This document shows, one piece after another, positions 1-64,000 of a DNA stretch of 64,000 bases. The translations under genes were made by a program, and so were the position numbers. Origin of the DNA: an uncultured Selenomonadales bacterium. GTDB taxonomy: Bacteria > Bacillota > Negativicutes > Selenomonadales > Selenomonadaceae. Numbering within the stretch: position 1 is the first letter of the stretch; every line of letters begins with the position of its first letter. The stretch covers positions 1,242 to 65,241 of the forward strand of contig CAMZHX010000013.1 in NCBI GenBank assembly GCA_947307055.1, written 5' to 3'. Below the pieces are notes generated by a model that had not been told where the DNA came from, did no database searches, and worked only from the letters and a program-made list of their open reading frames with translations.

Positions 1-126
1 GCGGAACGAGTTCAGATTGCTTCGGAGAATCTGCAAGCGGTCGAACTGGCGATAACTGAAGGCGACCCCGTTTCGGCGAGCGATTTTATTCAATTCGGCG
101 CGATTCGTGCGGTCGAGTGCTATTGA
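1..126 (+). CDS. 3' end of an unidentified CDS (partial, runs off the window start)
   Basis: Frame +1 is open from base 1 to TGA at 124-126 (...GAIRAVECY*), ending 9 nt before the next gene. Too short to name. Confidence 0.3.
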   Translation, partial: AERVQIASENLQAVELAITEGDPVSASDFIQFGAIRAVECY

Positions 127-135
127 GGTTCGCTT

Positions 136-1701
136 ATGGCAAAAAAAATCGCGCTCTTCATTGACGCTGACAACATTTCGCCCAAATTTGGCAAACAGAT
201 TATTGAAACTCTGGAGAGTCGCGGAGAAATTTTTATCCGGCGCATTTACGGCAACTGGGAAAAAATTTTTCTGCACGGTTGGAACGAATGCATATTGAAT
301 TTTTCATTGCGCGCGGTTCAGCAGCCCGATTACGTGGCGGGCAAAAATGCAACTGATATGTCCCTAGCGATTGACGCAATGGACGTACTTTACGGCGGCA
401 AGGCTGAAATTTTCGCGCTCGTCTCCAACGATAGCGATTTTACACCGCTGGCGATTCGTCTTCGCGAGGGCGGCATGAAAATTATCGGTATTGGCAATGC
501 TAATGCGGCGAATTCTTTTAGAATGTCCTGCGATGAGTTTATTGACCTTGACGCGCCCGCCGAAGTTGAAATTCACGTCGCGCCCAAGAAAAAAAATCCG
601 CCGCCCGAAAAAGTTTCGCCTGTTCAGATGAATCTGTTCACCGAAGAAAAGACTTTGCCAAAGCCCGTCAGCCCGAAAGTTATTCCAATCGGTGACAGCA
701 AACTTCAGAGCGAACGCGATAAGAAAATCCAGCAGATTCATAACATTTTGCGCGAAGTGGCGAACATTCACGGCGACGCGAGCGGATTTTTCCTATTGAC
801 GCGTGCTGGTATGGAGATTAAGAGCAAAAATCTTGGATTCAGCGTAAAAGATTTGGGATATGGCTCGTTGAGGGAATTTGTCGCGGCCTTTCCGAAGCTT
901 TACGAATTGAGCGGTTCCGGAGCAAATATTCTTATGCGTTGCGTGACTGTCGCGCAGAAAAATTCCGTCGCTAAAACTAAATCTGAACAACTGAATGACA
1001 TTTTGCACGAGGCGGCTTTAACTCACGAGGACAGCGAAGGCTTTGTCAATTTGTGGTGGGCGTGCGACTTCATCAACGGCAAAAAAAATCTTCCCGCCGA
1101 TTTGAAAAAGTTCAGCTTTAAAGATTTGGTCGAATTTGTATCTGCCGCGCCCGAATTGTATGAGACTCGGCAAGGTAGCGGCAATAACTTTTTCTATCGT
1201 TGTCGGACGTTCAAACAGCAAATTGCCGACGCGGAAGACAAGCTCCGCCAGTTGCATGACATTATGCTTGAGGCGGCGACTCTTCACGGCGAAGCGGACG
1301 GATTTTTTGCTTTGAATCTTGCTGGCATGGAGATTAAGAGCAAAAATCTTGGATTCAGCGTAAAAGATTTGGGCTATGACACGTTGAAAGAATTCATAGC
1401 GGCTTTCCCAGACCTTTACGAGTTGCAGACGGAAGGAACGATTGCTCGTTGTCGTTGCAAGACGATTTCGCCGAAAGTCGACAATCTCCAGCAGATTCAT
1501 AACGTTTTACGCGAGACGGCAAAAGCTCATGGCGATGAAAAAGGATTTGCGACATTGAGTTGGGCGGGCGACGCAATCGGCAAAAACAATCTCAGCATAA
1601 AAGGGTTGGGGCACAAGACTTTAAGCAAATTTATTTCCGCCTTTCCGAATCTTTACGAGATAGAAAGAAATGGCGGAGCTTTTTACTATCGCTGCAAGTA
1701 G
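136..1701 (+). CDS. NYN-domain (LabA/DUF88-like PIN-fold) putative RNase fused to four tandem OST-HTH/LOTUS repeats
   Basis: 521-aa ORF. The N-terminus (KIALFIDADNIS...FALVSNDSDFTPLAIRLRE) matches NYN motifs. Four ~70-aa repeats follow (IHNILRE..HGD..GF..L...G......GF...DLGY..L.EF..AFP.LYE.....RC), typical of OST-HTH/LOTUS domains. Confidence 0.8.
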   Translation: MAKKIALFIDADNISPKFGKQIIETLESRGEIFIRRIYGNWEKIFLHGWNECILNFSLRAVQQPDYVAGKNATDMSLAIDAMDVLYGGKAEIFALVSNDSDFTPLAIRLREGGMKIIGIGNANAANSFRMSCDEFIDLDAPAEVEIHVAPKKKNPPPEKVSPVQMNLFTEEKTLPKPVSPKVIPIGDSKLQSERDKKIQQIHNILREVANIHGDASGFFLLTRAGMEIKSKNLGFSVKDLGYGSLREFVAAFPKLYELSGSGANILMRCVTVAQKNSVAKTKSEQLNDILHEAALTHEDSEGFVNLWWACDFINGKKNLPADLKKFSFKDLVEFVSAAPELYETRQGSGNNFFYRCRTFKQQIADAEDKLRQLHDIMLEAATLHGEADGFFALNLAGMEIKSKNLGFSVKDLGYDTLKEFIAAFPDLYELQTEGTIARCRCKTISPKVDNLQQIHNVLRETAKAHGDEKGFATLSWAGDAIGKNNLSIKGLGHKTLSKFISAFPNLYEIERNGGAFYYRCK

Positions 1702-1749
1702 CGCAAATATCTTGAATAATTTAAACTTGATTCAGTCAATAAAGTCAAT

Positions 1750-1790
1750 AAAAAAACCGCCGAGCGTTTTGCCCGACGGTTAATTTTTTT
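1750..1790. terminator. candidate bidirectional intrinsic terminator between convergent genes
   Basis: An A-run, then imperfect stem AACCG-C-CG / CG-A-CGGTT with an 11-nt loop, then a T-run (aattttttttt). It lies between the NYN gene stop and the RND pump stop. Confidence 0.45.
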
Positions 1791-4700
1791 TTACATGTAA
1801 TCGATTGAGGATTTTTGTTTTTCCTGTTTCATGAAGCCAAGTTTCTTAGCGACCCATTCAGTTATGACGAACAGCACGGGGATAACGAAAATTCCGAGCG
1901 TCGTCGCGAACAACATGCCGCCGACGACCGCGACGCCCATTCCGTTACGAGCTGCGGAACCTGCGCCCGTCGCCATTGCTAAAGGTAAGCAACCTATTAT
2001 GAACGCAAACGAAGTCATAAGAATCGGGCGAAGTCGCAAGCCAGCCGCTTCCAATGCCGCTTTGATTGGGGGCATTCCTCTATCGACGCGAACTTTTGCA
2101 AACTCGACAATCAATATCGCGTTCTTCGCCGCCAACCCGATTATCATTATGATTCCGATTTGCATGTAGACCGAATCTTGAAGGCCGGCGTTTTGATGTC
2201 CCATTGCTCCTTCCAGCCACGCCAAGAACCATTCCGAAAAGACCGCCCCGAATAAACCTGTCGGCACGCTCAGCAAGACTGCATACGGCACCGACCAACT
2301 TTCATACAGCGCGGCGAGCATTAAGAATACGAACACCAACGCCAACGCTAAAACTTGTCCGGTTGAGCTGGCCGCTTTCTTTTCCTCGCGACTTTGCCCT
2401 GACCACTCGATATTGAATCCGACGCCCGCTTCCTCGTTGACGATTTCTTCAATGGCCGCCATTGCTTGACCCGAAGAATATCCTGCGCCCGCGTTGCCTT
2501 GAATTGTCACGGCACGCGCCGCGTTGAATCTCGAAATTTGCGTCGGGCCGGTTGAATATTTCGGAGTAACCAGAGCACTAAGCGGAACCATTTGCCCGCC
2601 CGAACCTTTCACGAAAACAAATCTCGCGCAGTCAGCTTCCGACCTGTAAAGCACGTCCGATTGAAGCATAACTTTATATGTGCGACCAAATTTGTTGAAG
2701 TCATTGACTTGCATACCGCCGAAGTTGACTTGCAACGCCGTAAACACATCAGAGAGTTGCACGCCGAGAAGTTTAACTTTTTCGCGGTCAATCTCGTACT
2801 CGACGGTCGGCGAGGCAATGTTAAAAGTTGTGCGCACGCCTTGCATTTCAGGACGTTGATTGGCTCTGGCGACAATGCGTTTTGTAATCTCGTCAAGCTC
2901 GGTGTCAGTATGTCCCGCCATGTCTTGCAACTGCATCGACCAGCCGCCGACGTTACCTAAGCCGGGCAAAGCGGGCGGGTTGAACGCGATAACTTGCGCT
3001 TCGGGGACAGTCATTGCGCCGAGCCGGAACATAGTTTTTATACAGGCATTAACCGACGCTTCAGGACCGCGCTTAGTCCAGTCCTCAAGGCCGCAAACGA
3101 TTATGCCCGCACTAGGTTTCGCGCCGAACGACAAGATGTCAAAGCCGGTAATCATCATGCAGTTTTTCAAGCCAGGCATTTCCTTCATAACCGCCTTGCC
3201 GAGCTTGTCAATCGTCTGCACAGTGTGATTCATCGAAGTGCCTTCGGGCAAACTAATCGACGTAAAGAAATAGCCTTGATCCTCTTCGGGCACGAATGTT
3301 GACGGGAGCCGCTGATAAATCAGCCACGTCACGCCCAAAACAATCACTAAGAAAATCACGGCGAGTTTTGAACGTTTAATGAACGCCGCGACTATTTTGA
3401 CGTAAGAATTTTTCGTGCGCTCGAACCAGTTGTTAAAGCCGTTGAAAAATCTGTCGAAAAGTCCAAGCTTTTTATTGGGGTCTTTAGGCTTGAGCATCAT
3501 GGCGCAAAGTGCCGGCGTCAAAGTCAGCGCGATAAATGCCGATAAGCCCATTGATATTGCTATCGTCAGCGCGAATTGCCGATACAAAACGCCCATCATG
3601 CCGCCCAAAAATGCGACCGGTACGAACACCGCCGCTAAGACAAATGCTATCGCGACGACCGGCCCTTGCACTTCGTCCATTGCGCGTTCTGTTGCGTCGA
3701 CAGGGCTAAGCCCTTCTTCCATGTGGTGTTCGACGTTTTCTATAACAACAATGGCGTCGTCGACGACCAAGCCGATTGCCAAAACCATTGCGAATAATGT
3801 CAGCGTGTTGATTGAAAAGCCGAGAACTATGAACGCCGCGAAAGTCCCGATGAGCGAGACCGGCACCGCTAATAACGGAATCAGCGTGGCGCGCCAACTT
3901 TGCAGGAAGATAAATATAACGAACACGACGAGCAATAACGCCTCAATGAATGTGTGCGCGACTTCCTCAATCGAGGCGCGGATATAGTCTGTGCTGTCAA
4001 AAATTTCGCTGATAAAAAGATTGGGCGGGAGGTTCGGTCTTTGCCGCTCGATAATGTCTTGCACGCCGCGAACAGTCGTCATAGCGTTTGCGTCTGAGGT
4101 GAGCTGAATACCGAAGCCGACCGAAGGATAACCGTTGAACTTCGCGACGATATTATTCATGCGTTGACCCGGCTCGATTCGCGCAACGTCTTTCATGTAG
4201 ACAAAAGTCCCGTCGCCATTAGCTTTCAAAACGATATTGCCAAACTCTTCAATTTCGGACAAGCGACCTTGCACTTTGCCTGTAAATTGTTTTTCCTGCC
4301 CTTGAGCGAGCGGCATTGAACCGATAGTGCCGGCGGCGGCTTGTAGGTTTTGTTCATTGATAGCGGCGGAGACTTCCGCGACCGTCAAGTTGTATTCGGC
4401 GAGTTTATCGGGATTTAGCCAAATGCGCATTGAGTAATCGGAGCCGAAAATTTGAACGTCGCCAACGCCGTCGACGCGCTTAATTTCGTCCATAAGATAA
4501 ATATCGGCGTAGTTTTTCATGAAGGCGCGGTCGTAAGTTCCGTCGGGCGAATACATTGCCAAGAACAAAGCCATTTCATTAGACGCCTTGCGAGTGGTGA
4601 CGCCTTGCCGCTGAACGTCGGTTGGCAAGCTGGCGTTAGCAATGGCGACGTTGTTCTGAACTTTGACCGAGTCCATATCGCCATCGGTGCCGACATCGAA

Positions 4701-4979
4701 GACGACTTGCAAACTATATCGCCCCGTGTCGTCGGAGTTGGAGCTCATATAGTCCATGCCGTCGGTGCCGTTGACTTGCTGCTCGATAACTTGCGCGATA
4801 GTCTCGTTGACGACGGAGGCATTTGCGCCGGTGTAAGTTGTGCTGACAGAAATTGTCGGCGGGGAGATTTGAGGGTATTGCGCGATAGGCAGTTGAATTG
4901 CCGCGAGGATTCCGACGAGCGTAATTATTAGGGCAATGACTATCGCGAATATCGGTCGGTGGATAAAGAATTTTGCCAC
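1791..4979 (-). CDS. RND multidrug efflux permease (AcrB/HAE1 family)
   Basis: 1062-aa ORF starting MAKFFIHRPIFAIVIALIITLVG. It shows the 12-TM, two-large-loop RND layout with typical AcrB-family sequence throughout, and sits 12 nt downstream of the adaptor gene. Confidence 0.95.
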   Translation of the reverse strand: MAKFFIHRPIFAIVIALIITLVGILAAIQLPIAQYPQISPPTISVSTTYTGANASVVNETIAQVIEQQVNGTDGMDYMSSNSDDTGRYSLQVVFDVGTDGDMDSVKVQNNVAIANASLPTDVQRQGVTTRKASNEMALFLAMYSPDGTYDRAFMKNYADIYLMDEIKRVDGVGDVQIFGSDYSMRIWLNPDKLAEYNLTVAEVSAAINEQNLQAAAGTIGSMPLAQGQEKQFTGKVQGRLSEIEEFGNIVLKANGDGTFVYMKDVARIEPGQRMNNIVAKFNGYPSVGFGIQLTSDANAMTTVRGVQDIIERQRPNLPPNLFISEIFDSTDYIRASIEEVAHTFIEALLLVVFVIFIFLQSWRATLIPLLAVPVSLIGTFAAFIVLGFSINTLTLFAMVLAIGLVVDDAIVVIENVEHHMEEGLSPVDATERAMDEVQGPVVAIAFVLAAVFVPVAFLGGMMGVLYRQFALTIAISMGLSAFIALTLTPALCAMMLKPKDPNKKLGLFDRFFNGFNNWFERTKNSYVKIVAAFIKRSKLAVIFLVIVLGVTWLIYQRLPSTFVPEEDQGYFFTSISLPEGTSMNHTVQTIDKLGKAVMKEMPGLKNCMMITGFDILSFGAKPSAGIIVCGLEDWTKRGPEASVNACIKTMFRLGAMTVPEAQVIAFNPPALPGLGNVGGWSMQLQDMAGHTDTELDEITKRIVARANQRPEMQGVRTTFNIASPTVEYEIDREKVKLLGVQLSDVFTALQVNFGGMQVNDFNKFGRTYKVMLQSDVLYRSEADCARFVFVKGSGGQMVPLSALVTPKYSTGPTQISRFNAARAVTIQGNAGAGYSSGQAMAAIEEIVNEEAGVGFNIEWSGQSREEKKAASSTGQVLALALVFVFLMLAALYESWSVPYAVLLSVPTGLFGAVFSEWFLAWLEGAMGHQNAGLQDSVYMQIGIIMIIGLAAKNAILIVEFAKVRVDRGMPPIKAALEAAGLRLRPILMTSFAFIIGCLPLAMATGAGSAARNGMGVAVVGGMLFATTLGIFVIPVLFVITEWVAKKLGFMKQEKQKSSIDYM

Positions 4980-4991
4980 GTCTACGCCGCC

Positions 4992-6269
4992 TCACTTTCC
5001 GCGCAGATTGTCGGGAGCATTCGGATTTTTATTGGGCGCATCAAGTCCGGCGTCCGCGTTATAAGTGCTGGTGACATTAACCAAAGTAAAGCCCATTTCG
5101 CCCGGCGTGACGGTCTTAATATCAAGCTCGACGCCCTCGCGCAAATTCGTTAAGCCCTCGACTATAACAGTATCGCTCGTGCTGACGCCTTTGTTGACGA
5201 CGAAATAACTGCCAACTTGGTCGCCGAGTTCGACGGTTCGGGCTTCGGACTTATTGCCATTGCCGACGACCATGACAAACGATTTGCCCAAAAGTTGTTG
5301 GACGGAACGTTGCGGAACTAAAACTGCGTTTGGAATGACTTCGCCGGTGAGTTTGATACGGGCGAACATGCCGGGCATAAGGAGCCCGCTGGGATTGGGG
5401 AAAAGTGCTTTCATAATGAGCGAGCCGGTACTGTTACCAAGTTCGCGGTCGACCTCGACGATGCGACCTTCAAAGGGATATTCTTTACCGTCGGCGAGCG
5501 TTATCGTGACGGCGATTGGATTATGTTCGGATTGCATACCTTGAACGGTCATGAAGTGCAGGTAATCTGATTCGCTTATGGAAAATTGCGCAAAAATTGG
5601 ATTGGGCGCGCCGAGCGTCACTAAAGTTGTCTGACCGGCTGAAACGAAAGTTCCGACGGCCACATCGTCGACACCGAGCTTACCTGACATAGGCGCGTAA
5701 ATTTTTGTGTCGTCGAGATTCTCTTGAGCGGTTCTCAGCGCGGCTTGGCAAGCATAAATTGCCGCTTCATTTGCTGCGCAAGTTGCCTCGTCTGCGCGGA
5801 CTTTTGCCGCTTGAGTGGTAACCGTTTGCTCTGGAATAGCTGATTCCTCTAACAACTTTTGATTGCGGCGGAGGTCTGTCAAAGAGTTATTATAAGTCGC
5901 CACTGATTGAGCCAGAACCGCTTCTGCTTGAGCTAAATCCGCTTGCGCCCGAAGTACGGCGGATTGGTATTGGCGCGAGTCGATTTGATAGAGCAGTTGC
6001 CCTTGATCGACGAATTGACCGCCGACAACGTATTTTTCTACGACGTTGCCTGAAACTTTTGATTGAACTTTGACTTCCTCAGTGCCGACTAAATGTCCGG
6101 CGTATTCGATGCTAAGCGGCGTATCGCGTTGGATAACCTTCATTGCTTTGACTTGTGCTCGTTGAACTTGAGCTTGTTGTTGATTATCCTCGCCGCAGCC
6201 CGCGAAAAATATTGAGGACGCGGCGAACATTGCCGCTATTGTCATCAATTTGGCTTTCGATAAAACCAC
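4992..6269 (-). CDS. RND membrane-fusion (periplasmic adaptor) lipoprotein, AcrA/HlyD family
   Basis: 425-aa ORF with a GTG start preceded by GGGAGGGG. It has a lipobox (FFAGC) and coiled-coil hairpin plus beta-barrel segments typical of MFPs. It is co-oriented with and adjacent to the RND permease. Confidence 0.9.
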   Translation of the reverse strand: MVLSKAKLMTIAAMFAASSIFFAGCGEDNQQQAQVQRAQVKAMKVIQRDTPLSIEYAGHLVGTEEVKVQSKVSGNVVEKYVVGGQFVDQGQLLYQIDSRQYQSAVLRAQADLAQAEAVLAQSVATYNNSLTDLRRNQKLLEESAIPEQTVTTQAAKVRADEATCAANEAAIYACQAALRTAQENLDDTKIYAPMSGKLGVDDVAVGTFVSAGQTTLVTLGAPNPIFAQFSISESDYLHFMTVQGMQSEHNPIAVTITLADGKEYPFEGRIVEVDRELGNSTGSLIMKALFPNPSGLLMPGMFARIKLTGEVIPNAVLVPQRSVQQLLGKSFVMVVGNGNKSEARTVELGDQVGSYFVVNKGVSTSDTVIVEGLTNLREGVELDIKTVTPGEMGFTLVNVTSTYNADAGLDAPNKNPNAPDNLRGK

Positions 6270-6290
6270 TTCGACCCCTCCCGAAAAGGC

Positions 6291-6373
6291 AATTAGGAAT
6301 GCGTAATGCCTAATGCGTAATTAGATTTTGGTAATTTTCATTACGCATTACGCATTGCGAATTACGCATTAAA
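6291..6373. repeat. heptamer-built palindromic intergenic element, flavour B (TAATGCG-type)
   Basis: The left arm aattaggaatgcgtaatgcctaatgcgtaatt is tandem degenerate 7-mers. A 16-nt loop separates it from the right arm attacgcattacgcattgcgaattacgcatt, which is its imperfect complement. It lies between the aroA stop and the MFP start. Confidence 0.8.
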
Positions 6374-6408
6374 TTTTACGGTTTTGGCGGCTAAATGTCA
6401 ATTTGAAC

Positions 6409-7653
6409 TTACTGCAATAACGCGCCGTAAAAGTTTGGATAGGAGATGTTGACGCAATTTGAATCGTCGAGTTCAACGCCCTCTGCCGCCGCGCCCATGA
6501 TAGCTAACGCCATCGCTATCCTATGGTCGCCGTAAGTTTTGCACGCCGCGAATTGTTTAGGCTTGCCGCCCGCAATTATCAACGTATCGCCCTCTGCTTT
6601 GAAGGCTCCAGGCGACAACTTGTTAAACTCCGTCACTATCGCCGCAAGTCTATCGCTCTCCTTGACGCGCAATTCTCCAACGTCGCGAATTATTGTCGTG
6701 CCTTCAGCAAAGGCGGCTGCCACAGCCAAAATCGGTATCTCGTCAATCAAGCGCGGTATCTCCTCGCCGCCGATTTCTATTCCACGAAGCCGCGCAGATT
6801 TTATCAGCAAATCGCCGACGCGCTCGCCTAAATCGCGCCGTTCATTTCTGATTTCAATCGCCGCGCCCATTTTTATCAGAGCGTCGACAAGTCCTGTGCG
6901 CGTCTCGTTGAGCCCGATATTTTTCAGCACGAGTTCCGAGCCGTCGAGGAGCGTCGCCAAAACAATCCAGAACGCCGCGCTTGATATGTCATTTGGGATT
7001 TCGATGACGGACGGCATTTGAAGTTTTGTCGCGGGGTAAATCGTCAGGCCGTCGAGGCGCACGCCGCAAGCTTTCAACATTAGCTCGGTGTGGTCGCGGC
7101 AAGGCGGTATGATAATTGTTGTCGGCGCGTCGGCAAATAGTCCCGCCAATAATATCGACGATTTGACTTGCGCGGAAGCTATCGCCGTTCGATAAGTTAT
7201 GCCGCGCAGTTTGGAGCCGTTGACGGTCAGCGGCAAGTTGGAATTTGAAAACGTCGCGCCCATTTGGCTTAGCGGGTCGATTACTCGTTTAAGCGGGCGT
7301 TTTTTTAGTGAGTCGTCGCCGGTGAAAGTCGTTTTGAATGGTTGAGCCGCCGTCAAGCCCATGAGCAATCGGAGCGTCGTGCCGGAGTTGCCCGCGTCCA
7401 AAATTTCAGTCGGAGCTTTCAAGCCATGCAAGCCTGCGCCGTGAATCAGTAAAGATTTTTCTGCGCGCTCAATCGTCACGCCTAATTTTTCCATGCAAGC
7501 AATCGTCGAGAGGCAATCGGCTCCCGCTAAATAATTTCGGACTTCGACAGAACCATCACCGAGACTGCCTAAAATTATCGCGCGATGAGTTATCGATTTG
7601 TCCGACGGGATTTTTATTTCGCCCTTGAGCGGGTCGCGTTTGGTAATCAGCAT
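6409..7653 (-). CDS. aroA: 3-phosphoshikimate 1-carboxyvinyltransferase (EPSP synthase)
   Basis: Sequence MLITKRDPLKGEIKIPSDKSITHRAIILGSL...LKVKESDRL...GDHRIAMA matches EPSPS motifs. I chose the start at ATG 7653 because GGAGG lies 7 nt upstream. The longer track ORF (to 7761) would run into the typA promoter. Confidence 0.9.
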   Translation of the reverse strand: MLITKRDPLKGEIKIPSDKSITHRAIILGSLGDGSVEVRNYLAGADCLSTIACMEKLGVTIERAEKSLLIHGAGLHGLKAPTEILDAGNSGTTLRLLMGLTAAQPFKTTFTGDDSLKKRPLKRVIDPLSQMGATFSNSNLPLTVNGSKLRGITYRTAIASAQVKSSILLAGLFADAPTTIIIPPCRDHTELMLKACGVRLDGLTIYPATKLQMPSVIEIPNDISSAAFWIVLATLLDGSELVLKNIGLNETRTGLVDALIKMGAAIEIRNERRDLGERVGDLLIKSARLRGIEIGGEEIPRLIDEIPILAVAAAFAEGTTIIRDVGELRVKESDRLAAIVTEFNKLSPGAFKAEGDTLIIAGGKPKQFAACKTYGDHRIAMALAIMGAAAEGVELDDSNCVNISYPNFYGALLQ

Positions 7654-7705
7654 TTGCATACCTCCATTTTTGCGCGTATAATATATCAACAAAGGAGCGA
7701 TTGCA

Positions 7706-9520
7706 ATGATAAATAAAGAACGGCGCAACGTCGCGATAATAGCGCACGTCGACCACGGCAAAACAACTTTAGTAGACGCACTGTTGAGGCAAAGTCACAT
7801 CTTCCGGCAAAATGAGCAAGTCGCCGAGCGCGTAATGGACAGCGGAGAATTGGAACGCGAACGCGGAATAACGATATTGTCGAAAAATACGGCGATATGG
7901 TACGCGGGCATAAAAATAAATATAGTCGACACGCCAGGCCATGCGGATTTCGGCGGCGAGGTCGAACGGATTCTAAACATGGTCGACGGGGTGTTGCTAG
8001 TCGTCGATGCCTTTGAAGGGCCAATGCCGCAAACAAAATACGTCTTGCGCAAAGCGTTGGAACATAAACTCAAGGCGATAGTCGTTATAAACAAAATCGA
8101 CCGACCAGAGGCGCGAATCGATGAAGTTTACGACGAAGTTTTGGAACTGTTCATGGAGCTGGACGCTGACGACGAACAATTAGATTTTCCGGTCATCTAC
8201 ACGGCGGCGAAGGCGGGCATAGCTAAAAAAAATATCGACGACAATTCAACGACAATGGAACCGTTGCTTGAGGCGATAGTAAACGAAATGCCTGCGCCGA
8301 GCGGCGAATTGGACGGCGGCTTTCAAATGGTGGTAACGACTTTGGAGGCTGATGCTTACGTCGGCAAAGTGGCAATCGGGAAAATTCAGCGCGGCACGGT
8401 CAAAAGCGGCGAGACTGTCGCGATAATCACCGAGCACGGAATAAGTCGCGGGAAAATCGGCAAAGTTTATAGCTATGAGGGCTTAGCGCGAGTTGAAGCG
8501 ACTTCGGCGCAAATGGGCGAGATAGTCGCGCTGACCGGCTTAAGCGAAGTTTCGATAGGCGATACGGTTGCCGACGTCGAGAATCCGGAGGCGTTGCCGT
8601 CGATACGCGTTGACGAGCCGACATTGTCCGTGACGTTCGGAGTAAATACAAGTCCATTCGCGGGCACGGAAGGGCAATTCGTGACGAGCCGACACATTCG
8701 CGACAGGCTATTCAAAGAGGCGCAGACAAATGTAGCGTTGCGTGTCGAAGAAACTAACAGCGCGGATATATTCAAAGTGAGCGGGCGCGGCGAGTTGCAC
8801 CTGTCGATTTTGATTGAAACGATGCGCCGCGAAGGTTACGAAATGCAAATTGGCAAGCCCGAAGTCGTTTACAAAATTATCGACGGGCAACGCTACGAGC
8901 CGATAGAAGATTTAACAATCGAGGTCTCAGCAGATTATATGGGCGTCGTCATGGAAAGTTTAGGTCGGCGCAAAGCGGAATTAAAAAACATGCAGCAAAT
9001 TGCAGGCTACATGCGATTAAATTTTTTGATACCTGCGCGGGGTCTGATAGGTTTTCGGTCGGAGCTGTTGACATCGACGCGCGGCAATGGCGTAATGAAT
9101 CACGTCTTTTCCGGCTACGAACCGTACAAAGGCGAAATACCTGGACGGACGCGCGGGAGCTTAGTCGCGTTTGAAGAGGGCATGACGACGGGCTACGGGA
9201 TATTCAATTTGCAGGATAGGGGCGTCATGTTCATCGAGCCGGGGCAAAGAGTTTACGAGGGCATGATAGTCGGCGAAAACTCGCGGGAAATGGACATAGA
9301 CATAAACCCTTGCAAGATGAAACACCAGACGAATATCCGCGCGTCGAACTCTGACGAGGCAATAAGATTGGTACCGGCGCGGGTGTTGAGTTTGGAACAG
9401 GCAATGGAGTACATAAACGACGACGAGCTTGTCGAAGTGACGCCCAAAAGCATACGGTTGCGCAAAACGATATTGGACAGGACAACGCGCGGCCGCTTAG
9501 CCAAGAACGCTCGGAAATAA
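7706..9520 (+). CDS. typA: translational GTPase TypA/BipA
   Basis: 604-aa ORF with [35 protein letters not shown] and NKIDR G-motifs and BipA-type C-terminal domains. Confidence 0.95.
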
Positions 9521-9522
9521 TT

Positions 9523-10974
9523 TTAGCTCATAATGGCTTTAAGCAAATCCATATTCAGACTTTCGCGGACGATTTTAGCAAGTCGTTCGTAATTTTTTTG
9601 CTTCTCGGCGGCGACGTTGCGAACAGCTTCGAGCGGCTCAAGATTTTTCGTCAAGCGGACGGCGTTAAGAAATTGTCGGCGGAAGTCGTCGTTATCAAAA
9701 ATGCCGTGAACGTACGTCCCGAAAATATTTCCCGACGAAATAATTTTTTGACCGCGCAGATTACTTTCGCCGCTGTGAATCTCGTAGCCGTCAAGATTTT
9801 TGCTCGCGATTCGACTGCCCAAAAAATTAAAATCGACTTCGGGGAGCGTCACTTGCCGAGTAAATTTTTCAGCGTTGAAAGTCGTTTCAATCGGCAAAAG
9901 ATTAAGCCCGTCAAGTTCCGCGTGATTCGATTCGGTGCGGAGCGGGTCGAAAATTTTCCTGCCGAGCATCTGAAAGCCGCCGCATATCCCAACAATCGCC
10001 GCGCCGTCACGAGCTTTTTGCAAAATCTTTTCGGCAAAATGATTCCCGCGCAACCAAAGCAAATCTTCCGAAGTGTTCTTGCTACCGGGCAAAATGATTA
10101 CGTCGACGGCGTCGAGCTGGTCGGGTTGCGTGGCGTAGAAAAGATTGACATCGACCTCGCCCGCCAAGCTGTCAAAGTCGGTGAAGTTCGAGAGCTTGCC
10201 GAGCCGCACGACACCAATTTTAATTTCGCCGTCGCCGGAAATTTTATCGTCGAGCGACACGGAGTCTTCGTCGTCAATGCCGAGCTTTTCAATATACGGC
10301 ACGATTCCGAGCACGGGCTTTGAAGTTTTCTTCTCAAGAAATTCGACGGCGGGCAAAAGTAAATTAACATCGCCGCGAAATTTATTTATCACTAGCCCTT
10401 TGACTAAAGCGCGTTCGTCGTCGTCCAAAAGTTCGAGCGTCCCGACCAAAGCCGCTAAAGCCCCGCCCCTGTCGATGTCGGCTACCAAAATCACCGGCGC
10501 ATTCAAATATTTTGCGACGCGCATATTCACAATGTCGTTGGCCTTCAAGTTGACTTCGGCGGGAGAACCTGCGCCCTCGATTATGATTGTGTCGAACTCT
10601 GCGGATAATTTTTGCAACGCCGTCTTGACCGCCTCGAAAGCTTTGAGCGAGTAGCCTTGATGATATTCCGCCGCGCTCATTACCCCGACTGCTCGCCCGT
10701 TGATTATGACTTGGGAAGTTGCGTTGCCCGTCGGCTTGAGCAAAACCGGATTCATTTCGACGCGCGGGGATAAATTTGCGGCTTCAGCCTGCGCGACTTG
10801 TGCCCGCCCCATTTCGAGCCCGTCCGCCGTCACGAATGAATTCAACGCCATGTTCTGCGCCTTGAACGGAACGACCCGCCGACCTTCCCGATAAAAAATT
10901 CGGCAAAGCGCGGTTGTCAAAATGCTTTTGCCGACGTGCGAACTTGTCCCTTGAAACATTAAATAATTCGCCAT
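9523..10974 (-). CDS. cobQ: cobyric acid synthase
   Basis: 483-aa ORF with an N-terminal CobQ/CobB/MinD-like ATPase (MFQGTSSHVGKS) and a C-terminal GATase (GICGGFQMLG...HGIF). Confidence 0.9.
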   Translation of the reverse strand: MANYLMFQGTSSHVGKSILTTALCRIFYREGRRVVPFKAQNMALNSFVTADGLEMGRAQVAQAEAANLSPRVEMNPVLLKPTGNATSQVIINGRAVGVMSAAEYHQGYSLKAFEAVKTALQKLSAEFDTIIIEGAGSPAEVNLKANDIVNMRVAKYLNAPVILVADIDRGGALAALVGTLELLDDDERALVKGLVINKFRGDVNLLLPAVEFLEKKTSKPVLGIVPYIEKLGIDDEDSVSLDDKISGDGEIKIGVVRLGKLSNFTDFDSLAGEVDVNLFYATQPDQLDAVDVIILPGSKNTSEDLLWLRGNHFAEKILQKARDGAAIVGICGGFQMLGRKIFDPLRTESNHAELDGLNLLPIETTFNAEKFTRQVTLPEVDFNFLGSRIASKNLDGYEIHSGESNLRGQKIISSGNIFGTYVHGIFDNDDFRRQFLNAVRLTKNLEPLEAVRNVAAEKQKNYERLAKIVRESLNMDLLKAIMS

Positions 10975-11549
10975 TAAAAATTTTCCTCCAACTTTTTCAA
11001 GTCGACCGCAATCCCTGCGACCGTCAAGAAAACTTTTTCGGCCTGCGCGGCTAGCATTTGATTTGCCAACCCTGCCAAGTCTCTGAAACGTCGCGCCAAT
11101 TTATTTTCGGGGACAATTCCGCCGCCGACCTCGTTTGTTACAAAAATTGTCGTCGCATCAGATTTTTCCGCCGCGTCGATTAACTTTTGAATCAGCCCGC
11201 GCAAGTTGTCGTACAAAAATTTTTCGTCGTCGAGATTTGCCGCGCAAAGAAAATTGCTAACGTAAATCGTGACGCAATCAAACAAAATCGCGTCGAAAGT
11301 TTCGGAGGCCGTCAAAATTTTTTCTTGTGCGTCGAAAGGTGCCTCGAATGTCCGCCAATTATCTCCGCGCCGCGATTGGTGCAACTTGACGCGGAAATTC
11401 ATCTCGTCATCAAAAATTTGAGCCGTCGCAACGTAAGCCGCCCGACCATTGCCAATTTTCAACGCGAGCTTTTCGGCAAAGGAACTCTTCCCGCTCCGAG
11501 CACCGCCCGTCACCAAAATTATTTTCCCCAAAACTCTCGCCCCTTGCAC
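10974..11549 (-). CDS. cobU: adenosylcobinamide kinase / adenosylcobinamide-phosphate guanylyltransferase
   Basis: ILVTGGARSGKSSFAE P-loop plus CobU/CobP family sequence. Its TAA overlaps the cobQ ATG by 1 nt (TAATG). The start is uncertain: GTG at 11549 or TTG at 11531. Confidence 0.85.
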   Translation of the reverse strand: MQGARVLGKIILVTGGARSGKSSFAEKLALKIGNGRAAYVATAQIFDDEMNFRVKLHQSRRGDNWRTFEAPFDAQEKILTASETFDAILFDCVTIYVSNFLCAANLDDEKFLYDNLRGLIQKLIDAAEKSDATTIFVTNEVGGGIVPENKLARRFRDLAGLANQMLAAQAEKVFLTVAGIAVDLKKLEENF

Positions 11550-11613
11550 TAACTATAAAAATTTTCTTATTCTACTTGACAGGCAAAAATCCCTACTTAG
11601 CCGCCGAAAAAAT

Positions 11614-11642
11614 TTGACTAAAATTTTGACGTGGTTTATAAT
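11614..11642 (+). promoter_or_regulatory. sigma-A-type promoter upstream of sigH
   Basis: TTGACT (11614-11619), a 17-nt spacer, then TATAAT (11637-11642), about 28 nt upstream of the sigH start. Confidence 0.5.
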
Positions 11643-11670
11643 CAGCGCGTAAAAATTGGAGGGCGTGAAC

Positions 11671-12423
11671 ATGAAATCGAACGTTGAAAACTCTTTTGAA
11701 GCCGAAATCGCCGACGAGTACGCAAAATACGAGACGCTCACCGACGAAGAACTTATCGTCGAGATTAAAGAAAAAGACAATGCTTCCGCGCTTGATTATC
11801 TGATTCATCGCTACCGAAGTTTTGTTAGAGCGAAGGCGCGTTCATATTTCCTAATCGGCGCGGATCGCGAAGACATCATTCAAGAGGGCATGATTGGTTT
11901 TTATAAGGCCGTGCGCGACTTCAAAAGCGATAAGCTGTCGAGCTTCCATGCCTTCGCGGAACTTTGCGTGACGCGCCAAATCATTACAGCAATCAAAACC
12001 GCCACGCGCCAAAAACATATCCCGCTAAATTCTTACGTCTCACTCAATAAGCCCATTTACGACGAAGACTCCGACCGCACTTTACTTGACGTGATTAGCG
12101 GCGTGAAGGTCTCCGACCCAGAAGAGCTTATCATAAGTCGCGAAGAATTTCTAGCTATCGAAAAGAAAATGTCCGAGATTCTAAGCGAGCTAGAATGGCA
12201 AGTTTTAATGGCTTACCTCGACGGCAAATCTTATCAGGAAATCGCGGTCAGTTTGGATAGACACGTTAAATCAATCGACAACGCATTGCAACGAGTGAAA
12301 CGCAAGCTCGAACGCTACGTTGCCAGTCGCGGCGAGGCTATCGACATCGGCAACGTCTATCGCGGACTGTCGACCCTAGACCGCCATATGAAACCTACTG
12401 CCGCTTTGAAATCGCATAATTAG
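11671..12423 (+). CDS. sigH: RNA polymerase sigma factor SigH (Spo0H type)
   Basis: Long near-identical runs to Bacillus SigH (YRSFVRAKARSYFLIGADREDIIQEGMIGFYKAVRDF, FAELCVTRQIITAIKTATRQKHIPLNSY, DRTLLDVISG, HVKSIDNALQRVKRKLE). ATG at 11671 follows GGAGGG. Confidence 0.9.
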   Translation: MKSNVENSFEAEIADEYAKYETLTDEELIVEIKEKDNASALDYLIHRYRSFVRAKARSYFLIGADREDIIQEGMIGFYKAVRDFKSDKLSSFHAFAELCVTRQIITAIKTATRQKHIPLNSYVSLNKPIYDEDSDRTLLDVISGVKVSDPEELIISREEFLAIEKKMSEILSELEWQVLMAYLDGKSYQEIAVSLDRHVKSIDNALQRVKRKLERYVASRGEAIDIGNVYRGLSTLDRHMKPTAALKSHN

Positions 12424-12447
12424 GCGTCCACGACGGACGCTTTTTTT
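12423..12447 (+). terminator. intrinsic terminator after sigH
   Basis: GCGTCC-acgac-GGACGC followed by TTTTTTT, beginning at the sigH stop codon. Confidence 0.7.
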
Positions 12448-12517
12448 ATGTGTAATTAAAAAGTCTTGCAATATTTTTCGGCGTATGTTAGCTTAAGGGC
12501 GCAAAGGAGGCTTATAA

Positions 12518-13543
12518 ATGGAACAACAAATAAAGGACTTGCGACTTCGAGCCGACGACGCCATAAAAAATTCCGCGACGCTCAAGGAGCTTGACGAAGT
12601 GCGCGTAAAATTTTTGGGCAAGAAAGGCGAGCTTACAAGCGTACTGCGCGGCATGAGCAAACTTTCTGCTGAAGAACGCCCGCTTGTCGGAAAAATCGTC
12701 AACGAGGCGCGAGCCGAAATCGAACAGCTTATCGCGCAAAAAAATTCCGAGCTCAAAGCTTTGGAGTTGCAAAAGAAATTAGCTTCAGAGAAAATCGACG
12801 TGACTTTAGCAGGTCGGCGCGTTCATGCAGGACACCTTCACCCGCTCACACTGACTTTAAATCGCGTCAAAGAAATTTTCATCAGCATGGGTTACAGCGT
12901 CGAGGAAGGTCCCGAAGTCGAGACCGATTATTACAATTTCGAGGCACTCAACCTGCCTAAAGACCACCCTGCCCGCGATATGCAAGATTCATTCTACATA
13001 ACGGAAGAAATTTTGCTCAGAACGCAGACATCGCCCGTGCAAGCGCGGACTATGGAGCGTCACAAAAATAACGAGCCGATAAGAATGATTGCGCCGGGCA
13101 GAGTTTATCGCCGCGATGATTATGACGCTTCGCACTCGCCTATGTTCACGCAAGTTGAAGGTCTCGTTATCGACAAGGGGATTAGTTTCGCCGACTTGAA
13201 AGGCACGCTTGAGGATTTCAGCAAGAAAATTTTCGGCGAGCGTACTAAAATAAGATTGCGTCCGAGTTTCTTCCCGTTCACAGAGCCGAGCGCGGAAGTT
13301 GACGTGTCGTGCGTAATGTGTCACGGCGACGGCTGCAAAGTTTGTCAGGGAACGGGCTGGCTTGAAATTTTAGGCGCGGGCATGGTTCACCCCGACGTTT
13401 TGAAAATGAGCGGCTACGACCCCAACGAGGTCAGCGGCTTCGCATTCGGCATGGGCATTGAGCGCATCGCGATGCTTAGTTACGGGCTTGACGATATGCG
13501 CTTGCTGTACGATAACGACGTTCGGTTTTTGAATCAATTTTGA
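12518..13543 (+). CDS. pheS: phenylalanine--tRNA ligase alpha subunit
   Basis: 341-aa ORF with HPLT, FRxE-type class II motifs ([25 protein letters not shown]). AGGAGG lies upstream. Confidence 0.97.
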
Positions 13544-13555
13544 GGCGGTGATTTT

Positions 13556-16225
13556 GTGCAAGTTTCAACCAAATGGCTGAAGGATTACATTGAAATAAAT
13601 TTGACGGCGGACGAATTGGCGGAGAAATTCACGCTGGCGGGCATACCGGTCGAAAATGTCATCAAAGCGGGCGAAGGGCTCGAAAAAGTTATCACGGGGC
13701 GCATTGAGGAATTGACAGCGCACCCCGATAGCGACCACCTTTTGGTTTGTCAGATGAATGTCGGCGAAGAAAATCTTTTGCAAATCGTGACGGGCGCGCC
13801 GAATGTCAAGCAAGGGCAAATTGTCCCCGTCGCGATGATTGGCGCGAATCTTCCTTGCGGCAAAAAAATTTCTAAAGGCAAAATGCGCGGTGTCGTCTCG
13901 AATGGCATGCTTTGTTCGGCGGACGAATTGAAGATTGAAGGCGATTCGAGCGGCATTTACATTTTGCCCGATGATACGCCGATTGGATTGCCCGCCGCAA
14001 AAGTTTTGGGGCTTGACGATGACATTTTGGAATTTGAGTTGACGGCTAATCGCGGCGACTGCTTTAGTGTGATAGGACTTGTGCGCGAGCTTGCCGTTTT
14101 GACTGGGAAAAAGCCAAACTTCCCCGAAATCAAAGTTGATGAGAACGACGAACGCAACGCGGCCGATTTGGTCAAGATTGGGATTGACGCGCCCGACCTT
14201 TGCGGAAGATTTTCTGCGCGGGTGCTGACTAATGTTAAGCTTGCGCCGTCGCCCGAATGGATGGTCAAGCGTCTTGAGGGCGCGGGCATGAGGGCGATTA
14301 ACAATGTCGTTGACGTGACAAATTTTGTTATGTTGGAAATGGGGCAGCCACTCCACGCTTACGACTTCGACGAGGTCAAGGGGCACGAACTCACAGCCCG
14401 CCGCGCCGTCGAATTTGAGCCGCTCCATACGCTCGACGATACTAACCGACTTGCTAAGGGCGGCGAACTCGTCATAGCCGACGCGGAAAAGGCCGCCGGA
14501 CTTGCAGGGATTATGGGCGGCTTCGAGACCGAAATTACCGAGAAAACTACAACCGTTATCCTTGAGGCGGCAAGTTTCAATTACGCGTCGATTCGCAGGA
14601 CTTCCCGCGCAGTCGGAATTCATTCTGAGGCGTCCGGCCGATTCGAGCGCGGCACCAATATTAACGGAACCATTGCGGCTTTGGATAGGGTCGCGCAACT
14701 TCTGCAGGAAATGGGAGCTTGCGACGTTTGCAAGGGCGTCGTCGATATTTATCCCGCTCCCAAGCCCGAAGTTAAAATCAAATTCACGCCCGCGCAGATA
14801 AATGCTCGGCTTGGCACGAATTTTACCGACGCGCAGATTATTGACGTGTTGGAGGCTTTGGGCTTCAAGATTGAGAATGTTGGCGGCGTCGACGAACTCA
14901 CTGATGAAGTTGTCGATAAAATTTCTGCCGCGACGAAAAATTTCAGCAAAGCGGCTCGCGAACTCGGCAAGAAGACGACCGCTGAAAATTTCGTAAAGAA
15001 TCTGGGTGCGCACTTCAGCGAACTGTTCAAGAATGTTGGCGCGAAGGCTAGCGAGGTCAAAGATTTGGGCGTTGAGGATTTTATAAAAGGGCTCGGCTCC
15101 AACGTCGAAAATCTGGTCAAGTCCGCCGATTTGAAATTGTCATCTGCTTACGAGGCGACCGTCCCCGATTGGCGCAACGATGTCACAATCCCCGACGATT
15201 TATCGGAGGAAGTCGCTAGGATTTTCGGCTTTGATAAAATTCCGTCGACGCTCCCGAAAGGCAATCAGCAAGGAAGACAATCCGCGACGCAAAATTTCAT
15301 CGACCACATAAAAGACATTTTGACGGGGCTGGGCATGTGCGAGGAATTATCCTTTGCGTTCACAAGCGAGGCGATGTTCGACAAAATGCAAGTGCCAGCC
15401 GATTCGGAATTGCGCCGCGCTGTGCCGATAATGAATCCGCTGACCGACGAGGCACCGCTCTTGCGAACAACTTTATTGGCGTCGGTGTTCGAGAACGCCG
15501 CAAGAAATTTCAGCCGCAAAAATGAGGACGTGCGCCTGTTTGAAGTCGCGCCGGTTTTCATTCCGAAAGCTTTACCCGTAACCGAATTGCCGCGCGAAAA
15601 ACAGAAATTGGCTGGGCTTTTAATGGGGCGTCGCGAGCCAAAAGGTTGGTCTCAAAATCCCGCGCAGGTCGACTTCTACGACGCAAAGGGCATTGTCGAG
15701 GAACTTTTAGCGGGCTTGTCTATTGCAAATTATTTCGTCGAGGCGGGCGAGCATTACGCCTTGCACCCCGGCAAAACCGCCGTCTTCAAAAAGGGTCGCG
15801 ATATTTTAGTCACAGTCGGCGAAGTTCACCCTGCAGTTGCTGAGGCTCTCGGCATTAAGAAAAAAATTTACGTGTTCGAGGCCGACGTTGAGACGTTGCA
15901 GAAATTTGCCGCGAAAAAATTTACCTTCGAGCACCTGCCTAAATACCCGTCGATAAGTCGCGACTTGGCAATTTTGGTAGGTCATGACGTGGCGGCCGGC
16001 GATGTCGAAAAAGTTATCGCTAAGAACGCCGGACAATTCTTTAAGGGCGTGACGTTGTTCGACGTGTACACCGGCGAAAGAATTTCTGCCGATAAAAAGT
16101 CGCTGGCGTTCGCGATTGAATTCCGGTCGAAGGAGCGCACCCTCAAGGACGAAGAGGCGGACGAGGCGTTCAAAAATATTTTGTCGGCGGTCGAAAAAGA
16201 ATTTGGAGCTGAGCTGAGGAGTTGA
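13556..16225 (+). CDS. pheT: phenylalanine--tRNA ligase beta subunit (with a ~90-aa lineage-specific insertion)
   Basis: 889-aa ORF with a GTG start and the tRNA-binding, B3/4, B5, catalytic-like core (B6/7) and anticodon-binding (B8) order. It follows pheS by 12 nt. Confidence 0.97.
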   Translation: MQVSTKWLKDYIEINLTADELAEKFTLAGIPVENVIKAGEGLEKVITGRIEELTAHPDSDHLLVCQMNVGEENLLQIVTGAPNVKQGQIVPVAMIGANLPCGKKISKGKMRGVVSNGMLCSADELKIEGDSSGIYILPDDTPIGLPAAKVLGLDDDILEFELTANRGDCFSVIGLVRELAVLTGKKPNFPEIKVDENDERNAADLVKIGIDAPDLCGRFSARVLTNVKLAPSPEWMVKRLEGAGMRAINNVVDVTNFVMLEMGQPLHAYDFDEVKGHELTARRAVEFEPLHTLDDTNRLAKGGELVIADAEKAAGLAGIMGGFETEITEKTTTVILEAASFNYASIRRTSRAVGIHSEASGRFERGTNINGTIAALDRVAQLLQEMGACDVCKGVVDIYPAPKPEVKIKFTPAQINARLGTNFTDAQIIDVLEALGFKIENVGGVDELTDEVVDKISAATKNFSKAARELGKKTTAENFVKNLGAHFSELFKNVGAKASEVKDLGVEDFIKGLGSNVENLVKSADLKLSSAYEATVPDWRNDVTIPDDLSEEVARIFGFDKIPSTLPKGNQQGRQSATQNFIDHIKDILTGLGMCEELSFAFTSEAMFDKMQVPADSELRRAVPIMNPLTDEAPLLRTTLLASVFENAARNFSRKNEDVRLFEVAPVFIPKALPVTELPREKQKLAGLLMGRREPKGWSQNPAQVDFYDAKGIVEELLAGLSIANYFVEAGEHYALHPGKTAVFKKGRDILVTVGEVHPAVAEALGIKKKIYVFEADVETLQKFAAKKFTFEHLPKYPSISRDLAILVGHDVAAGDVEKVIAKNAGQFFKGVTLFDVYTGERISADKKSLAFAIEFRSKERTLKDEEADEAFKNILSAVEKEFGAELRS

Positions 16226-16229
16226 CGTT

Positions 16230-16502
16230 ATGGCATTGAAGGACGAAAAACCCGTCGGCGAAATGCGGCGCGTCGAGGTCGAAATTTTCGGGGAAGTATA
16301 TCGGCTGCGCACCGAAGACCCTAACGGCCTCGCAAAAATCGTGCGCATGGTCGATTCGACTATGAAAACGGTCTCGCAAAATACTAGAAGTTTCGCGGGG
16401 AGTCGGATTGCGGTTTTGGCGGCACTCAAAATTGCCGAAGACTATGTTCAACTCAAAAAGGATTACGATGAACTTTTGCACCTCCTCGACGAGAATAAAT
16501 GA
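16230..16502 (+). CDS. zapA: cell division protein ZapA
   Basis: 90-aa ORF resembling the Bacillus ZapA (YshA) core (VEIFGEVYRL...IAVLAALKIAEDY) with a C-terminal coiled coil. It has the conserved position just downstream of pheT. Confidence 0.8.
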   Translation: MALKDEKPVGEMRRVEVEIFGEVYRLRTEDPNGLAKIVRMVDSTMKTVSQNTRSFAGSRIAVLAALKIAEDYVQLKKDYDELLHLLDENK

Positions 16503-16612
16503 AGGGACAAGGGGTAAGGGAAATGGGAGAAGGGAAAAGACTTATCCCTACTTGTCCCTACTTCTCCCATTTCCCATTTCCCATTTCCCATTTCCCTTTT
16601 CCCTTTTCCCTT
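16502..16612. repeat. heptamer-built palindromic intergenic element, flavour A (GGGAAAW-type)
   Basis: G-rich arm aagggacaaggggtaagggaaatgggagaagggaaaag, centre GGGAAAAGaCTTATCCC, then a longer C/T arm containing catttcc x4 and cttttcc x2. Confidence 0.8.
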
Positions 16613-16627
16613 AGAAAGGAATCGCTT

Positions 16628-18370
16628 ATGAATTTAAATCAACTTGCTAAAAAATTATTTCCGACCTTCCTCGACAACGCAGAGAATTTTGAGCCGTGTT
16701 GCGTTTTTCTTTCCGTCTCCGATATGAAAAATAGAGCCGTCACCCGCCACGCCGTCGCCGATACTCCCAACGACGCTTGGACTTCAGCCCTAGACAATTT
16801 GAAAGCCGCGTTCGGTTCAAAAAAACCTTTCATTCTCCGCGCAGATTGGGTCGTCAAAAGTCAAACAATTACTTGGGCTGAATTTTTAAATCTTCTCGAA
16901 CAAACCCGCCGCAATTATTTTCGATTCGGTATCGCGCTCGATAGAAATTATAATATCGCCCTGACTGAATCCGAAATTAACGGCAACGCGCTACTTTACA
17001 AGGACGGCAAGGAAGGTAGCGGGAAATGCATTTTTCGCCCCGAACGTTTCGACGCTTATTGTAAAATTCGATTCAGCCGCAATTTTCCAATCCTTGAGCC
17101 GTCAAGCCCCGTCGAAATTTTCATTACCGAAGGAGCATTTATTTCCGAAAAAGAACAGACGCCAACACCGATTACCGGCGGCAACAGACTTGATGCCGGT
17201 CACCGCAAAGTTTCTCATCTCAATTCGGATACGATTCTTAAAATGGTTCGCAACGGCGCAGGATACCTTGCTGGTCAAGTTCAGAAGTCGGGCAAGTTTA
17301 TCTACGGTCATTGGCCTTGCTTCGATAAAAAAGTTCCGGCTTACAATACGTTGCGCCATTTCAGCTCGGCTTTCGCTATGCTCGATGTTTACGAGACGTA
17401 CCGAATGGGCGAAATGAAAATCGGCAGCGCAATCACCAGAGCTATCAAATACGGCGCGAGCAAGTTTATAAAATATCGGACACTCGACGACGGCTCACAG
17501 GCGGCTTACATTTACGAGCCCGACTCAAATGAAATTAAACTCGGTGCGCTCGGCGTGACTTTAGTTATGCTCGTCAAACACTCCATGCTTATGAAGACTA
17601 AAAAATATTATCCGCTGATGGAAGGCCTCGCCCGCGCAATCTACACTATGCAAAAACCTGACGGCAGTTTTGTTCACGTGCTCAATGCCGACAATTTCAC
17701 GGTCAAAGAAGAATTCCGCATTGTCTACTACGACGGCGAGGCGGTCTTCGGCATGATGCGCCTTTATTCCTTGACGCATGATGAAAAATTGCTTGCGGCG
17801 TCCGAACTTGCCTTCCAAAGATTTATAGCGACCGACCATTGGAAAAATCACGACCACTGGCTGTCGTATTCAATCAACGAGCTGACTTTGTACAAGCCCG
17901 CCCGCGAGTACTTCGAGTTCGGCATAAACAATTTCTTAGACTTTTTGCCGTTCATATATCATCGCGACACGCAATACCCGACGCTACTTGAATTGGTGAT
18001 GGCGGCGGATGCAATGTTGGAGCGGATAAAGACAATGCCGGAAATGGCGGACTTATTGGAGCGGGTAAATTTCGACGATTTTTACGCGACAATGGAATCG
18101 CGCGCGAAACATTTACTGGACGGCTATTTTTATCCGGAGCTGGCAATGTTCTTCCAAAATCCTGAAAGTATCGTCGGGAGCTTCTTTATTCGCCACCACG
18201 CCTTCAGAGTGCGAATCGATGACGTGGAGCATTATCTGTCGTCGCTGACGGCATATCGGCGTTACTTGGCGCGGCGCACTCGCGAGCCGCAACCGTCTAA
18301 AGCATTACTTGAGGGCAAAGCCGTAGGCACAGGTATTTTCAATATTCAATCGGGAAAAAGCAATGCATAA
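16628..18370 (+). CDS. conserved hypothetical protein, possibly an alpha/alpha-toroid fold (function unknown)
   Basis: 580 aa from ATG 16628 (AAAGGA upstream). The longer track ORF merely reads through the repeat element. Motifs such as QKPDGSFVHV and YYDGEAVFGMMRLY recall prenyltransferase/six-hairpin repeats, but I cannot assign a family. Confidence 0.6.
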   Translation: MNLNQLAKKLFPTFLDNAENFEPCCVFLSVSDMKNRAVTRHAVADTPNDAWTSALDNLKAAFGSKKPFILRADWVVKSQTITWAEFLNLLEQTRRNYFRFGIALDRNYNIALTESEINGNALLYKDGKEGSGKCIFRPERFDAYCKIRFSRNFPILEPSSPVEIFITEGAFISEKEQTPTPITGGNRLDAGHRKVSHLNSDTILKMVRNGAGYLAGQVQKSGKFIYGHWPCFDKKVPAYNTLRHFSSAFAMLDVYETYRMGEMKIGSAITRAIKYGASKFIKYRTLDDGSQAAYIYEPDSNEIKLGALGVTLVMLVKHSMLMKTKKYYPLMEGLARAIYTMQKPDGSFVHVLNADNFTVKEEFRIVYYDGEAVFGMMRLYSLTHDEKLLAASELAFQRFIATDHWKNHDHWLSYSINELTLYKPAREYFEFGINNFLDFLPFIYHRDTQYPTLLELVMAADAMLERIKTMPEMADLLERVNFDDFYATMESRAKHLLDGYFYPELAMFFQNPESIVGSFFIRHHAFRVRIDDVEHYLSSLTAYRRYLARRTREPQPSKALLEGKAVGTGIFNIQSGKSNA

Positions 18371-21300
18371 TAAACCTAGCTTTGTTCACCTGCACGTTCA
18401 CACGGAATACAGTTTGCTTGACGGCGCGGCGAGGATTAACGACCTTTTAGACGCGGCGAAAAATTTCAGTATGCCTTCGCTTGCCATAACCGACCACGGA
18501 ACTATGTACGGCGTCATTGATTTTTACAAGGCGGCTCAAAAGCGCGGCATTAAACCGATTATCGGTTGTGAAGTTTACGTCGCGCCTGGTTCCCGCTTCG
18601 ACCGCGAGAAGTCTGACGGCGTAAAATATTTCCATTTGATTTTGCTGGCTGAAAATAATATCGGCTACAAAAATCTGATTAAGCTCGCGACGATTGCCGG
18701 CACCGAAGGTTTTTACTATCGCCCGCGTGTCGACAAGGAAAGTTTGCGCAAACATCATGAAGGACTTATCGCTTTGAGCGCGTGCGTCGCCGGAGAAATC
18801 CCCCGCGCCATTCTCAACGAAAATTTTTCTCAAGCTAAGGAAATTATTCGCGAGTACGTCGAAATTTTCGGGCGCGAGAATTTTTTTTTGGAGATACAAA
18901 ATCACGGGCTAGACGATGAATCAAAAGTTCGAGCCGCTTTGAAAAATTTTTCTGCCGAGTTGAATATTCCACTGGTCGCCACGAACGATTCCCATTACGT
19001 GCGCCGCGAAGATAGCGAATTTCACGACTTGCTACTTTGCATTCAGACCGGCAAAACGATTAACGATACGCGTCGCTTGAAATTTTCTTCCGACGATTAC
19101 TATTTGAAGTCGCCGGAGGAAATGCGCTCCCTTTTCCGCGATACGCCTGAAGCTTGCGATAATACTTTGAAAATCGCGGCGCGTTGCAACGTCACGATTG
19201 AGTTTGGGAAATTGCAAATGCCCGAATTCCCATTGCCCGCCGGTTACAGCGACGTCGATTATCTGCGCGACCTGTGCTATAAAAAAATTCCAACCCGCTA
19301 CAAAACTTTGACAGACGAAATTAAAACGCGGCTCGACTACGAATTGAAAATTATTCACGACATGGGCTACGACGGCTACTTTTTGATTGTCTGGGACTTC
19401 ATCAACTTTGCGCGGCAGAAAAAAATTCCGGTCGGTCCTGGACGCGGCTCGGCGGCCGGTAGTCTCGTCGCTTACCTCTTGGAGATTACCGAGCTCGACC
19501 CGATTAAATATAATCTGCTCTTTGAACGCTTCCTGAATCCCGAACGCGTCACGCTCCCCGACATCGACGTTGACATTTGCTACATTCGCCGCGACGAAGT
19601 TATTTCTTATGTCCGCGAGCGTTACGGCGTCGAGCACGTCTCGCAAATCGCGACGTTCGGGACGATTGCCGCTAAGTTGTCTATTCGCGACGTTGCCCGC
19701 GTCTTGAACGTCGATTTTAAAGAAAGTTCGCGGCTCGTCAAAATGATTCCAAATGTCCTGAACATTTCGCTAGACGACGCCTTGAAAAAATCTAAGGAAC
19801 TGCGCGACGAATACGAGACCAATCCCGAATCAAAAAGAATTATCGACTTCGCTAGGAAATTGGAAGGACTCCCGCGTCACTTATCGGTTCACGCGGCGGG
19901 CGTCGTGATTTCAAAATTGCCGCTCGATGAAATTGTCCCGCTACAACTTTCAAACGACGTCCTCGTAACGCAATTCGACAAAGATAAAGTCGAAGAGCTC
20001 GGCCTGTTGAAAATGGATTTCTTAGGACTGCGCACATTAACGATAGTCGCGGAGACTTTAGCCAACATAAAAAATTTGCGCGGCGTTGAACTCGAACTTT
20101 CTAAAATCCCGTCGCGCGACAAGAAGACGGCTAAAATGTTATCGGCGGGCGAAACTGCCGGAGTTTTCCAAATGGAGTCGCCCGGCATGACGGCATTAGT
20201 CAGAGATTTGCGCCCCGAAGGTTTCGAGGACTTAATACCGACGGTCGCGCTTTACAGGCCGGGGCCATTAGGTTCGGGCATGGTCGAAGATTTTATCGCG
20301 GGCAGACGCGGCCGCAAAGTCAAAGAGTATCTGCACCCGAAACTCGCGCCGATTTTGAAAGAAACTTTCGGCGTGGTTTTGTATCAAGAACAAGTCATGC
20401 AAATCGTCCAAACTTTAGCGGGCTTCACGTTGGGTCAAGCAGATATTTTGCGGCGAGCTATGAGCAAAAAGAAAGCCGATATATTATTAGCGCAGAAGGA
20501 AAATTTCCTGCGCGGTTGCGAATCGAATGGCGTTGAGAAAACTTTGGCGGAGAAAATTTTCGAGTTGCTTAGTCACTTCGCCGATTACGGCTTTAATAAA
20601 TCGCACTCAGCGGCATACGGCTTGTTGGCGTGGCAGACAGCTTACCTAAAAGCGCATTACCCTGCAGAATATATGTCGGCGATGATGTCTGGCACGCAAG
20701 ACCCTGACAAAATCACGACCTACATTGAAATTGCGCGGCGTATGAAAATTAAAGTTTTGTCGCCCGATATAAATTTGAGCGCGGCGCACTTCACGATTGA
20801 TAAGGGCGCGATTCGCTTCGGGCTGTTCGCGATAAAAAATGTCGGCGAGGTCGCGACTGAAAATATCATTCATGAGCGCGAACGCGGCGGAGAATTCAAA
20901 TCGCTTGCAGATTTTTGCGGGCGCGTCGATTCAAAAAGTTTCACGCGGCGCAGTCTCGAAAATCTGATAAAATGCGGCGCGTTCGACGGCTTGAAAAAAA
21001 GTCGGGCGGCTCTGCTTGCATCGGTTGATTCCGCGATTGAAATTGGATCTAGGCGGCGCATGGAACGCAAAAGCGGCGCGATAAGTCTTTTTGGCGATGA
21101 CTTGCCCGCGCAAGTCGAAAAAATTCCGGACGTCAAAGAAAATTCCAAAGCTGAAATTCTCGCGTGGGAAAAGGAAACGCTCGGCTTTTACATTTCGGGT
21201 CACCCGCTCGACGAATTCCGCGACAAACTTTCTAACCTCACGCCGATTGCAGAAATTCAAGACGGGAAATTTTTAAATAAGCGCGTCAAAATTGGCGGGC

Positions 21301-21743
21301 TCGTCACCGAATCGCGACGGATTATAACTAAGCGCGGCGACTCGATGGCTTACCTCAAAGTCGAGGACTTCGACGGCGTGCTTGACGTTACCATTTTCCC
21401 GAACGTTTTTACTAAATGTTTTGGCGTCGCGGTGCGTGATGAAATTGTCGTCGTGGAAGGGCGCGTCGATAATTCCGGCGATTCGATTCAACTTTTGGCG
21501 GACAGAGTTTTGAGGGCGCAAGATTATTCGCCGGACTTTTGGCTGACGATACCTGCGCGGCTCGAAACTCCGGAGACGCTCGGCAAACTTAAGAAAATTT
21601 TCGTCGAACACGCAGGCGATAGCAGAATCTTTTTGAACAGAGGCGGCGTCTGGAAAAAAATTGCTTCGACGATTTCGGACGGCTCCGTCTTGTGCGATGA
21701 ACTCAAAAATTTGCTCGGCAACGAAAATGTTCGCCTATATTGA
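18363..21743 (+). CDS. dnaE: DNA polymerase III alpha subunit (DnaE type)
   Basis: 1126-aa ORF with an N-terminal PHP domain (FVHLHVHTEYSLLDGA), a pol III alpha core (PDIDVD, GLLKMDFLGLRTL) and a C-terminal OB fold. Confidence 0.95.
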   Translation: MHNKPSFVHLHVHTEYSLLDGAARINDLLDAAKNFSMPSLAITDHGTMYGVIDFYKAAQKRGIKPIIGCEVYVAPGSRFDREKSDGVKYFHLILLAENNIGYKNLIKLATIAGTEGFYYRPRVDKESLRKHHEGLIALSACVAGEIPRAILNENFSQAKEIIREYVEIFGRENFFLEIQNHGLDDESKVRAALKNFSAELNIPLVATNDSHYVRREDSEFHDLLLCIQTGKTINDTRRLKFSSDDYYLKSPEEMRSLFRDTPEACDNTLKIAARCNVTIEFGKLQMPEFPLPAGYSDVDYLRDLCYKKIPTRYKTLTDEIKTRLDYELKIIHDMGYDGYFLIVWDFINFARQKKIPVGPGRGSAAGSLVAYLLEITELDPIKYNLLFERFLNPERVTLPDIDVDICYIRRDEVISYVRERYGVEHVSQIATFGTIAAKLSIRDVARVLNVDFKESSRLVKMIPNVLNISLDDALKKSKELRDEYETNPESKRIIDFARKLEGLPRHLSVHAAGVVISKLPLDEIVPLQLSNDVLVTQFDKDKVEELGLLKMDFLGLRTLTIVAETLANIKNLRGVELELSKIPSRDKKTAKMLSAGETAGVFQMESPGMTALVRDLRPEGFEDLIPTVALYRPGPLGSGMVEDFIAGRRGRKVKEYLHPKLAPILKETFGVVLYQEQVMQIVQTLAGFTLGQADILRRAMSKKKADILLAQKENFLRGCESNGVEKTLAEKIFELLSHFADYGFNKSHSAAYGLLAWQTAYLKAHYPAEYMSAMMSGTQDPDKITTYIEIARRMKIKVLSPDINLSAAHFTIDKGAIRFGLFAIKNVGEVATENIIHERERGGEFKSLADFCGRVDSKSFTRRSLENLIKCGAFDGLKKSRAALLASVDSAIEIGSRRRMERKSGAISLFGDDLPAQVEKIPDVKENSKAEILAWEKETLGFYISGHPLDEFRDKLSNLTPIAEIQDGKFLNKRVKIGGLVTESRRIITKRGDSMAYLKVEDFDGVLDVTIFPNVFTKCFGVAVRDEIVVVEGRVDNSGDSIQLLADRVLRAQDYSPDFWLTIPARLETPETLGKLKKIFVEHAGDSRIFLNRGGVWKKIASTISDGSVLCDELKNLLGNENVRLY

Positions 21744-21774
21744 AAAAGCCCGCCTCATTGAGACGGACTTTTTG
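21743..21774. terminator. candidate bidirectional terminator between dnaE and the C11 peptidase gene
   Basis: AAAAA, then the imperfect stem GCCCGCCTC-att-GAGACGGAC, then TTTTT. Confidence 0.4.
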
Positions 21775-21790
21775 TTATTTCCGCGCAATT

Positions 21791-23809
21791 TTATTGAACA
21801 TCTACGTTGGTTGTAATCTCTCCGTTATTGACCGTGAACAGGATAAAGTTCGACAACGCGCTGTCGTCAGTCGGCGTCATGAACTCGAAGGCGTAACCGT
21901 AGCTACCGTCGCCTAAAGGTTCGTCTTTAATTTCGGGCTTTTCGCCGATTGTGAACGTGTCAACCTCAACTTGCGTGAAGTCTTCGTCGTCGCCCGAAAT
22001 CGTCATGCCGTAATGAATCGTGGTAATTTCATCGCCTGCGCGGAGTTTGATTAAATCGCGGTCGCTCATGCCGTGATTGTCAATGCCCTTGCGCGCGCCG
22101 AGAATGTAATACGCCTTGTCCTCGTAAACGTAAGCGACGAGCAGATTGCATACGACGCCGTTTAGCTTAATCGGAATCGCGTAGAGGTTATATTTTTCAT
22201 TTTCCTCCGTAATCTCGACGTAAACGGGATGCCCGTCAAGCATAGGCCACACGCCGCGGAAATTGTCGGTGAAAGTGCCGCTATCCCAATCGGCGTTAAT
22301 GTCGGTGTCGGAGCCGAGATATAAAATTATATCGTCCTCAAGTGACATGTAAACCAACTGACAATGGACGCTCGACAGCAACTCCATTTGTTCGGCGTTG
22401 AGCTGGACGAAGGCGTTGCCGTCCTTATCCATTTGAACGGGGAAATCTTCCAGCTGAGAAACTTGGAAAAGCTCTTGACGTTGAGCGGGCGGAGTAGTCG
22501 GCGCGGGCATTTCCGGAATCTCGGCTTGCTCGACGAATGCTTTAGCCTCTTCGGGAATCTCGCCGTAAATCAAGTAGTAGTACAAAAGTTTTTGCGGGAG
22601 CGGTGCCGCGTCTTGATTGAGATAATTGACTAAGCTTTGCTCGTCGCCGCTGTAAGAGTAGAAGCTCGAAAGCCCGCCGCCCTTGTCGCGATAGGCACCG
22701 TTGATTCTGTAAACGACCGCGCTATCGACAGCGTTAATCAATCGGTCGGAAGTCTTCGGGAGAATCGCCTTGTTGCTCTTGGCAAGGTCGACAATGTCAA
22801 CCATATTTGTATAACCGGTTCGACGAGTGTTGCCGCCGTAATTTTCAGCGTTGACTGCGCCGCGTCCGAAATTCGAGAAAAAGTTTCTGGGATTCTGCGT
22901 CGCCAACTTCAAAGCCTCAAGCCCGAAAGCCTCGTAAGCCGTGCGCAATTCGGGCAGTTGCTTAAAGTCGACGACCGATAAAGTTACCGTGTCTTCCAAA
23001 TCGTATTCCGAGCAAGCGGCAAAGTAGGTGTCGCAAATGATTTGACCGAGTTTCGCGCCGCCCATAGCAGGATTTTCAGCGAGGGCTCCGACCCAGCCTT
23101 TGTAATTCCAACCGAGACCCGGCTCAACTTCTTCCGAAGCCGTCATAAATCTCGCCAGTCCGTCGAGCGTGTTGACCGTGTCATAAGTCGCCATAAGGCA
23201 AGCGTCAAAGCCAATCATCTCGAAGGGCGGATTATCGGCGGAAGGTTGATGCGTTGCGGTAAAGGCGTTGCGAATGTCGTTTAGGTCGAGGTAATTGCCT
23301 GTGCGCTCGTCGAAACATACGCCCGCCGCCGAGCCGCCGCCATGATCCCAAAAGACAAAAACTCTATGGTCGGCAGGGATTTGCGCACCGTAGCGAATGA
23401 AATCGGCAAGGGTGTTAACGTCGCCCATGTCGGCATCTTCCAGAGACTCGACACGATTAAGCCCGCTTGCGTCGTAAATGTAACGCTCGACTGCGCCGGA
23501 ATTTACAACGTTATTTTGCCATTGATTAGTTCCGCCGGTCTGAATCAGAACTTTGACGTTGGCGGGGAGCTTGACTTCCAACAGCTCTTGAAGGTCAGTC
23601 GAGGCCGAGCCGTAATTTGTCTCAAGGTCGGTGCCGCAAAGATACCAGTAGACCAGCCAAGTATCTTCAGCCTTGTAGGTGTCGGTGAAATTTGCGGCTT
23701 TGGTTACGGGCGCGAGTTTTTCTTTTGGCTCGTCGCTACAACCCGTGAAAAGCAATGCGCAAAGCGTAATGCTTAATGCGTAATAAAAAAATTTTTTAAA
23801 CATAATCAT
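21791..23809 (-). CDS. clostripain-family (C11) cysteine peptidase lipoprotein
   Basis: 672-aa ORF with a lipobox (LLFTGC). The catalytic His context is VFVFWDHGGG and the catalytic Cys context is IGFDACLMATYD, typical of peptidase family C11. Confidence 0.85.
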   Translation of the reverse strand: MIMFKKFFYYALSITLCALLFTGCSDEPKEKLAPVTKAANFTDTYKAEDTWLVYWYLCGTDLETNYGSASTDLQELLEVKLPANVKVLIQTGGTNQWQNNVVNSGAVERYIYDASGLNRVESLEDADMGDVNTLADFIRYGAQIPADHRVFVFWDHGGGSAAGVCFDERTGNYLDLNDIRNAFTATHQPSADNPPFEMIGFDACLMATYDTVNTLDGLARFMTASEEVEPGLGWNYKGWVGALAENPAMGGAKLGQIICDTYFAACSEYDLEDTVTLSVVDFKQLPELRTAYEAFGLEALKLATQNPRNFFSNFGRGAVNAENYGGNTRRTGYTNMVDIVDLAKSNKAILPKTSDRLINAVDSAVVYRINGAYRDKGGGLSSFYSYSGDEQSLVNYLNQDAAPLPQKLLYYYLIYGEIPEEAKAFVEQAEIPEMPAPTTPPAQRQELFQVSQLEDFPVQMDKDGNAFVQLNAEQMELLSSVHCQLVYMSLEDDIILYLGSDTDINADWDSGTFTDNFRGVWPMLDGHPVYVEITEENEKYNLYAIPIKLNGVVCNLLVAYVYEDKAYYILGARKGIDNHGMSDRDLIKLRAGDEITTIHYGMTISGDDEDFTQVEVDTFTIGEKPEIKDEPLGDGSYGYAFEFMTPTDDSALSNFILFTVNNGEITTNVDVQ

Positions 23810-24519
23810 TTTTGCCCGCTAACGAATTTTGCAACGGCTTCGGGGTTTTGGGGTGCCCAATGCATTTTACCGTCGGAACCTTTTGCGGCTTCGCAAGTGA
23901 CTTCGAGTTTAGCTTCGGGGTTGAGCGGGAATTCGTTAATATAATTGTCGATTGATTCGAGCGCGAACTGTTGGAAATCGGGACTGGTCTTTAAATCTTC
24001 GTCGGTCAAGCCTTGAGCTTTAAGTTCGCCGTAAGCGGTGCCGAGTGCGACCAAATCAGCGTTTGATTCGGCGACTTTCTTTGCGCCTTCCTGATTGATA
24101 GTCGTGGCGGAGAGTTCAACGACGGGGTGTTCTTTGTCTTCGGTCTTGACGGTCGCTTTAATGTCCATAGCCACGTGAAGTTTCTCAACATATTTTCCGG
24201 TCATCTCGGCGACGCTCTCATCGCTAAGCGGATACATCTTGAAGGCGTCAACAATCGGCGTAAGGATTTGGTCTTGAACCTTATCAATGTCGGCATCGGT
24301 CAAACCTGCCGCCGCTTGATTCTCGTCCTCAATGATACCGTAAGCATAAAGTTGCGCGTAGGCAAGGACGGCTTTATCAGGCGCGCCCTCGACGGATACT
24401 TCGGCTTTTTGTTCGGCGGGAGCCTCTGCGGGTTTAGCGGCATCTTTCTTGCCTCCGCAACCTACCAAACTTAGCGTGAGCAAAACTGTCAACGCTCCAA
24501 ACAAAATTTTCTTAAGCAT
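23806..24519 (-). CDS. lipoprotein of unknown function (paralog of 24618-25283)
   Basis: 237-aa ORF with a lipobox (LSLVGC). Its stop overlaps the C11 peptidase start (ATGA). It shares blocks with the upstream paralog (G.PDKA.LAYA, L.VTCEA.KGSDGK..W.P). Confidence 0.75.
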   Translation of the reverse strand: MLKKILFGALTVLLTLSLVGCGGKKDAAKPAEAPAEQKAEVSVEGAPDKAVLAYAQLYAYGIIEDENQAAAGLTDADIDKVQDQILTPIVDAFKMYPLSDESVAEMTGKYVEKLHVAMDIKATVKTEDKEHPVVELSATTINQEGAKKVAESNADLVALGTAYGELKAQGLTDEDLKTSPDFQQFALESIDNYINEFPLNPEAKLEVTCEAAKGSDGKMHWAPQNPEAVAKFVSGQK

Positions 24520-24540
24520 ATAAATGCCTCCTTTTTATCA

Positions 24541-24620
24541 GTTAGAAGTTAGTAGGTAGGAGTTAGGAGTTAAGTTAGCGTTATTATAACTCCTAACTAC
24601 TAACTCCTACATTCTAACTA
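24541..24620. repeat. heptamer-built palindromic intergenic element, flavour C (GTTAGRA-type)
   Basis: gttagaa gttagta ggtagga gttagga gttaagt, then a loop, then taactcctaactactaactcctacattctaac (imperfect complement). It lies between the two paralogous lipoprotein genes. Confidence 0.8.
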
Positions 24621-25283
24621 GTTTTTCGGCTCGCCGCGTATGAAGTCTTTAAAGATTTTCAAATCCTTAGGCACCCAAAGAAATTTCCCGTCGGAACCTT
24701 TGACCGCCTCGCAAGTCACGTCCAAAGATTTTTCGGGCTGGAGCGGAATTTTATCAATATATTTTTCGAGCGCAGTCACTGCCAACTTTTGCACTTCGGG
24801 ATTATTTTTAAGTTGGTCATCTGTCGCGCCGTCTGCTTTGAGTTGTCCGACCATGCCGATTAGCGCAATTAACTCGTCGTTATCGAGAGCCGCCCTATTT
24901 GCCTCGACTTGGTTAGGCGGCGTAGTTTTTATTTCGACGACGGGATTTTTAGCGTCATCTTTCTTGAGCGTCACCTGGAATTTGATTTCGTCCTTGAAGC
25001 GCGAATAAAATTTTTCCGAGACGGTCTTCAAGCTGTTATCGTCGAGCGGCGCAATATCTTTGAACGATTCGCTGAAAGCCTCAATCATTTGCCCGCGAAT
25101 ATTTTCCTTGTAAGCCTCGCTGAAACCTGCCGCCGCTAAATTAGCCGAGTCGCCCGTCATAAAAATTTCCGCGTAAGCTAGGATTGCCTTATCGGGCGTG
25201 CCCTCGACTTTTTCTTCGCCGCAACCAGAAAGACAAATCATCATCAACAAAGTCGCCGCGCAGATTATCATTTTCCTGACCAT
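24618..25283 (-). CDS. lipoprotein of unknown function (paralog of 23806-24519)
   Basis: Start taken at ATG 25283 (GGGGGA SD 8 nt upstream), giving MVRKMIICAATLLMMICLSGC with a lipobox. The track ORF extends further upstream without support. Confidence 0.75.
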   Translation of the reverse strand: MVRKMIICAATLLMMICLSGCGEEKVEGTPDKAILAYAEIFMTGDSANLAAAGFSEAYKENIRGQMIEAFSESFKDIAPLDDNSLKTVSEKFYSRFKDEIKFQVTLKKDDAKNPVVEIKTTPPNQVEANRAALDNDELIALIGMVGQLKADGATDDQLKNNPEVQKLAVTALEKYIDKIPLQPEKSLDVTCEAVKGSDGKFLWVPKDLKIFKDFIRGEPKN

Positions 25284-25449
25284 AAAATTTTCCCCCTTAA
25301 CATTCGCCCGAATTATATCAGAAAATTTCGAGCTTGCAATAAAAAAATCCCGCTCGCCGCGTTGCAAAAATTTTTTGAAAATATCTTGCAAAGTCCGCTT
25401 GAAATGTTATAATGCGCGTATAGGATTTTTAATTTGTTTTTAATGATAG

Positions 25450-26808
<1,359 letters not shown>

Positions 26809-26856
26809 AAGCATATGCGCAATTCGTAATTCGTAATTAAAATCGTAAAAACAAAA

Positions 26857-26888
26857 GGCACTGCCTAAATTCGAGGTAGTGTCTTTTT
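26857..26888 (+). terminator. intrinsic terminator after eno
   Basis: GGCACUGCC-9 nt loop-GGUAGUGUC (9 bp including two G.U pairs) followed by TTTTT. Confidence 0.65.
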
Positions 26889-26916
26889 CAATAAATAAAC
26901 ATAAAATATTAAATGC

Positions 26917-26945
26917 TTGAAAGGGAAAAAATCGTTTGATATAAT
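26917..26945 (+). promoter_or_regulatory. sigma-A-type promoter of recA
   Basis: TTGAAA, 17 nt, TATAAT with an extended TG (tgaTATAAT), 40 nt upstream of the recA ATG. Confidence 0.6.
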
Positions 26946-26985
26946 CCTCAATTAATTGCACATAATAAATTTTTGGAGGAAAAAA

Positions 26986-28035
26986 ATGGATAAAAAAGAA
27001 GCATTGGCGGCGGCAATGAAGCAAATCGAAAAAGATTTCGGCAAAGGTTCAATAATGCGGCTCGGCGACGATTCGGCGCGTTTGGACGTAAAAGCTGTGC
27101 CGACAGGGATTTTGCCGCTGGACGTTGCACTCGGAATAGGCGGACTTCCTCGCGGTCGAATCACCGAAATTTACGGTCCCGAAGCCGGCGGCAAAACGAC
27201 AGTTACTTTGCACATGATAGCCGAAATGCAACGTCAGGGCGGGACGGCTGCCTTTATCGACGCGGAACACGCCCTCGACCCAATGTATGCTAAAAAAGTC
27301 GGCGTCGACATAGATAACCTTTTGCTGGCGCAACCCGACACCGGCGAACAAGCTTTAGACATTGCCGAAACTTTGATACGTTCGGCGGCGGTTGATATAG
27401 TCGTAATCGATTCGGTTGCTGCGCTCGTGCCCAAGTCGGAAATTGATGGCGAAATGGGCGATGCTAACGTCGGACTTCATGCCAGAATGATGAGCAAGGC
27501 TATGCGCAAACTCACGGCGATTATCGGCAAAACAGATACAATCGCGGTGTTCATAAATCAGATTCGCGAAAAGGTCGGGATAATGTTTGGCAATCCGGAG
27601 ACGACAACCGGCGGCCGCGCTCTGAAATTTTATTCGACGATTCGCCTTGAGGTAAGAAAGGGGGAGGCGATTAAGCAGGGCACGGAAATTATCGGCAATC
27701 GCGTTAAAATCAAGGTCGCAAAAAATAAAGTTGCGCCGCCCTTCAGAACTGCCGAGTTCGATTTAATTTACGGCGAAGGCTATTCGCATACGGGCAGCAT
27801 TGTCGATATGGGCGTTGCGTTCGACATTGTAACGAAATCGGGCGCGCACTTCTCCTACAACGGCGAAAAGCTCGGTCAAGGGCGGGAGAACGCTAAAAAA
27901 TATTTGGTCGAGCACCCCGACATTGCCGACGAGATTGATAAAAAAATTCGCGAGGCGGTTTTAAAGTCGATAAAGCCACTTGAGACCGTTGAACCTGAAA
28001 CTTTCGACGAGCCGGAAAATTTTGATAACGAGTAA
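26986..28035 (+). CDS. recA: recombinase RecA
   Basis: [37 protein letters not shown] (Walker A), [11 protein letters not shown] and VVIDSVAAL. The start at 26986 follows GGAGG. Confidence 0.98.
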
Positions 28036-28059
28036 TTAGGGAATGGGGAGTAGGATTTC

Positions 28060-28863
28060 TTGAGAAAGATTTTTAAGTTTGGCAATAAGACTTTGGTAAT
28101 TGGGATTTTGAATGTCACGCCCGATTCATTTTCCGACGGCGGCAAATATCTTTCGCCCGATGCGGCAATGGCTCACGCGGCGCAAATGATTGAGTACGGC
28201 GCGGACATTATCGACATAGGCGCGGAATCAACTCGACCTGGCGCGACGCCCATAAGTGCCGAGACTGAATTTAAACGCCTGAAAAAAATTTTGCCCGCTG
28301 TAAAAGAACTCGGCGTGCCCATTTCAATCGACACCTACAAGCCCGAAGTCGCCGAAAAAGCTATGATGCGCGGCGCGAGTATTATTAACGACGTGCACGG
28401 CTTAGAGGATTCGCGCATGATTGACGTTGCTAAAAAATTTAACGCGCTGGTTATCGCCATGCACAACGAAAGATGTTCCGACGGCGACATTATCAGCGAC
28501 ATAAAAAAATTTTTCCTCCGGACTTTGGAGAACTGCGCGGCGAAAAATTTTGACACCAATAAAATTATTTTCGACCCTGGCATCGGTTTCGGCAAAACGT
28601 CTGAAGAAGATTTAGAAATTATGCTCCGGCTCGACGAGTTGAAATTTTTAAACGGGAAGGAAATTCCATTGTTAGTTGGTGTGAGCCGCAAAAGTTTTAT
28701 CGGGGAAATGACAGGGCTTCCGCTCGACCAGCGCGACGAGGCAACCGGCGCACTTTGCGTTCACGCTATAAAAAAAGGCGTCGACCTTGTGCGCGTCCAT
28801 AATGTCAAAATGGTTTCGCGAATGTGTTTAATGACCGACCAGCTGAGGAGGCGCAGTGCATGA
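28060..28863 (+). CDS. folP: dihydropteroate synthase
   Basis: TTG start. Motifs GILNVTPDSFSDGG, DIIDIGAESTRPGA, ISIDTYK, DPGIGFGKT and VSRKSF are present. Confidence 0.93.
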   Translation: MRKIFKFGNKTLVIGILNVTPDSFSDGGKYLSPDAAMAHAAQMIEYGADIIDIGAESTRPGATPISAETEFKRLKKILPAVKELGVPISIDTYKPEVAEKAMMRGASIINDVHGLEDSRMIDVAKKFNALVIAMHNERCSDGDIISDIKKFFLRTLENCAAKNFDTNKIIFDPGIGFGKTSEEDLEIMLRLDELKFLNGKEIPLLVGVSRKSFIGEMTGLPLDQRDEATGALCVHAIKKGVDLVRVHNVKMVSRMCLMTDQLRRRSA

Positions 28864-29222
28864 CCGACAAAATTATTTTGAAGGGCATTGAGGTTATGGG
28901 GCGGCACGGCTGCTCCGATTTTGAACGCCAACACAAGCAGCCTTTTATCGTCGACGCGGAACTTTATCTTGACTTGTTGCCGTCGAGTAAGACTGATGAC
29001 CTCGGCGACACCATTAACTACGTGCAGGTTCTCGACGACATAAAAAAAATCGTCGGCGGCACCCCGCGCAATTTGATTGAGACCGTCGCGCAGGACATTT
29101 GCGAAATTTTGTTGCGGAAATATTTCTTGCTCGAAGGCTTGAAGATTACGATTCGCAAACCCAATCCGCCCGTCAAAGAAAAATTCGCGGGCGCGGCAGT
29201 CGAAATTGTTCGCAAAAGATGA
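28860..29222 (+). CDS. folB: dihydroneopterin aldolase
   Basis: 120-aa ORF from ATG 28860, which overlaps the folP stop as ATGA and has GAGGAGG upstream. Sequence DKIILKGIEVMGRHGCSDFERQHKQPFIVD...NYVQV is typical of FolB. Confidence 0.85.
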   Translation: MTDKIILKGIEVMGRHGCSDFERQHKQPFIVDAELYLDLLPSSKTDDLGDTINYVQVLDDIKKIVGGTPRNLIETVAQDICEILLRKYFLLEGLKITIRKPNPPVKEKFAGAAVEIVRKR

Positions 29223-30127
29223 TTTACTATTTGGGCTTAGGCGCGAATCTCGGCGAGCGTACTAAAACTTTGCGCCGCGCTATCGAACGCATAAAAAAAA
29301 TTCCCGCCGTCAAACTTTTGCGGGTGTCGTCGTTTTACGAGACGGAGCCTTGGGGCGTCGTCAACCAGCCGAATTACATCAATGCCGCCGTCAAAATTTC
29401 TACCGAACTTGAACCGCTCGACCTGCTTGACGAATTGCAAGGAATTGAGAGCGAACTCGGCAGGATTCGTCACGAGCATTGGGGGGCGCGCACGATTGAT
29501 ATTGACATTCTTTACGGCGCGGAAATTTCTTGCGAGCGTCTAACAGTTCCGCACAAATTTTTATTCGACAGAGATTTTGCGCTTGTGCCGCTCAAAGAAA
29601 TTTTCCCCGCGCTCGATTGCAAATTTCACGGCGATAAAATTATTCGCGTCGCAGGTTCGCCCGCCGATTTTAATTTCAAACTCGTTGCCTGCGTCGATAA
29701 AAATTTCGGGCTGGGCAAAAACGGCAAGCTCTTATTCCATATCCCCGCCGACTTGAAAAATTTCCGCGCACTGACTTTGAATCACACAATCATTTTCGGG
29801 CGCAAAACCCTCGAAACTTTTCCGAATCAACAGCCGCTCGACCGTCGCAGGAATATCATCTTGAGCCGGACGTTGAAAAAAATTTCGGGTGCGGAAGTCG
29901 TCGGGAATGTCGAGGAACTTTTTGACAAACTCGACGCGGCGGAGGAAAATTTTGTTATCGGCGGCGCGGAAGTTTTTAGCGAGCTTATCCCCTACGCTGC
30001 GGAAATTTTCTTGACGGTCGTTGACATTGCGACCGCCGCTGATGTTTTCTTCCCTAGCGTTGATGATTTTATTTCAGACGCCGCGCAGATTTTTGACGGC
30101 TTCGAGTTTAGGAGATACACGCGATGA
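29219..30127 (+). CDS. folK: bifunctional HPPK (FolK) - dihydrofolate reductase (FolA) fusion
   Basis: ATG 29219 overlaps the folB stop (ATGA). The N-terminal half (YLGLGANLG...ETEPWG...[11 protein letters not shown]) is HPPK. The C-terminal half ([34 protein letters not shown]...IFGRKT...VIGGAEVF) is DHFR. Confidence 0.85.
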
Positions 30128-30807
30128 GAAAAATTTTTAAAAACGATTGGGCGGAGCTTTTGGACGACGAATTGAACGAGCCGTATTATCAGGAGCTACG
30201 CAAATTTTTAATCGACGAGTACAGCACAAAGCAAATCTTCCCGAACATGTACGACATTTTTAACGCGCTGCACTTCACGAGCTACGCCGATACAAAAGTC
30301 GTGATTTTGGGGCAAGACCCGTATCACGAACCGGGGCAGGCGCATGGCTTAAGCTTTTCGGTTTTGCCGGACGTCCCGCCGCCGCCGTCGCTGATAAATA
30401 TTTTTAAGGAGTTGCGCGACGATTTGGGTTGCTTTATCCCGAATAACGGTTGCCTCAAGCCTTGGGCGGAACAGGGCGTTTTGCTCCTCAATGCCGTCTT
30501 GACGGTCAGGGCGCACGCGGCTAATTCTCATCGCGGACACGGTTGGGAAATTTTCACCGACAAAATTATCCGCCTACTTAACGACCACGAACGCCCACTT
30601 GCATTTATTTTATGGGGGCGACCTGCGCGGAGTAAGAAAAATATGATAACGAACCCGCGCCATTTTATAGTTGAATCGGCGCACCCTAGCCCGTTATCGG
30701 CGAGCGGCGGATTTTTCGGGAGCCGTCCATTTTCTCGCGTCAACAAATTTCTCGAATCAATCGGCGAAACCCCTATCGATTGGCAAATACCAAACTGCAA
30801 TGCGTAA
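30124..30807 (+). CDS. ung: uracil-DNA glycosylase (family 1)
   Basis: Motifs [27 protein letters not shown] and HPSPLSA are present. The ATG overlaps the folK-folA stop (ATGA). Confidence 0.95.
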
Positions 30808-30860
30808 TGCGCAATGATTTTGTTTTTTAATTACGCATTAGGCATTGCGCATTCCTAATT
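30797..30860. repeat. heptamer-built palindromic element, flavour B (TAATGCG-type)
   Basis: gcaatgcgtaatgcgcaatg, then a loop, then ttacgcattaggcattgcgcattcctaatt. The ung stop codon lies inside the left arm. Confidence 0.75.
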
Positions 30861-30882
30861 GCTTTTGAAAGGAGCCGCCCTC

Positions 30883-31257
30883 ATGAAGAAAAATATTTCA
30901 ATCGGATTGCTCGTGCTCATGATTCTAACGAACGTCTACTTGATTTGGCGCGTCAACTCAAACACTATGGCGATAGCCTCTTACGACGCGGGCATCTCGC
31001 AACGGACCGGCGTTGGCAAGCTCGAAACTTTTTGGACAAAATATATCGGCGGCTCGAAAAATTCCGCCACGACCTACGAGGACAGACTAAACGCCGAAGA
31101 CGATAGCACTTACTCAATTATCGCGCTCTTCGTCCTCGATGCTATTTTTGTCGCCGTGCTTTTCAAACTAAATCAGAAACCTAAGGCCACCGGAGTAAAA
31201 ATCACTGCTGACGAAGAATGGGAAAGGGAACGTCGCTCGCGTAGGCGGCGCAGATAA
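30883..31257 (+). CDS. small two-TM membrane protein with a poly-Arg C-terminus (unknown function)
   Basis: ATG 30883 follows AAAGGAG. Hydrophobic segments are ISIGLLVLMILTNVYLIW and IIALFVLDAIFVAVLF, and the protein ends ERERRSRRRRR. Confidence 0.55.
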   Translation: MKKNISIGLLVLMILTNVYLIWRVNSNTMAIASYDAGISQRTGVGKLETFWTKYIGGSKNSATTYEDRLNAEDDSTYSIIALFVLDAIFVAVLFKLNQKPKATGVKITADEEWERERRSRRRRR

Positions 31258-31258
31258 T

Positions 31259-31852
31259 TTAAGAATCAAAGTCGCGGCAGTAGCGTCGAATCTCGCCGAG
31301 CTTAGAATAAAGATTTTTGCCGGGACAGCTCGTGTCGTTCAAATCCCTGTGACCGACTATCACGCCGTCTTTCATCGGATTGAGCTTGTACTTTTGACAA
31401 AGCCACGCCGTCAAAAGTTTCAAGGAATCCATTTGCGCGGACTTAATCTTTGCAACTTCAAAATTCCCAGCGACGCATATCCCGACAGAATTTTTATTGT
31501 GGTGGTAAGAGTGCGCCCCGACCATTTGCGGACGCCGCCCCTGCTCAATCCTGCCGTCCTTGCGAATCACGTAATGATAGCCGATGCCCGCCCAGCCGTT
31601 TACCTCCTGATGAAATTTATGGATTTCTTCGGCGGAGGAATCTTTATCGCCGTCTGGAAAGCCCGCGTGATGTATCACAATCATTTCAGTTGACGGGCGC
31701 ACCTCGTATTCGGTGAACTGCAAAAATAATTTTCTTATCGGCGGCTCCCACGTCTCCAAGATGTAGGCGGCCGCTTTTTCGTCGCGCAAAAATATTCCCG
31801 CCGCACTCATTGCTAACACTCTCAAAAAATTTCTCCTGTCCATAACTGTCAC
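31259..31852 (-). CDS. Tat-exported N-acetylmuramoyl-L-alanine amidase (Amidase_2/PGRP type)
   Basis: Twin-arginine signal MDRRNFLRVLAMSAAG. Motifs IVIHHAG, GWAGIGYHYVI, VGAHSYHHN and GHRDLNDTSCPG are present. Confidence 0.85.
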   Translation of the reverse strand: MTVMDRRNFLRVLAMSAAGIFLRDEKAAAYILETWEPPIRKLFLQFTEYEVRPSTEMIVIHHAGFPDGDKDSSAEEIHKFHQEVNGWAGIGYHYVIRKDGRIEQGRRPQMVGAHSYHHNKNSVGICVAGNFEVAKIKSAQMDSLKLLTAWLCQKYKLNPMKDGVIVGHRDLNDTSCPGKNLYSKLGEIRRYCRDFDS

Positions 31853-31918
31853 CTCAAATCCATTATATCAAAAAATCCCGCCGTTTTCGACGGGAGTTAC
31901 TTTTAAAAAGTTGTCGCA

Positions 31919-34900
31919 TTATTTCTTAACGAGGCTACTTGAACCGAGTTTGTAATTGACGTTATTGACATTGAAAGTCGTCGCGCTGAAGTTTTTCAAG
32001 GTAATTGCGTTGGCGGTCGAGCCGACTTTGAAATAAACTTCCTTCTTCGAGCTGTTGTAATTGGTCGTGAACGCGCCCGTAATTTTCAACAGGTCGTCGT
32101 TGGCGAAGTTATAAATAATGTCTTTGCCGTCGCCGTCCGCGTAAAGGAAAGTGTCTTTGCCGGCGTCGCCCCACAGGCTGTCGTTACCCTTGCCGCCCGA
32201 AAGGGTATCAGCACCCGCGCCGCCCTTCAAAATGTCGTTGCCCGCGTCGCCGAATAAAGAATCATTGCCCGCGTTGCCCAAAATTGAATCATTGCCCGCG
32301 CCGCCGTAAATCGTGTCCTTATTCGAGCCGCCGCTGATTGTGTTAGCCAAGTCGTTGCCCGTGATTTTAGCTACTTTGGTGCGCTTCGAGGCGTTGATAG
32401 TTTTAATCGTCAAGCTTGCAGTTATGGGAGAGGTCGTCGAGTCGGTGACGGTCGAAAGCGTTACAGCCGTCCCGCTGATGTTCAAATCTGATAAAGCCGT
32501 CGCGCCCGCCAAAGTTACTTTGCCTTTGCCGACTGTAACGACCATATCCGCGCCGCTCTTGACCATAGAATAACTATCGCCCGAAATTTTCAGCGTGGAC
32601 GAGTCGTTGAAGCCTTCGACAAGGTCGTTACCGTCGCCCGACTTGTAGACAAGCAGATTGTCTTCGGCGTCTTCGCCCAAGCTGATTAAGTCGTCGCCGG
32701 TGCCGCCGTTGATTGTGACTTCCGAGCCGTCGTTGTAAATGTAATCGTGACCCGCGCCGCCCGCGACCGTTACGCCCGACGCAAAGTCCGTGTTATAAAT
32801 TTCGTCGTTGCCATCGCCGCCCTTGATTGAAACTTCATTTGCTCCGGCGTTCAAAATATAATCATCGCCCTTGCCCGCGTCGACAGTCACAACGTCGCCC
32901 TCGTTGGAAATGTAATTGCTGTTGGCATTGCCCTTGATAACTTTTTCGCTCTCGTCGTTGTAAGTGCTCGTGACCTTTGCAAACTTACTCGTCGCCGCGA
33001 CAATGTTTACTTTCTGCGAGCGGTAATTCCTAAGCGTCAAAGTATTTTTGTTGCTGAGATTCAATTTGACATTGCCGCCGGATTTGACGGAAGAACTAAC
33101 CTTGACGCCGCCCAAGTAAAGCCCGTTGATATATCCGAAGTTGTCAAGGGTATCATTGCCCGCGCTGTAGACGTAGGCCGCATTGATTCCGTCGGCGCGA
33201 ACAACTTTATCATTACCTGCGCCACCCGCGACAGTCACGTTATAGCCGTCGACTAAGACATAATCTTTACCCGCGCCACCGTCGATTGAAACGTTATTGC
33301 CGCTGTTCGTGACAGTATCATTACCCGCGCCGCCCGCGATTGTGACTGTGTTGCCGGTGTTAATGATTCTGTCGTTATTCGCGCCCGCGTCAATGAAAGT
33401 AGTTGCGCCGCTGTTGGTGATTGAATCGTTGCCGCCCGCGCCGAGTATCGTCGAAGTTGAGCCGCTGTTTGTGATTACGTCCTTACTTAAGCCGCCATTG
33501 ATTGAAACTTTCGCGCCGCTGTTTGAAATGGTGTCGATGCTATTGCCGCCGCCGATTGTGACTCTTGCGGCCGTGTTAGTTATGGAGTCGCTACCCGTGT
33601 CGCCTTCTATGCTGACATCCGCGCCGCCGTTTGTGATTTTGTCGTTGCCTGCGAGCGCGTCAATATTTACATTGGCAAGGTTGCTTGTCATAATGTCGTT
33701 GCCGGTCGTGCCCAAAAGTTTGACAGTAATTTTCTTTTTGTCTTTGTCGATTAGGTTGAAAGTGCTACTGCTCGCGGCGTTTTTGACTGTGGCGGCGTAA
33801 TTGCCGACCGTCAAGATGATGTCCGAATTTTGCAAGACTGCTTTGCTGACTGTGCCCGACATAATTTGGAGCGTCGAGTTGGCTTTGAAACCTTGAATGA
33901 AATCGTTGCCGCCGCTGTATTGGATTAAAACGTTGTCGCCGCTGTTCGTGATTGAGTCGTTGCCCGTGCCGCCCTCGATTGTCGCGTTATTGCCGCTACT
34001 TTGAATGATGTCATTATCCGCGCCGCCGCTGATTGAAACTTTCGTGCCTGTGCTCGTAATGGTATCGTTGCCGTCTTCGCCCGTGATTGAGACGCTCGCA
34101 CCGCTGTTGGAAATATAATCTGCACCTGCCCCGCCGTAAACTTTTACAGTTGCGCCCGTGTTTGAAACAGTATCGTCACCCGTCCACGCGGTGATTGTCG
34201 CTGTGTTGTTTTTGTTCGTGACTAAGTCGTTACCCGCGCCCGCATGAATCGAAACTTTGGAGCCGGTATTAGTTATGGTGTCGTTATCGTTGCCGCCCGT
34301 GATTGTGACTTCCTTGCCGCTGCTCGTTACGCAATCTTTGCCCGCGCCCAAAGTTATCTTGACTTTTGCGCCGCTGTTCGAGACCGTATCATCTCCTTCG
34401 CCGCCGTTTATTGTAATGGTTGAGCCGTTGTTGGCAATGTAATCTTTCTCTCTGCCGCCGCTGATTGTGACTTTGTTGCCGCTGTTTGAAATGGTATTCT
34501 CGCCGAACCAGCCGCAAGCTATCGAGACGTTGTAACCTTCGTTGCGAATGTAATTGTTGCCGTCGCCTGCGTCTATCGTGACGCTGTTGCCCGCGCCGTT
34601 TGCAACGGAATCTCCTGCCGCGCCGCCGTCGTTGTAAATGGTATCATCGCCCTCACCGCCGAGGATTGTCACCTTGTAATTGAGGCGATTACGAATTGAG
34701 TCGTTGCCCGCGCCGCCGTTTATTGAAAGGTAGTTTCCTATGCCGTAAATAATATCATTGCCGTTGCCGCCGTCTACAGTGGAGTTATCGGGCGAATTAT
34801 AAGCTTCCGTTTGCCCGGTTTTACCGTTTATCCTTGTATATGCTCTCAATCTTATATAATCGTCCCCGTCGCCCGCATTGATTGAGACATTTGAACTTAA

Positions 34901-35776
34901 AACGTTTTCAATGGTATCGTCGCCCGCGCCCGCATTGATATGAGAGTTTGCATTGTTGTAATTATAAATTGAATCGTTGCCCGAGCCCGCCGTGATTGTC
35001 ACGTTTTCACCGCTGCTCGAAACGGTATTATTGCCTGCGCCTGTGTTGATATTTGAACTCGTACCGCCGCTTGAAATGTAATCATTGCCGTCGCCAGCGT
35101 CGATTATCACGTTGTCGCCGCTGTTGTAAATGTGATCATCTCCTGCGCCTGCGTTGATATTTGAACTCGTTCCGAAATTGTCGTTGCTAATAGAATCGTT
35201 GCCGTCGCCCGCTGTGATTGTGACTTGTGGGCTGCCGTTGTCAATGGTATCGTCGCCTGCGCCCAAATTGATATTGGAGTTTGCGCCCCAGTTGTGAATA
35301 GAATCGTTGCCCGCGCTCAAATTGATATTGGAGTTTGCGCCGGTGTTGCCAATGTAATCATCACCCGCGCCCGCGTTGATATTAGAGTTCGCGCCATTGT
35401 TGTAAATGGTATCGTTTTTTGAGCCGCCGGTGATATTCGCGCCGCTACCCGAAACCGTCGGGTGGTTGCCGTTGACATAAGTATATTCCCACTCCCAATA
35501 GGAGTAAGTTTGTTCTACCCAGTTTCCGTCACTATCCCTAACGCTGTAAGAACCGGTGCGGCTAACTTTTTTCTTAGGGTGATCCCAATATTTTTCTCCG
35601 GTATAATTGTACCAACGCCCTGTATCATAATTATAGCCTACATACTCGCTGTATTGTTCCATGACGTAATTATAAGTTTGGTTGCCATAGGTTTGGTTAT
35701 ATATAACCATTCTGCCGTCGTCGTAAATTGTCCTTTTCCAGCACTGCGAGCCGACGTAATCTGTTGTAGTCGCCAT
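31919..35776 (-). CDS. large RTX/beta-roll repeat protein (Ca2+-binding, probable secreted or surface protein)
   Basis: 1285 aa from ATG 35776 (AAGGTG 7 nt upstream). It has a Tyr/Trp-rich N-terminal ~130 aa, then dozens of ~18-20-aa units (G.G.D.I.N.G.NV.I). Classical nonapeptides GGAGNDSILGNAGNDSLFGDAGNDILKGGAGADTLSGGKGNDSLWGDAGKD sit near the C-terminus. No N-terminal signal peptide. Confidence 0.85.
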   Translation of the reverse strand: MATTTDYVGSQCWKRTIYDDGRMVIYNQTYGNQTYNYVMEQYSEYVGYNYDTGRWYNYTGEKYWDHPKKKVSRTGSYSVRDSDGNWVEQTYSYWEWEYTYVNGNHPTVSGSGANITGGSKNDTIYNNGANSNINAGAGDDYIGNTGANSNINLSAGNDSIHNWGANSNINLGAGDDTIDNGSPQVTITAGDGNDSISNDNFGTSSNINAGAGDDHIYNSGDNVIIDAGDGNDYISSGGTSSNINTGAGNNTVSSSGENVTITAGSGNDSIYNYNNANSHINAGAGDDTIENVLSSNVSINAGDGDDYIRLRAYTRINGKTGQTEAYNSPDNSTVDGGNGNDIIYGIGNYLSINGGAGNDSIRNRLNYKVTILGGEGDDTIYNDGGAAGDSVANGAGNSVTIDAGDGNNYIRNEGYNVSIACGWFGENTISNSGNKVTISGGREKDYIANNGSTITINGGEGDDTVSNSGAKVKITLGAGKDCVTSSGKEVTITGGNDNDTITNTGSKVSIHAGAGNDLVTNKNNTATITAWTGDDTVSNTGATVKVYGGAGADYISNSGASVSITGEDGNDTITSTGTKVSISGGADNDIIQSSGNNATIEGGTGNDSITNSGDNVLIQYSGGNDFIQGFKANSTLQIMSGTVSKAVLQNSDIILTVGNYAATVKNAASSSTFNLIDKDKKKITVKLLGTTGNDIMTSNLANVNIDALAGNDKITNGGADVSIEGDTGSDSITNTAARVTIGGGNSIDTISNSGAKVSINGGLSKDVITNSGSTSTILGAGGNDSITNSGATTFIDAGANNDRIINTGNTVTIAGGAGNDTVTNSGNNVSIDGGAGKDYVLVDGYNVTVAGGAGNDKVVRADGINAAYVYSAGNDTLDNFGYINGLYLGGVKVSSSVKSGGNVKLNLSNKNTLTLRNYRSQKVNIVAATSKFAKVTSTYNDESEKVIKGNANSNYISNEGDVVTVDAGKGDDYILNAGANEVSIKGGDGNDEIYNTDFASGVTVAGGAGHDYIYNDGSEVTINGGTGDDLISLGEDAEDNLLVYKSGDGNDLVEGFNDSSTLKISGDSYSMVKSGADMVVTVGKGKVTLAGATALSDLNISGTAVTLSTVTDSTTSPITASLTIKTINASKRTKVAKITGNDLANTISGGSNKDTIYGGAGNDSILGNAGNDSLFGDAGNDILKGGAGADTLSGGKGNDSLWGDAGKDTFLYADGDGKDIIYNFANDDLLKITGAFTTNYNSSKKEVYFKVGSTANAITLKNFSATTFNVNNVNYKLGSSSLVKK

Positions 35777-35865
35777 GACAATCACCTTTCTTTCTAAAAA
35801 AAACGAAAACTTTTCTTCCTTGAGTGGCAAGTTAGACACCGATAAAAAAAATCCTGCCGCATTCT

Positions 35866-36432
35866 TCAATTATTTTTAAAGTTTATTCCTGCTGATTGAG
35901 CGAGTTTTCTAAGGCGATAGACTGGCAAGCCGACGACATTCGACCAATCGCCGTGAATTTTCTCTATGAATTTAGTTGCGCCACCCTGCAAAGCATACGA
36001 ACCCGATTTATCGAGCGGTTCGCCGGTTGCGACGTAATCTTTTATTTCTTGCGCGGTCATTTCACCGAAAAAAACTTGCGTAACGTCGTAATCAGTGAAA
36101 ATTTTCCCGCCCGCGCAAATTGCTAAGCCGGTGATGACTTCATGACATTTGCCTGCAAGTTCAGCCAACATTTTTTCCGCGCCTTCAACGCTACCTGGCT
36201 TGCCGAAAATTTTCCCGTTTAAAACGACGATTGTATCTGCGCCAATTACAATAGCGTTGGGATTTTTCGCGGCGATTGAACTTGCTTTAATTTTTGCGTT
36301 TTCGATTGCCAAATTTATTGGGCTAAGGTTGTCTTGAACCTCGACAGCGTCGCTGACTTCGATTTTAAAATTACTGCAAAGTTTCTTAAGGAGTTCGTGT
36401 CTGCGCGGCGAGCCTGAAGCTAGAATTATCAT
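35866..36432 (-). CDS. maf: Maf-like nucleoside triphosphate pyrophosphatase
   Basis: MIILASGSPRRHELL, GADTIV and KSGSYALQG motifs. GGAGG lies upstream. Confidence 0.9.
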   Translation of the reverse strand: MIILASGSPRRHELLKKLCSNFKIEVSDAVEVQDNLSPINLAIENAKIKASSIAAKNPNAIVIGADTIVVLNGKIFGKPGSVEGAEKMLAELAGKCHEVITGLAICAGGKIFTDYDVTQVFFGEMTAQEIKDYVATGEPLDKSGSYALQGGATKFIEKIHGDWSNVVGLPVYRLRKLAQSAGINFKNN

Positions 36433-36471
36433 TTAGTCGCCTCCAAATTTAGCTAGTACTTTTAAAACTTT

Positions 36472-37176
36472 TTAAGCATTGCGCATTTCTTGTAAAATTT
36501 TCTCTGCAGCTTCGCGAGGATTTTTAGCAGCTCGAATTGGTCTGCCGATAACTAAATGTGTTGCGCCGTTTTGAAGTGCCGCTGCCGGTGTCGAAATTCT
36601 CTGCTGGTCGTTGATGTTGGCTCCGGCAGGTCTTATGCCCGGCGTCACGATTAAAAAGTTTTCTCCGCAAGCCTCGCGAATCAATTTAGCTTCCTGCGGC
36701 GACGCGACTACCCCGTCAAGCCCTGCAGACTTAGCCAGCTTTGCGAACTCCGCGACTTGCTCCGAAATTTTCAACGCACCGCACCATTCTGATTGATTTA
36801 TGCTCGTCAAGACCGTTATAGCTATCAACTTTGGGCACTCGACGCCGCGCAGTTCGGATTCTCTGTGCAAAGCCTCAGCAGCAGTTTTCATCATCGTGAA
36901 GCCGCCCGACGCATGAACGTTTAAAATATTCGCGCCCAATCCCATTAACGAGCACAAGCCGCCCGCGACCGTGTTTGGTATGTCGTGCAGTTTCAAGTCG
37001 AGGAAAATTTTTTTGTCCTGCGCTTTGAGCCACTCGACGACGCCCGCCCCCACAGAATAAAAAAGTTCCATGCCGACTTTATAAAAGTTTACGCTGTCGC
37101 CTAGCTCCTCGACCAAATTTTTAACGTCGCTCATTTTGTGGAAATCCAACGCGACTATCAATCGTTCGTCCGCCAT
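36472..37176 (-). CDS. pyrF: orotidine 5'-phosphate decarboxylase
   Basis: Start at ATG 37176 (GGAGGTG SD). Motifs LIVALDF, FYKVGMELF, DLKLHDIPNT and VIGRPI are present. Confidence 0.93.
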   Translation of the reverse strand: MADERLIVALDFHKMSDVKNLVEELGDSVNFYKVGMELFYSVGAGVVEWLKAQDKKIFLDLKLHDIPNTVAGGLCSLMGLGANILNVHASGGFTMMKTAAEALHRESELRGVECPKLIAITVLTSINQSEWCGALKISEQVAEFAKLAKSAGLDGVVASPQEAKLIREACGENFLIVTPGIRPAGANINDQQRISTPAAALQNGATHLVIGRPIRAAKNPREAAEKILQEMRNA

Positions 37177-37237
37177 TTGTAACACCTCCGAAATTATTTC
37201 TTGAAAAATTCGGTGCAAAGCTTTAAAATCCTTTTTT

Positions 37238-37310
37238 AAGGGAAAAGGGAGATGGGAGAAGGGAGAAGTAGGGAAAAGACTTTTCCCATTTCCCTTTTCC
37301 CTTACCCCTT
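37238..37310. repeat. heptamer-built palindromic intergenic element, flavour A (GGGAAAW-type)
   Basis: aagggaaaagggagatgggagaagggagaagtagggaaaag-ac-ttttcccatttcccttttcccttacccctt. The centre GGGAAAAGaCTTTTCCC is shared with the copies at 16502 and 56558. Confidence 0.8.
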
Positions 37311-37329
37311 AAAAAGGAGTGATAATAAA

Positions 37330-38331
37330 ATGTGGCGCGGACTTTACACGGCGGCAACCGGCATGATTAGCGAACTAAAACGCACTGACGTTATCGCGAA
37401 CAACTTAGCCAACGCCGCAAATGCAGGTTACAAACGTGACGTAGCTATTCACAAAGAATTCCACAAGATGTTAATCAAACGCTACTACGACTTCAACGAG
37501 GGCAGTGCTTTGGGCGTGAGCGGTACGCCTTTAGGTTCAATGTCTAAGCTCAACACGTCGAAAAATGATGTCACTCAAATAAAGGGTTTCAGTGCCAATC
37601 CGTTTTACCGTCCCGGCATCGGCGAACTCGGCTTAGGTGATTACATTGACGAAATTGCCGTTGACTATCAACAGGGCGCGCTTGAGTCGACCGGCAACAC
37701 TTTCGACTTGGCGATTGTTGGCGACGGTTTCTTTGCCGTTCAAACTCCTCAAGGCGTCCGCTACACTCGCAACGGCGCGTTCTTTAAAAATACTCAAGGC
37801 TACTTGCAGGACATTCGCGGCTACAATCTCCTCGACACGCAAGGCAATCCGATTCGTATTCCGGATAACGTCCCCGATTCGCGAGTCTCCATAACCGGCG
37901 ACGGAATTATTTCTATTCCTGGTACCGAATTGCGCCTCGACCCGCAAACTAATCGTTGGGTTGCAATCGGCGATATGAATAATCATCAAACACTTGCGCA
38001 GATTCAATTTGTTGAATTCGGCAACCGCCTCGCCACTCAAAAGCAAGGCGATAATCTTTATTACCTCGTCAACGACAACGAAGGCAATCAACCTGCCGCG
38101 CAGGCCGTCGGGCAAAATATTCGAGAACGCATTATGAATCCAGACTTCCAACCGCGCCCCGCTTCCGGAGAAATTCTTCAAGGCTCGCTCGAAAAATCTA
38201 ACATGGCAATCGTAACTGAAATGGTTGAGCTGATTCACAATCACCGCATGTACGAGGCAAATGCTAAAGCCGTTCAGACGCAAGACGCTATGCTTGATAC
38301 GTCGGTCAATCAAATTGCAACGATTGGTTAA
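37330..38331 (+). CDS. flagellar basal-body rod protein (FlgG/FlgF family) with an enlarged central region
   Basis: N-terminal rod motif GLYTAATGMISELKRTDVIANNLANAANAGYKRD and C-terminal motif LEKSNMAIVTEMVELIHNHRMYEANAKAVQTQDAMLD. 333 aa from ATG 37330. Confidence 0.8.
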   Translation: MWRGLYTAATGMISELKRTDVIANNLANAANAGYKRDVAIHKEFHKMLIKRYYDFNEGSALGVSGTPLGSMSKLNTSKNDVTQIKGFSANPFYRPGIGELGLGDYIDEIAVDYQQGALESTGNTFDLAIVGDGFFAVQTPQGVRYTRNGAFFKNTQGYLQDIRGYNLLDTQGNPIRIPDNVPDSRVSITGDGIISIPGTELRLDPQTNRWVAIGDMNNHQTLAQIQFVEFGNRLATQKQGDNLYYLVNDNEGNQPAAQAVGQNIRERIMNPDFQPRPASGEILQGSLEKSNMAIVTEMVELIHNHRMYEANAKAVQTQDAMLDTSVNQIATIG

Positions 38332-38352
38332 TCGTCTAAAGGAAATTGAAGT

Positions 38353-39072
38353 ATGATTGAAATTAAAGGCTTAAAAAAATCTTTCGGGGACTTGCACGTT
38401 CTAAAGGGCATTGACTTGCACATTGACGAGCGCGAAGTCGTCGTAATAATCGGGCCGAGCGGTTCTGGCAAATCTACTCTCCTGCGCTGTATAAATTTTT
38501 TAGAGGAGCCGACCAGCGGAACTATCACCGTTGACGGAATCCCGATGGACAGCGACGCCAATATCAACAAGGTGCGCGAGGAAGTCGGCATGGTCTTCCA
38601 AAGATTTAATCTCTTCCCGCATATGACCGTTCTGCAAAATATCACGCTCGCGCCGATGAAAGTTCGCAAAATCGCCCGCTCGAAAGCCGAACAAACCGCG
38701 CAGGATTTACTAGACCGCGTAGGTTTAGGCGACAAGGCGGACGCTTACCCTAATCAGCTTAGCGGCGGGCAACAACAACGCGTCGCAATCGCTCGCGCCC
38801 TAGCTATGAATCCCAAAGTCATGCTGTTCGACGAACCAACTTCCGCGCTCGACCCTGAAATGGTCGGCGAAGTCCTCGACGTTATGCAACGCCTTGCTGA
38901 ATCCGGTATGACTATGATTATCGTTACGCACGAAATGGGCTTTGCTCGTGAAGTCGGCACGCGGCTTTTGTTCGTCGACGGCGGCTATATCGTTGAGCAG
39001 GGCAAACCTAAAGACGTTTTCGAGAACCCGAAGGAAGAACGCACCAAATTATTCCTGTCGAAAATTTTGTAA
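38353..39072 (+). CDS. polar amino-acid ABC transporter ATP-binding protein (GlnQ/ArtP type)
   Basis: Walker [10 protein letters not shown], signature [15 protein letters not shown], Walker [12 protein letters not shown]. No permease or binding-protein gene is adjacent. Confidence 0.93.
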
Positions 39073-39362
39073 TGAAATTTTCCAAGTAACGTATAAAAAA
39101 TGTAGGAAGATTTTACAAACCGCCGCGACAAGAAATTTTTATGAAATGCTTAACACGCACGGGAAATCTTTCGACAAATTTATAGACACCTTTTTAACGG
39201 GTCTTTGAAAACTAAATCGCCAATAAAAATCGTCTAAGCGTATCTTAACGAAAAATTTTCATTTAAGATATTGCGCTACAAGGTTTTTAGCTTTATAATG
39301 AGAATTAACATGGAAGTTTACAAGGAAGTTTTTCGGTTTATATGGAAAGGAGCGGATAACTA

Positions 39363-42300
39363 ATGACACCGAATGGAGGATGGTATCTCAACGGAACGAC
39401 GTTGGAGTACAGGGCGTATAAGGAGGGTACCACTGAACTCTCAACAACGGCTTTGGTAAAGATTTCGGGACTCTCCACTAGTCAAGTTGTGAATGGCACC
39501 GGAAATGACGCAGGGTATGTTCTTGTTAATGCAAATGGTAATTGGAGAAGACTTAACTCCGATAATAATGATGACATCAAATTCGATGATAAAACCACTG
39601 ACGGCAAGACGACAGGAACAATTACCATTGCTTCGGCTATTCTCCCAAAACAGGCAAACAAGGCAATCACTGTTACAGGTTCGACAAACTACGATTACAC
39701 CATTAAGCTTAACACGAATGACCAAGTCAGACTCTCTGAAACAGACACAGTAACCCACGGCACTAACGGCACAACAACAATCACAGGCAAGCTCACTGCA
39801 GGTTACACGATTGCGACCAACGGCAAAAGTGCTACCTACTACGTGGAAAGAACAAACCAAACATTGGCGAAAATCACTGGCTTGGCGAAGAACTACACCC
39901 AAAGCACCCTCGCTCTTAATGCTGCTTATAAGGAAAACACGGCCGGCGGAGAAGGCGTAATCACTTTGTCGAAACTTGCGGCAGGTTCTATCGACACCAG
40001 CGCGCTCGGTACCACGGCTATTACTCTTACCATGGATAACGTCGCTGTTGCTAATGGTATCAGCTACCAACTGAAATTGAACGAAGGCTCAGGAACTTAC
40101 AAGCAGGTAGCTGCCAATGACGAAGCCGCGTATTGGACTGTAAGCGGCACAAAGGCAACTTATCAGTACTACTCCCCGACAGGCTACGAACTCACCAACG
40201 CCCAAAACGAAGTCATTGCTACTGACGGCAAAGTTTACAAAGCTGACGGCACCGCTTATGAAGATGGTCAAGGCGACAGAGTAGCTACAAAAATCAAAGT
40301 CACGGCAGAAAAAACTACTATAATTGCAACTGTCACCGGTCTTGCAAACGACATCACCACCAACATAACAGATGAGAAAGTTGAGAAAGCGAAAACCACC
40401 CCGACAACTTCCATTGCTGATAAAGTCGGTATCGGTCAAGCGAGATTTGGTGAAGACGGGAAAGACACAGAGGGTAAGCTTATCGCTGAGGCTAGTAATA
40501 TTAATCCTAACCAGTTCGTTTCGGGCATCACCGTTACAACCGATGTCTCAAATGCGAAAACCGGAAATAACAAACCGGTTTATTCAGCTGACGGAAAAAC
40601 TACTATTAAAGGCAACGTCGCAATCAAAATCACGAAAGCTGTACTGCCCACAAGAGGTAATGTTGTCGTCACGCCGGGCAAAGATTTCACCGTCGAAGCT
40701 ACTCTTGGTGATGACTTCTACAACAGCGAAGTTAAAAACCAAAGAATTTGGGTTATCAACGGCAACACCGCAGTCTACAAAGAAGTTGATTTGGCTTACT
40801 ACACCTCGACCACTACTGACGGCAAGACAACAATCAAATGCACAGTCCAGAAAGATGTCGCCACTCTCGCAACTATCAAAGGACTTAATGCAGCTTGGCT
40901 CGCAGACGAATCCCACTTGACGAGAAACACCAAAGACACCAGCGGCGTAATCACCCACATCGACGGCATTAATATCACCACTGCAGCCGGTTACAAATAC
41001 GACGACAAAGGCAAAATGACGGCAAAGTCAGATGAGGTCGGCGAAATCACTCTTGCAAAAGAAGTTCTCGACGGCATGAACGTCACAATCACTAAGAGCG
41101 ATAACTTCAAATTGGCACTTAAAGCTGGCAATATCTCTGCGGTTGATGGCACAAATGATAAAACCACTACCACTACTACCGACGTTGTATTGCCCGCATT
41201 CAACAACTACAAATGGAACCTCTCCGGCACCATCGCCACTTTGAAGGGCGATATTGCTACCGCAGGTTACACGCTCTCCGACGACAGCAAGACAGTCACC
41301 TACACCGCAGCAGCTAAAAACCAAACCCTCGCGACTGTCAACGGTCTCAAGAAGGGCACACAGCTCGAAAGAGAAACTGAAGGAACTACGGAATCGGGCA
41401 ACAAGGACTATCGCAAAATCGGTAACTATGTCGACACTACCTTTACGGACGGTCTCGCGATTGTAACTAATCCTGAGAACGCGGGCGGCAAGTTGACTCA
41501 CAAGACTAAGACGAACGATAAAACCCTCAACAGAATGCCTATCACGATTTCAAGGCTCGTCATGGACACCTCCAAAATCAGTCTCACCAGCAACTTCTTC
41601 ACCCTCGCGCTTAACAAAACTGATAAGAATAATGCTGTTTCCTCAAGAACCTACGTTTTGGAGAAGTCGGATCTCTATAACGGCGATAAGGTAAAGACTG
41701 ACTTAGATAAAACTGTCGGTTGGCATGGTTCGCTCGGCTCCATCGCGATTTTGAAACAAGCTCTGCCGGCTTACTACACCACCGTAGCAGATTCCGCCGG
41801 CACTATCAAGACAATCAACTACACCAAACCCGGTGACGCTAAAACTCTCGCGACCGTCAAAGGTCTCAACAGCGCAATCAACGAAAACGATATTGCCTTC
41901 GACACCACATATAAAAAAATCACGATTAAAAGCGTCGACGCGCTCACAACGGGCAATGTCACAATCACCGGCACGGAAGGCTACACCCTCGCGCTTGATG
42001 TCAATAAGGTTGGTGAGGCTAAGCTCAGCAACGAGACTTGGTCTCAAACCGGCACGACTGTCAACTATACCGCTTTGGTAACTTCGCCCGGCTACAAGCT
42101 CAACGCTGACAAAAACCTCATCACCTACACCAAAGAGGCTACAACTACTCCAACAACTTTGGCGACAATCACCGGTCTTAGAGCAAGTCTCGCGAAAGTC
42201 GACCCAAGCACAACTCAAGATTCTAGCGGCAATAACGGCGGCAATACCGACGGCGGATCTACTGATCCTGGCGATGCGGCTGAAACGAATCAAACAGATC

Positions 42301-45300
42301 AAACTTCTTGGCAATACAAAGGCGTTACCTTCAGCAACGAGACCGGCACTATCACCATAGGGAAGGAAGCCCTCAACGGCTCAAACATCGCAATCAAAGG
42401 CTCCGCTAACTACAAGCTTGCACTCGCCACCGATCTTGATAAGACGACAGCACCCGACCCTGCTAAACGTTGGGTTATCAGCGGGACAACTGCAACTTAC
42501 AAAGTCGTCACCCCTGAGTACTACACCTACAATGCCTCAAACAACACCATCACTTACACCAAAGCTGTAGACGCCGTATATCAAAGCAATCCCGCTCAAA
42601 CCCTCACTTACGCGGCAACAACCGAGACAGACAAGTACACCAACGGAAAAGGCAAGACTATTCCGGCTCTTGTAAGTATCAGCGGTCTCAAGAGCGGGCT
42701 TGTTGTCAATGATAACGGTGACAAAATCGGTTATTACAAAGCAGACGGCTCTTTTGTTGAAAATGCTATCACTTTCGGCACCGGTACCGACGATAAGAAT
42801 ATAACCATTAATAACGCGGGCGTTCTCAATGGAACTACCGTCAAAATCGACAACACCGCCCATACAAATGGTTATAGAATCAAGCTTTCCTCCGACTTAG
42901 TTAATGCCGTGAAACCTAAACTTGAAGGTGATGCGACTTGGACTATCAGCAGAGGTACTGCTACTCTCAAAGGCAATGTCGCAGCCGGTTACTCGGACAG
43001 TTCCGACGGCAAGAGCATTGATTTCAGCGCAAAGAAAACCAACACAGCCATCGCGACAATCACCGGCCTTAAGAACACAGCTACGACAACCGAAGGCTTG
43101 ACGCTCGGCACGACCGAAGGCACCGACGACCATATCATTACGGTTGACAACGACTTACTCAGCACAAGCAATGTCAAACTCACAACTAACATTGCGATTT
43201 TGGGCAAACCTTATCAACTCGCGCTCGACGCTTACGACGCCTCCACCAATCCCACCGGCACCAAGCAGGAAGACGACGTTACATCTACCGAGCAAAACAG
43301 ATGGTCTATCGATAAAACCACTGCCACCTACTACACCTGGAGAGATACTTATTATTCGCTTAACAACGGTCAAGACGGAGCCAGCGACACTATCACTTAC
43401 CACGCGGCTGGCGAAGGTCTCAAAACAGGCGACGACGTACTCGCGACAGTCACCGGTCTTGCAAGCGGTCTCGTCACGATTCAGGACGACCAAATCCGCG
43501 GTATCACCGTCGGCCAAGACGAAACGAAAACTGTGGAGGGAAAAGAGGTAACTACATTCAAGAAAGATGAAGACGGCACAATAATCCAGTTGTCTTCAAA
43601 CGTCCTGCCCACGAAAGTCAAAGACGAAGTTAAAGTTACCTCTGTCGCAAACGGCAAAATTTACAACTTGCGCCTTGACGCGGACGATACTTCTATTCCT
43701 TTGCCTAAAGATGCTGTTTACTATGACATCGCTACTACCGGCGTTGCGACAGTCAAGATTAAAAGAGCTATATCCGCAGGTTTTGATTACGAAAATGCTT
43801 CTAACAAAACTACGATAAAATACAAAGCCGAAGATCTTAGTGTCGGCGGTGTCATTGGAACGATCTCTGGTCTCGACAAAGATAAAACCGTTATAAACTC
43901 TGATGGCAATATTACCGGCATTACCATTAATCAGAATACGACCGGTACTGATGCCAGAACAATCACCCTTTCGCTAGATGTACTCAACGGTCCTGTCACG
44001 TTTACTACCACTAATACAACAAATCCTTATAAATTGAAACTCGGTAATGATGTTACCGGAGCTAGCAGTGCTCCCGCCTTTGAAAAGACTACCACGACTG
44101 GCAAATTTGATCTTCGTGCCGGTGCCACAAACGGCGGCTATACTCTAGGAGAACAAAGCACGACAGATGGCGTAGTCACACAAAAAATCACGTACTTGGA
44201 AGGCGGAAACAAGGGTAACGTAGTAGCGTCAATCACCGGCCTCAAGAATATCGATAAGGATAAGGTTGCTGTCACAGAGGTAAAAGACGGCGACGAAGTC
44301 ACTGGCTACAATATTACAATTTCCTCCGCTGACGCACTCAACGCCCAAGATGTTACAGTAACGCCATCAGATAGCACCAGCACCAAGACTTATACCCTTG
44401 AGCTTAACGGTGTTGCCGCGTCCGAAGCAACTGACACTTGGGATTTAACCAACGGCACCGCAACCTTCACGCACAAGGTTACTGCAGGTTACAAAGTTGA
44501 CAGCGCAACTGGCAAAATCGTCTACACTCCGGAAAGTAGCATCGTTTCCACTCTGAACAACCTCAGCAAAGAAGTCACCTGGACTGTAGAAGACGGCGGC
44601 AAAACGCTTGCTACAGGAGGCACGAAGACCGTAACCGATAATACCGACCCCAACAATCCAACTACAAAAACTGTTAAAACAGGTATTACCTTCGCTGACG
44701 GCGTCTTCACAGTCACGGACGAAAAAGTTCTCGCGCATAAGGCGGTTAAACTCACAACCAAAGCCACCGGCAAAGATTCTTCCGGCAAAAACGTCACCGC
44801 CAACTACACAGTCGACCTTGACAGCGATATTAAAGCTAAAACCGATCCTGCTGTCTGGAACAAAGCGGACAACGCGACTGTCGCAACTTTGACGGAAACA
44901 ACCGCTTCCGGTTATTCAATCTCCGGCGACCAACAGAATATCACTTATTCTTCTGACCCCGTCGTTACAATCCTCGCTACCGTCAACGGCTTGAATAAGG
45001 ATAGCGTCGCGTATACTGAAGGCAACAAATCTTATGTTGGTATCGGCGTCACAAACAGTTCTACTCCCCCCGCAACTACTACTTACACCAAAGGTCTTGA
45101 AGTCACGACAAAGCCTTCGGATTCCACTACCGGCACCATCACGATTGGTCAAAACGTTCTCAACAACGCCAAAGTCACCCTCACCAGCAACAAGTATGTC
45201 TTAGCACTTGACGACACCACCAGCCCTGTTGTGGGTAGTAATGTCGCAGAAAAGAAAGTTTGGGCTATCAGCGGCACCACTGCAACTTATAAGAACGTCA

Positions 45301-48300
45301 AACCTGCTTACTACACCCTCGACGCCAACAGTAAAGGCCTCACCTACACGGCTCAGAAAGACACAAACGTAAGGGAAACCAACTCCCCGAATGTCACTGT
45401 AATCAAAGGCCTCAAGAGCGGTCTCAAGCTCAACGAAGAAGGCAAAGTCATTAACGCCGACGGCACCACTACTGACGGTCTCACTGTTAAAAATAATGGC
45501 GCGGTTTTATTGACTTCAGCTGTTCTCGGCACCAACAAAGAAATTACTTCGGATCAATATACTCTTGAGCTCGCCGAAGGTATTAAAACTGAAAAAGAAG
45601 AGGCTACCGAGTGGGTTGGCAGTGGCACCACTTACACCTTCAAGAAATACGACAAAGCTTATTTCACTTATGAAACTGGCAATAAAAAAATCACCTACAC
45701 CGCGCCGACGGCCGGCACCACCTACGCGACAATCAGCAACCTCAAGAGCGACGCAACTATCAACTTCGCTGCGACCGAGCCCAATAACCTTGCTAAGGGC
45801 GGCACAATCAAGATTTCTGCAGACCAACTCATCGATAAGGACGTTACCCTTAAAGTCAACAGCGGCACCTTTGCCCTTGCATTCGCCGACGACTTTGACG
45901 CTGGTAAGAAATCTTCGATAGGCAGTAGCACCCTGAAGTGGGGCAAGACAAACGCAACAACCGCTGTCCTTCAAGGCACAAAGACTGCAGGTTACACGCT
46001 CAGCGAAGACGCGAAGTCTATAACCTACAAGAAGACAGCCGGAACCGTTACCCTCGCGACAATCAGCGGCCTTAAGAGCGGCTTTGAACTTCCCGCTGAA
46101 ACCACATTCGATACGGATTCCAGCGGCAACCAAATTATCACTTTGGATAAAACTATGCTCGGCACGGCAAATGTCACGCTCAAAGGCGACGGCTATAAAC
46201 TCGCACTTGCCGAAGACGCTGCCTCCGAAACTGATACGGCTACTTGGGTAAAGGCGACCAACGCGACAAAGGCAACCTTCACGCAACAAACCTACAACGG
46301 CTTCACCGAATCGGCCGACGGCAAGTCCCTCACCTACATAAAGAATACAAGCAAAATCGACCTCGCCACTATCAACGGCTTAAGCAAAGACCTCACAACA
46401 GATAACATGAAGGTCGTCTATGCTACTGATAGCCAAACTGCCGAAACGGCTAAAACGGAAGCTACTGCTGCTATTAGTAAGGACGGCACACTCGTTGTTC
46501 TTGATGATGTCAACAAAGTTATCTACCTCAAGCAAGATGCTCTTAGCGGCAAAGTCACCCTCGCAAATAAAGACGGCTACACCTTCGCGCTTGTTGACGA
46601 TAATAACGCTAGCGTCACCGAACTCGGCGGCACTAAAATTACGGATGCCGCCCCGAAAGTCACCTTCAACAACGGCACAATGTCAATCGTAGCCGGCACC
46701 GATGATGAGTGGGTATTGTCCGACGACAAAAAGACCCTCAACTACACCGCGGCAAAATATGATACCCTCGCGACGGTTAGCGGTCTCCCGAAAACCATCA
46801 CCAACACCGCGCATGACGGGATCACTGTCGACGGCACCAAAATTAAAATCGCTAAAGAAGCTCTTGTCAGTACCGATACAACAACCAGCAAAGACACCAG
46901 CCTCCTCGCTAACAACGCCAAAATCGTTCTCACTAACAAAAAGGTTGGCAACACCACTTACGAGTATGCGATTGAACTTGGTACCGGTCTTAACGCGAAA
47001 GCTACGGCTCCTACTGCTGACAAAAAGGTTTGGGCACTCAGCGGCACGAACTTGTCGCTTAAGGAAGTCACCTCGGCTTACTACCTGACCCCAGAAGCTT
47101 CCGGTACTACGCAGACAATTACCTATGTGGCTGAAAAAGTCGGCGACGAAATCGCAAAAATCGCAGGCGTTCCCGCAAATACTGTTTCTCTTAGCTCCGA
47201 CGCTACAGCAGTTTACGTCGGCGGCGACACCTCGAAACCGGCATTTACTGCTACCATGAGTGGTGATGGTGCCATGAACGCTAAGACAATCGAAGTTGGC
47301 TCCGACCTCAGAACAGCTATTAAGACGGCGGATAAAGCTGTAACTCTTTCACTCACTGGAACTGGCTACACCTTCGACATCGGCTTTTTGGATGAAACAA
47401 ATCCTTCTCCTAAACCTACGGATGGCGAGTTCGATTTCATAACAAGCAAATCTTTCACCGCGTTGAAGTCGGCAGGCAAGGCAACAGTAATCAATGAAAA
47501 GAGTTCTGGCTGGACTGAAGCCAGTACTGACAACAAACTTATATTCGCGAAATCAGCCGACAGCATTGTTGCAACAGTCAACGGTCTTAGAAAGGACTTT
47601 GATCCTAGCGGCGCCGCTGAAGATAGTAATGCTGATGACCTCGACTTCAATTCGAGCGATAAATTAAAATCAGTTACAGTGGGCAATACTGCTCTCAACA
47701 AAACGAACGTCACACTCACAATCCCCAGCAAAGGCGAAGTTTACAACCTCGCGCTTGCAAGCAATGTCGCCTCTTCGCTTAGAAGTTTAAGCGACACACC
47801 AGCCGCGAGCGACGTAGCGAATTGGACAGACGACTGGATGAACCAAACTGACTGGGTTGTAAGCGGCGGCACCGCCTCCTACAAAACTTACAACAAAGGC
47901 AACTACTACATCAAGCCCGCAGCAAATGCAAACACCACGCCCAATTCTATCGCCTACAATGCGCCGACAGCCGGCACCACTTATGCGAAAATTTCCGGTC
48001 TGAGCAAAACAGCTGAATCCGTTGCTTCTAGCGTTGATTTAAGTAATTACAGTAGTACAGCAGCTGCTGGCAAAGACATCATCATCACCTTGGGTGCAAA
48101 AGAACTCAGCACTTCCAAAGTCACCCTCGCTGTTTCAAAAGCTAATTCGGTTAAAGCGGCTAACACTAATAACGACACTCTTAAATCTATCTTCGAATCT
48201 ATCGCCTCAGACCTCAACGATAAGATATTAGTCGGCAACAAGGTTGCGCCAAACTTCAAACTTGCGCTCGACACCACTACTGCCGACAGCGTTAAGGCAA

Positions 48301-50063
48301 GCAGCATAGACAACGCGGTTTGGGATAACAACGGCACGGTCGCCAACTTGACGGGCACAATCACCAAAGGTTACAAACTTTCCAACGACCAGAAGTCCAT
48401 AACTTACCAAGCAGCCGACAGCAAACTTCAAGTCATCGCGAAAGTCAGCGGCATCAAGAAGGATTCGCAAATCTCTGACAGCCTCGTTGCAGCTATAACT
48501 GATACAACCGACCCCAACTACAACGCGGCATTGCCGAACCTCCAATACATAACCTTGAATAAGGAACACCTCGGCACCAGCAACGTCATGCTCACCGGCG
48601 AAGGCTATAAGCTCAAACTTGGTACCGATGTTGTTCTCGACACTAACAGTATAAGCGGTGCTGAAAACGGCTGGCACGACCAAACCGAATGGGTTGCCAA
48701 CAACGGCACCTTCACCTACAAGACTTACGACAAAGCAAACTACAAAGTCAACGATACCGGAATGCAAGTCATCTACACTGGGGCTAAAGACGACACGAAG
48801 AATAACGCTAACCACAAGACATTCGTGAAAATTACCGGCTTGTCGAAAACTGCGGAAGCTTCTGATTTAGCGGCAGCAGGTGCTACTGTCGCTAGTACCG
48901 CCGATAATGTAACTACTATAGACGTAACCACAGCAAATGGGGGCGTAATCTCGTTGGGTGCTGATGTTCTCACCACTGGGAACGTTGCACTCACGGACAA
49001 CACGATTTCTGCAAGCTTGAATGGCGCACCCGTCCTCTACAACGGCGGCTACACGCTCGCACTAAAAGACAATGTTGCCAAATCCACCGCAAGCAACGTC
49101 AACGCGACAGTCAGCGGCACGAAAGCAACTTGGGCGGGCACGCAAGGCGCAGGCTATCTCCTCGCCAACGACGAGCAAAATGTTACCTACTACAGCGCGA
49201 AGAAGGATAAGCAAACCATTGCGACGGTCACCGGCCTCAACGCCTCAGTCACTGCAGAAAACAGTAACGACTCGCTCTCAAGTAGCTACAACGAGGGTAC
49301 CAATGTTATGACGCTGACAAAAGACAAACTCAGTAGCAACGTCGGAATCAGCGGAACGGCCGCGTATAACTTCTCCGATTTCGAGAACGGCACAATAACC
49401 GGTAGCGGCTCGGCTGATAAAGTCTCGATTGGCGGCGCAAGCGTCTCGATTAACGCGGGCAACGGCAATGATATCATCAACTTCACCAATTCCTCCAGAA
49501 CAGCCGGCAATACCTTCATCTACGCGAACGGCAACGGCAACGACGTTATCTATGGCTTCACCTCAAAAGACGTTATCAAAGTCACCAATGTTGTCGGCAC
49601 CACTTCCACCACCAATGAAGTAACGGATTCGACTGGAACAAAAACAGAAGTCACGACCTACAAGAACAACATCGAAGTCTATGCTGACACTAAGATTAGC
49701 GGCGATACTCTCGTTAAGGTCAACAACAACGTTATCAGATTGAAGGACTATAAATCTAACGTAACAGTCTACGATAGCAAAGGCAATCATTGGGATGCTA
49801 ACGAAAATAACGGTGGCCAGACAAATAACGGCAGCTTTGTTGCGGATACTACTCCCCAAACCCAAGGCAACGTCTTGGCGGACGATGATTACGCGATGAC
49901 ACCGCAAAACCTCTTCGCTGACGATAACTACGCAATGACGCCGAATCTCAGCTCAATCGTCAAGAGCTCCACTTCCAGCTACATGGCGGACGATTTGGTT
50001 GCAGACGACGCAACGGCTCTCACCAAGCAAAGCACTGCGGTTTCCTACAGCGACAAAAAGTAA
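39363..50063 (+). CDS. giant (3566-aa) Thr-rich modular repeat protein with an RTX-like C-terminal module; probable secreted or surface protein
   Basis: A single uninterrupted ORF. By hand count it has ~24 diverged ~150-aa modules marked by W..SGT.ATYK...YY....ITYT.....TLATV.GL and ...NVTL....YKLAL. The C-terminal region is GSGSADKVSIGGASVSINAGNGNDIINF...FIYANGNGNDVIYGF. No N-terminal signal peptide. Confidence 0.85.
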   Translation: MTPNGGWYLNGTTLEYRAYKEGTTELSTTALVKISGLSTSQVVNGTGNDAGYVLVNANGNWRRLNSDNNDDIKFDDKTTDGKTTGTITIASAILPKQANKAITVTGSTNYDYTIKLNTNDQVRLSETDTVTHGTNGTTTITGKLTAGYTIATNGKSATYYVERTNQTLAKITGLAKNYTQSTLALNAAYKENTAGGEGVITLSKLAAGSIDTSALGTTAITLTMDNVAVANGISYQLKLNEGSGTYKQVAANDEAAYWTVSGTKATYQYYSPTGYELTNAQNEVIATDGKVYKADGTAYEDGQGDRVATKIKVTAEKTTIIATVTGLANDITTNITDEKVEKAKTTPTTSIADKVGIGQARFGEDGKDTEGKLIAEASNINPNQFVSGITVTTDVSNAKTGNNKPVYSADGKTTIKGNVAIKITKAVLPTRGNVVVTPGKDFTVEATLGDDFYNSEVKNQRIWVINGNTAVYKEVDLAYYTSTTTDGKTTIKCTVQKDVATLATIKGLNAAWLADESHLTRNTKDTSGVITHIDGINITTAAGYKYDDKGKMTAKSDEVGEITLAKEVLDGMNVTITKSDNFKLALKAGNISAVDGTNDKTTTTTTDVVLPAFNNYKWNLSGTIATLKGDIATAGYTLSDDSKTVTYTAAAKNQTLATVNGLKKGTQLERETEGTTESGNKDYRKIGNYVDTTFTDGLAIVTNPENAGGKLTHKTKTNDKTLNRMPITISRLVMDTSKISLTSNFFTLALNKTDKNNAVSSRTYVLEKSDLYNGDKVKTDLDKTVGWHGSLGSIAILKQALPAYYTTVADSAGTIKTINYTKPGDAKTLATVKGLNSAINENDIAFDTTYKKITIKSVDALTTGNVTITGTEGYTLALDVNKVGEAKLSNETWSQTGTTVNYTALVTSPGYKLNADKNLITYTKEATTTPTTLATITGLRASLAKVDPSTTQDSSGNNGGNTDGGSTDPGDAAETNQTDQTSWQYKGVTFSNETGTITIGKEALNGSNIAIKGSANYKLALATDLDKTTAPDPAKRWVISGTTATYKVVTPEYYTYNASNNTITYTKAVDAVYQSNPAQTLTYAATTETDKYTNGKGKTIPALVSISGLKSGLVVNDNGDKIGYYKADGSFVENAITFGTGTDDKNITINNAGVLNGTTVKIDNTAHTNGYRIKLSSDLVNAVKPKLEGDATWTISRGTATLKGNVAAGYSDSSDGKSIDFSAKKTNTAIATITGLKNTATTTEGLTLGTTEGTDDHIITVDNDLLSTSNVKLTTNIAILGKPYQLALDAYDASTNPTGTKQEDDVTSTEQNRWSIDKTTATYYTWRDTYYSLNNGQDGASDTITYHAAGEGLKTGDDVLATVTGLASGLVTIQDDQIRGITVGQDETKTVEGKEVTTFKKDEDGTIIQLSSNVLPTKVKDEVKVTSVANGKIYNLRLDADDTSIPLPKDAVYYDIATTGVATVKIKRAISAGFDYENASNKTTIKYKAEDLSVGGVIGTISGLDKDKTVINSDGNITGITINQNTTGTDARTITLSLDVLNGPVTFTTTNTTNPYKLKLGNDVTGASSAPAFEKTTTTGKFDLRAGATNGGYTLGEQSTTDGVVTQKITYLEGGNKGNVVASITGLKNIDKDKVAVTEVKDGDEVTGYNITISSADALNAQDVTVTPSDSTSTKTYTLELNGVAASEATDTWDLTNGTATFTHKVTAGYKVDSATGKIVYTPESSIVSTLNNLSKEVTWTVEDGGKTLATGGTKTVTDNTDPNNPTTKTVKTGITFADGVFTVTDEKVLAHKAVKLTTKATGKDSSGKNVTANYTVDLDSDIKAKTDPAVWNKADNATVATLTETTASGYSISGDQQNITYSSDPVVTILATVNGLNKDSVAYTEGNKSYVGIGVTNSSTPPATTTYTKGLEVTTKPSDSTTGTITIGQNVLNNAKVTLTSNKYVLALDDTTSPVVGSNVAEKKVWAISGTTATYKNVKPAYYTLDANSKGLTYTAQKDTNVRETNSPNVTVIKGLKSGLKLNEEGKVINADGTTTDGLTVKNNGAVLLTSAVLGTNKEITSDQYTLELAEGIKTEKEEATEWVGSGTTYTFKKYDKAYFTYETGNKKITYTAPTAGTTYATISNLKSDATINFAATEPNNLAKGGTIKISADQLIDKDVTLKVNSGTFALAFADDFDAGKKSSIGSSTLKWGKTNATTAVLQGTKTAGYTLSEDAKSITYKKTAGTVTLATISGLKSGFELPAETTFDTDSSGNQIITLDKTMLGTANVTLKGDGYKLALAEDAASETDTATWVKATNATKATFTQQTYNGFTESADGKSLTYIKNTSKIDLATINGLSKDLTTDNMKVVYATDSQTAETAKTEATAAISKDGTLVVLDDVNKVIYLKQDALSGKVTLANKDGYTFALVDDNNASVTELGGTKITDAAPKVTFNNGTMSIVAGTDDEWVLSDDKKTLNYTAAKYDTLATVSGLPKTITNTAHDGITVDGTKIKIAKEALVSTDTTTSKDTSLLANNAKIVLTNKKVGNTTYEYAIELGTGLNAKATAPTADKKVWALSGTNLSLKEVTSAYYLTPEASGTTQTITYVAEKVGDEIAKIAGVPANTVSLSSDATAVYVGGDTSKPAFTATMSGDGAMNAKTIEVGSDLRTAIKTADKAVTLSLTGTGYTFDIGFLDETNPSPKPTDGEFDFITSKSFTALKSAGKATVINEKSSGWTEASTDNKLIFAKSADSIVATVNGLRKDFDPSGAAEDSNADDLDFNSSDKLKSVTVGNTALNKTNVTLTIPSKGEVYNLALASNVASSLRSLSDTPAASDVANWTDDWMNQTDWVVSGGTASYKTYNKGNYYIKPAANANTTPNSIAYNAPTAGTTYAKISGLSKTAESVASSVDLSNYSSTAAAGKDIIITLGAKELSTSKVTLAVSKANSVKAANTNNDTLKSIFESIASDLNDKILVGNKVAPNFKLALDTTTADSVKASSIDNAVWDNNGTVANLTGTITKGYKLSNDQKSITYQAADSKLQVIAKVSGIKKDSQISDSLVAAITDTTDPNYNAALPNLQYITLNKEHLGTSNVMLTGEGYKLKLGTDVVLDTNSISGAENGWHDQTEWVANNGTFTYKTYDKANYKVNDTGMQVIYTGAKDDTKNNANHKTFVKITGLSKTAEASDLAAAGATVASTADNVTTIDVTTANGGVISLGADVLTTGNVALTDNTISASLNGAPVLYNGGYTLALKDNVAKSTASNVNATVSGTKATWAGTQGAGYLLANDEQNVTYYSAKKDKQTIATVTGLNASVTAENSNDSLSSSYNEGTNVMTLTKDKLSSNVGISGTAAYNFSDFENGTITGSGSADKVSIGGASVSINAGNGNDIINFTNSSRTAGNTFIYANGNGNDVIYGFTSKDVIKVTNVVGTTSTTNEVTDSTGTKTEVTTYKNNIEVYADTKISGDTLVKVNNNVIRLKDYKSNVTVYDSKGNHWDANENNGGQTNNGSFVADTTPQTQGNVLADDDYAMTPQNLFADDNYAMTPNLSSIVKSSTSSYMADDLVADDATALTKQSTAVSYSDKK

Positions 50064-50101
50064 TTGACAAAGAATTCAAACACGGTCGAATAAATTTCGG
50101 G

Positions 50102-50133
50102 CAGTCGGGGAAAATTCCTCGGCTGTCTTTTTT
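50102..50133 (+). terminator. intrinsic terminator after the giant gene
   Basis: CAGUCGGGG-aaaauu-CCUCGGCUG (9 bp including two G.U pairs) followed by tcTTTTTT. Confidence 0.6.
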
Positions 50134-50147
50134 ATTCCTCAAGAACG

Positions 50148-50183
50148 CAAAAAATAAGCTCGCCGAGCTTTTTCGACGAGCTT
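50148..50183 (-). terminator. candidate intrinsic terminator after the P-type ATPase gene
   Basis: Minus-strand AAGCTCG-14 nt-CGAGCTT followed by ATTTTTT. Confidence 0.45.
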
Positions 50184-50204
50184 GTTATATTCAAGATATA
50201 AAAT

Positions 50205-52877
50205 TTATTTGTTCGAGCCGATAACCAGCTTGCGGACAATATCGACAGGAATAATCGTGAACGCCATAGCCAAGACGAACGCCCATTCAGTCATCGTCAA
50301 GCCGTAGCAACGAAGAATCGCACCGCCAAGATACGTCATAGCGATTTGCACAACGACAATCAACGCCATAACTTTCAAAAAGCCGGGGTTGCCGCTTATG
50401 TTGTCAAAAAGATTTATTCTATCGGTACGGGCGTTAAATGCGTTGAAAACGGCTAGGAAGATAAAGAACGCAAAGTAACCCGTCAAAACGTAAACGCTGT
50501 CGCCGCCAAAAGTTATGTTGACGCCTTCGGGATTGACATCGCGGAAATGCTCGCGTGAAAAGTCTGTAAGCAGGAAGACCAAGCCCATTACGAATCCCCA
50601 CAAAGAACCCGTACCAATCGCGCTGTACATGTATTTATTGATAATCGGTTCGTCGCGCCGTTTCGGAGCCTCTTCCATGAATCTATCGAGAGCAGGCTCG
50701 CCGCCGAATGCCAACGCCGCTAAAGTATCCATAACGAGATTGACCCAAAGGATTTGCGTTATCGACAGCGGATTTTCCAAACCGAGCAGCGGACATACAA
50801 ACGAAATTAAAACTGCGCTGACGTTGATTGTCAACTGGAAGATGATAAATTTGCGGATTGAGTTAAAGATTGTGCGCCCGTAGAGAATCGCCTTGCCAAT
50901 CGATTTGAAGTTGTCGTCGAGGATAACAATTTCGCTGGCCTCTTTAGCGACTTCGGTGCCGCCACCCATTGCAAAGCCGACGTCGGCTTTTTTTAATGCG
51001 GGCGAATCGTTGACGCCGTCGCCGGTCATACCTACAACCAAATTTAATTCCTGCGCCAAACGAACTAAGCGGCTTTTATCAGTCGGGAGGGCGCGTGCGA
51101 TAACTCTAATCTTCGGGAGCTTCTGCTTGACTTCGTCGTCGCTCATAGCATTTAGTTCGGTGCTCGTTATGACAATCGCGTCGTCAATCTCAATCAAGCC
51201 CGCTTCCTTAGCAATCGCCTGCGCGGTCTCTTTTCTGTCGCCGGTAATCATAACGACTTGAACGCCGGCCGAGTGCACTTGCTCAATAGCTTTGATTGCA
51301 TCGGGTCTTACGTCGTCGCGAATGCCCGTCACGCCTACGAAAGTCAAGCCGCTATCGGGAATGTTGCCGTCCTTAACTTCGCCGTCGTAAGTAACAAGCG
51401 CAAGCGTCCTTATAGCGCGGTTGGCGAGTTCGTCAATCTTCGCGTTGATTGCTGTTGTCGAGGTTAGCTTTTGTTGTTGCCCGTTAGCGTCGTAGTAGTA
51501 GGAGCATTTGTCGAGGAGACGTTCGGGTGCGCCCTTAATCAGCCACAGATTGAAATCGCCGCTGACTTTCGCCATAGAATATTTTTTCGCGCTGTCGAAG
51601 GGAACAGTATCATCGATTTTCACGTTGGGCGGATTGTCCTTGCCGATTAAAAATCCGAGCAGGGCGCGGTCAGTCATGTTGCCGCCGACGATTTTATCGC
51701 CGGTGATGACTGCGCCGTTATTGAATCGAATAGACAAGGAAATCAACGCTTGCAATTTTTTGCTGAGCTTGTCGAAAGTCTCTGTGAAAGTCGCGGTGCC
51801 GTCGAGGAATGTCACGACTTCGAGCAAACCTTTAGTGATTGTGCCGGTCTTGTCGCTGAAAAGAAGGTTCAGACTGCCGGCGGTCTCGATGCCGGAAATT
51901 TTGCGGACAAGGACGTTATCCTTTAACATCTTGCCCATATTTTGCGCCGAGACAATCGCAATCATGAGCGGCAAACCTTCGGGCACCGCCATAACGATAA
52001 TTATGACGGCGAGCATAACCGCTTCAACGAGACTATTTAAAATGTTCATCCAATCGGAGCAGAACGCCGACATTTGCGCCCAATCGAAGTTGTGTTGAAT
52101 GGCGATGCGCTCGAACATGAACGCGACCGCAATCGCGATACCGCCAATATAACCGAACTTTGAAATTTGTCCGGCAAGGTCGGTGAGCTTTATTTTTAAC
52201 GGGGTGTCGCGGTCTTCATCGATTTGGAGTTCGCCAGCGATTTTGCCATAAACGGTGTTATCGCCGAGCGTGACTGTCCTCATAACGGCACTACCGCCCG
52301 CCACGACTGCTGCGCGGAAAACTTTATGCGGGTTGAGGAAGTCTGTACTCTGCGCGGCTTCAGAATCGGCAGTTTCATTCGGCGCGGGAGTCTTAGCCTC
52401 TTCCTTAGCCTCGCCGTTGAGAATCGATTGGTCGACATTGATTGAGCCGTCGATAATGACGCCGTCAGCGGGAATTTTATCGCCGGTCTGCAACAGGACG
52501 CAATCGCCCATAGTTATTTCGTTAATCGGAATTTCAGTCACGACGCCATTGCGATAAACTTTGCACTTTATCAGCGACGCTTCGCCCTGCAACTTTTGGA
52601 ATGCGCTTTCGTTTTTGTATTCGGAGAAGGTCGAGACCAAAGTCGCCAACAAAACCGCTAACGCTATGCCGACTGATTCATACCATTCCGCCTTGCCCAT
52701 GAACGCAAAGAAAACGTTGAGCACGAGCGCAAAAATTAAAATTTTGATTATGGGGTCATCGAAATTTCCTTTGAGCTTATCCCAGAAACCTTCGCGAGCC
52801 TGTTCGGTGATTGAGTTGTCGCCGAACTTCGCTTTAGCCTCTTGAACTTGAGCATCTGTTAAACCTGTGATTTTCAA
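50205..52877 (-). CDS. Ca2+-transporting P-type ATPase (P2 type, PMCA/SERCA-like)
   Basis: Motifs TGD, FSDKTGTITKG, MITGDRKETA and GMTGDGVNDSPALKKADVGFAMG, with 10-TM topology. The TTG start overlaps the upstream GT2 stop (TTGA). Confidence 0.93.
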   Translation of the reverse strand: MKITGLTDAQVQEAKAKFGDNSITEQAREGFWDKLKGNFDDPIIKILIFALVLNVFFAFMGKAEWYESVGIALAVLLATLVSTFSEYKNESAFQKLQGEASLIKCKVYRNGVVTEIPINEITMGDCVLLQTGDKIPADGVIIDGSINVDQSILNGEAKEEAKTPAPNETADSEAAQSTDFLNPHKVFRAAVVAGGSAVMRTVTLGDNTVYGKIAGELQIDEDRDTPLKIKLTDLAGQISKFGYIGGIAIAVAFMFERIAIQHNFDWAQMSAFCSDWMNILNSLVEAVMLAVIIIVMAVPEGLPLMIAIVSAQNMGKMLKDNVLVRKISGIETAGSLNLLFSDKTGTITKGLLEVVTFLDGTATFTETFDKLSKKLQALISLSIRFNNGAVITGDKIVGGNMTDRALLGFLIGKDNPPNVKIDDTVPFDSAKKYSMAKVSGDFNLWLIKGAPERLLDKCSYYYDANGQQQKLTSTTAINAKIDELANRAIRTLALVTYDGEVKDGNIPDSGLTFVGVTGIRDDVRPDAIKAIEQVHSAGVQVVMITGDRKETAQAIAKEAGLIEIDDAIVITSTELNAMSDDEVKQKLPKIRVIARALPTDKSRLVRLAQELNLVVGMTGDGVNDSPALKKADVGFAMGGGTEVAKEASEIVILDDNFKSIGKAILYGRTIFNSIRKFIIFQLTINVSAVLISFVCPLLGLENPLSITQILWVNLVMDTLAALAFGGEPALDRFMEEAPKRRDEPIINKYMYSAIGTGSLWGFVMGLVFLLTDFSREHFRDVNPEGVNITFGGDSVYVLTGYFAFFIFLAVFNAFNARTDRINLFDNISGNPGFLKVMALIVVVQIAMTYLGGAILRCYGLTMTEWAFVLAMAFTIIPVDIVRKLVIGSNK

Positions 52878-53947
52878 TTTACAACCTCCAAAACTATTTT
52901 TTTCAACTCCTCGACTTGAAGTTTGAGCGCGTCAATTTGTTCGTTCTGCTGTTCCGTGTAGAGTTTGAACATATTGGCATTGATAAACAAATAAGCAGTC
53001 AACGCGGCGTAGGTATTTGAATCATCAGCGAAAAATTTCTCCTTGAAGAATTTGAAGAAATCAGCCGGTTCAAAGTCATTATCAGTTAAAAAACCTTTTG
53101 AAATAGCACTAAGCCGATTTTGCATAAAAAAATCCAACGTTATGTATTCGTATTTGAGATTTTCTCTGAAGAATTCTTGACCGTCCATAAAATCATTTAA
53201 GATCTTGAAAACTTCAATGGCCATTTTACTTGCCGTAATCACGTCAAGTTTTTTATGCGAAAGAGAATTGTACCTTATCCGATAGTAGTAGTTATTGAAC
53301 GGAACGCGAACATAAACTTTGGCAGTAGTAACGCACATAAACGCAAAAATCATATCTTCCCATACTTCCATCGGCTTGAACTTGATATTGTTGTCGTCGA
53401 GGAATTTTTTCAGGAAAAGCTTATTGCAAGCCCACCACAAATATTGCTGGTTGGCAAAATCTTCGACGCGCTTGCCAATGTCAGAAGTCTCAAGGGTCGG
53501 TTCCGTCACGAAATTTTCTTGCTGAATACTGCTGGCGGTAGCCTCATTTTTATCGCCATCTTCATGGAAACCTAAAAATTTTTCGACGTGAACGACTTCG
53601 GCATTAAATTCTTCCGCGACGTTGTAAAGTTCTTCCAAAGCCGTCGTGCTTAAAAGGTCGTCTGCGTCGAGGAAGTAAACGTATTTCCCCTGCGCCATAT
53701 CGAGCGCGTAATTTCTCGGAATGCCGGGAAGGCCGCTATTCTGCTTGAACTTCGTCAACTTTAATCTGTCATGGAACTTCGGGAAAAAACTGTAGACGAC
53801 CGCCCTTGAAAAGTCGGTCGAGCAATCATCAACTACGATAACTTCAAAGTCTTTAAAGGTCTGATTCAAAAGACTGTCCAAACACTCGGCAACATATTTT
53901 TCTGCGTTGTACATTGCGATAATTACAGAGATTGCAGGAGTATTCAT
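52874..53947 (-). CDS. family 2 glycosyltransferase (paralog of 54902-55945)
   Basis: ISVIIAMYNAEKYVAECLDSLLNQTF.DFEVIVVDDCSTD and the FLDADD (DXD) motif. It shares long blocks with the other GT2 (YLWWACNKLF, EDMIFAFMCV, ALTAYLF). Confidence 0.9.
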   Translation of the reverse strand: MNTPAISVIIAMYNAEKYVAECLDSLLNQTFKDFEVIVVDDCSTDFSRAVVYSFFPKFHDRLKLTKFKQNSGLPGIPRNYALDMAQGKYVYFLDADDLLSTTALEELYNVAEEFNAEVVHVEKFLGFHEDGDKNEATASSIQQENFVTEPTLETSDIGKRVEDFANQQYLWWACNKLFLKKFLDDNNIKFKPMEVWEDMIFAFMCVTTAKVYVRVPFNNYYYRIRYNSLSHKKLDVITASKMAIEVFKILNDFMDGQEFFRENLKYEYITLDFFMQNRLSAISKGFLTDNDFEPADFFKFFKEKFFADDSNTYAALTAYLFINANMFKLYTEQQNEQIDALKLQVEELKKIVLEVVN

Positions 53948-53986
53948 TCCTAATTCCTCATTCCTACTTTCTACTTTCTAATTGCC
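53945..53986. repeat. single-arm tract of six degenerate heptamers
   Basis: cattcct aattcct cattcct actttct actttct aattgcc. It spans the GT2 start, the 23-nt spacer and the last codons of the nucleosidase gene. I found no complementary arm. Confidence 0.45.
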
Positions 53987-54900
53987 TTTATATAATCTTC
54001 GACTACCAGCAGAACAAAATCTTGCGCGACTGTCGCCGACCTGGGGGCGTAATCGTCATTAATAGTGATGTTATCTGAAAGGACGCGAATCCCTATGAAC
54101 GGCAAGCCTGCATTCTGACAAATTTGCGCGACGGCAACGGTCTCCATTTCCTCGCAAACCGTGCCGTATTTTTCGTGCAGGAAATCCATGTAATCAATCC
54201 AACACATCCACCAATCAGCACTACCAATTACTCCGGTCGTTACGTTGAATTCTTTATGAGCGTCGGCGACATTTTGAGCAACTTTTAAAAGCGTCGGGTC
54301 GGCGAGATATTCTTTATAGGGCTGAAATTTCCCGGTCGCCTTGTCGTAAGCGTAGACGCCGCGCATTTCCTGCGTAGTGAAATCGACGCCGGCTCCTTTG
54401 AGAGATTTAGCGGTTTTATAGGCGGAAGTCGGAATGCTTTTTTCGCCGATAACAATGTCGCCGATATTAAATTCTGGAGTGATACCGCCCGCTGTGCCTT
54501 GATTGATGACGGCGATTGGATTAAATTTCTTTATTGCCAGAGTCGTCGAGGCCGCCGCGTTTGCAAGTCCCTGTTCGGTGCGCGCGACTACGACCGGATA
54601 ATTTTTGTAGGTGCCCGCCACGAACAGATAATTGAAATCGCGATAGGCGACGGGGTTTTCAAGGGCGCGAATCAAAATTTCGGTCTCGGTATTCATTGCG
54701 CCTTCAATCAAAATCGGGCGAACTTTGCTTTTGTAGTCGCCTTTAGCTTTGGTCAAGGTGGTATAAAATTTTTCTGCAACCTCGCCCGCCTCGTCTGCCA
54801 AATCGTCTGCGTTTATAATGGTTTCCGGAAGATTTTCTGCTTGCGCGGGTGCCGTCATGAAAAACAGAGCCGCGCAGATTACCATTAAAAATTTTTTCAC
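53971..54900 (-). CDS. exported nucleosidase of the MTA/SAH nucleosidase (PNP_UDP_1) family
   Basis: Signal peptide MKKFLMVICAALFFMTAPAQA. Motifs IEGAMNTE, INQGTAGG and CEEMETVAVAQIC resemble Pfs/MtnN. Confidence 0.8.
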   Translation of the reverse strand: MKKFLMVICAALFFMTAPAQAENLPETIINADDLADEAGEVAEKFYTTLTKAKGDYKSKVRPILIEGAMNTETEILIRALENPVAYRDFNYLFVAGTYKNYPVVVARTEQGLANAAASTTLAIKKFNPIAVINQGTAGGITPEFNIGDIVIGEKSIPTSAYKTAKSLKGAGVDFTTQEMRGVYAYDKATGKFQPYKEYLADPTLLKVAQNVADAHKEFNVTTGVIGSADWWMCWIDYMDFLHEKYGTVCEEMETVAVAQICQNAGLPFIGIRVLSDNITINDDYAPRSATVAQDFVLLVVEDYIKAIRK

Positions 54901-54901
54901 G

Positions 54902-55945
54902 TTAAAGGCTCACCCCTTTTAAGCTCTTAATCTCTTCCGCTTGCTGATTCGTGTAGAGTTTGAAAAGCCCCGCCGCTACGAACAAATAAGCCGTCAACGC
55001 GGCGTTGTCATTTGCGGAGAAAATATTTTTGCGGAAGAACTCGAAGACTTCGGCGGGTTCCAAATCGCTGGCGACAAAAAAATTTTTCGCGATAACCTCA
55101 AGCCGCTCCTGAATGAAAAAATCTAACAGCGCGTATCGATACTGAAAATTTTCGCGGAAGAATTTTTGTCCGTCCATAAAATTATTCAACGCGCTCACAA
55201 CTTCAAGCATCGTCTTAGACATCTCAAGGGCGTCGCGAGATTCATGCGACAGAGAATTTTTTCTAATCCGGTAGTAGTAGCTGACGAACGGCACGCGGAC
55301 ATAAATTTTGGCGGTCGCGACGCACATAAACGCAAAAATCATATCCTCGAAAGATTTTGTCGCGGCAAATTTGATTTTGTTATCGGAAAGAAATTTGCGG
55401 CGGAAAAGCTTGTTGCAAGCCCACCATAAATATTTTTTCCCGATAAAATCGTTAACGCGCTTGCCAATGTCGGGAGTTTCAAGGGTCGGCGCGGTTACGA
55501 AATTGCCCGCCTGATTGCTCACGACTTCAGCACCCGATTTCCCGTCCGCGTCGAAGAATGCAAAACATTTCTCCACGTGAACAACATCGGCATTGAAATT
55601 TTCTGCTACGTCGTAAAGTTCTTCAAGAGCCGTCGCGCTTAAAAGGTCATCGCTGTCAAGGAAGTAAACATATTTGCCGCGAGCCGCTTCCAATGCAAAA
55701 TTTCTCGGAATGCCAGGAAAACCGATATTCCTAGAAAGTTTCATCAGCTTTAAATTGTCGCCGAACTTGCTAAAAAATTTTTCAGCGACTTTCAAAGAAT
55801 TATCGGTTGAGCAGTCGTCGACGATTAGCACTTCAAAATTTTGGAACGTCTGCGCATGAAGACTTTCGAGACATTCGCCGAGATATTTTTCAGCATTGAA
55901 CAGCGGGATAATCACCGAGACGGCGGGAATATTTTTCTTGCTCAT
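54902..55945 (-). CDS. family 2 glycosyltransferase (paralog of 52874-53947)
   Basis: VSVIIPLFNAEKYLGECLESLHAQTFQNFEVLIVDDCSTD and FLDSDD. It lies 3 nt after the TerD stop and 1 nt before the nucleosidase start. Confidence 0.9.
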   Translation of the reverse strand: MSKKNIPAVSVIIPLFNAEKYLGECLESLHAQTFQNFEVLIVDDCSTDNSLKVAEKFFSKFGDNLKLMKLSRNIGFPGIPRNFALEAARGKYVYFLDSDDLLSATALEELYDVAENFNADVVHVEKCFAFFDADGKSGAEVVSNQAGNFVTAPTLETPDIGKRVNDFIGKKYLWWACNKLFRRKFLSDNKIKFAATKSFEDMIFAFMCVATAKIYVRVPFVSYYYRIRKNSLSHESRDALEMSKTMLEVVSALNNFMDGQKFFRENFQYRYALLDFFIQERLEVIAKNFFVASDLEPAEVFEFFRKNIFSANDNAALTAYLFVAAGLFKLYTNQQAEEIKSLKGVSL

Positions 55946-55948
55946 GCC

Positions 55949-56551
55949 TTAGGTAAATCTCTTAGCCAATTCTTTCAAGCTCGCGTCCTTAGTGCCGGAG
56001 CCGATTGGATTAAATTTCCAGTCGTCACCGCGCTTGTAGACTTCGCCGGCAATCATCGAGAGCATATCGGTATAATCATCGCTGAGATTGAAACGGCAAA
56101 GTTCTTCGCGGCTGTCGGGGTCGATAATCCTAATAAAGGCGTTCTTAATCATGCCGAAATGCTGATTGCGAGCGACCGCTTGATAAATGTTGACGACGAA
56201 AATTAACTTGTCGTAATGCGGCGGCATTTTGTCGAGGTCAATGAAAATTTGTTCGTCATCGCCTTCGCCCTCGCCAGTGAGGTTATCGCCCATATGTTGA
56301 ACAGCGTCGCTTTTATGGTGGAGGTTCCCGAAATAAATCAGGTCTTCCTTGTCGACGAACTTTCCGTCTTTGCACATGAAAACAGAGGCGTCGCAGTCAA
56401 TACTTTCCTCGTTGCCGAAAAGCCTACTGAAGAAGCCAGTTTTTTTCTTGTTAGCGGCGTCCCAACCGAGACCGACCATAAGGCGCGTAAGTTTTCTGCC
56501 GTCGGATTTTTTGAGCGAAACTTTCTGCCCCTTCTGAAGATTGACAGACAT
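55949..56551 (-). CDS. TerD-family (TerD/YceD) stress protein
   Basis: LQKGQKVSL, GLGWD, DCDASVF and GDNLTGEGEGDDEQI (Ca2+-binding acidic motif), and KFNPIGSG. Confidence 0.93.
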   Translation of the reverse strand: MSVNLQKGQKVSLKKSDGRKLTRLMVGLGWDAANKKKTGFFSRLFGNEESIDCDASVFMCKDGKFVDKEDLIYFGNLHHKSDAVQHMGDNLTGEGEGDDEQIFIDLDKMPPHYDKLIFVVNIYQAVARNQHFGMIKNAFIRIIDPDSREELCRFNLSDDYTDMLSMIAGEVYKRGDDWKFNPIGSGTKDASLKELAKRFT

Positions 56552-56557
56552 TTAAAA

Positions 56558-56642
56558 TTCCCCTTTCAAAGGGAAAAGGGAAAAGGGAAATGGGAAAAGT
56601 CTTTTCCCTAACTTATCCCTTTTCCCTTCTCCCATTTCCCTA
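56558..56642. repeat. heptamer-built palindromic intergenic element, flavour A (GGGAAAW-type)
   Basis: gggaaaa gggaaaa gggaaat gggaaaag-tc-ttttccctaacttatcccttttcccttctcccatttccc, between the two TerD genes. Confidence 0.8.
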
Positions 56643-56646
56643 ACAA

Positions 56647-57225
56647 TCACACATTAACGCCGTAGTTTTTGCCGAGCGAAGCTAAGCCGCCGCTGAAGCC
56701 GGAGCCAATAGCGTTGAACTTCCACTCGCCCTTATTGCGATAAAGTTCGCCGATAACAACCGCGGTCTCGATTGAAAAATCTTCGCCCAAGTCGTAGCGG
56801 ATAAGCTCTTTATTATTCGTGGCGTCCATAACGCGAATGAAAGCGTTCTCGACTTGCCCGAAATTTTGCTTGCGTTCTTCTGCCTCATAAATCGTAACGG
56901 TGAAGTCAATCTTCTCGACTTCGGCGGGAACTTTGGAGAGGTCGATTTTAATTTCTTCGTCGTCGCCTTCGCCGGCACCCGTCAAGTTATCGCCGAGATG
57001 TTCCACCGAGCCGCTCTTATGCTTGAGGTTGCCGTAGAAAACAAAATCGTCATCGCTTGCAACTTTGCCGCTCGCACCGAGCAGGAAAACCGAAGCGTCC
57101 AAGTCGAAATCCTTGCCGCCGTCGTACTTGTTGGTATCCCAGCCGAGTCCGATTAAAATATTCTTCAAACCGGGATTAGTCTTCGTGAGGTCAACCTTTT
57201 GACCCTTCTTCAAACTGATTGCCAT
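56647..57225 (-). CDS. TerD-family (TerD/YceD) stress protein
   Basis: [36 protein letters not shown] and [14 protein letters not shown] lies upstream. Confidence 0.93.
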
Positions 57226-57261
57226 AAAGAAAAACCTCCTAAAAATTTTTAAGGCTCAAAT

Positions 57262-57290
57262 AATTTAACACACTCTGAAAAGAATTTCAA
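57262..57290 (-). promoter_or_regulatory. candidate promoter of the TerD operon
   Basis: Minus strand TTGAAA (57290-57285), 17 nt, TAAATT (57267-57262). It lies back-to-back with the sRNA-1 promoter. Confidence 0.5.
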
Positions 57291-57303
57291 GCAGTAAATC
57301 AAT

Positions 57304-57332
57304 TTGACAAAGCCGCGAGTTTATGATAAATT
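57304..57332 (+). promoter_or_regulatory. promoter of antitoxin-like sRNA 1
   Basis: TTGACA, 17 nt, TAAATT with an extended TG (tgaTAAATT). Confidence 0.6.
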
Positions 57333-57338
57333 TTTCGC

Positions 57339-57441
57339 GTCAAAAGGACAATTTTAATGATAGGCAGTCCGTTTTGGGCTCCTTCCTCGTTAGTAACTAT
57401 AGACTATTGATTCTTGAGCCGATGAGACGGCTTATTTTTTT
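57339..57441 (+). ncRNA. candidate type I antitoxin sRNA 1 (~100 nt)
   Basis: It runs from the predicted TSS to the hairpin AGCCG-augaga-CGGCU plus UAUUUUUUU. The 3' end is complementary to the toxin ORF 3' end. The internal GGGCUCCUUCC is complementary to the toxin Shine-Dalgarno. Confidence 0.55.
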
Positions 57442-57518
57442 CCATTAAGGTACGTCAGCAACGCGAGAACGAACGTCCCGATGTTTGACAAGTGGTCAAG
57501 CCAGTCGAAGAAATCCAT
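57432..57518 (-). CDS. candidate type I toxin, 28-aa hydrophobic peptide MDFFDWLDHLSNIGTFVLALLTYLNGKK (copy 1)
   Basis: ATG preceded by GGAAGGAGGTGA (6-nt spacing), its own TTGAAA-17-TATATT promoter, a hydrophobic core and a C-terminal KK. It is below the ORF-track size cutoff. Confidence 0.65.
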   Translation of the reverse strand: MDFFDWLDHLSNIGTFVLALLTYLNGKK

Positions 57519-57578
57519 TGCGCGTCACCTCCTTCCCTCGAGGAAGAAAGCCGACACAGCGAACTACCTGCCAAAATG

Positions 57579-57607
57579 AATATATCATACGTTCATAAAT
57601 CTTTCAA
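57579..57607 (-). promoter_or_regulatory. promoter of toxin copy 1
   Basis: Minus strand TTGAAA (57607-57602), 17 nt, TATATT (57584-57579) with an extended TG. The ~54-nt leader folds CUUUCUUCC/GGAAGGAGG over the SD. Confidence 0.6.
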
Positions 57608-57619
57608 CCAGTAAACAAT

Positions 57620-57648
57620 TTGACAAAGCCGCAAGTTTATGATAAATT
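57620..57648 (+). promoter_or_regulatory. promoter of antitoxin-like sRNA 2
   Basis: TTGACA, 17 nt, TAAATT with an extended TG. Confidence 0.6.
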
Positions 57649-57654
57649 TTCTGC

Positions 57655-57762
57655 GATTGAATGAGACAATTTTAATGGCAGGCAGTCCGCTTTGGGCTCC
57701 TTCCCCGTTAATGTAGATTTAGATTAAGGGTTTTTAGAGCCGACGAGACGGCTTATTTTTTT
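57655..57762 (+). ncRNA. candidate type I antitoxin sRNA 2 (~105 nt)
   Basis: Same layout as sRNA 1 (GGGCUCCUUCC box; terminator AGCCG-acgaga-CGGCU-UAUUUUUUU), but the body has diverged from copy 1. Confidence 0.55.
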
Positions 57763-57839
57763 CCATTAAGGTACGTCAGCAACGCGAGAACGAACGTCCC
57801 GATGTTTGACAAGTGGTCAAGCCAGTCGAAGAAATCCAT
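57753..57839 (-). CDS. candidate type I toxin, 28-aa peptide (copy 2, identical)
   Basis: Nucleotide-identical copy of 57432-57518, including the SD and leader. Confidence 0.65.
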   Translation of the reverse strand: MDFFDWLDHLSNIGTFVLALLTYLNGKK

Positions 57840-57899
57840 TGCGCGTCACCTCCTTCCCTCGAGGAAGAAAGCCGACACAGCGAACTACCTGCCAAAATG

Positions 57900-57928
57900 A
57901 ATATATCATACGTTCATAAATCTTTCAA
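57900..57928 (-). promoter_or_regulatory. promoter of toxin copy 2
   Basis: Identical copy of 57579-57607. Confidence 0.6.
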
Positions 57929-57968
57929 CCAGTAAATCAGTTTGAAAGCGAAAAATAGAGAACAAAAA

Positions 57969-58796
57969 TTAATTTTTTTCGACCTCCGTTGGGGAATTGT
58001 CTTCGGGCGGCACCTCGTCGGGCAAATCGTCGTTGGGTATGTCGATAACATCGCTGAACGGGACAATTTTTTCCTCGCCGTGTTCGTTATCGATATAGCG
58101 TAAACCTTCATCTGTTATAACAGCTTGGTCAGCTTGGAGAGCCGTCACTAATGCCGCGCTTTGTTGGTCAATGCTTATTATGCCAAAATTGCTGAGAAGT
58201 TTTTTAAGGACGGTTTTTTTAGCCATAGCGTCAAAATTCGTCGACCAAACTGAACTTTTTTTGCCCGAACGCAAATCATAGGCATAACTCTGCGAATATT
58301 TTTCCGCGTGCGCTTGAAGTTCTTCGACAGTCATATACAAACTTTTTTTGAAACCGTTAATGAGCTCCATGTAAGAAACGTAGCCGACAATGGTATCTGA
58401 AAGTTTTTCGCCGCGAATTATTTCGCCCGTCACAAAGTCGATTTCTTTAATTTGCCCTTCGCAAACCGCGCCCGAATTTAGCGTGCGATATTGACCGGAG
58501 CGCATTGCCAACTGAATGTAGCCGCGATAACCGAGTTGAAACGTTGCGTGATTTTTATAAGGAACGATATGTGCAAGACCTAAGCTGGGGTTTATTGGGA
58601 GTTTAAGCGCGGCAGCGATACCGGCGGCACTCAAAATTGAATTCGGCGAGCAATTTTGCAGTTTCGAGTTACTGCGATAAATTGTGAGTATCGACGAAAT
58701 GAATGATGGCGCGGATTTGTCCAAAAGTTCTTCAAAGCGGCGTTTAATTCCCGATGAAGCCAAAAGTTGTTGGAGCGTTGGGTTTTCCTGCCTCAT
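57969..58796 (-). CDS. recT: RecT-family single-strand annealing recombinase
   Basis: Start at ATG 58796 (AAGGAG 7 nt upstream). Core sequence ([13 protein letters not shown]...GLAHIVPY...[18 protein letters not shown]...W) is typical of RecT. No partner exonuclease gene is adjacent. Confidence 0.88.
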
Positions 58797-58824
58797 AAAG
58801 ATTCTCCTTTCAAATTTTTTAGCC

Positions 58825-58853
58825 ATTGTAGCAAAAAAAAATCTTCGTGGCAA
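58825..58853 (-). promoter_or_regulatory. candidate promoter of recT
   Basis: Minus strand TTGCCA, 17 nt, TACAAT. Confidence 0.5.
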
Positions 58854-58863
58854 TTCTTCAACC

Positions 58864-58892
58864 TTGACGATAAAAAAAACTTGTGATAGACT
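58864..58892 (+). promoter_or_regulatory. candidate promoter of rpsO
   Basis: TTGACG, 17 nt, TAGACT with an extended TG (tgtgaTAGACT). Confidence 0.55.
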
Positions 58893-58980
58893 GCGCGTTA
58901 ATCTTAGCCGCGGCGCAGTTCGTCGATACTCCGACGCGGACTTCGCTAACGGGAAAATTTTTTACGCAGGAGGAATAAAA
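58893..58980 (+). promoter_or_regulatory. structured rpsO 5' leader (possible S15 autoregulatory element)
   Basis: ~88-nt leader with nested helices CCGCG...CGCGG and CGTCG-atactc-CGACG just upstream of the SD. Confidence 0.3.
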
Positions 58981-59247
58981 ATGTTAGACAAACAAGCAAA
59001 ACAGGAGATTATGGAAAAATTCGCCGTGCACGAAGGCGACACCGGTTCACCAGAAGTTCAAATCGCATTGTTGACGGCGCGCATTTCCTACTTGACAGAG
59101 CACCTCAAAGAGCACAAAAAAGATCATCACTCTCGCCGCGGTTTGTTGAAAATGGTTGGTCAACGCCGCCGCCTTTTGAGCTACCTGAGCAAAAAGGACA
59201 TCAATCGTTATCGCGAAATTCTCGCTCAACTTAATCTCCGCAAATAA
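58981..59247 (+). CDS. rpsO: 30S ribosomal protein S15
   Basis: 88-aa ORF: [69 protein letters not shown]. Confidence 0.97.
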
Positions 59248-59268
59248 TTTTCATACTAAATAAAAAAT

Positions 59269-59301
59269 ATCCCCTGTCAAAATTGTGGCAGGGGATTTTT
59301 T
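59269..59301 (+). terminator. intrinsic terminator after rpsO
   Basis: AUCCCCUGUC-8 nt-GGCAGGGGAU (10 bp) followed by TTTTTT. Confidence 0.8.
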
Positions 59302-59358
59302 CGTTATTCAAGAATCAAACAAAGTTCAAAAGATACGCCGATTAAAGGAGAAATCACT

Positions 59359-60417
59359 ATGGCTAAAAACAAAAACCTAAACACCGCTGCACGCGCAAAA
59401 AAAGATGAGTTCTATACCCGAATCGTCGACATCGAAAACGAATTGCGCTACTATCAAAAATTTTTCACGGGCAAAACCGTCCTGTGCAACTGCGACGACC
59501 CTTACGAAAGCGATTTCTTTAAGTACTTCACGATTTATTTCAATCAGCTCGGTCTCAAAAAATTAATCGCAACTTGCTACGTTGGCTCGCCCATTGTACA
59601 GACCGAATTGGACTTTTTCGGCACGCCTAACGAAAATCCCAACTTCGACAAGAAAAAATCCGCTATCAGGTTCGATGTTACCGAAGTGCGCGACTTCAAC
59701 GGCGACGGCGCAATAAATTTGGCGGACGTAAGGTGGCTACTCGAAAATAATCGCAACGTCGTGACCTATCTCGAAGGCGACGGAGATTTTCGCTCGCCCG
59801 AATGTATCGCCGCGCTAAAGGAAGCTGATATTGTCGTCACGAACCCGCCTTTTAGTTTGTTTAGAGAATACGTCGCCCAACTTATTCAATACGACAAAAA
59901 ATTTCTCATCATCGGCAACATGAACGCCATAACTTACAAAGAAATTTTCCCGCTCATTAAAGAGAACAAAATTTGGCTCGGCTACGGCTTTAGAAGTATG
60001 GTCGGCTTCTTCCGCAGTCCTTACGAAGATACAGCGACCGCCTCTCAACACATTGACGGCTTGATTAGAAATTCGGGTGTTCATTGGTTCACGAATTTAG
60101 ATGTTCGCAAGCGGCACGAAGACATTTTGCTGTACATGAAGTATACGCCGGAAAAATATCCGCGCTACGACAACTACGACGCAATAGAAGTTTCAAAGAC
60201 CGCCGAGATTCCCGAAGATTATTTTGGAGTTATGGGCGTGCCGATTACTTTCTTCGATAAATACAATCCAAATCAGTTTGAAATTTTAGGCAATAGTGAG
60301 ATGTTCGCAGAGCCGCTCGTCATTGACGGCAAGTTGAAGAATAAGCCAGGACGATTTTATATTAACGGCAAGCGCATGTACGACAGGATTTTGATTCGTA
60401 GAAAGGCGGCGGAGTAA
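59359..60417 (+). CDS. N6-adenine DNA methyltransferase, EcoRI-methylase-like family
   Basis: N-terminal KKDEFYT motif and catalytic motif IV VVTNPPFS. 352 aa. Confidence 0.85.
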   Translation: MAKNKNLNTAARAKKDEFYTRIVDIENELRYYQKFFTGKTVLCNCDDPYESDFFKYFTIYFNQLGLKKLIATCYVGSPIVQTELDFFGTPNENPNFDKKKSAIRFDVTEVRDFNGDGAINLADVRWLLENNRNVVTYLEGDGDFRSPECIAALKEADIVVTNPPFSLFREYVAQLIQYDKKFLIIGNMNAITYKEIFPLIKENKIWLGYGFRSMVGFFRSPYEDTATASQHIDGLIRNSGVHWFTNLDVRKRHEDILLYMKYTPEKYPRYDNYDAIEVSKTAEIPEDYFGVMGVPITFFDKYNPNQFEILGNSEMFAEPLVIDGKLKNKPGRFYINGKRMYDRILIRRKAAE

Positions 60418-61518
60418 ATGGAAATATTGATGCATGAAATTACGGTGCGCGAGGTTGCGGCGGGCTTTATGGACGATCCGGAGCGCGGTTGCAGAGGTTA
60501 TGGCGGGAAATTGAACATAAGACCAGCTTTTCAGCGCGAATTCGTTTACAACAGCAATCAGCGCGACGAAGTGATTAAAACTGTCCTGCAAGAATTCCCG
60601 TTGAACGTAATGTATTGGGTTCGCAGCGACGACGGGACTTTTGAGATGCTCGACGGGCAACAGCGCACGATAAGCATTTGCCAATACGTTTCAGGCAACT
60701 TTTCGTTAGGCTATCAAAGCTTTGGAAGCTTGACAGATACGGACAGGGAAAAGATTTTGAATTACAAGCTGATGATTTACATCTGCGAGGGCAACGACAA
60801 AGAAAAATTGGATTGGTTTAAGATAATCAACACGGCGGGCGAAAAACTCACAGATCAAGAGGCGCGCAACGCGATATATGCTTGCGAGTGGCTGACCGAC
60901 GCGAAAAAACGTTTCAGCAAGAATAATTGCCCGGCGTACAATCTTTACAAGGACTATTTGAAAGGCTCGCCGATTCGTCAAGATTATTTAGAGGCGGCGT
61001 TGAAGTGGATAGCTAATCGCGACGGATTGGATAAGTTAGAAAGTTATATGGACGCGCAGAAACAAAATCGCACGGCGGACGCTTCGGATTTGTGGGAATA
61101 TATTCAAACGGTGTTTGCCTGGGTGAAAAAAACTTTTCCGCACTACCGCCCGATAATGAAGGGCTTGGATTGGGGAATTCTTTACAACAAATACGGCGAG
61201 AATATGTTGGACGCGGAAAAATTGGAAAAAAAAATTTCGCGACTGATTCTTGACGATGATGTTACGAACAATCGCGGAATTTATGAATATCTTTTGAGCG
61301 GCGAGGAAAAATATTTAAATTTGCGAGCATTTAGCAAGGCAATGAAGTTGGCAGCTTACGAGCGGCAAGCCGGTATTTGTGTGAAGTGCAAAAAACACTT
61401 TGAGCTTGACGAAATGCACGCAGATCATATCACGCCGTGGAGTAAGGGCGGCAAAACGACGGCGGAGAATTGTCAAATGCTGTGTGCGGATTGCAATCGC
61501 CGCAAAAGCGATATTTGA
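60418..61518 (+). CDS. DUF262 (ParB/GmrS-like) domain protein with a C-terminal HNH nuclease
   Basis: IRPAFQREFVY and LDGQQRT (DUF262 signatures). C-terminal CVKC...HADHITPWSKGGKTTAENCQMLCADCNRRKS is an HNH with a zinc ribbon. The ATG directly abuts the methyltransferase TAA. Confidence 0.85.
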   Translation: MEILMHEITVREVAAGFMDDPERGCRGYGGKLNIRPAFQREFVYNSNQRDEVIKTVLQEFPLNVMYWVRSDDGTFEMLDGQQRTISICQYVSGNFSLGYQSFGSLTDTDREKILNYKLMIYICEGNDKEKLDWFKIINTAGEKLTDQEARNAIYACEWLTDAKKRFSKNNCPAYNLYKDYLKGSPIRQDYLEAALKWIANRDGLDKLESYMDAQKQNRTADASDLWEYIQTVFAWVKKTFPHYRPIMKGLDWGILYNKYGENMLDAEKLEKKISRLILDDDVTNNRGIYEYLLSGEEKYLNLRAFSKAMKLAAYERQAGICVKCKKHFELDEMHADHITPWSKGGKTTAENCQMLCADCNRRKSDI

Positions 61519-61654
61519 TACTGTTTACGCGGCAATAGAGCGTGTTGGTAAACTAAAAGTCGTGATGTGACGAGGAATTTTTTCGATTGACGAGGCGCAA
61601 CAACGAAGTCAGACGGAAAAAGAACCGTCACTTGCCAGGATTTACCAACAGCCC

Positions 61655-63133
61655 CTAAATCTTGCTCTCGCCTACTTTATCGAAGGTCGCTAAAATGTCG
61701 CGGCTCGGCTCGGCAGTAACGAGGCTCACAAGATAAATCGCTATAATCGAGAAGATAAAGCCCGGCACAATTTCATACAGTCCAAACAAATTAAGCTGTT
61801 TCCAAACTAAAACCGTCACGCCACCAACAATTATCCCCGCGATAACGCCGGATCGCGTTGTGCGCCGCCAAAATAGGCTCATAAGCAAAGCAGGACCAAA
61901 TGCCGCGCCAAATCCCGCCCATGCATACGCGACCATGTCCAAAATAAAACTGTCGGGATTGATGCCCAATAAAACAGCTATCGATGCGATTATCAAGACA
62001 GATGCTCGCGAAATCCAAACCAACTCGGTTTGATTTGCGTCTTTGCGGAGTATCGTTTTATAAAAATCCTGCGCGAACGCCGAAGCCGCAACTAATAGCT
62101 GACTTGATGCCGTTGACATTATCGCCGCCAAAACCGCGCTCAATACTAATCCTGCGATTACCGGCGGGAAAAGTTGATTCGTCATAAGCAAAAATACCGT
62201 TTCGGCGTTTGTGCCCTCAAGAGTCTGCGTCAAATAGACCGTGCCGACCATGCCGACCGTTACCGCCGCCGCTAAACTCAAAATTACCCACGTCATCGCG
62301 ATATGCGTTGCCTGTGGGATTTCTTTTGTGGATTTTATCGCCATAAACCTAACCAAAATGTGCGGCTGACCAAAATATCCTATGCCCCACGCTAAAAGCG
62401 AAATCAATTCGATAAATCCGAGCGTCGAACCGTCCGGTTTCGTGAATGGCTCGAACATTGACGCTTTGTAACTCGATATTGCGCTAATTGTGTCGCCAAA
62501 ACCGCCTAAACTCATCGCCGCGCAGGTCGGAACAAGTAAAATTGCAAAAAACATCATCACGCCTTGAATAAAATCTGTGCGACTGACTGCTAAGAAGCCA
62601 CCAATCAGCGTGTAGAAGACGACAGAGCCAGCACCTAAAAATATTGCGTACTGGAACGGCAAACCAAAGACCGTCTCGAATAATTTGCCCGCCGCAACAA
62701 AGCCCGAAGACGTGTACAGGATAAAAAATATCAAAATGAATATCGCAGGCACTATTCTTAAAAGTCCGCTCGTATCTTTATAGCGATTCTGCAAAAATTC
62801 GGGTAATGTCAGCGCATTCCCGGCAAGTTCCGTGTATTTTCTAAGCCGCGCCGCTACAAAATGCCAATTCGCCCAAGTTCCTATCGATATTCCTATCGCT
62901 ATCCAGCCCGCGTTCAATCCGGCAAGATAAGCGAAGCCAGGCACGCCCATTAGCATCCAACCGCTCATATCAGACGCCTCAGCACTTAACGACGTGACCC
63001 ACGCGCCCAATTTGCGATTTCCTAAGAAATAATCGCTCATATTTTGCGTCCGACGATAATAATACACGCCAATCGCCATCATCAGCCCGATATACAGCAC
63101 AAACATGTTGATTATCACTAAATCATTCGTCAA
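61655..63133 (-). CDS. putP: sodium/proline symporter (SSS family)
   Basis: 492-aa, ~13-TM ORF with PutP-like sequence (FLGNRKLGAWVTSLSAEASDMSGWMLMGVPG). TTG start follows GGAGGAGG. Confidence 0.9.
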   Translation of the reverse strand: MTNDLVIINMFVLYIGLMMAIGVYYYRRTQNMSDYFLGNRKLGAWVTSLSAEASDMSGWMLMGVPGFAYLAGLNAGWIAIGISIGTWANWHFVAARLRKYTELAGNALTLPEFLQNRYKDTSGLLRIVPAIFILIFFILYTSSGFVAAGKLFETVFGLPFQYAIFLGAGSVVFYTLIGGFLAVSRTDFIQGVMMFFAILLVPTCAAMSLGGFGDTISAISSYKASMFEPFTKPDGSTLGFIELISLLAWGIGYFGQPHILVRFMAIKSTKEIPQATHIAMTWVILSLAAAVTVGMVGTVYLTQTLEGTNAETVFLLMTNQLFPPVIAGLVLSAVLAAIMSTASSQLLVAASAFAQDFYKTILRKDANQTELVWISRASVLIIASIAVLLGINPDSFILDMVAYAWAGFGAAFGPALLMSLFWRRTTRSGVIAGIIVGGVTVLVWKQLNLFGLYEIVPGFIFSIIAIYLVSLVTAEPSRDILATFDKVGESKI

Positions 63134-63164
63134 AACAAAATCCTCCTCCTTTCATAACGCGCCA

Positions 63165-63193
63165 ATTATAACCGCGTCGATAATTTTAATCAA
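63165..63193 (-). promoter_or_regulatory. candidate promoter of putP
   Basis: Minus strand TTGATT, 17 nt, TATAAT. Confidence 0.5.
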
Positions 63194-63260
63194 GACGCTT
63201 GCTTTCGAGATGATTTTAAGTATTTTCAAAGCGATTAGCAACCATAACTTTAAATCGGCA

Positions 63261-63289
63261 TTGACATTTGCATTATAAGCGTCTAAAAT
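63261..63289 (+). promoter_or_regulatory. candidate promoter of the dcuA-like gene
   Basis: TTGACA, 17 nt, TAAAAT. It is followed by the palindrome GTGTAT-N5-ATACAC at 63298-63314. Confidence 0.55.
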
Positions 63290-63362
63290 TCGCCGAAGTG
63301 TATCTTGTATACACGTCAGAAAATTCTTCAATCGAGTTTTTACAGGAAGAAGGAGTGATTTT

Positions 63363-64000
63363 ATGTTTTGGGCTGAATTAGCTGTCGTTTTGATAATGTT
63401 GATTATCGGAGCGCGTTACGGAGGAATTTTTTTAGGAATGTCGAGCGGTTTTGCGATTGCAATACTCGTTTTCGGCTTCGGACTCGCTCCAGGCAACCCC
63501 GCAATCGATGTTATCATGATTATTATGACCGTCGTCGTTATCGCCGCCACTTTACAGGCTTCAGGCGGCATGGATTACCTTATTCAAATCGCCGTCAAGC
63601 TTTTGCGCAAAAATCCGAACAGAATTAGCTATTATGCTCCAATTATCAGCTGGATTTTTACTTTTATGTGCGGAACCGGAAATATTTCCTTCGGAATTCT
63701 GCCTGTTATCGCTGAAGTCGCTAGAGAAGCCGGTGTTCGCCCCGAAAGACCAATTTCTATGTCAGTTATTGCGTCTCAACAGGCTATAACCGCTTGTCCA
63801 ATTTCCGCCGCTACCGTCGCGCTTGTAGGGCTTCTTTCGCCAGCAGGAGTAACTTTAATCGATATTTTAATCGTTTGTATCCCCTCAACCCTAATCGGCG
63901 TCGTTTGCGGCTCACTTTGGGCGGCTCGCATGGGTAAAGAACTTAATTTAGACCAAGAATATCTCGATAGAGTCGCTCGCGGCGAATCCGCGCCCATAAA
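63363..64000 (+). CDS. dcuA: anaerobic C4-dicarboxylate transporter, DcuA/DcuB family (5' part, runs off the window)
   Basis: My own translation: MFWAELAVVLIMLIIGARYGGIFLG...IDVIMIIM...LQASGGMDYL...LLRKNPNRISYYAPI...TGNISFGILPVIAEVAREAGVRPERP. It is collinear with E. coli DcuA. GAAGGAG lies upstream, and the frame is open to the window end. Confidence 0.88.
   Translation, partial: MFWAELAVVLIMLIIGARYGGIFLGMSSGFAIAILVFGFGLAPGNPAIDVIMIIMTVVVIAATLQASGGMDYLIQIAVKLLRKNPNRISYYAPIISWIFTFMCGTGNISFGILPVIAEVAREAGVRPERPISMSVIASQQAITACPISAATVALVGLLSPAGVTLIDILIVCIPSTLIGVVCGSLWAARMGKELNLDQEYLDRVARGESAPI

Follow-up and report, generated by a model that had tools for sequence, protein, structure and literature searches.

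What fills the gap between the TerD and RecT genes (57226-57968) in the 64-kb stretch of Selenomonadales DNA analysed here, hereafter the window? We found two tandem copies of a small module in which a 28-codon peptide gene faces a predicted antisense small RNA (sRNA), and each 321-bp unit is probably, in our view, an unannotated chromosomal type I toxin-antitoxin (TA)-like module related to the TxpA/BsrE systems. This reading, already proposed in a preliminary description of the locus, is supported by comparative evidence: the structural elements listed there are present in the window and conserved in ~20 cassettes.

Two tandem units with identical toxin halves and diverged sRNA bodies

The TerD-RecT spacer had been described as a tandem repeat, and TRF indeed reports one array (57285-57945) of a 321-bp unit, with 2.1 copies and 91% matches. 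These two cassettes are the only copies in the 64-kb window. The claim that ~190 bp are identical in both units was close: an identical block exists and takes in the toxin promoter, leader, ORF, and terminator 3' arm, but its exact length is slightly less, 182 bp (57424-57605 = 57745-57926). The sRNA bodies of units 1 and 2 have diverged by substitutions and indels, as had been noticed, and the unit 1 body resembles the sRNA of a related locus, L002, more closely than it does the unit 2 body. The two units are old paralogues, the toxin halves of which were homogenised, probably by gene conversion; according to Fozo et al. 2010 (PMC2887945), type I loci are typically duplicated in tandem. Promoter-like sites number 9 in the surrounding 2-kb region, compared to 2.6 ± 1.9 in shuffles.

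Codon-position differences indicate coding selection on the short ORF

The peptide genes are as follows:

57518..57432, minus strand: unit 1 toxin ORF, 28 aa, MDFFDWLDHLSNIGTFVLALLTYLNGKK (ORF search; peptide identical to unit 2)
57839..57753, minus strand: unit 2 toxin ORF, 28 aa, MDFFDWLDHLSNIGTFVLALLTYLNGKK (ORF search; in-frame conservation in relatives)

Both had been proposed as ATG-initiated ORFs of 28 codons, and we recovered them with identical peptides, the 87-nt frame being present twice on the minus strand where chance predicts none. The ORF is shorter than gene-caller limits, and the relatives that are called carry wrong upstream starts. The exact 28-aa peptide is absent from a 15-billion-protein collection, and it has no NCBIfam match. 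Homologue searches were performed with the peptide doubled head to tail, which alters coverage figures and not the matches.

Lack of ORF conservation, named earlier as a refuting condition, was not seen: the relatives maintain the frame. Differences among them at codon positions 1, 2, and 3 number 117, 59, and 223, which is a third-position excess, and one pair of cassettes (L003 and L004a) differs by seven synonymous and no non-synonymous codon changes. Frame and C-terminal K/R cluster are kept across peptides that are 50-90% identical, despite in-frame insertions of two and nine residues. The codon-position differences and the synonymous-only pair indicate that the ORF is under coding selection, and a hydrophobic peptide of <60 aa that is conserved as coding is what a type I TA locus is expected to encode. 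The hydrophobic core, IGTFVLALLTYL, has a Kyte-Doolittle mean of 1.96 over 11 residues and is short, the best stretches of 15 and 19 residues averaging 1.66 and only 1.13, respectively, while the N-terminal half of the peptide is acidic (MDFFDWLDH).

These observations bear on the idea of a MITE- or REP-like unit, a non-coding repeat or mobile element with inverted repeats inside it, in which ORF and promoters are incidental. Imperfect inverted repeats do exist in the unit (one of 34 nt with 71% complementarity, another of 19 nt with 74%), similar cassettes occur in tandem and at many unrelated intergenic sites, and the window copy has no above-threshold protein-family match. The inverted repeats, however, lie inside the promoters and not at the unit ends, and they exist because leader and sRNA are paralogous (see below). 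The scarcity of copies in the window, the third-position excess, the synonymous-only pair, the preserved frame and K/R cluster, and the profile link to Hol_Tox described next all argue against such an element. Since the ORF is under coding selection, a MITE or REP element was rejected, and we regard this reading as highly improbable.

Profile comparisons relate the peptide to Hol_Tox toxins

In the preliminary description, the peptide was said to resemble holin-like toxins in layout only. The family profile and one member above the Pfam threshold point to homology instead. The HMM search suggested there did find a link to Hol_Tox (PF16935), with the window copy itself sub-threshold at 15.4 bits (E 0.017), the gathering score being 23.3 bits. 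Six of the seven family members match this Pfam family and no other, below threshold, and one member of the family, P0018, reaches 24.5 bits against that cut-off. The family profile retrieves two bona fide Hol_Tox proteins, P0031 and P0032 (Hol_Tox scores of 44.2 and 40.2 bits), with E values of 7.5e-5 and 1.4e-4 in 1.84 billion proteins. Alignment of the family with BsrE by hhalign gives 94.8% probability over 24 collinear columns, and the sequences of BsrE, TxpA, and BsrG all exceed the Hol_Tox threshold. These comparisons indicate that the window peptide is a remote homologue of the TxpA/BsrG/BsrE group at the superfamily level. The family extends the reach of the TxpA/BsrE (Hol_Tox) superfamily beyond Bacilli to rumen Selenomonadales (Negativicutes), a group for which we found no report of a type I system in the open-access literature and which the T1TAdb paper does not mention in its main text.

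As in BsrE/SR5, BsrG/SR4, and TxpA/RatA of B. subtilis, the peptide is of a short, single-helix type, with a core G-[TS]-F-[IVL]-[IL]-A-L-L-T-Y-[LIF] and a basic C-terminus. It differs from Hol_Tox toxins in its acidic N-terminal half, which is a hydrophobic M-S-T-[YF]-[EQ]-x-L-M in those proteins, and its host belongs to a diderm Firmicute order, whereas the Bacillus systems are found in Bacilli. Some TxpA-family members are annotated 'holin-like toxin' (Fozo et al. 2010, PMC2887945). A phage holin was rejected as a candidate in view of the lack of a lysis-cassette context.

The toxin mRNA leader is predicted to bury its Shine-Dalgarno sequence

Upstream of each ORF, we predict the following:

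57607-57579, minus strand: unit 1 toxin promoter, TTGAAA-17-TATATT with extended TG (identical to unit 2)
57928-57900, minus strand: unit 2 toxin promoter, TTGAAA-17-TATATT with extended TG (same layout in relatives)
57519..57572, minus strand: unit 1 toxin leader, its hairpin sequestering the SD (SD 57536-57528, anti-SD 57550-57542)
57840..57893, minus strand: unit 2 toxin mRNA 5' leader (predicted TSS ~57893, GGCAGG...; long hairpin)

The toxin promoter had been recognised before, with the same boxes, and of the 14 homologous cassettes in which a promoter region can still be recognised, 13 have its -35/17/-10 layout. The distance from -10 box to ATG is 60 nt, which gives a leader of ~54 nt. 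Within it, CUUUCUUCC (57550-57542 in unit 1 and 57871-57863 in unit 2) pairs with the SD sequence GGAAGGAGG (57536-57528 and 57857-57849) across a 5-nt loop, and the 5' end of the leader pairs with the AUG and first codons in a predicted hairpin of -24.7 kcal/mol. That a leader of this length buries the SD, as had been claimed, is borne out by the relatives: the SD lies in a local hairpin in 16/16 distinct leaders that we folded (-19 to -32 kcal/mol), and an extended stem also covers the AUG in most, not all, of them. Leader identity across 16 homologues is 77%, and the single-sequence folding z-score is modest (-1.5). No intrinsic terminator was found on the toxin strand, where U's do not follow the shared hairpin, so that read-through into TerD or a downstream gene would be possible.

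A predicted, conserved antisense sRNA converges on the toxin gene

The plus strand carries these predicted features:

57304-57332, plus strand: unit 1 sRNA promoter, TTGACA-17-TAAATT with TG (promoter scan)
57620-57648, plus strand: unit 2 sRNA promoter, TTGACA-17-TAAATT with TG (promoter scan)
57339..57441, plus strand: unit 1 antisense sRNA, ~103 nt, TSS predicted (covariance model R1, 95.3 bits, E 1e-20)
57655..57762, plus strand: unit 2 antisense sRNA, ~108 nt, TSS predicted (covariance model R1, 92.9 bits, E 4e-20; nhmmer)
57415..57441, plus strand: unit 1 sRNA terminator, hairpin (57415-57434) and U7 (terminator scan)
57737..57762, plus strand: unit 2 sRNA terminator, GAGCCG-N6-CGGCUU (hairpin 57737-57754) and U7 (overlaps toxin Gly-Lys-Lys-stop codons)

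The plus-strand promoter, too, had been described correctly, and a regex scan found its layout in 16/18 cassettes, in which the spacer is invariably 17 nt and is followed by TG-n-TAnnAT without exception. Both cassette promoters keep the 17-nt spacer and the extended -10, and variation is confined to weakly constrained -10 positions. The terminator stem is invariant in 17 homologues, and the T-run is the complement of GGA AAA AAA TAA (Gly-Lys-Lys-stop); the observation that the U-run complements the Lys-Lys-stop codons thus holds in the window and in the relatives.

Building a covariance model, as had been suggested, revealed a conserved fold. In the alignment of 17 sRNA sequences, 95% of the cells are paired, compared to 31-59% when the partners are slid, and four pairs show changes on both sides. 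The model (R1) detects one sRNA beside every toxin copy with a fetched downstream region (E values of 1e-13 to 1e-24), a count from which L011 was left out because its DNA is cut inside the ORF. The MFE fold of the unit 2 sRNA agrees with the consensus fold, and single-sequence folding z-scores are modest (-2.0 for unit 1 and -1.6 for unit 2). At the sequence level, the cassette therefore has what is expected of an antisense RNA gene in a type I TA locus, namely a promoter and a terminator of its own and complementarity to the toxin mRNA. No Rfam family, including RatA, SR4/bsrG, RNAII/Fst, and SprA1AS, matches within 57226-57968 (cmscan over 56000-59500, E <= 10). At this permissive threshold, the scan gave spurious miRNA matches alone, on the TerD-TerD hairpin.

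Complementarity at the 3' ends and a repeat shared by leader and sRNA

Where might the two RNAs pair? The sRNA terminator takes in the final ~10 nt of the ORF as well as the post-stop hairpin, which gives an overlap of at least ~30 nt if both RNAs exist. Each sRNA also carries a perfect SD complement, CUCCUUCC at 57379-57386 in unit 1 and CUCCUUCCC at 57697-57705 in unit 2. The earlier claim that the sRNA is complementary to the toxin SD stands in that the 8-9-nt match is perfect and its motif conserved, but in RNAcofold the sRNA is not predicted to invade the intact leader hairpin (ddG of 0.0 for unit 1, and of -1.9 for unit 2 arising elsewhere in the RNA). The duplex predictions proposed as a check gave a mixed result, since the window match alone is marginally beyond chance in a local-alignment test (3/300 shuffles reach its score) and RNAduplex with the whole RNA bodies gives z = -0.2, a type of score that is uninformative because long sequences always yield large duplexes. 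From these sequence comparisons, the secure complementarity appears to be the cis-antisense 3' overlap rather than the short trans anti-SD site.

Since the fold z-scores are modest and the anti-SD match is marginal, the weight of evidence lies with conservation in relatives. There, the anti-SD motif tracks changes in the SD: L017 has the SD GAGGGGG and CCCCUC in its sRNA, and the third cassette of L014 has GAGAGGGG and CUUCUCUC, respectively. In GUCGAC-type relatives, complementarity between the sRNA and the translation-initiation region (TIR) reaches 18-20 nt, and for the L004b cassette the pairing has z = -3.9, with 0/300 shuffles reaching the score and 40 intermolecular pairs in the cofold. 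The ~20 natural variants allow the toxin SD, the cis anti-SD arm, and the trans anti-SD motif of the sRNA to be compared.

TIR and 3' UTR in the window both carry CGAGG(G)AAGGAG (3/300 shuffles reach the score), and the corresponding direct repeat is 19 nt long in L004b (0/300 shuffles). The sRNA is a paralogue of the toxin 5' leader arm, which can equally be put as a direct TIR repeat within the 3' UTR, as in the par/Fst system; this paralogy bears on the origin of antitoxin RNAs. A read-through toxin transcript is predicted to close itself by 5'-3' pairing. We can tentatively envisage, without considering it the likelier course, that the antitoxin sRNA arose as an inverted duplicate of the leader anti-SD arm, the 3' UTR being a TIR duplicate, and that the module works as a three-state RNA switch. 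In the first state, the 5' arm would pair with the SD arm and translation would be off; in the second, in read-through transcripts, the 3' UTR would capture the 5' arm in a closing helix of ~35 bp; in the third, the sRNA would compete for the 3' UTR or the exposed TIR. If true, this would be a concrete case of a type I antitoxin born from the leader of a toxin mRNA, and of a TxpA-type toxin under par-like logic in a diderm Firmicute lineage without a reported type I system.

Related cassettes occupy unrelated intergenic regions

The ~20 homologous cassettes come from MAGs of Selenomonadales, Selenomonadaceae, and Quinella and from metagenomes. A scan of GTDB genomes gave four loci, in Selenomonadales UBA7018, Selenomonadaceae RGIG6653, and Quinella sp. 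2Q5, one of which (in RGIG6653) has two tandem cassettes; a metagenome scan gave six cassette loci, and protein searches gave 17 and 27 proteins. The L014 locus is an array of at least four cassettes. Their sites are unrelated housekeeping intergenic regions, such as uvrC/RNase H and bipA/EPSP-synthase-family gene, and other neighbours include a radical-SAM-like gene, hisIE, and asparagine synthase. No match was found in phage and plasmid collections (blastn and tblastn) and no relative in a scan of IMG/VR, so these searches provide no evidence of a phage- or plasmid-borne cassette. Throughout, the cassettes keep the ORF, the promoters, the SD-burying hairpin, the CU-rich anti-SD motif, and the terminator with its Lys-Lys-stop-complementary U-run. 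Two toxin genes are degraded beside intact sRNAs (L010 by a stop at codon 9 and L008 by a frameshift), a pattern that would fit a gene with a costly product. The peptide alignment, leader alignment, and sRNA covariance model can be used to annotate such loci in rumen genomes and metatranscriptomes.

An alternative to a toxin is a conserved small membrane or regulatory peptide with a non-lethal role (e.g., modulating a membrane protein), the level of which is tuned by a cis-antisense sRNA. Conservation of ORF, promoters, and sRNA would be expected of such a peptide as well, its hydrophobic core is short and its N-terminus acidic, and its toxicity is a prediction. Moreover, within the same superfamily, BsrE is toxic on overexpression only, and overproduction of YhzE-2 causes no growth defect (PMC6562991, PMC2887945), so that the term toxin may overstate the native role. 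Nevertheless, double silencing, by burial of SD and AUG and by an antisense RNA, is a hallmark of type I toxins, as are tandem multi-copy arrays, scattered intergenic sites, and nonsense or frameshift copies beside intact sRNAs, and the peptide is homologous to the TxpA/BsrG/BsrE toxins. We therefore think a non-lethal peptide rather unlikely.

A working model and its relation to known type I systems

For a type I TA-like module, we infer transcription, transcript ends, toxicity, 5' processing, and the pairing site that matters as follows. On the minus strand, a sigma-70-type promoter would drive a short mRNA for the 28-residue peptide with its hydrophobic core. The primary transcript would be translationally silent, its first ~54 nt folding over the SD, AUG, and first codons. 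On the plus strand, a convergent promoter would drive a ~100-nt non-coding RNA. With the sRNA terminator placed over the final toxin codons and the post-stop hairpin, the 3' ends of the two RNAs would be perfectly complementary, over at least ~30 nt and, should the toxin mRNA read through, along the entire sRNA. A stem-loop of the sRNA would also present a copy of the leader anti-SD arm, a perfect Watson-Crick complement of the SD. As with TxpA/RatA and BsrE/SR5, the 3'-overlap duplex may target the toxin mRNA for decay, and, as with Fst/RNAII and SprA1/SprA1AS, the CU-rich motif may block the RBS of an mRNA that has lost its 5' arm or in which that arm is open. This cassette does not alter the general understanding of type I mechanisms.

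How does the module compare with characterised systems? It shares with BsrE/SR5, BsrG/SR4, and TxpA/RatA a predicted ~100-nt convergent sRNA over the 3' end and last codons of the toxin gene and the SD in a stem of the toxin mRNA (PMC6562991, PMC8594479). Antitoxins of the TxpA/RatA and BsrE/SR5 types overlap the 3' end of the toxin mRNA, part of the ORF included, by tens to ~100 nt, where the predicted overlap here is at least ~30 nt. Unlike RatA, SR4, and SR5, to which the window RNAs have no detectable similarity, and unlike the Bacillus systems as described, the sRNA has an extra SD-complementary module outside the obligatory overlap.

As in the par systems Fst/RNAII (E. faecalis pAD1) and Lpt (Lactobacillus plasmids), convergent RNAs meet at one hairpin after the stop codon, an intramolecular 5' stem-loop hides the ribosome-binding site, and the antitoxin gene holds a direct repeat of the TIR (PMC5608710, PMC8594479), which makes the antitoxin complementary to the TIR outside the overlap. 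The presence of both TIR direct repeats and a shared terminator stem-loop indicates a par-like working and not membership, and no match to the Fst-family Pfam was seen for seven family peptides (E <= 10) or for 24 more distant relatives (E <= 1). In contrast to par, only in the sRNA direction is the hairpin trailed by a U-run, so that it is not an evident bidirectional terminator, and the cassette is chromosomal, whereas par is plasmid-borne. The repeat is only 9-12 nt in the window lineage, compared to 24 nt in Lpt.

SprA1/SprA1AS of S. aureus is likewise a 3'-overlapping pair, for which a separate contact of the 5' domain with the TIR has nevertheless been proposed as the functional one (PMC8594479). 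Its peptide family is unrelated, and trans action in the window module is putative.

In hok/sok, tisB/istR-1, and zorO/orzO of enterobacteria, the primary transcript is inert and is activated by processing. Likewise, the primary toxin mRNA here is predicted to be translationally inert, the antitoxin would target an opened form, and the predicted 5'-3' self-closing of the read-through form recalls the fold-back element of hok. The module is unrelated in sequence to those systems, its antitoxin is encoded 3' and not 5' of the toxin gene, and processing would be a purely putative step.

The array edges and the TerD promoter

The array is bordered by two further features:

57927..57968, plus strand: right array edge, where the divergent-promoter segment recurs in partial, degenerate form (AACCAGTAAATCAGTTTGA..AAGCG) next to the RecT stop codon
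57262..57290, minus strand: predicted TerD-operon promoter, with the -35 box TTGAAA at 57290-57285

The array adjoins the TerD start, its last partial copy provides the -35 box of the predicted TerD promoter, and no toxin-strand terminator stands ahead of TerD. Could the array then regulate the TerD operon in cis, as a leader peptide, an attenuator, or a set of promoters, instead of being an autonomous module? None of the ~20 related cassettes adjoins TerD, their neighbours being unrelated genes, and the cassette has two promoters and a terminator of its own. A TerD leader or attenuator was rejected because the relatives never adjoin TerD, and a TerD-dedicated device seems to us most unlikely. 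The preliminary description suggested that the cassette may have seeded the TerD promoter. The -35 box is common to both, but the remainder of the TerD promoter downstream of it is only ~50% similar to the toxin promoter (counted by eye), which makes seeding a weakly supported suggestion, as the -35 box alone is shared. The partial third copy of the repeat contributes this box (57290-57285) together with the 16 nt upstream of it.

A tandem array of predicted convergent gene pairs between TerD and RecT

Tandem Repeats Finder reported a single array in the TerD–RecT spacer (57285-57945; period 321, 2.1 copies, 91% matches), which bears out the 321-bp tandem unit claimed in the preliminary description. 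When both full units were aligned, 182 bp were without any difference (57424-57605 = 57745-57926), so the claim of an identical block stands, with ~190 bp corrected to 182 bp. Within this block lie the minus-strand promoter, its leader and the small ORF, together with one arm (3') of the terminator hairpin. The other ~135 bp differ by many substitutions and indels, and the divergence claimed for the sRNA bodies is seen in this alignment. Both predicted copies of the toxin ORF are present:

57518..57432, minus strand: toxin ORF, 87 nt, encoding MDFFDWLDHLSNIGTFVLALLTYLNGKK
57839..57753, minus strand: second copy of the same ORF

A consensus scan recovered all the regulatory signals proposed, i.e., a pair of promoters on the minus strand (TTGAAA-17-TATATT, extended TG), another pair on the plus strand (TTGACA-17-TAAATT, likewise with a TG), and two plus-strand terminators; it gave nine promoter-like sites, against 2.6 ± 1.9 in shuffles. 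In each terminator, the T7 run is complementary to the Gly-Lys-Lys-stop codons, confirming the overlap claimed between the U-run and the Lys-Lys-stop codons. The two other elements described can be read in the sequence itself: CUUUCUUCC/GGAAGGAGG form a hairpin burying the toxin Shine-Dalgarno (SD), and CUCCUUCC(C) in the plus-strand RNA is the complement of this SD. Fold z-scores for the window sequences alone are modest (-1.5 for the leader, -2.0 and -1.6 for the sRNAs), and the anti-SD match of 8-9 nt was equaled in 3 of 300 shuffles.

Homologous cassettes have unrelated neighbors

We searched for relatives with the 28-aa peptide doubled head to tail. The GTDB species representatives contain four loci: one in Selenomonadales bacterium UBA7018, two in Selenomonadaceae RGIG6653 from sheep rumen (one of which consists of two tandem cassettes), and one in Quinella sp. 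2Q5. Six further loci came from a metagenome scan, 17 matching proteins from a 5.8-billion-protein index, and 27 matches from HMMER over 1.84 billion representative proteins; contigs were examined for eight of the protein matches. This gave 18 cassettes with DNA, ~16 of them distinct, to which locus L014 adds an array. There was no matching cassette in phage, plasmid, and IMG/VR collections. The cassettes are intergenic with unrelated neighbors (uvrC/RNase H; bipA/EPSP-synthase-family gene; hisIE; asparagine synthase; upstream of a radical-SAM-like gene), and neither TerD nor RecT adjoins any of the relatives' cassettes. Most of the called homologous proteins start too far upstream, within the translated leader (e.g., MCRLLPRRKEVTR ahead of MDFFDW...), a route by which these small genes become misannotated.

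The L014 array (1100-2472) comprises at least four cassettes adjoining bipA, and the toxins encoded there are of three diverged types: MEILDWVDIVCQVGTLIFAALTYFNGKK, one of 37 aa whose N terminus carries an insertion, and MDNYKWIMLILSLIQTVLALLTYLE.

The putative toxin is a remote homolog of Hol_Tox peptides

Conservation of the ORF in relatives, a point on which the initial proposal had been made to depend, was evident. Homologous ORFs of 26-37 aa are in frame throughout, with nucleotide differences of 117/59/223 at codon positions 1/2/3, i.e., an excess at third positions, and L003 and L004a (the latter one of two cassettes of a locus) differ by seven synonymous and no nonsynonymous codons. 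M1, D2, D5, W6, D8, T15, F16, A19, and L21 do not vary, and the C terminus is basic. Three damaged copies exist, each with an intact sRNA:

L010 250-336: TAA at codon 9, -35 box also weakened
L008 1306-1392: frameshift by a 1-nt insertion, C terminus truncated
L012 1501-1629: extra A in an A-run, giving an ORF of 42 aa

The only Pfam family matched was Hol_Tox (PF16935), which covers the TxpA/BsrG/BsrE toxins. In this search, which had been suggested as a check, the window peptide scores 15.4 bits, under the 23.3 cut-off; six of seven close relatives also match, all below threshold, while P0018, the toxin of cassette L016, exceeds it (24.5 bits). The family profile also retrieved, among 1.84 billion proteins, P0031 and P0032 (E 7.5e-5 and 1.4e-4), which are genuine Hol_Tox proteins (44.2 and 40.2 bits). 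The sequences that we take to be those of BsrE, TxpA, and BsrG score 47.9, 31.3, and 34.5 bits on Hol_Tox, and hhalign of the family against the presumed BsrE sequence gave 94.8% probability over residues 3-26 in both. Because of these matches, the profile retrieval, and the hhalign result, we regard the peptide as a divergent TxpA/BsrE-superfamily member whose N-terminal half has turned acidic and amphipathic, followed by a hydrophobic core of 12-15 residues. The resemblance to holin-like toxins, previously held to be one of layout only, thus reflects remote Hol_Tox homology, with the window copy below the Pfam threshold. Fozo et al. (PMC2887945) point out that the label 'holin-like toxin' is attached to some TxpA-family members.

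The predicted antisense RNA, promoters, and leader are conserved

In an alignment of 17 sRNA sequences, the consensus reads, from the 5' end, A/U-rich stretch, stem-loop with the CU-rich motif partly covered by GGCAGG, variable spacer, invariant GC stem, and U's. In this structure 95.4% of cells are paired, vs. 31-59% with partners slid by 1-3 columns; four pairs show changes on both sides, and the covariation score was reached by none of 500 shuffles. A covariance model across related genomes had been suggested as a check. The one that we built, R1, detects one sRNA next to each toxin copy whose downstream DNA is on the examined contigs (E 1e-13 to 1e-24), which sets aside L011 because its contig ends within the ORF. 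In the 64 kb of the window, R1 locates just two sRNA copies.

The toxin promoter TTGAAA-17-TAnnnT is found in 13 of the 14 cassettes with a recognizable promoter region, and a regex scan found the sRNA promoter (TTGACA or TTGAAA, exactly 17 nt, TG-n-TAnnAT) in 16 of 18, changes being restricted to weakly constrained -10 positions. Leaders are 77% identical over 16 sequences, all 16 with the SD inside a predicted local hairpin. In most, a 5' GGCAGG... arm pairs over the AUG and first codons into a single long stem (-19 to -32 kcal/mol), which would explain the near-invariance of ATGGATTTCTTCGA at the nucleotide level.

Within the ORF, the codons A-L-L-T, GCGTTGCTGAC (window 57474-57487; same site in all relatives), are nearly fixed at synonymous positions too, and in the read-through fold pair with GUGACGCG directly upstream of the AUG; together, these features suggest RNA-level constraint on the coding region here. 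In L003 (4084-4330), two tandem sRNA-like modules lie behind a single toxin gene. The promoter-proximal one has a weak hairpin of its own, and its anti-SD is degenerate (CUCUCUCCC); this may be an antitoxin built of two modules or what is left of a deleted cassette.

Leader and antitoxin are probable paralogs in a type I-like system

Read in the same sense, the sRNA body is similar to the toxin leader's 5' arm (GGCAGG-hairpin-CUCCUUCC-UCG vs. GGCAGGUAGUUCG..GGCUUUCUUCC-UCG), a likeness that appears in the DNA as inverted repeats (I1-I3). R1 scores toxin leaders, at up to 31.2 bits, on the toxin strand:

L004 3930-4019 and 4303-4414: toxin 5' leaders, the L004 scores being 31.2 bits (E 1e-4) and 27.2 bits (E 9e-4)
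L011 1451-1484: toxin 5' leader
L018 533-566: toxin 5' leader

This indicates that leader and antitoxin are paralogous RNA modules. The SD pairs with the sRNA copy by Watson-Crick pairs only, and with the cis arm (the leader 5' stretch) through two G-U pairs as well. SD changes are matched in both partners in L017 (SD GAGGGGG, cis arm CCCCUC, sRNA CCCCUC) and L014 cassette 3 (SD GAGAGGGG, cis arm CUCUCCUCUC, sRNA CUUCUCUC). That the antitoxin derives from the leader and the module acts as a three-state RNA switch is a speculative reading, which we consider rather unlikely.

Of the complementarity claimed between sRNA and toxin SD, the motif stands; RNAcofold predicted no SD invasion of the intact leader in either window unit (ddG 0.0 in unit 1; -1.9 in unit 2, from pairing elsewhere in the RNA). 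In the window, the motif could therefore matter only once the 5' arm of the mRNA is lost or unfolded, and might otherwise be a lineage relic. Such removal or opening of the mRNA is known from tisB, zorO, and hok. The complementarity that appears secure is the cis-antisense 3' overlap.

The toxin-sense 3' UTR contains a direct repeat of the translation-initiation region (TIR), CGAGG(G)AAGGAG in the window and AGGAAGGAG-nn-GACGCGCA in L004b (19 nt; score reached by none of 300 shuffles), following the same logic as the TIR direct repeats of par/Fst and Lpt (PMC5608710). The L004b leader is invaded in RNAcofold (40 intermolecular pairs, ddG -4.2). The toxin strand of the window array lacks an intrinsic terminator, and in relatives the shared hairpin has no U-run behind it on that strand. 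A toxin mRNA reading through the sRNA gene would close on itself by a 5'-3' helix: the predicted MFE closes via a ~35-bp helix in all five cassettes tested, with SD and AUG paired to conserved ORF sequence.

Taken together, conservation of the ORF, promoters, leader hairpin, and sRNA fold in relatives supports, with corrections, the type I toxin-antitoxin-like design first proposed. In operation, the locus would resemble 3'-overlapping type I systems of the TxpA/BsrE type, supplemented by a TIR repeat as in par. The predicted RNAs match no Rfam family. Neither a literature search nor the main text of the T1TAdb paper yielded a type I system described from Negativicutes.

Genomic surroundings and history of the array

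Flanking the array are the following genes:

Downstream, minus strand: two TerD, two family-2 glycosyltransferases, PNP_UDP_1 phosphorylase, P-type ATPase
Upstream, 57969-61518 region: RecT, alone beside rpsO
~58978-59247, plus strand: rpsO
59359-60417: EcoRI-like adenine methyltransferase
60418-61518: GmrSD_N/HNH protein

The stretch from RecT to the GmrSD_N/HNH protein looks like a small defense or mobile-element remnant. The unit 1 sRNA body is nearer to those of L002 and L007 than to that of unit 2, which argues that the units are old paralogs; their toxin halves were homogenized later, probably by gene conversion. The TerD promoter had been described as resembling a degenerate copy of the toxin promoter. 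The -35 box of this predicted promoter does come from the last partial repeat copy; similarity beyond the box is ~50%, so seeding by the cassette stays a conjecture.

Between the TerD genes (56568-56641, minus-strand RNA), two heptamers, AAAGGGA (x4.6) and CTTTTCC (x4.3), are repeated and fold into a purine/pyrimidine hairpin of ~30 bp (-45.1 kcal/mol, z = -4.6) followed by a small terminator-like hairpin; possibilities are an intercistronic terminator, an attenuator, or a processing site. Rfam miRNA matches here are spurious, caused by the repeat hairpin. Elsewhere in the window, 39363-50063 (plus strand) is a single 3566-aa ORF, in a stretch whose AT skew is strong (+0.22 to +0.26) and whose GC skew is negative.
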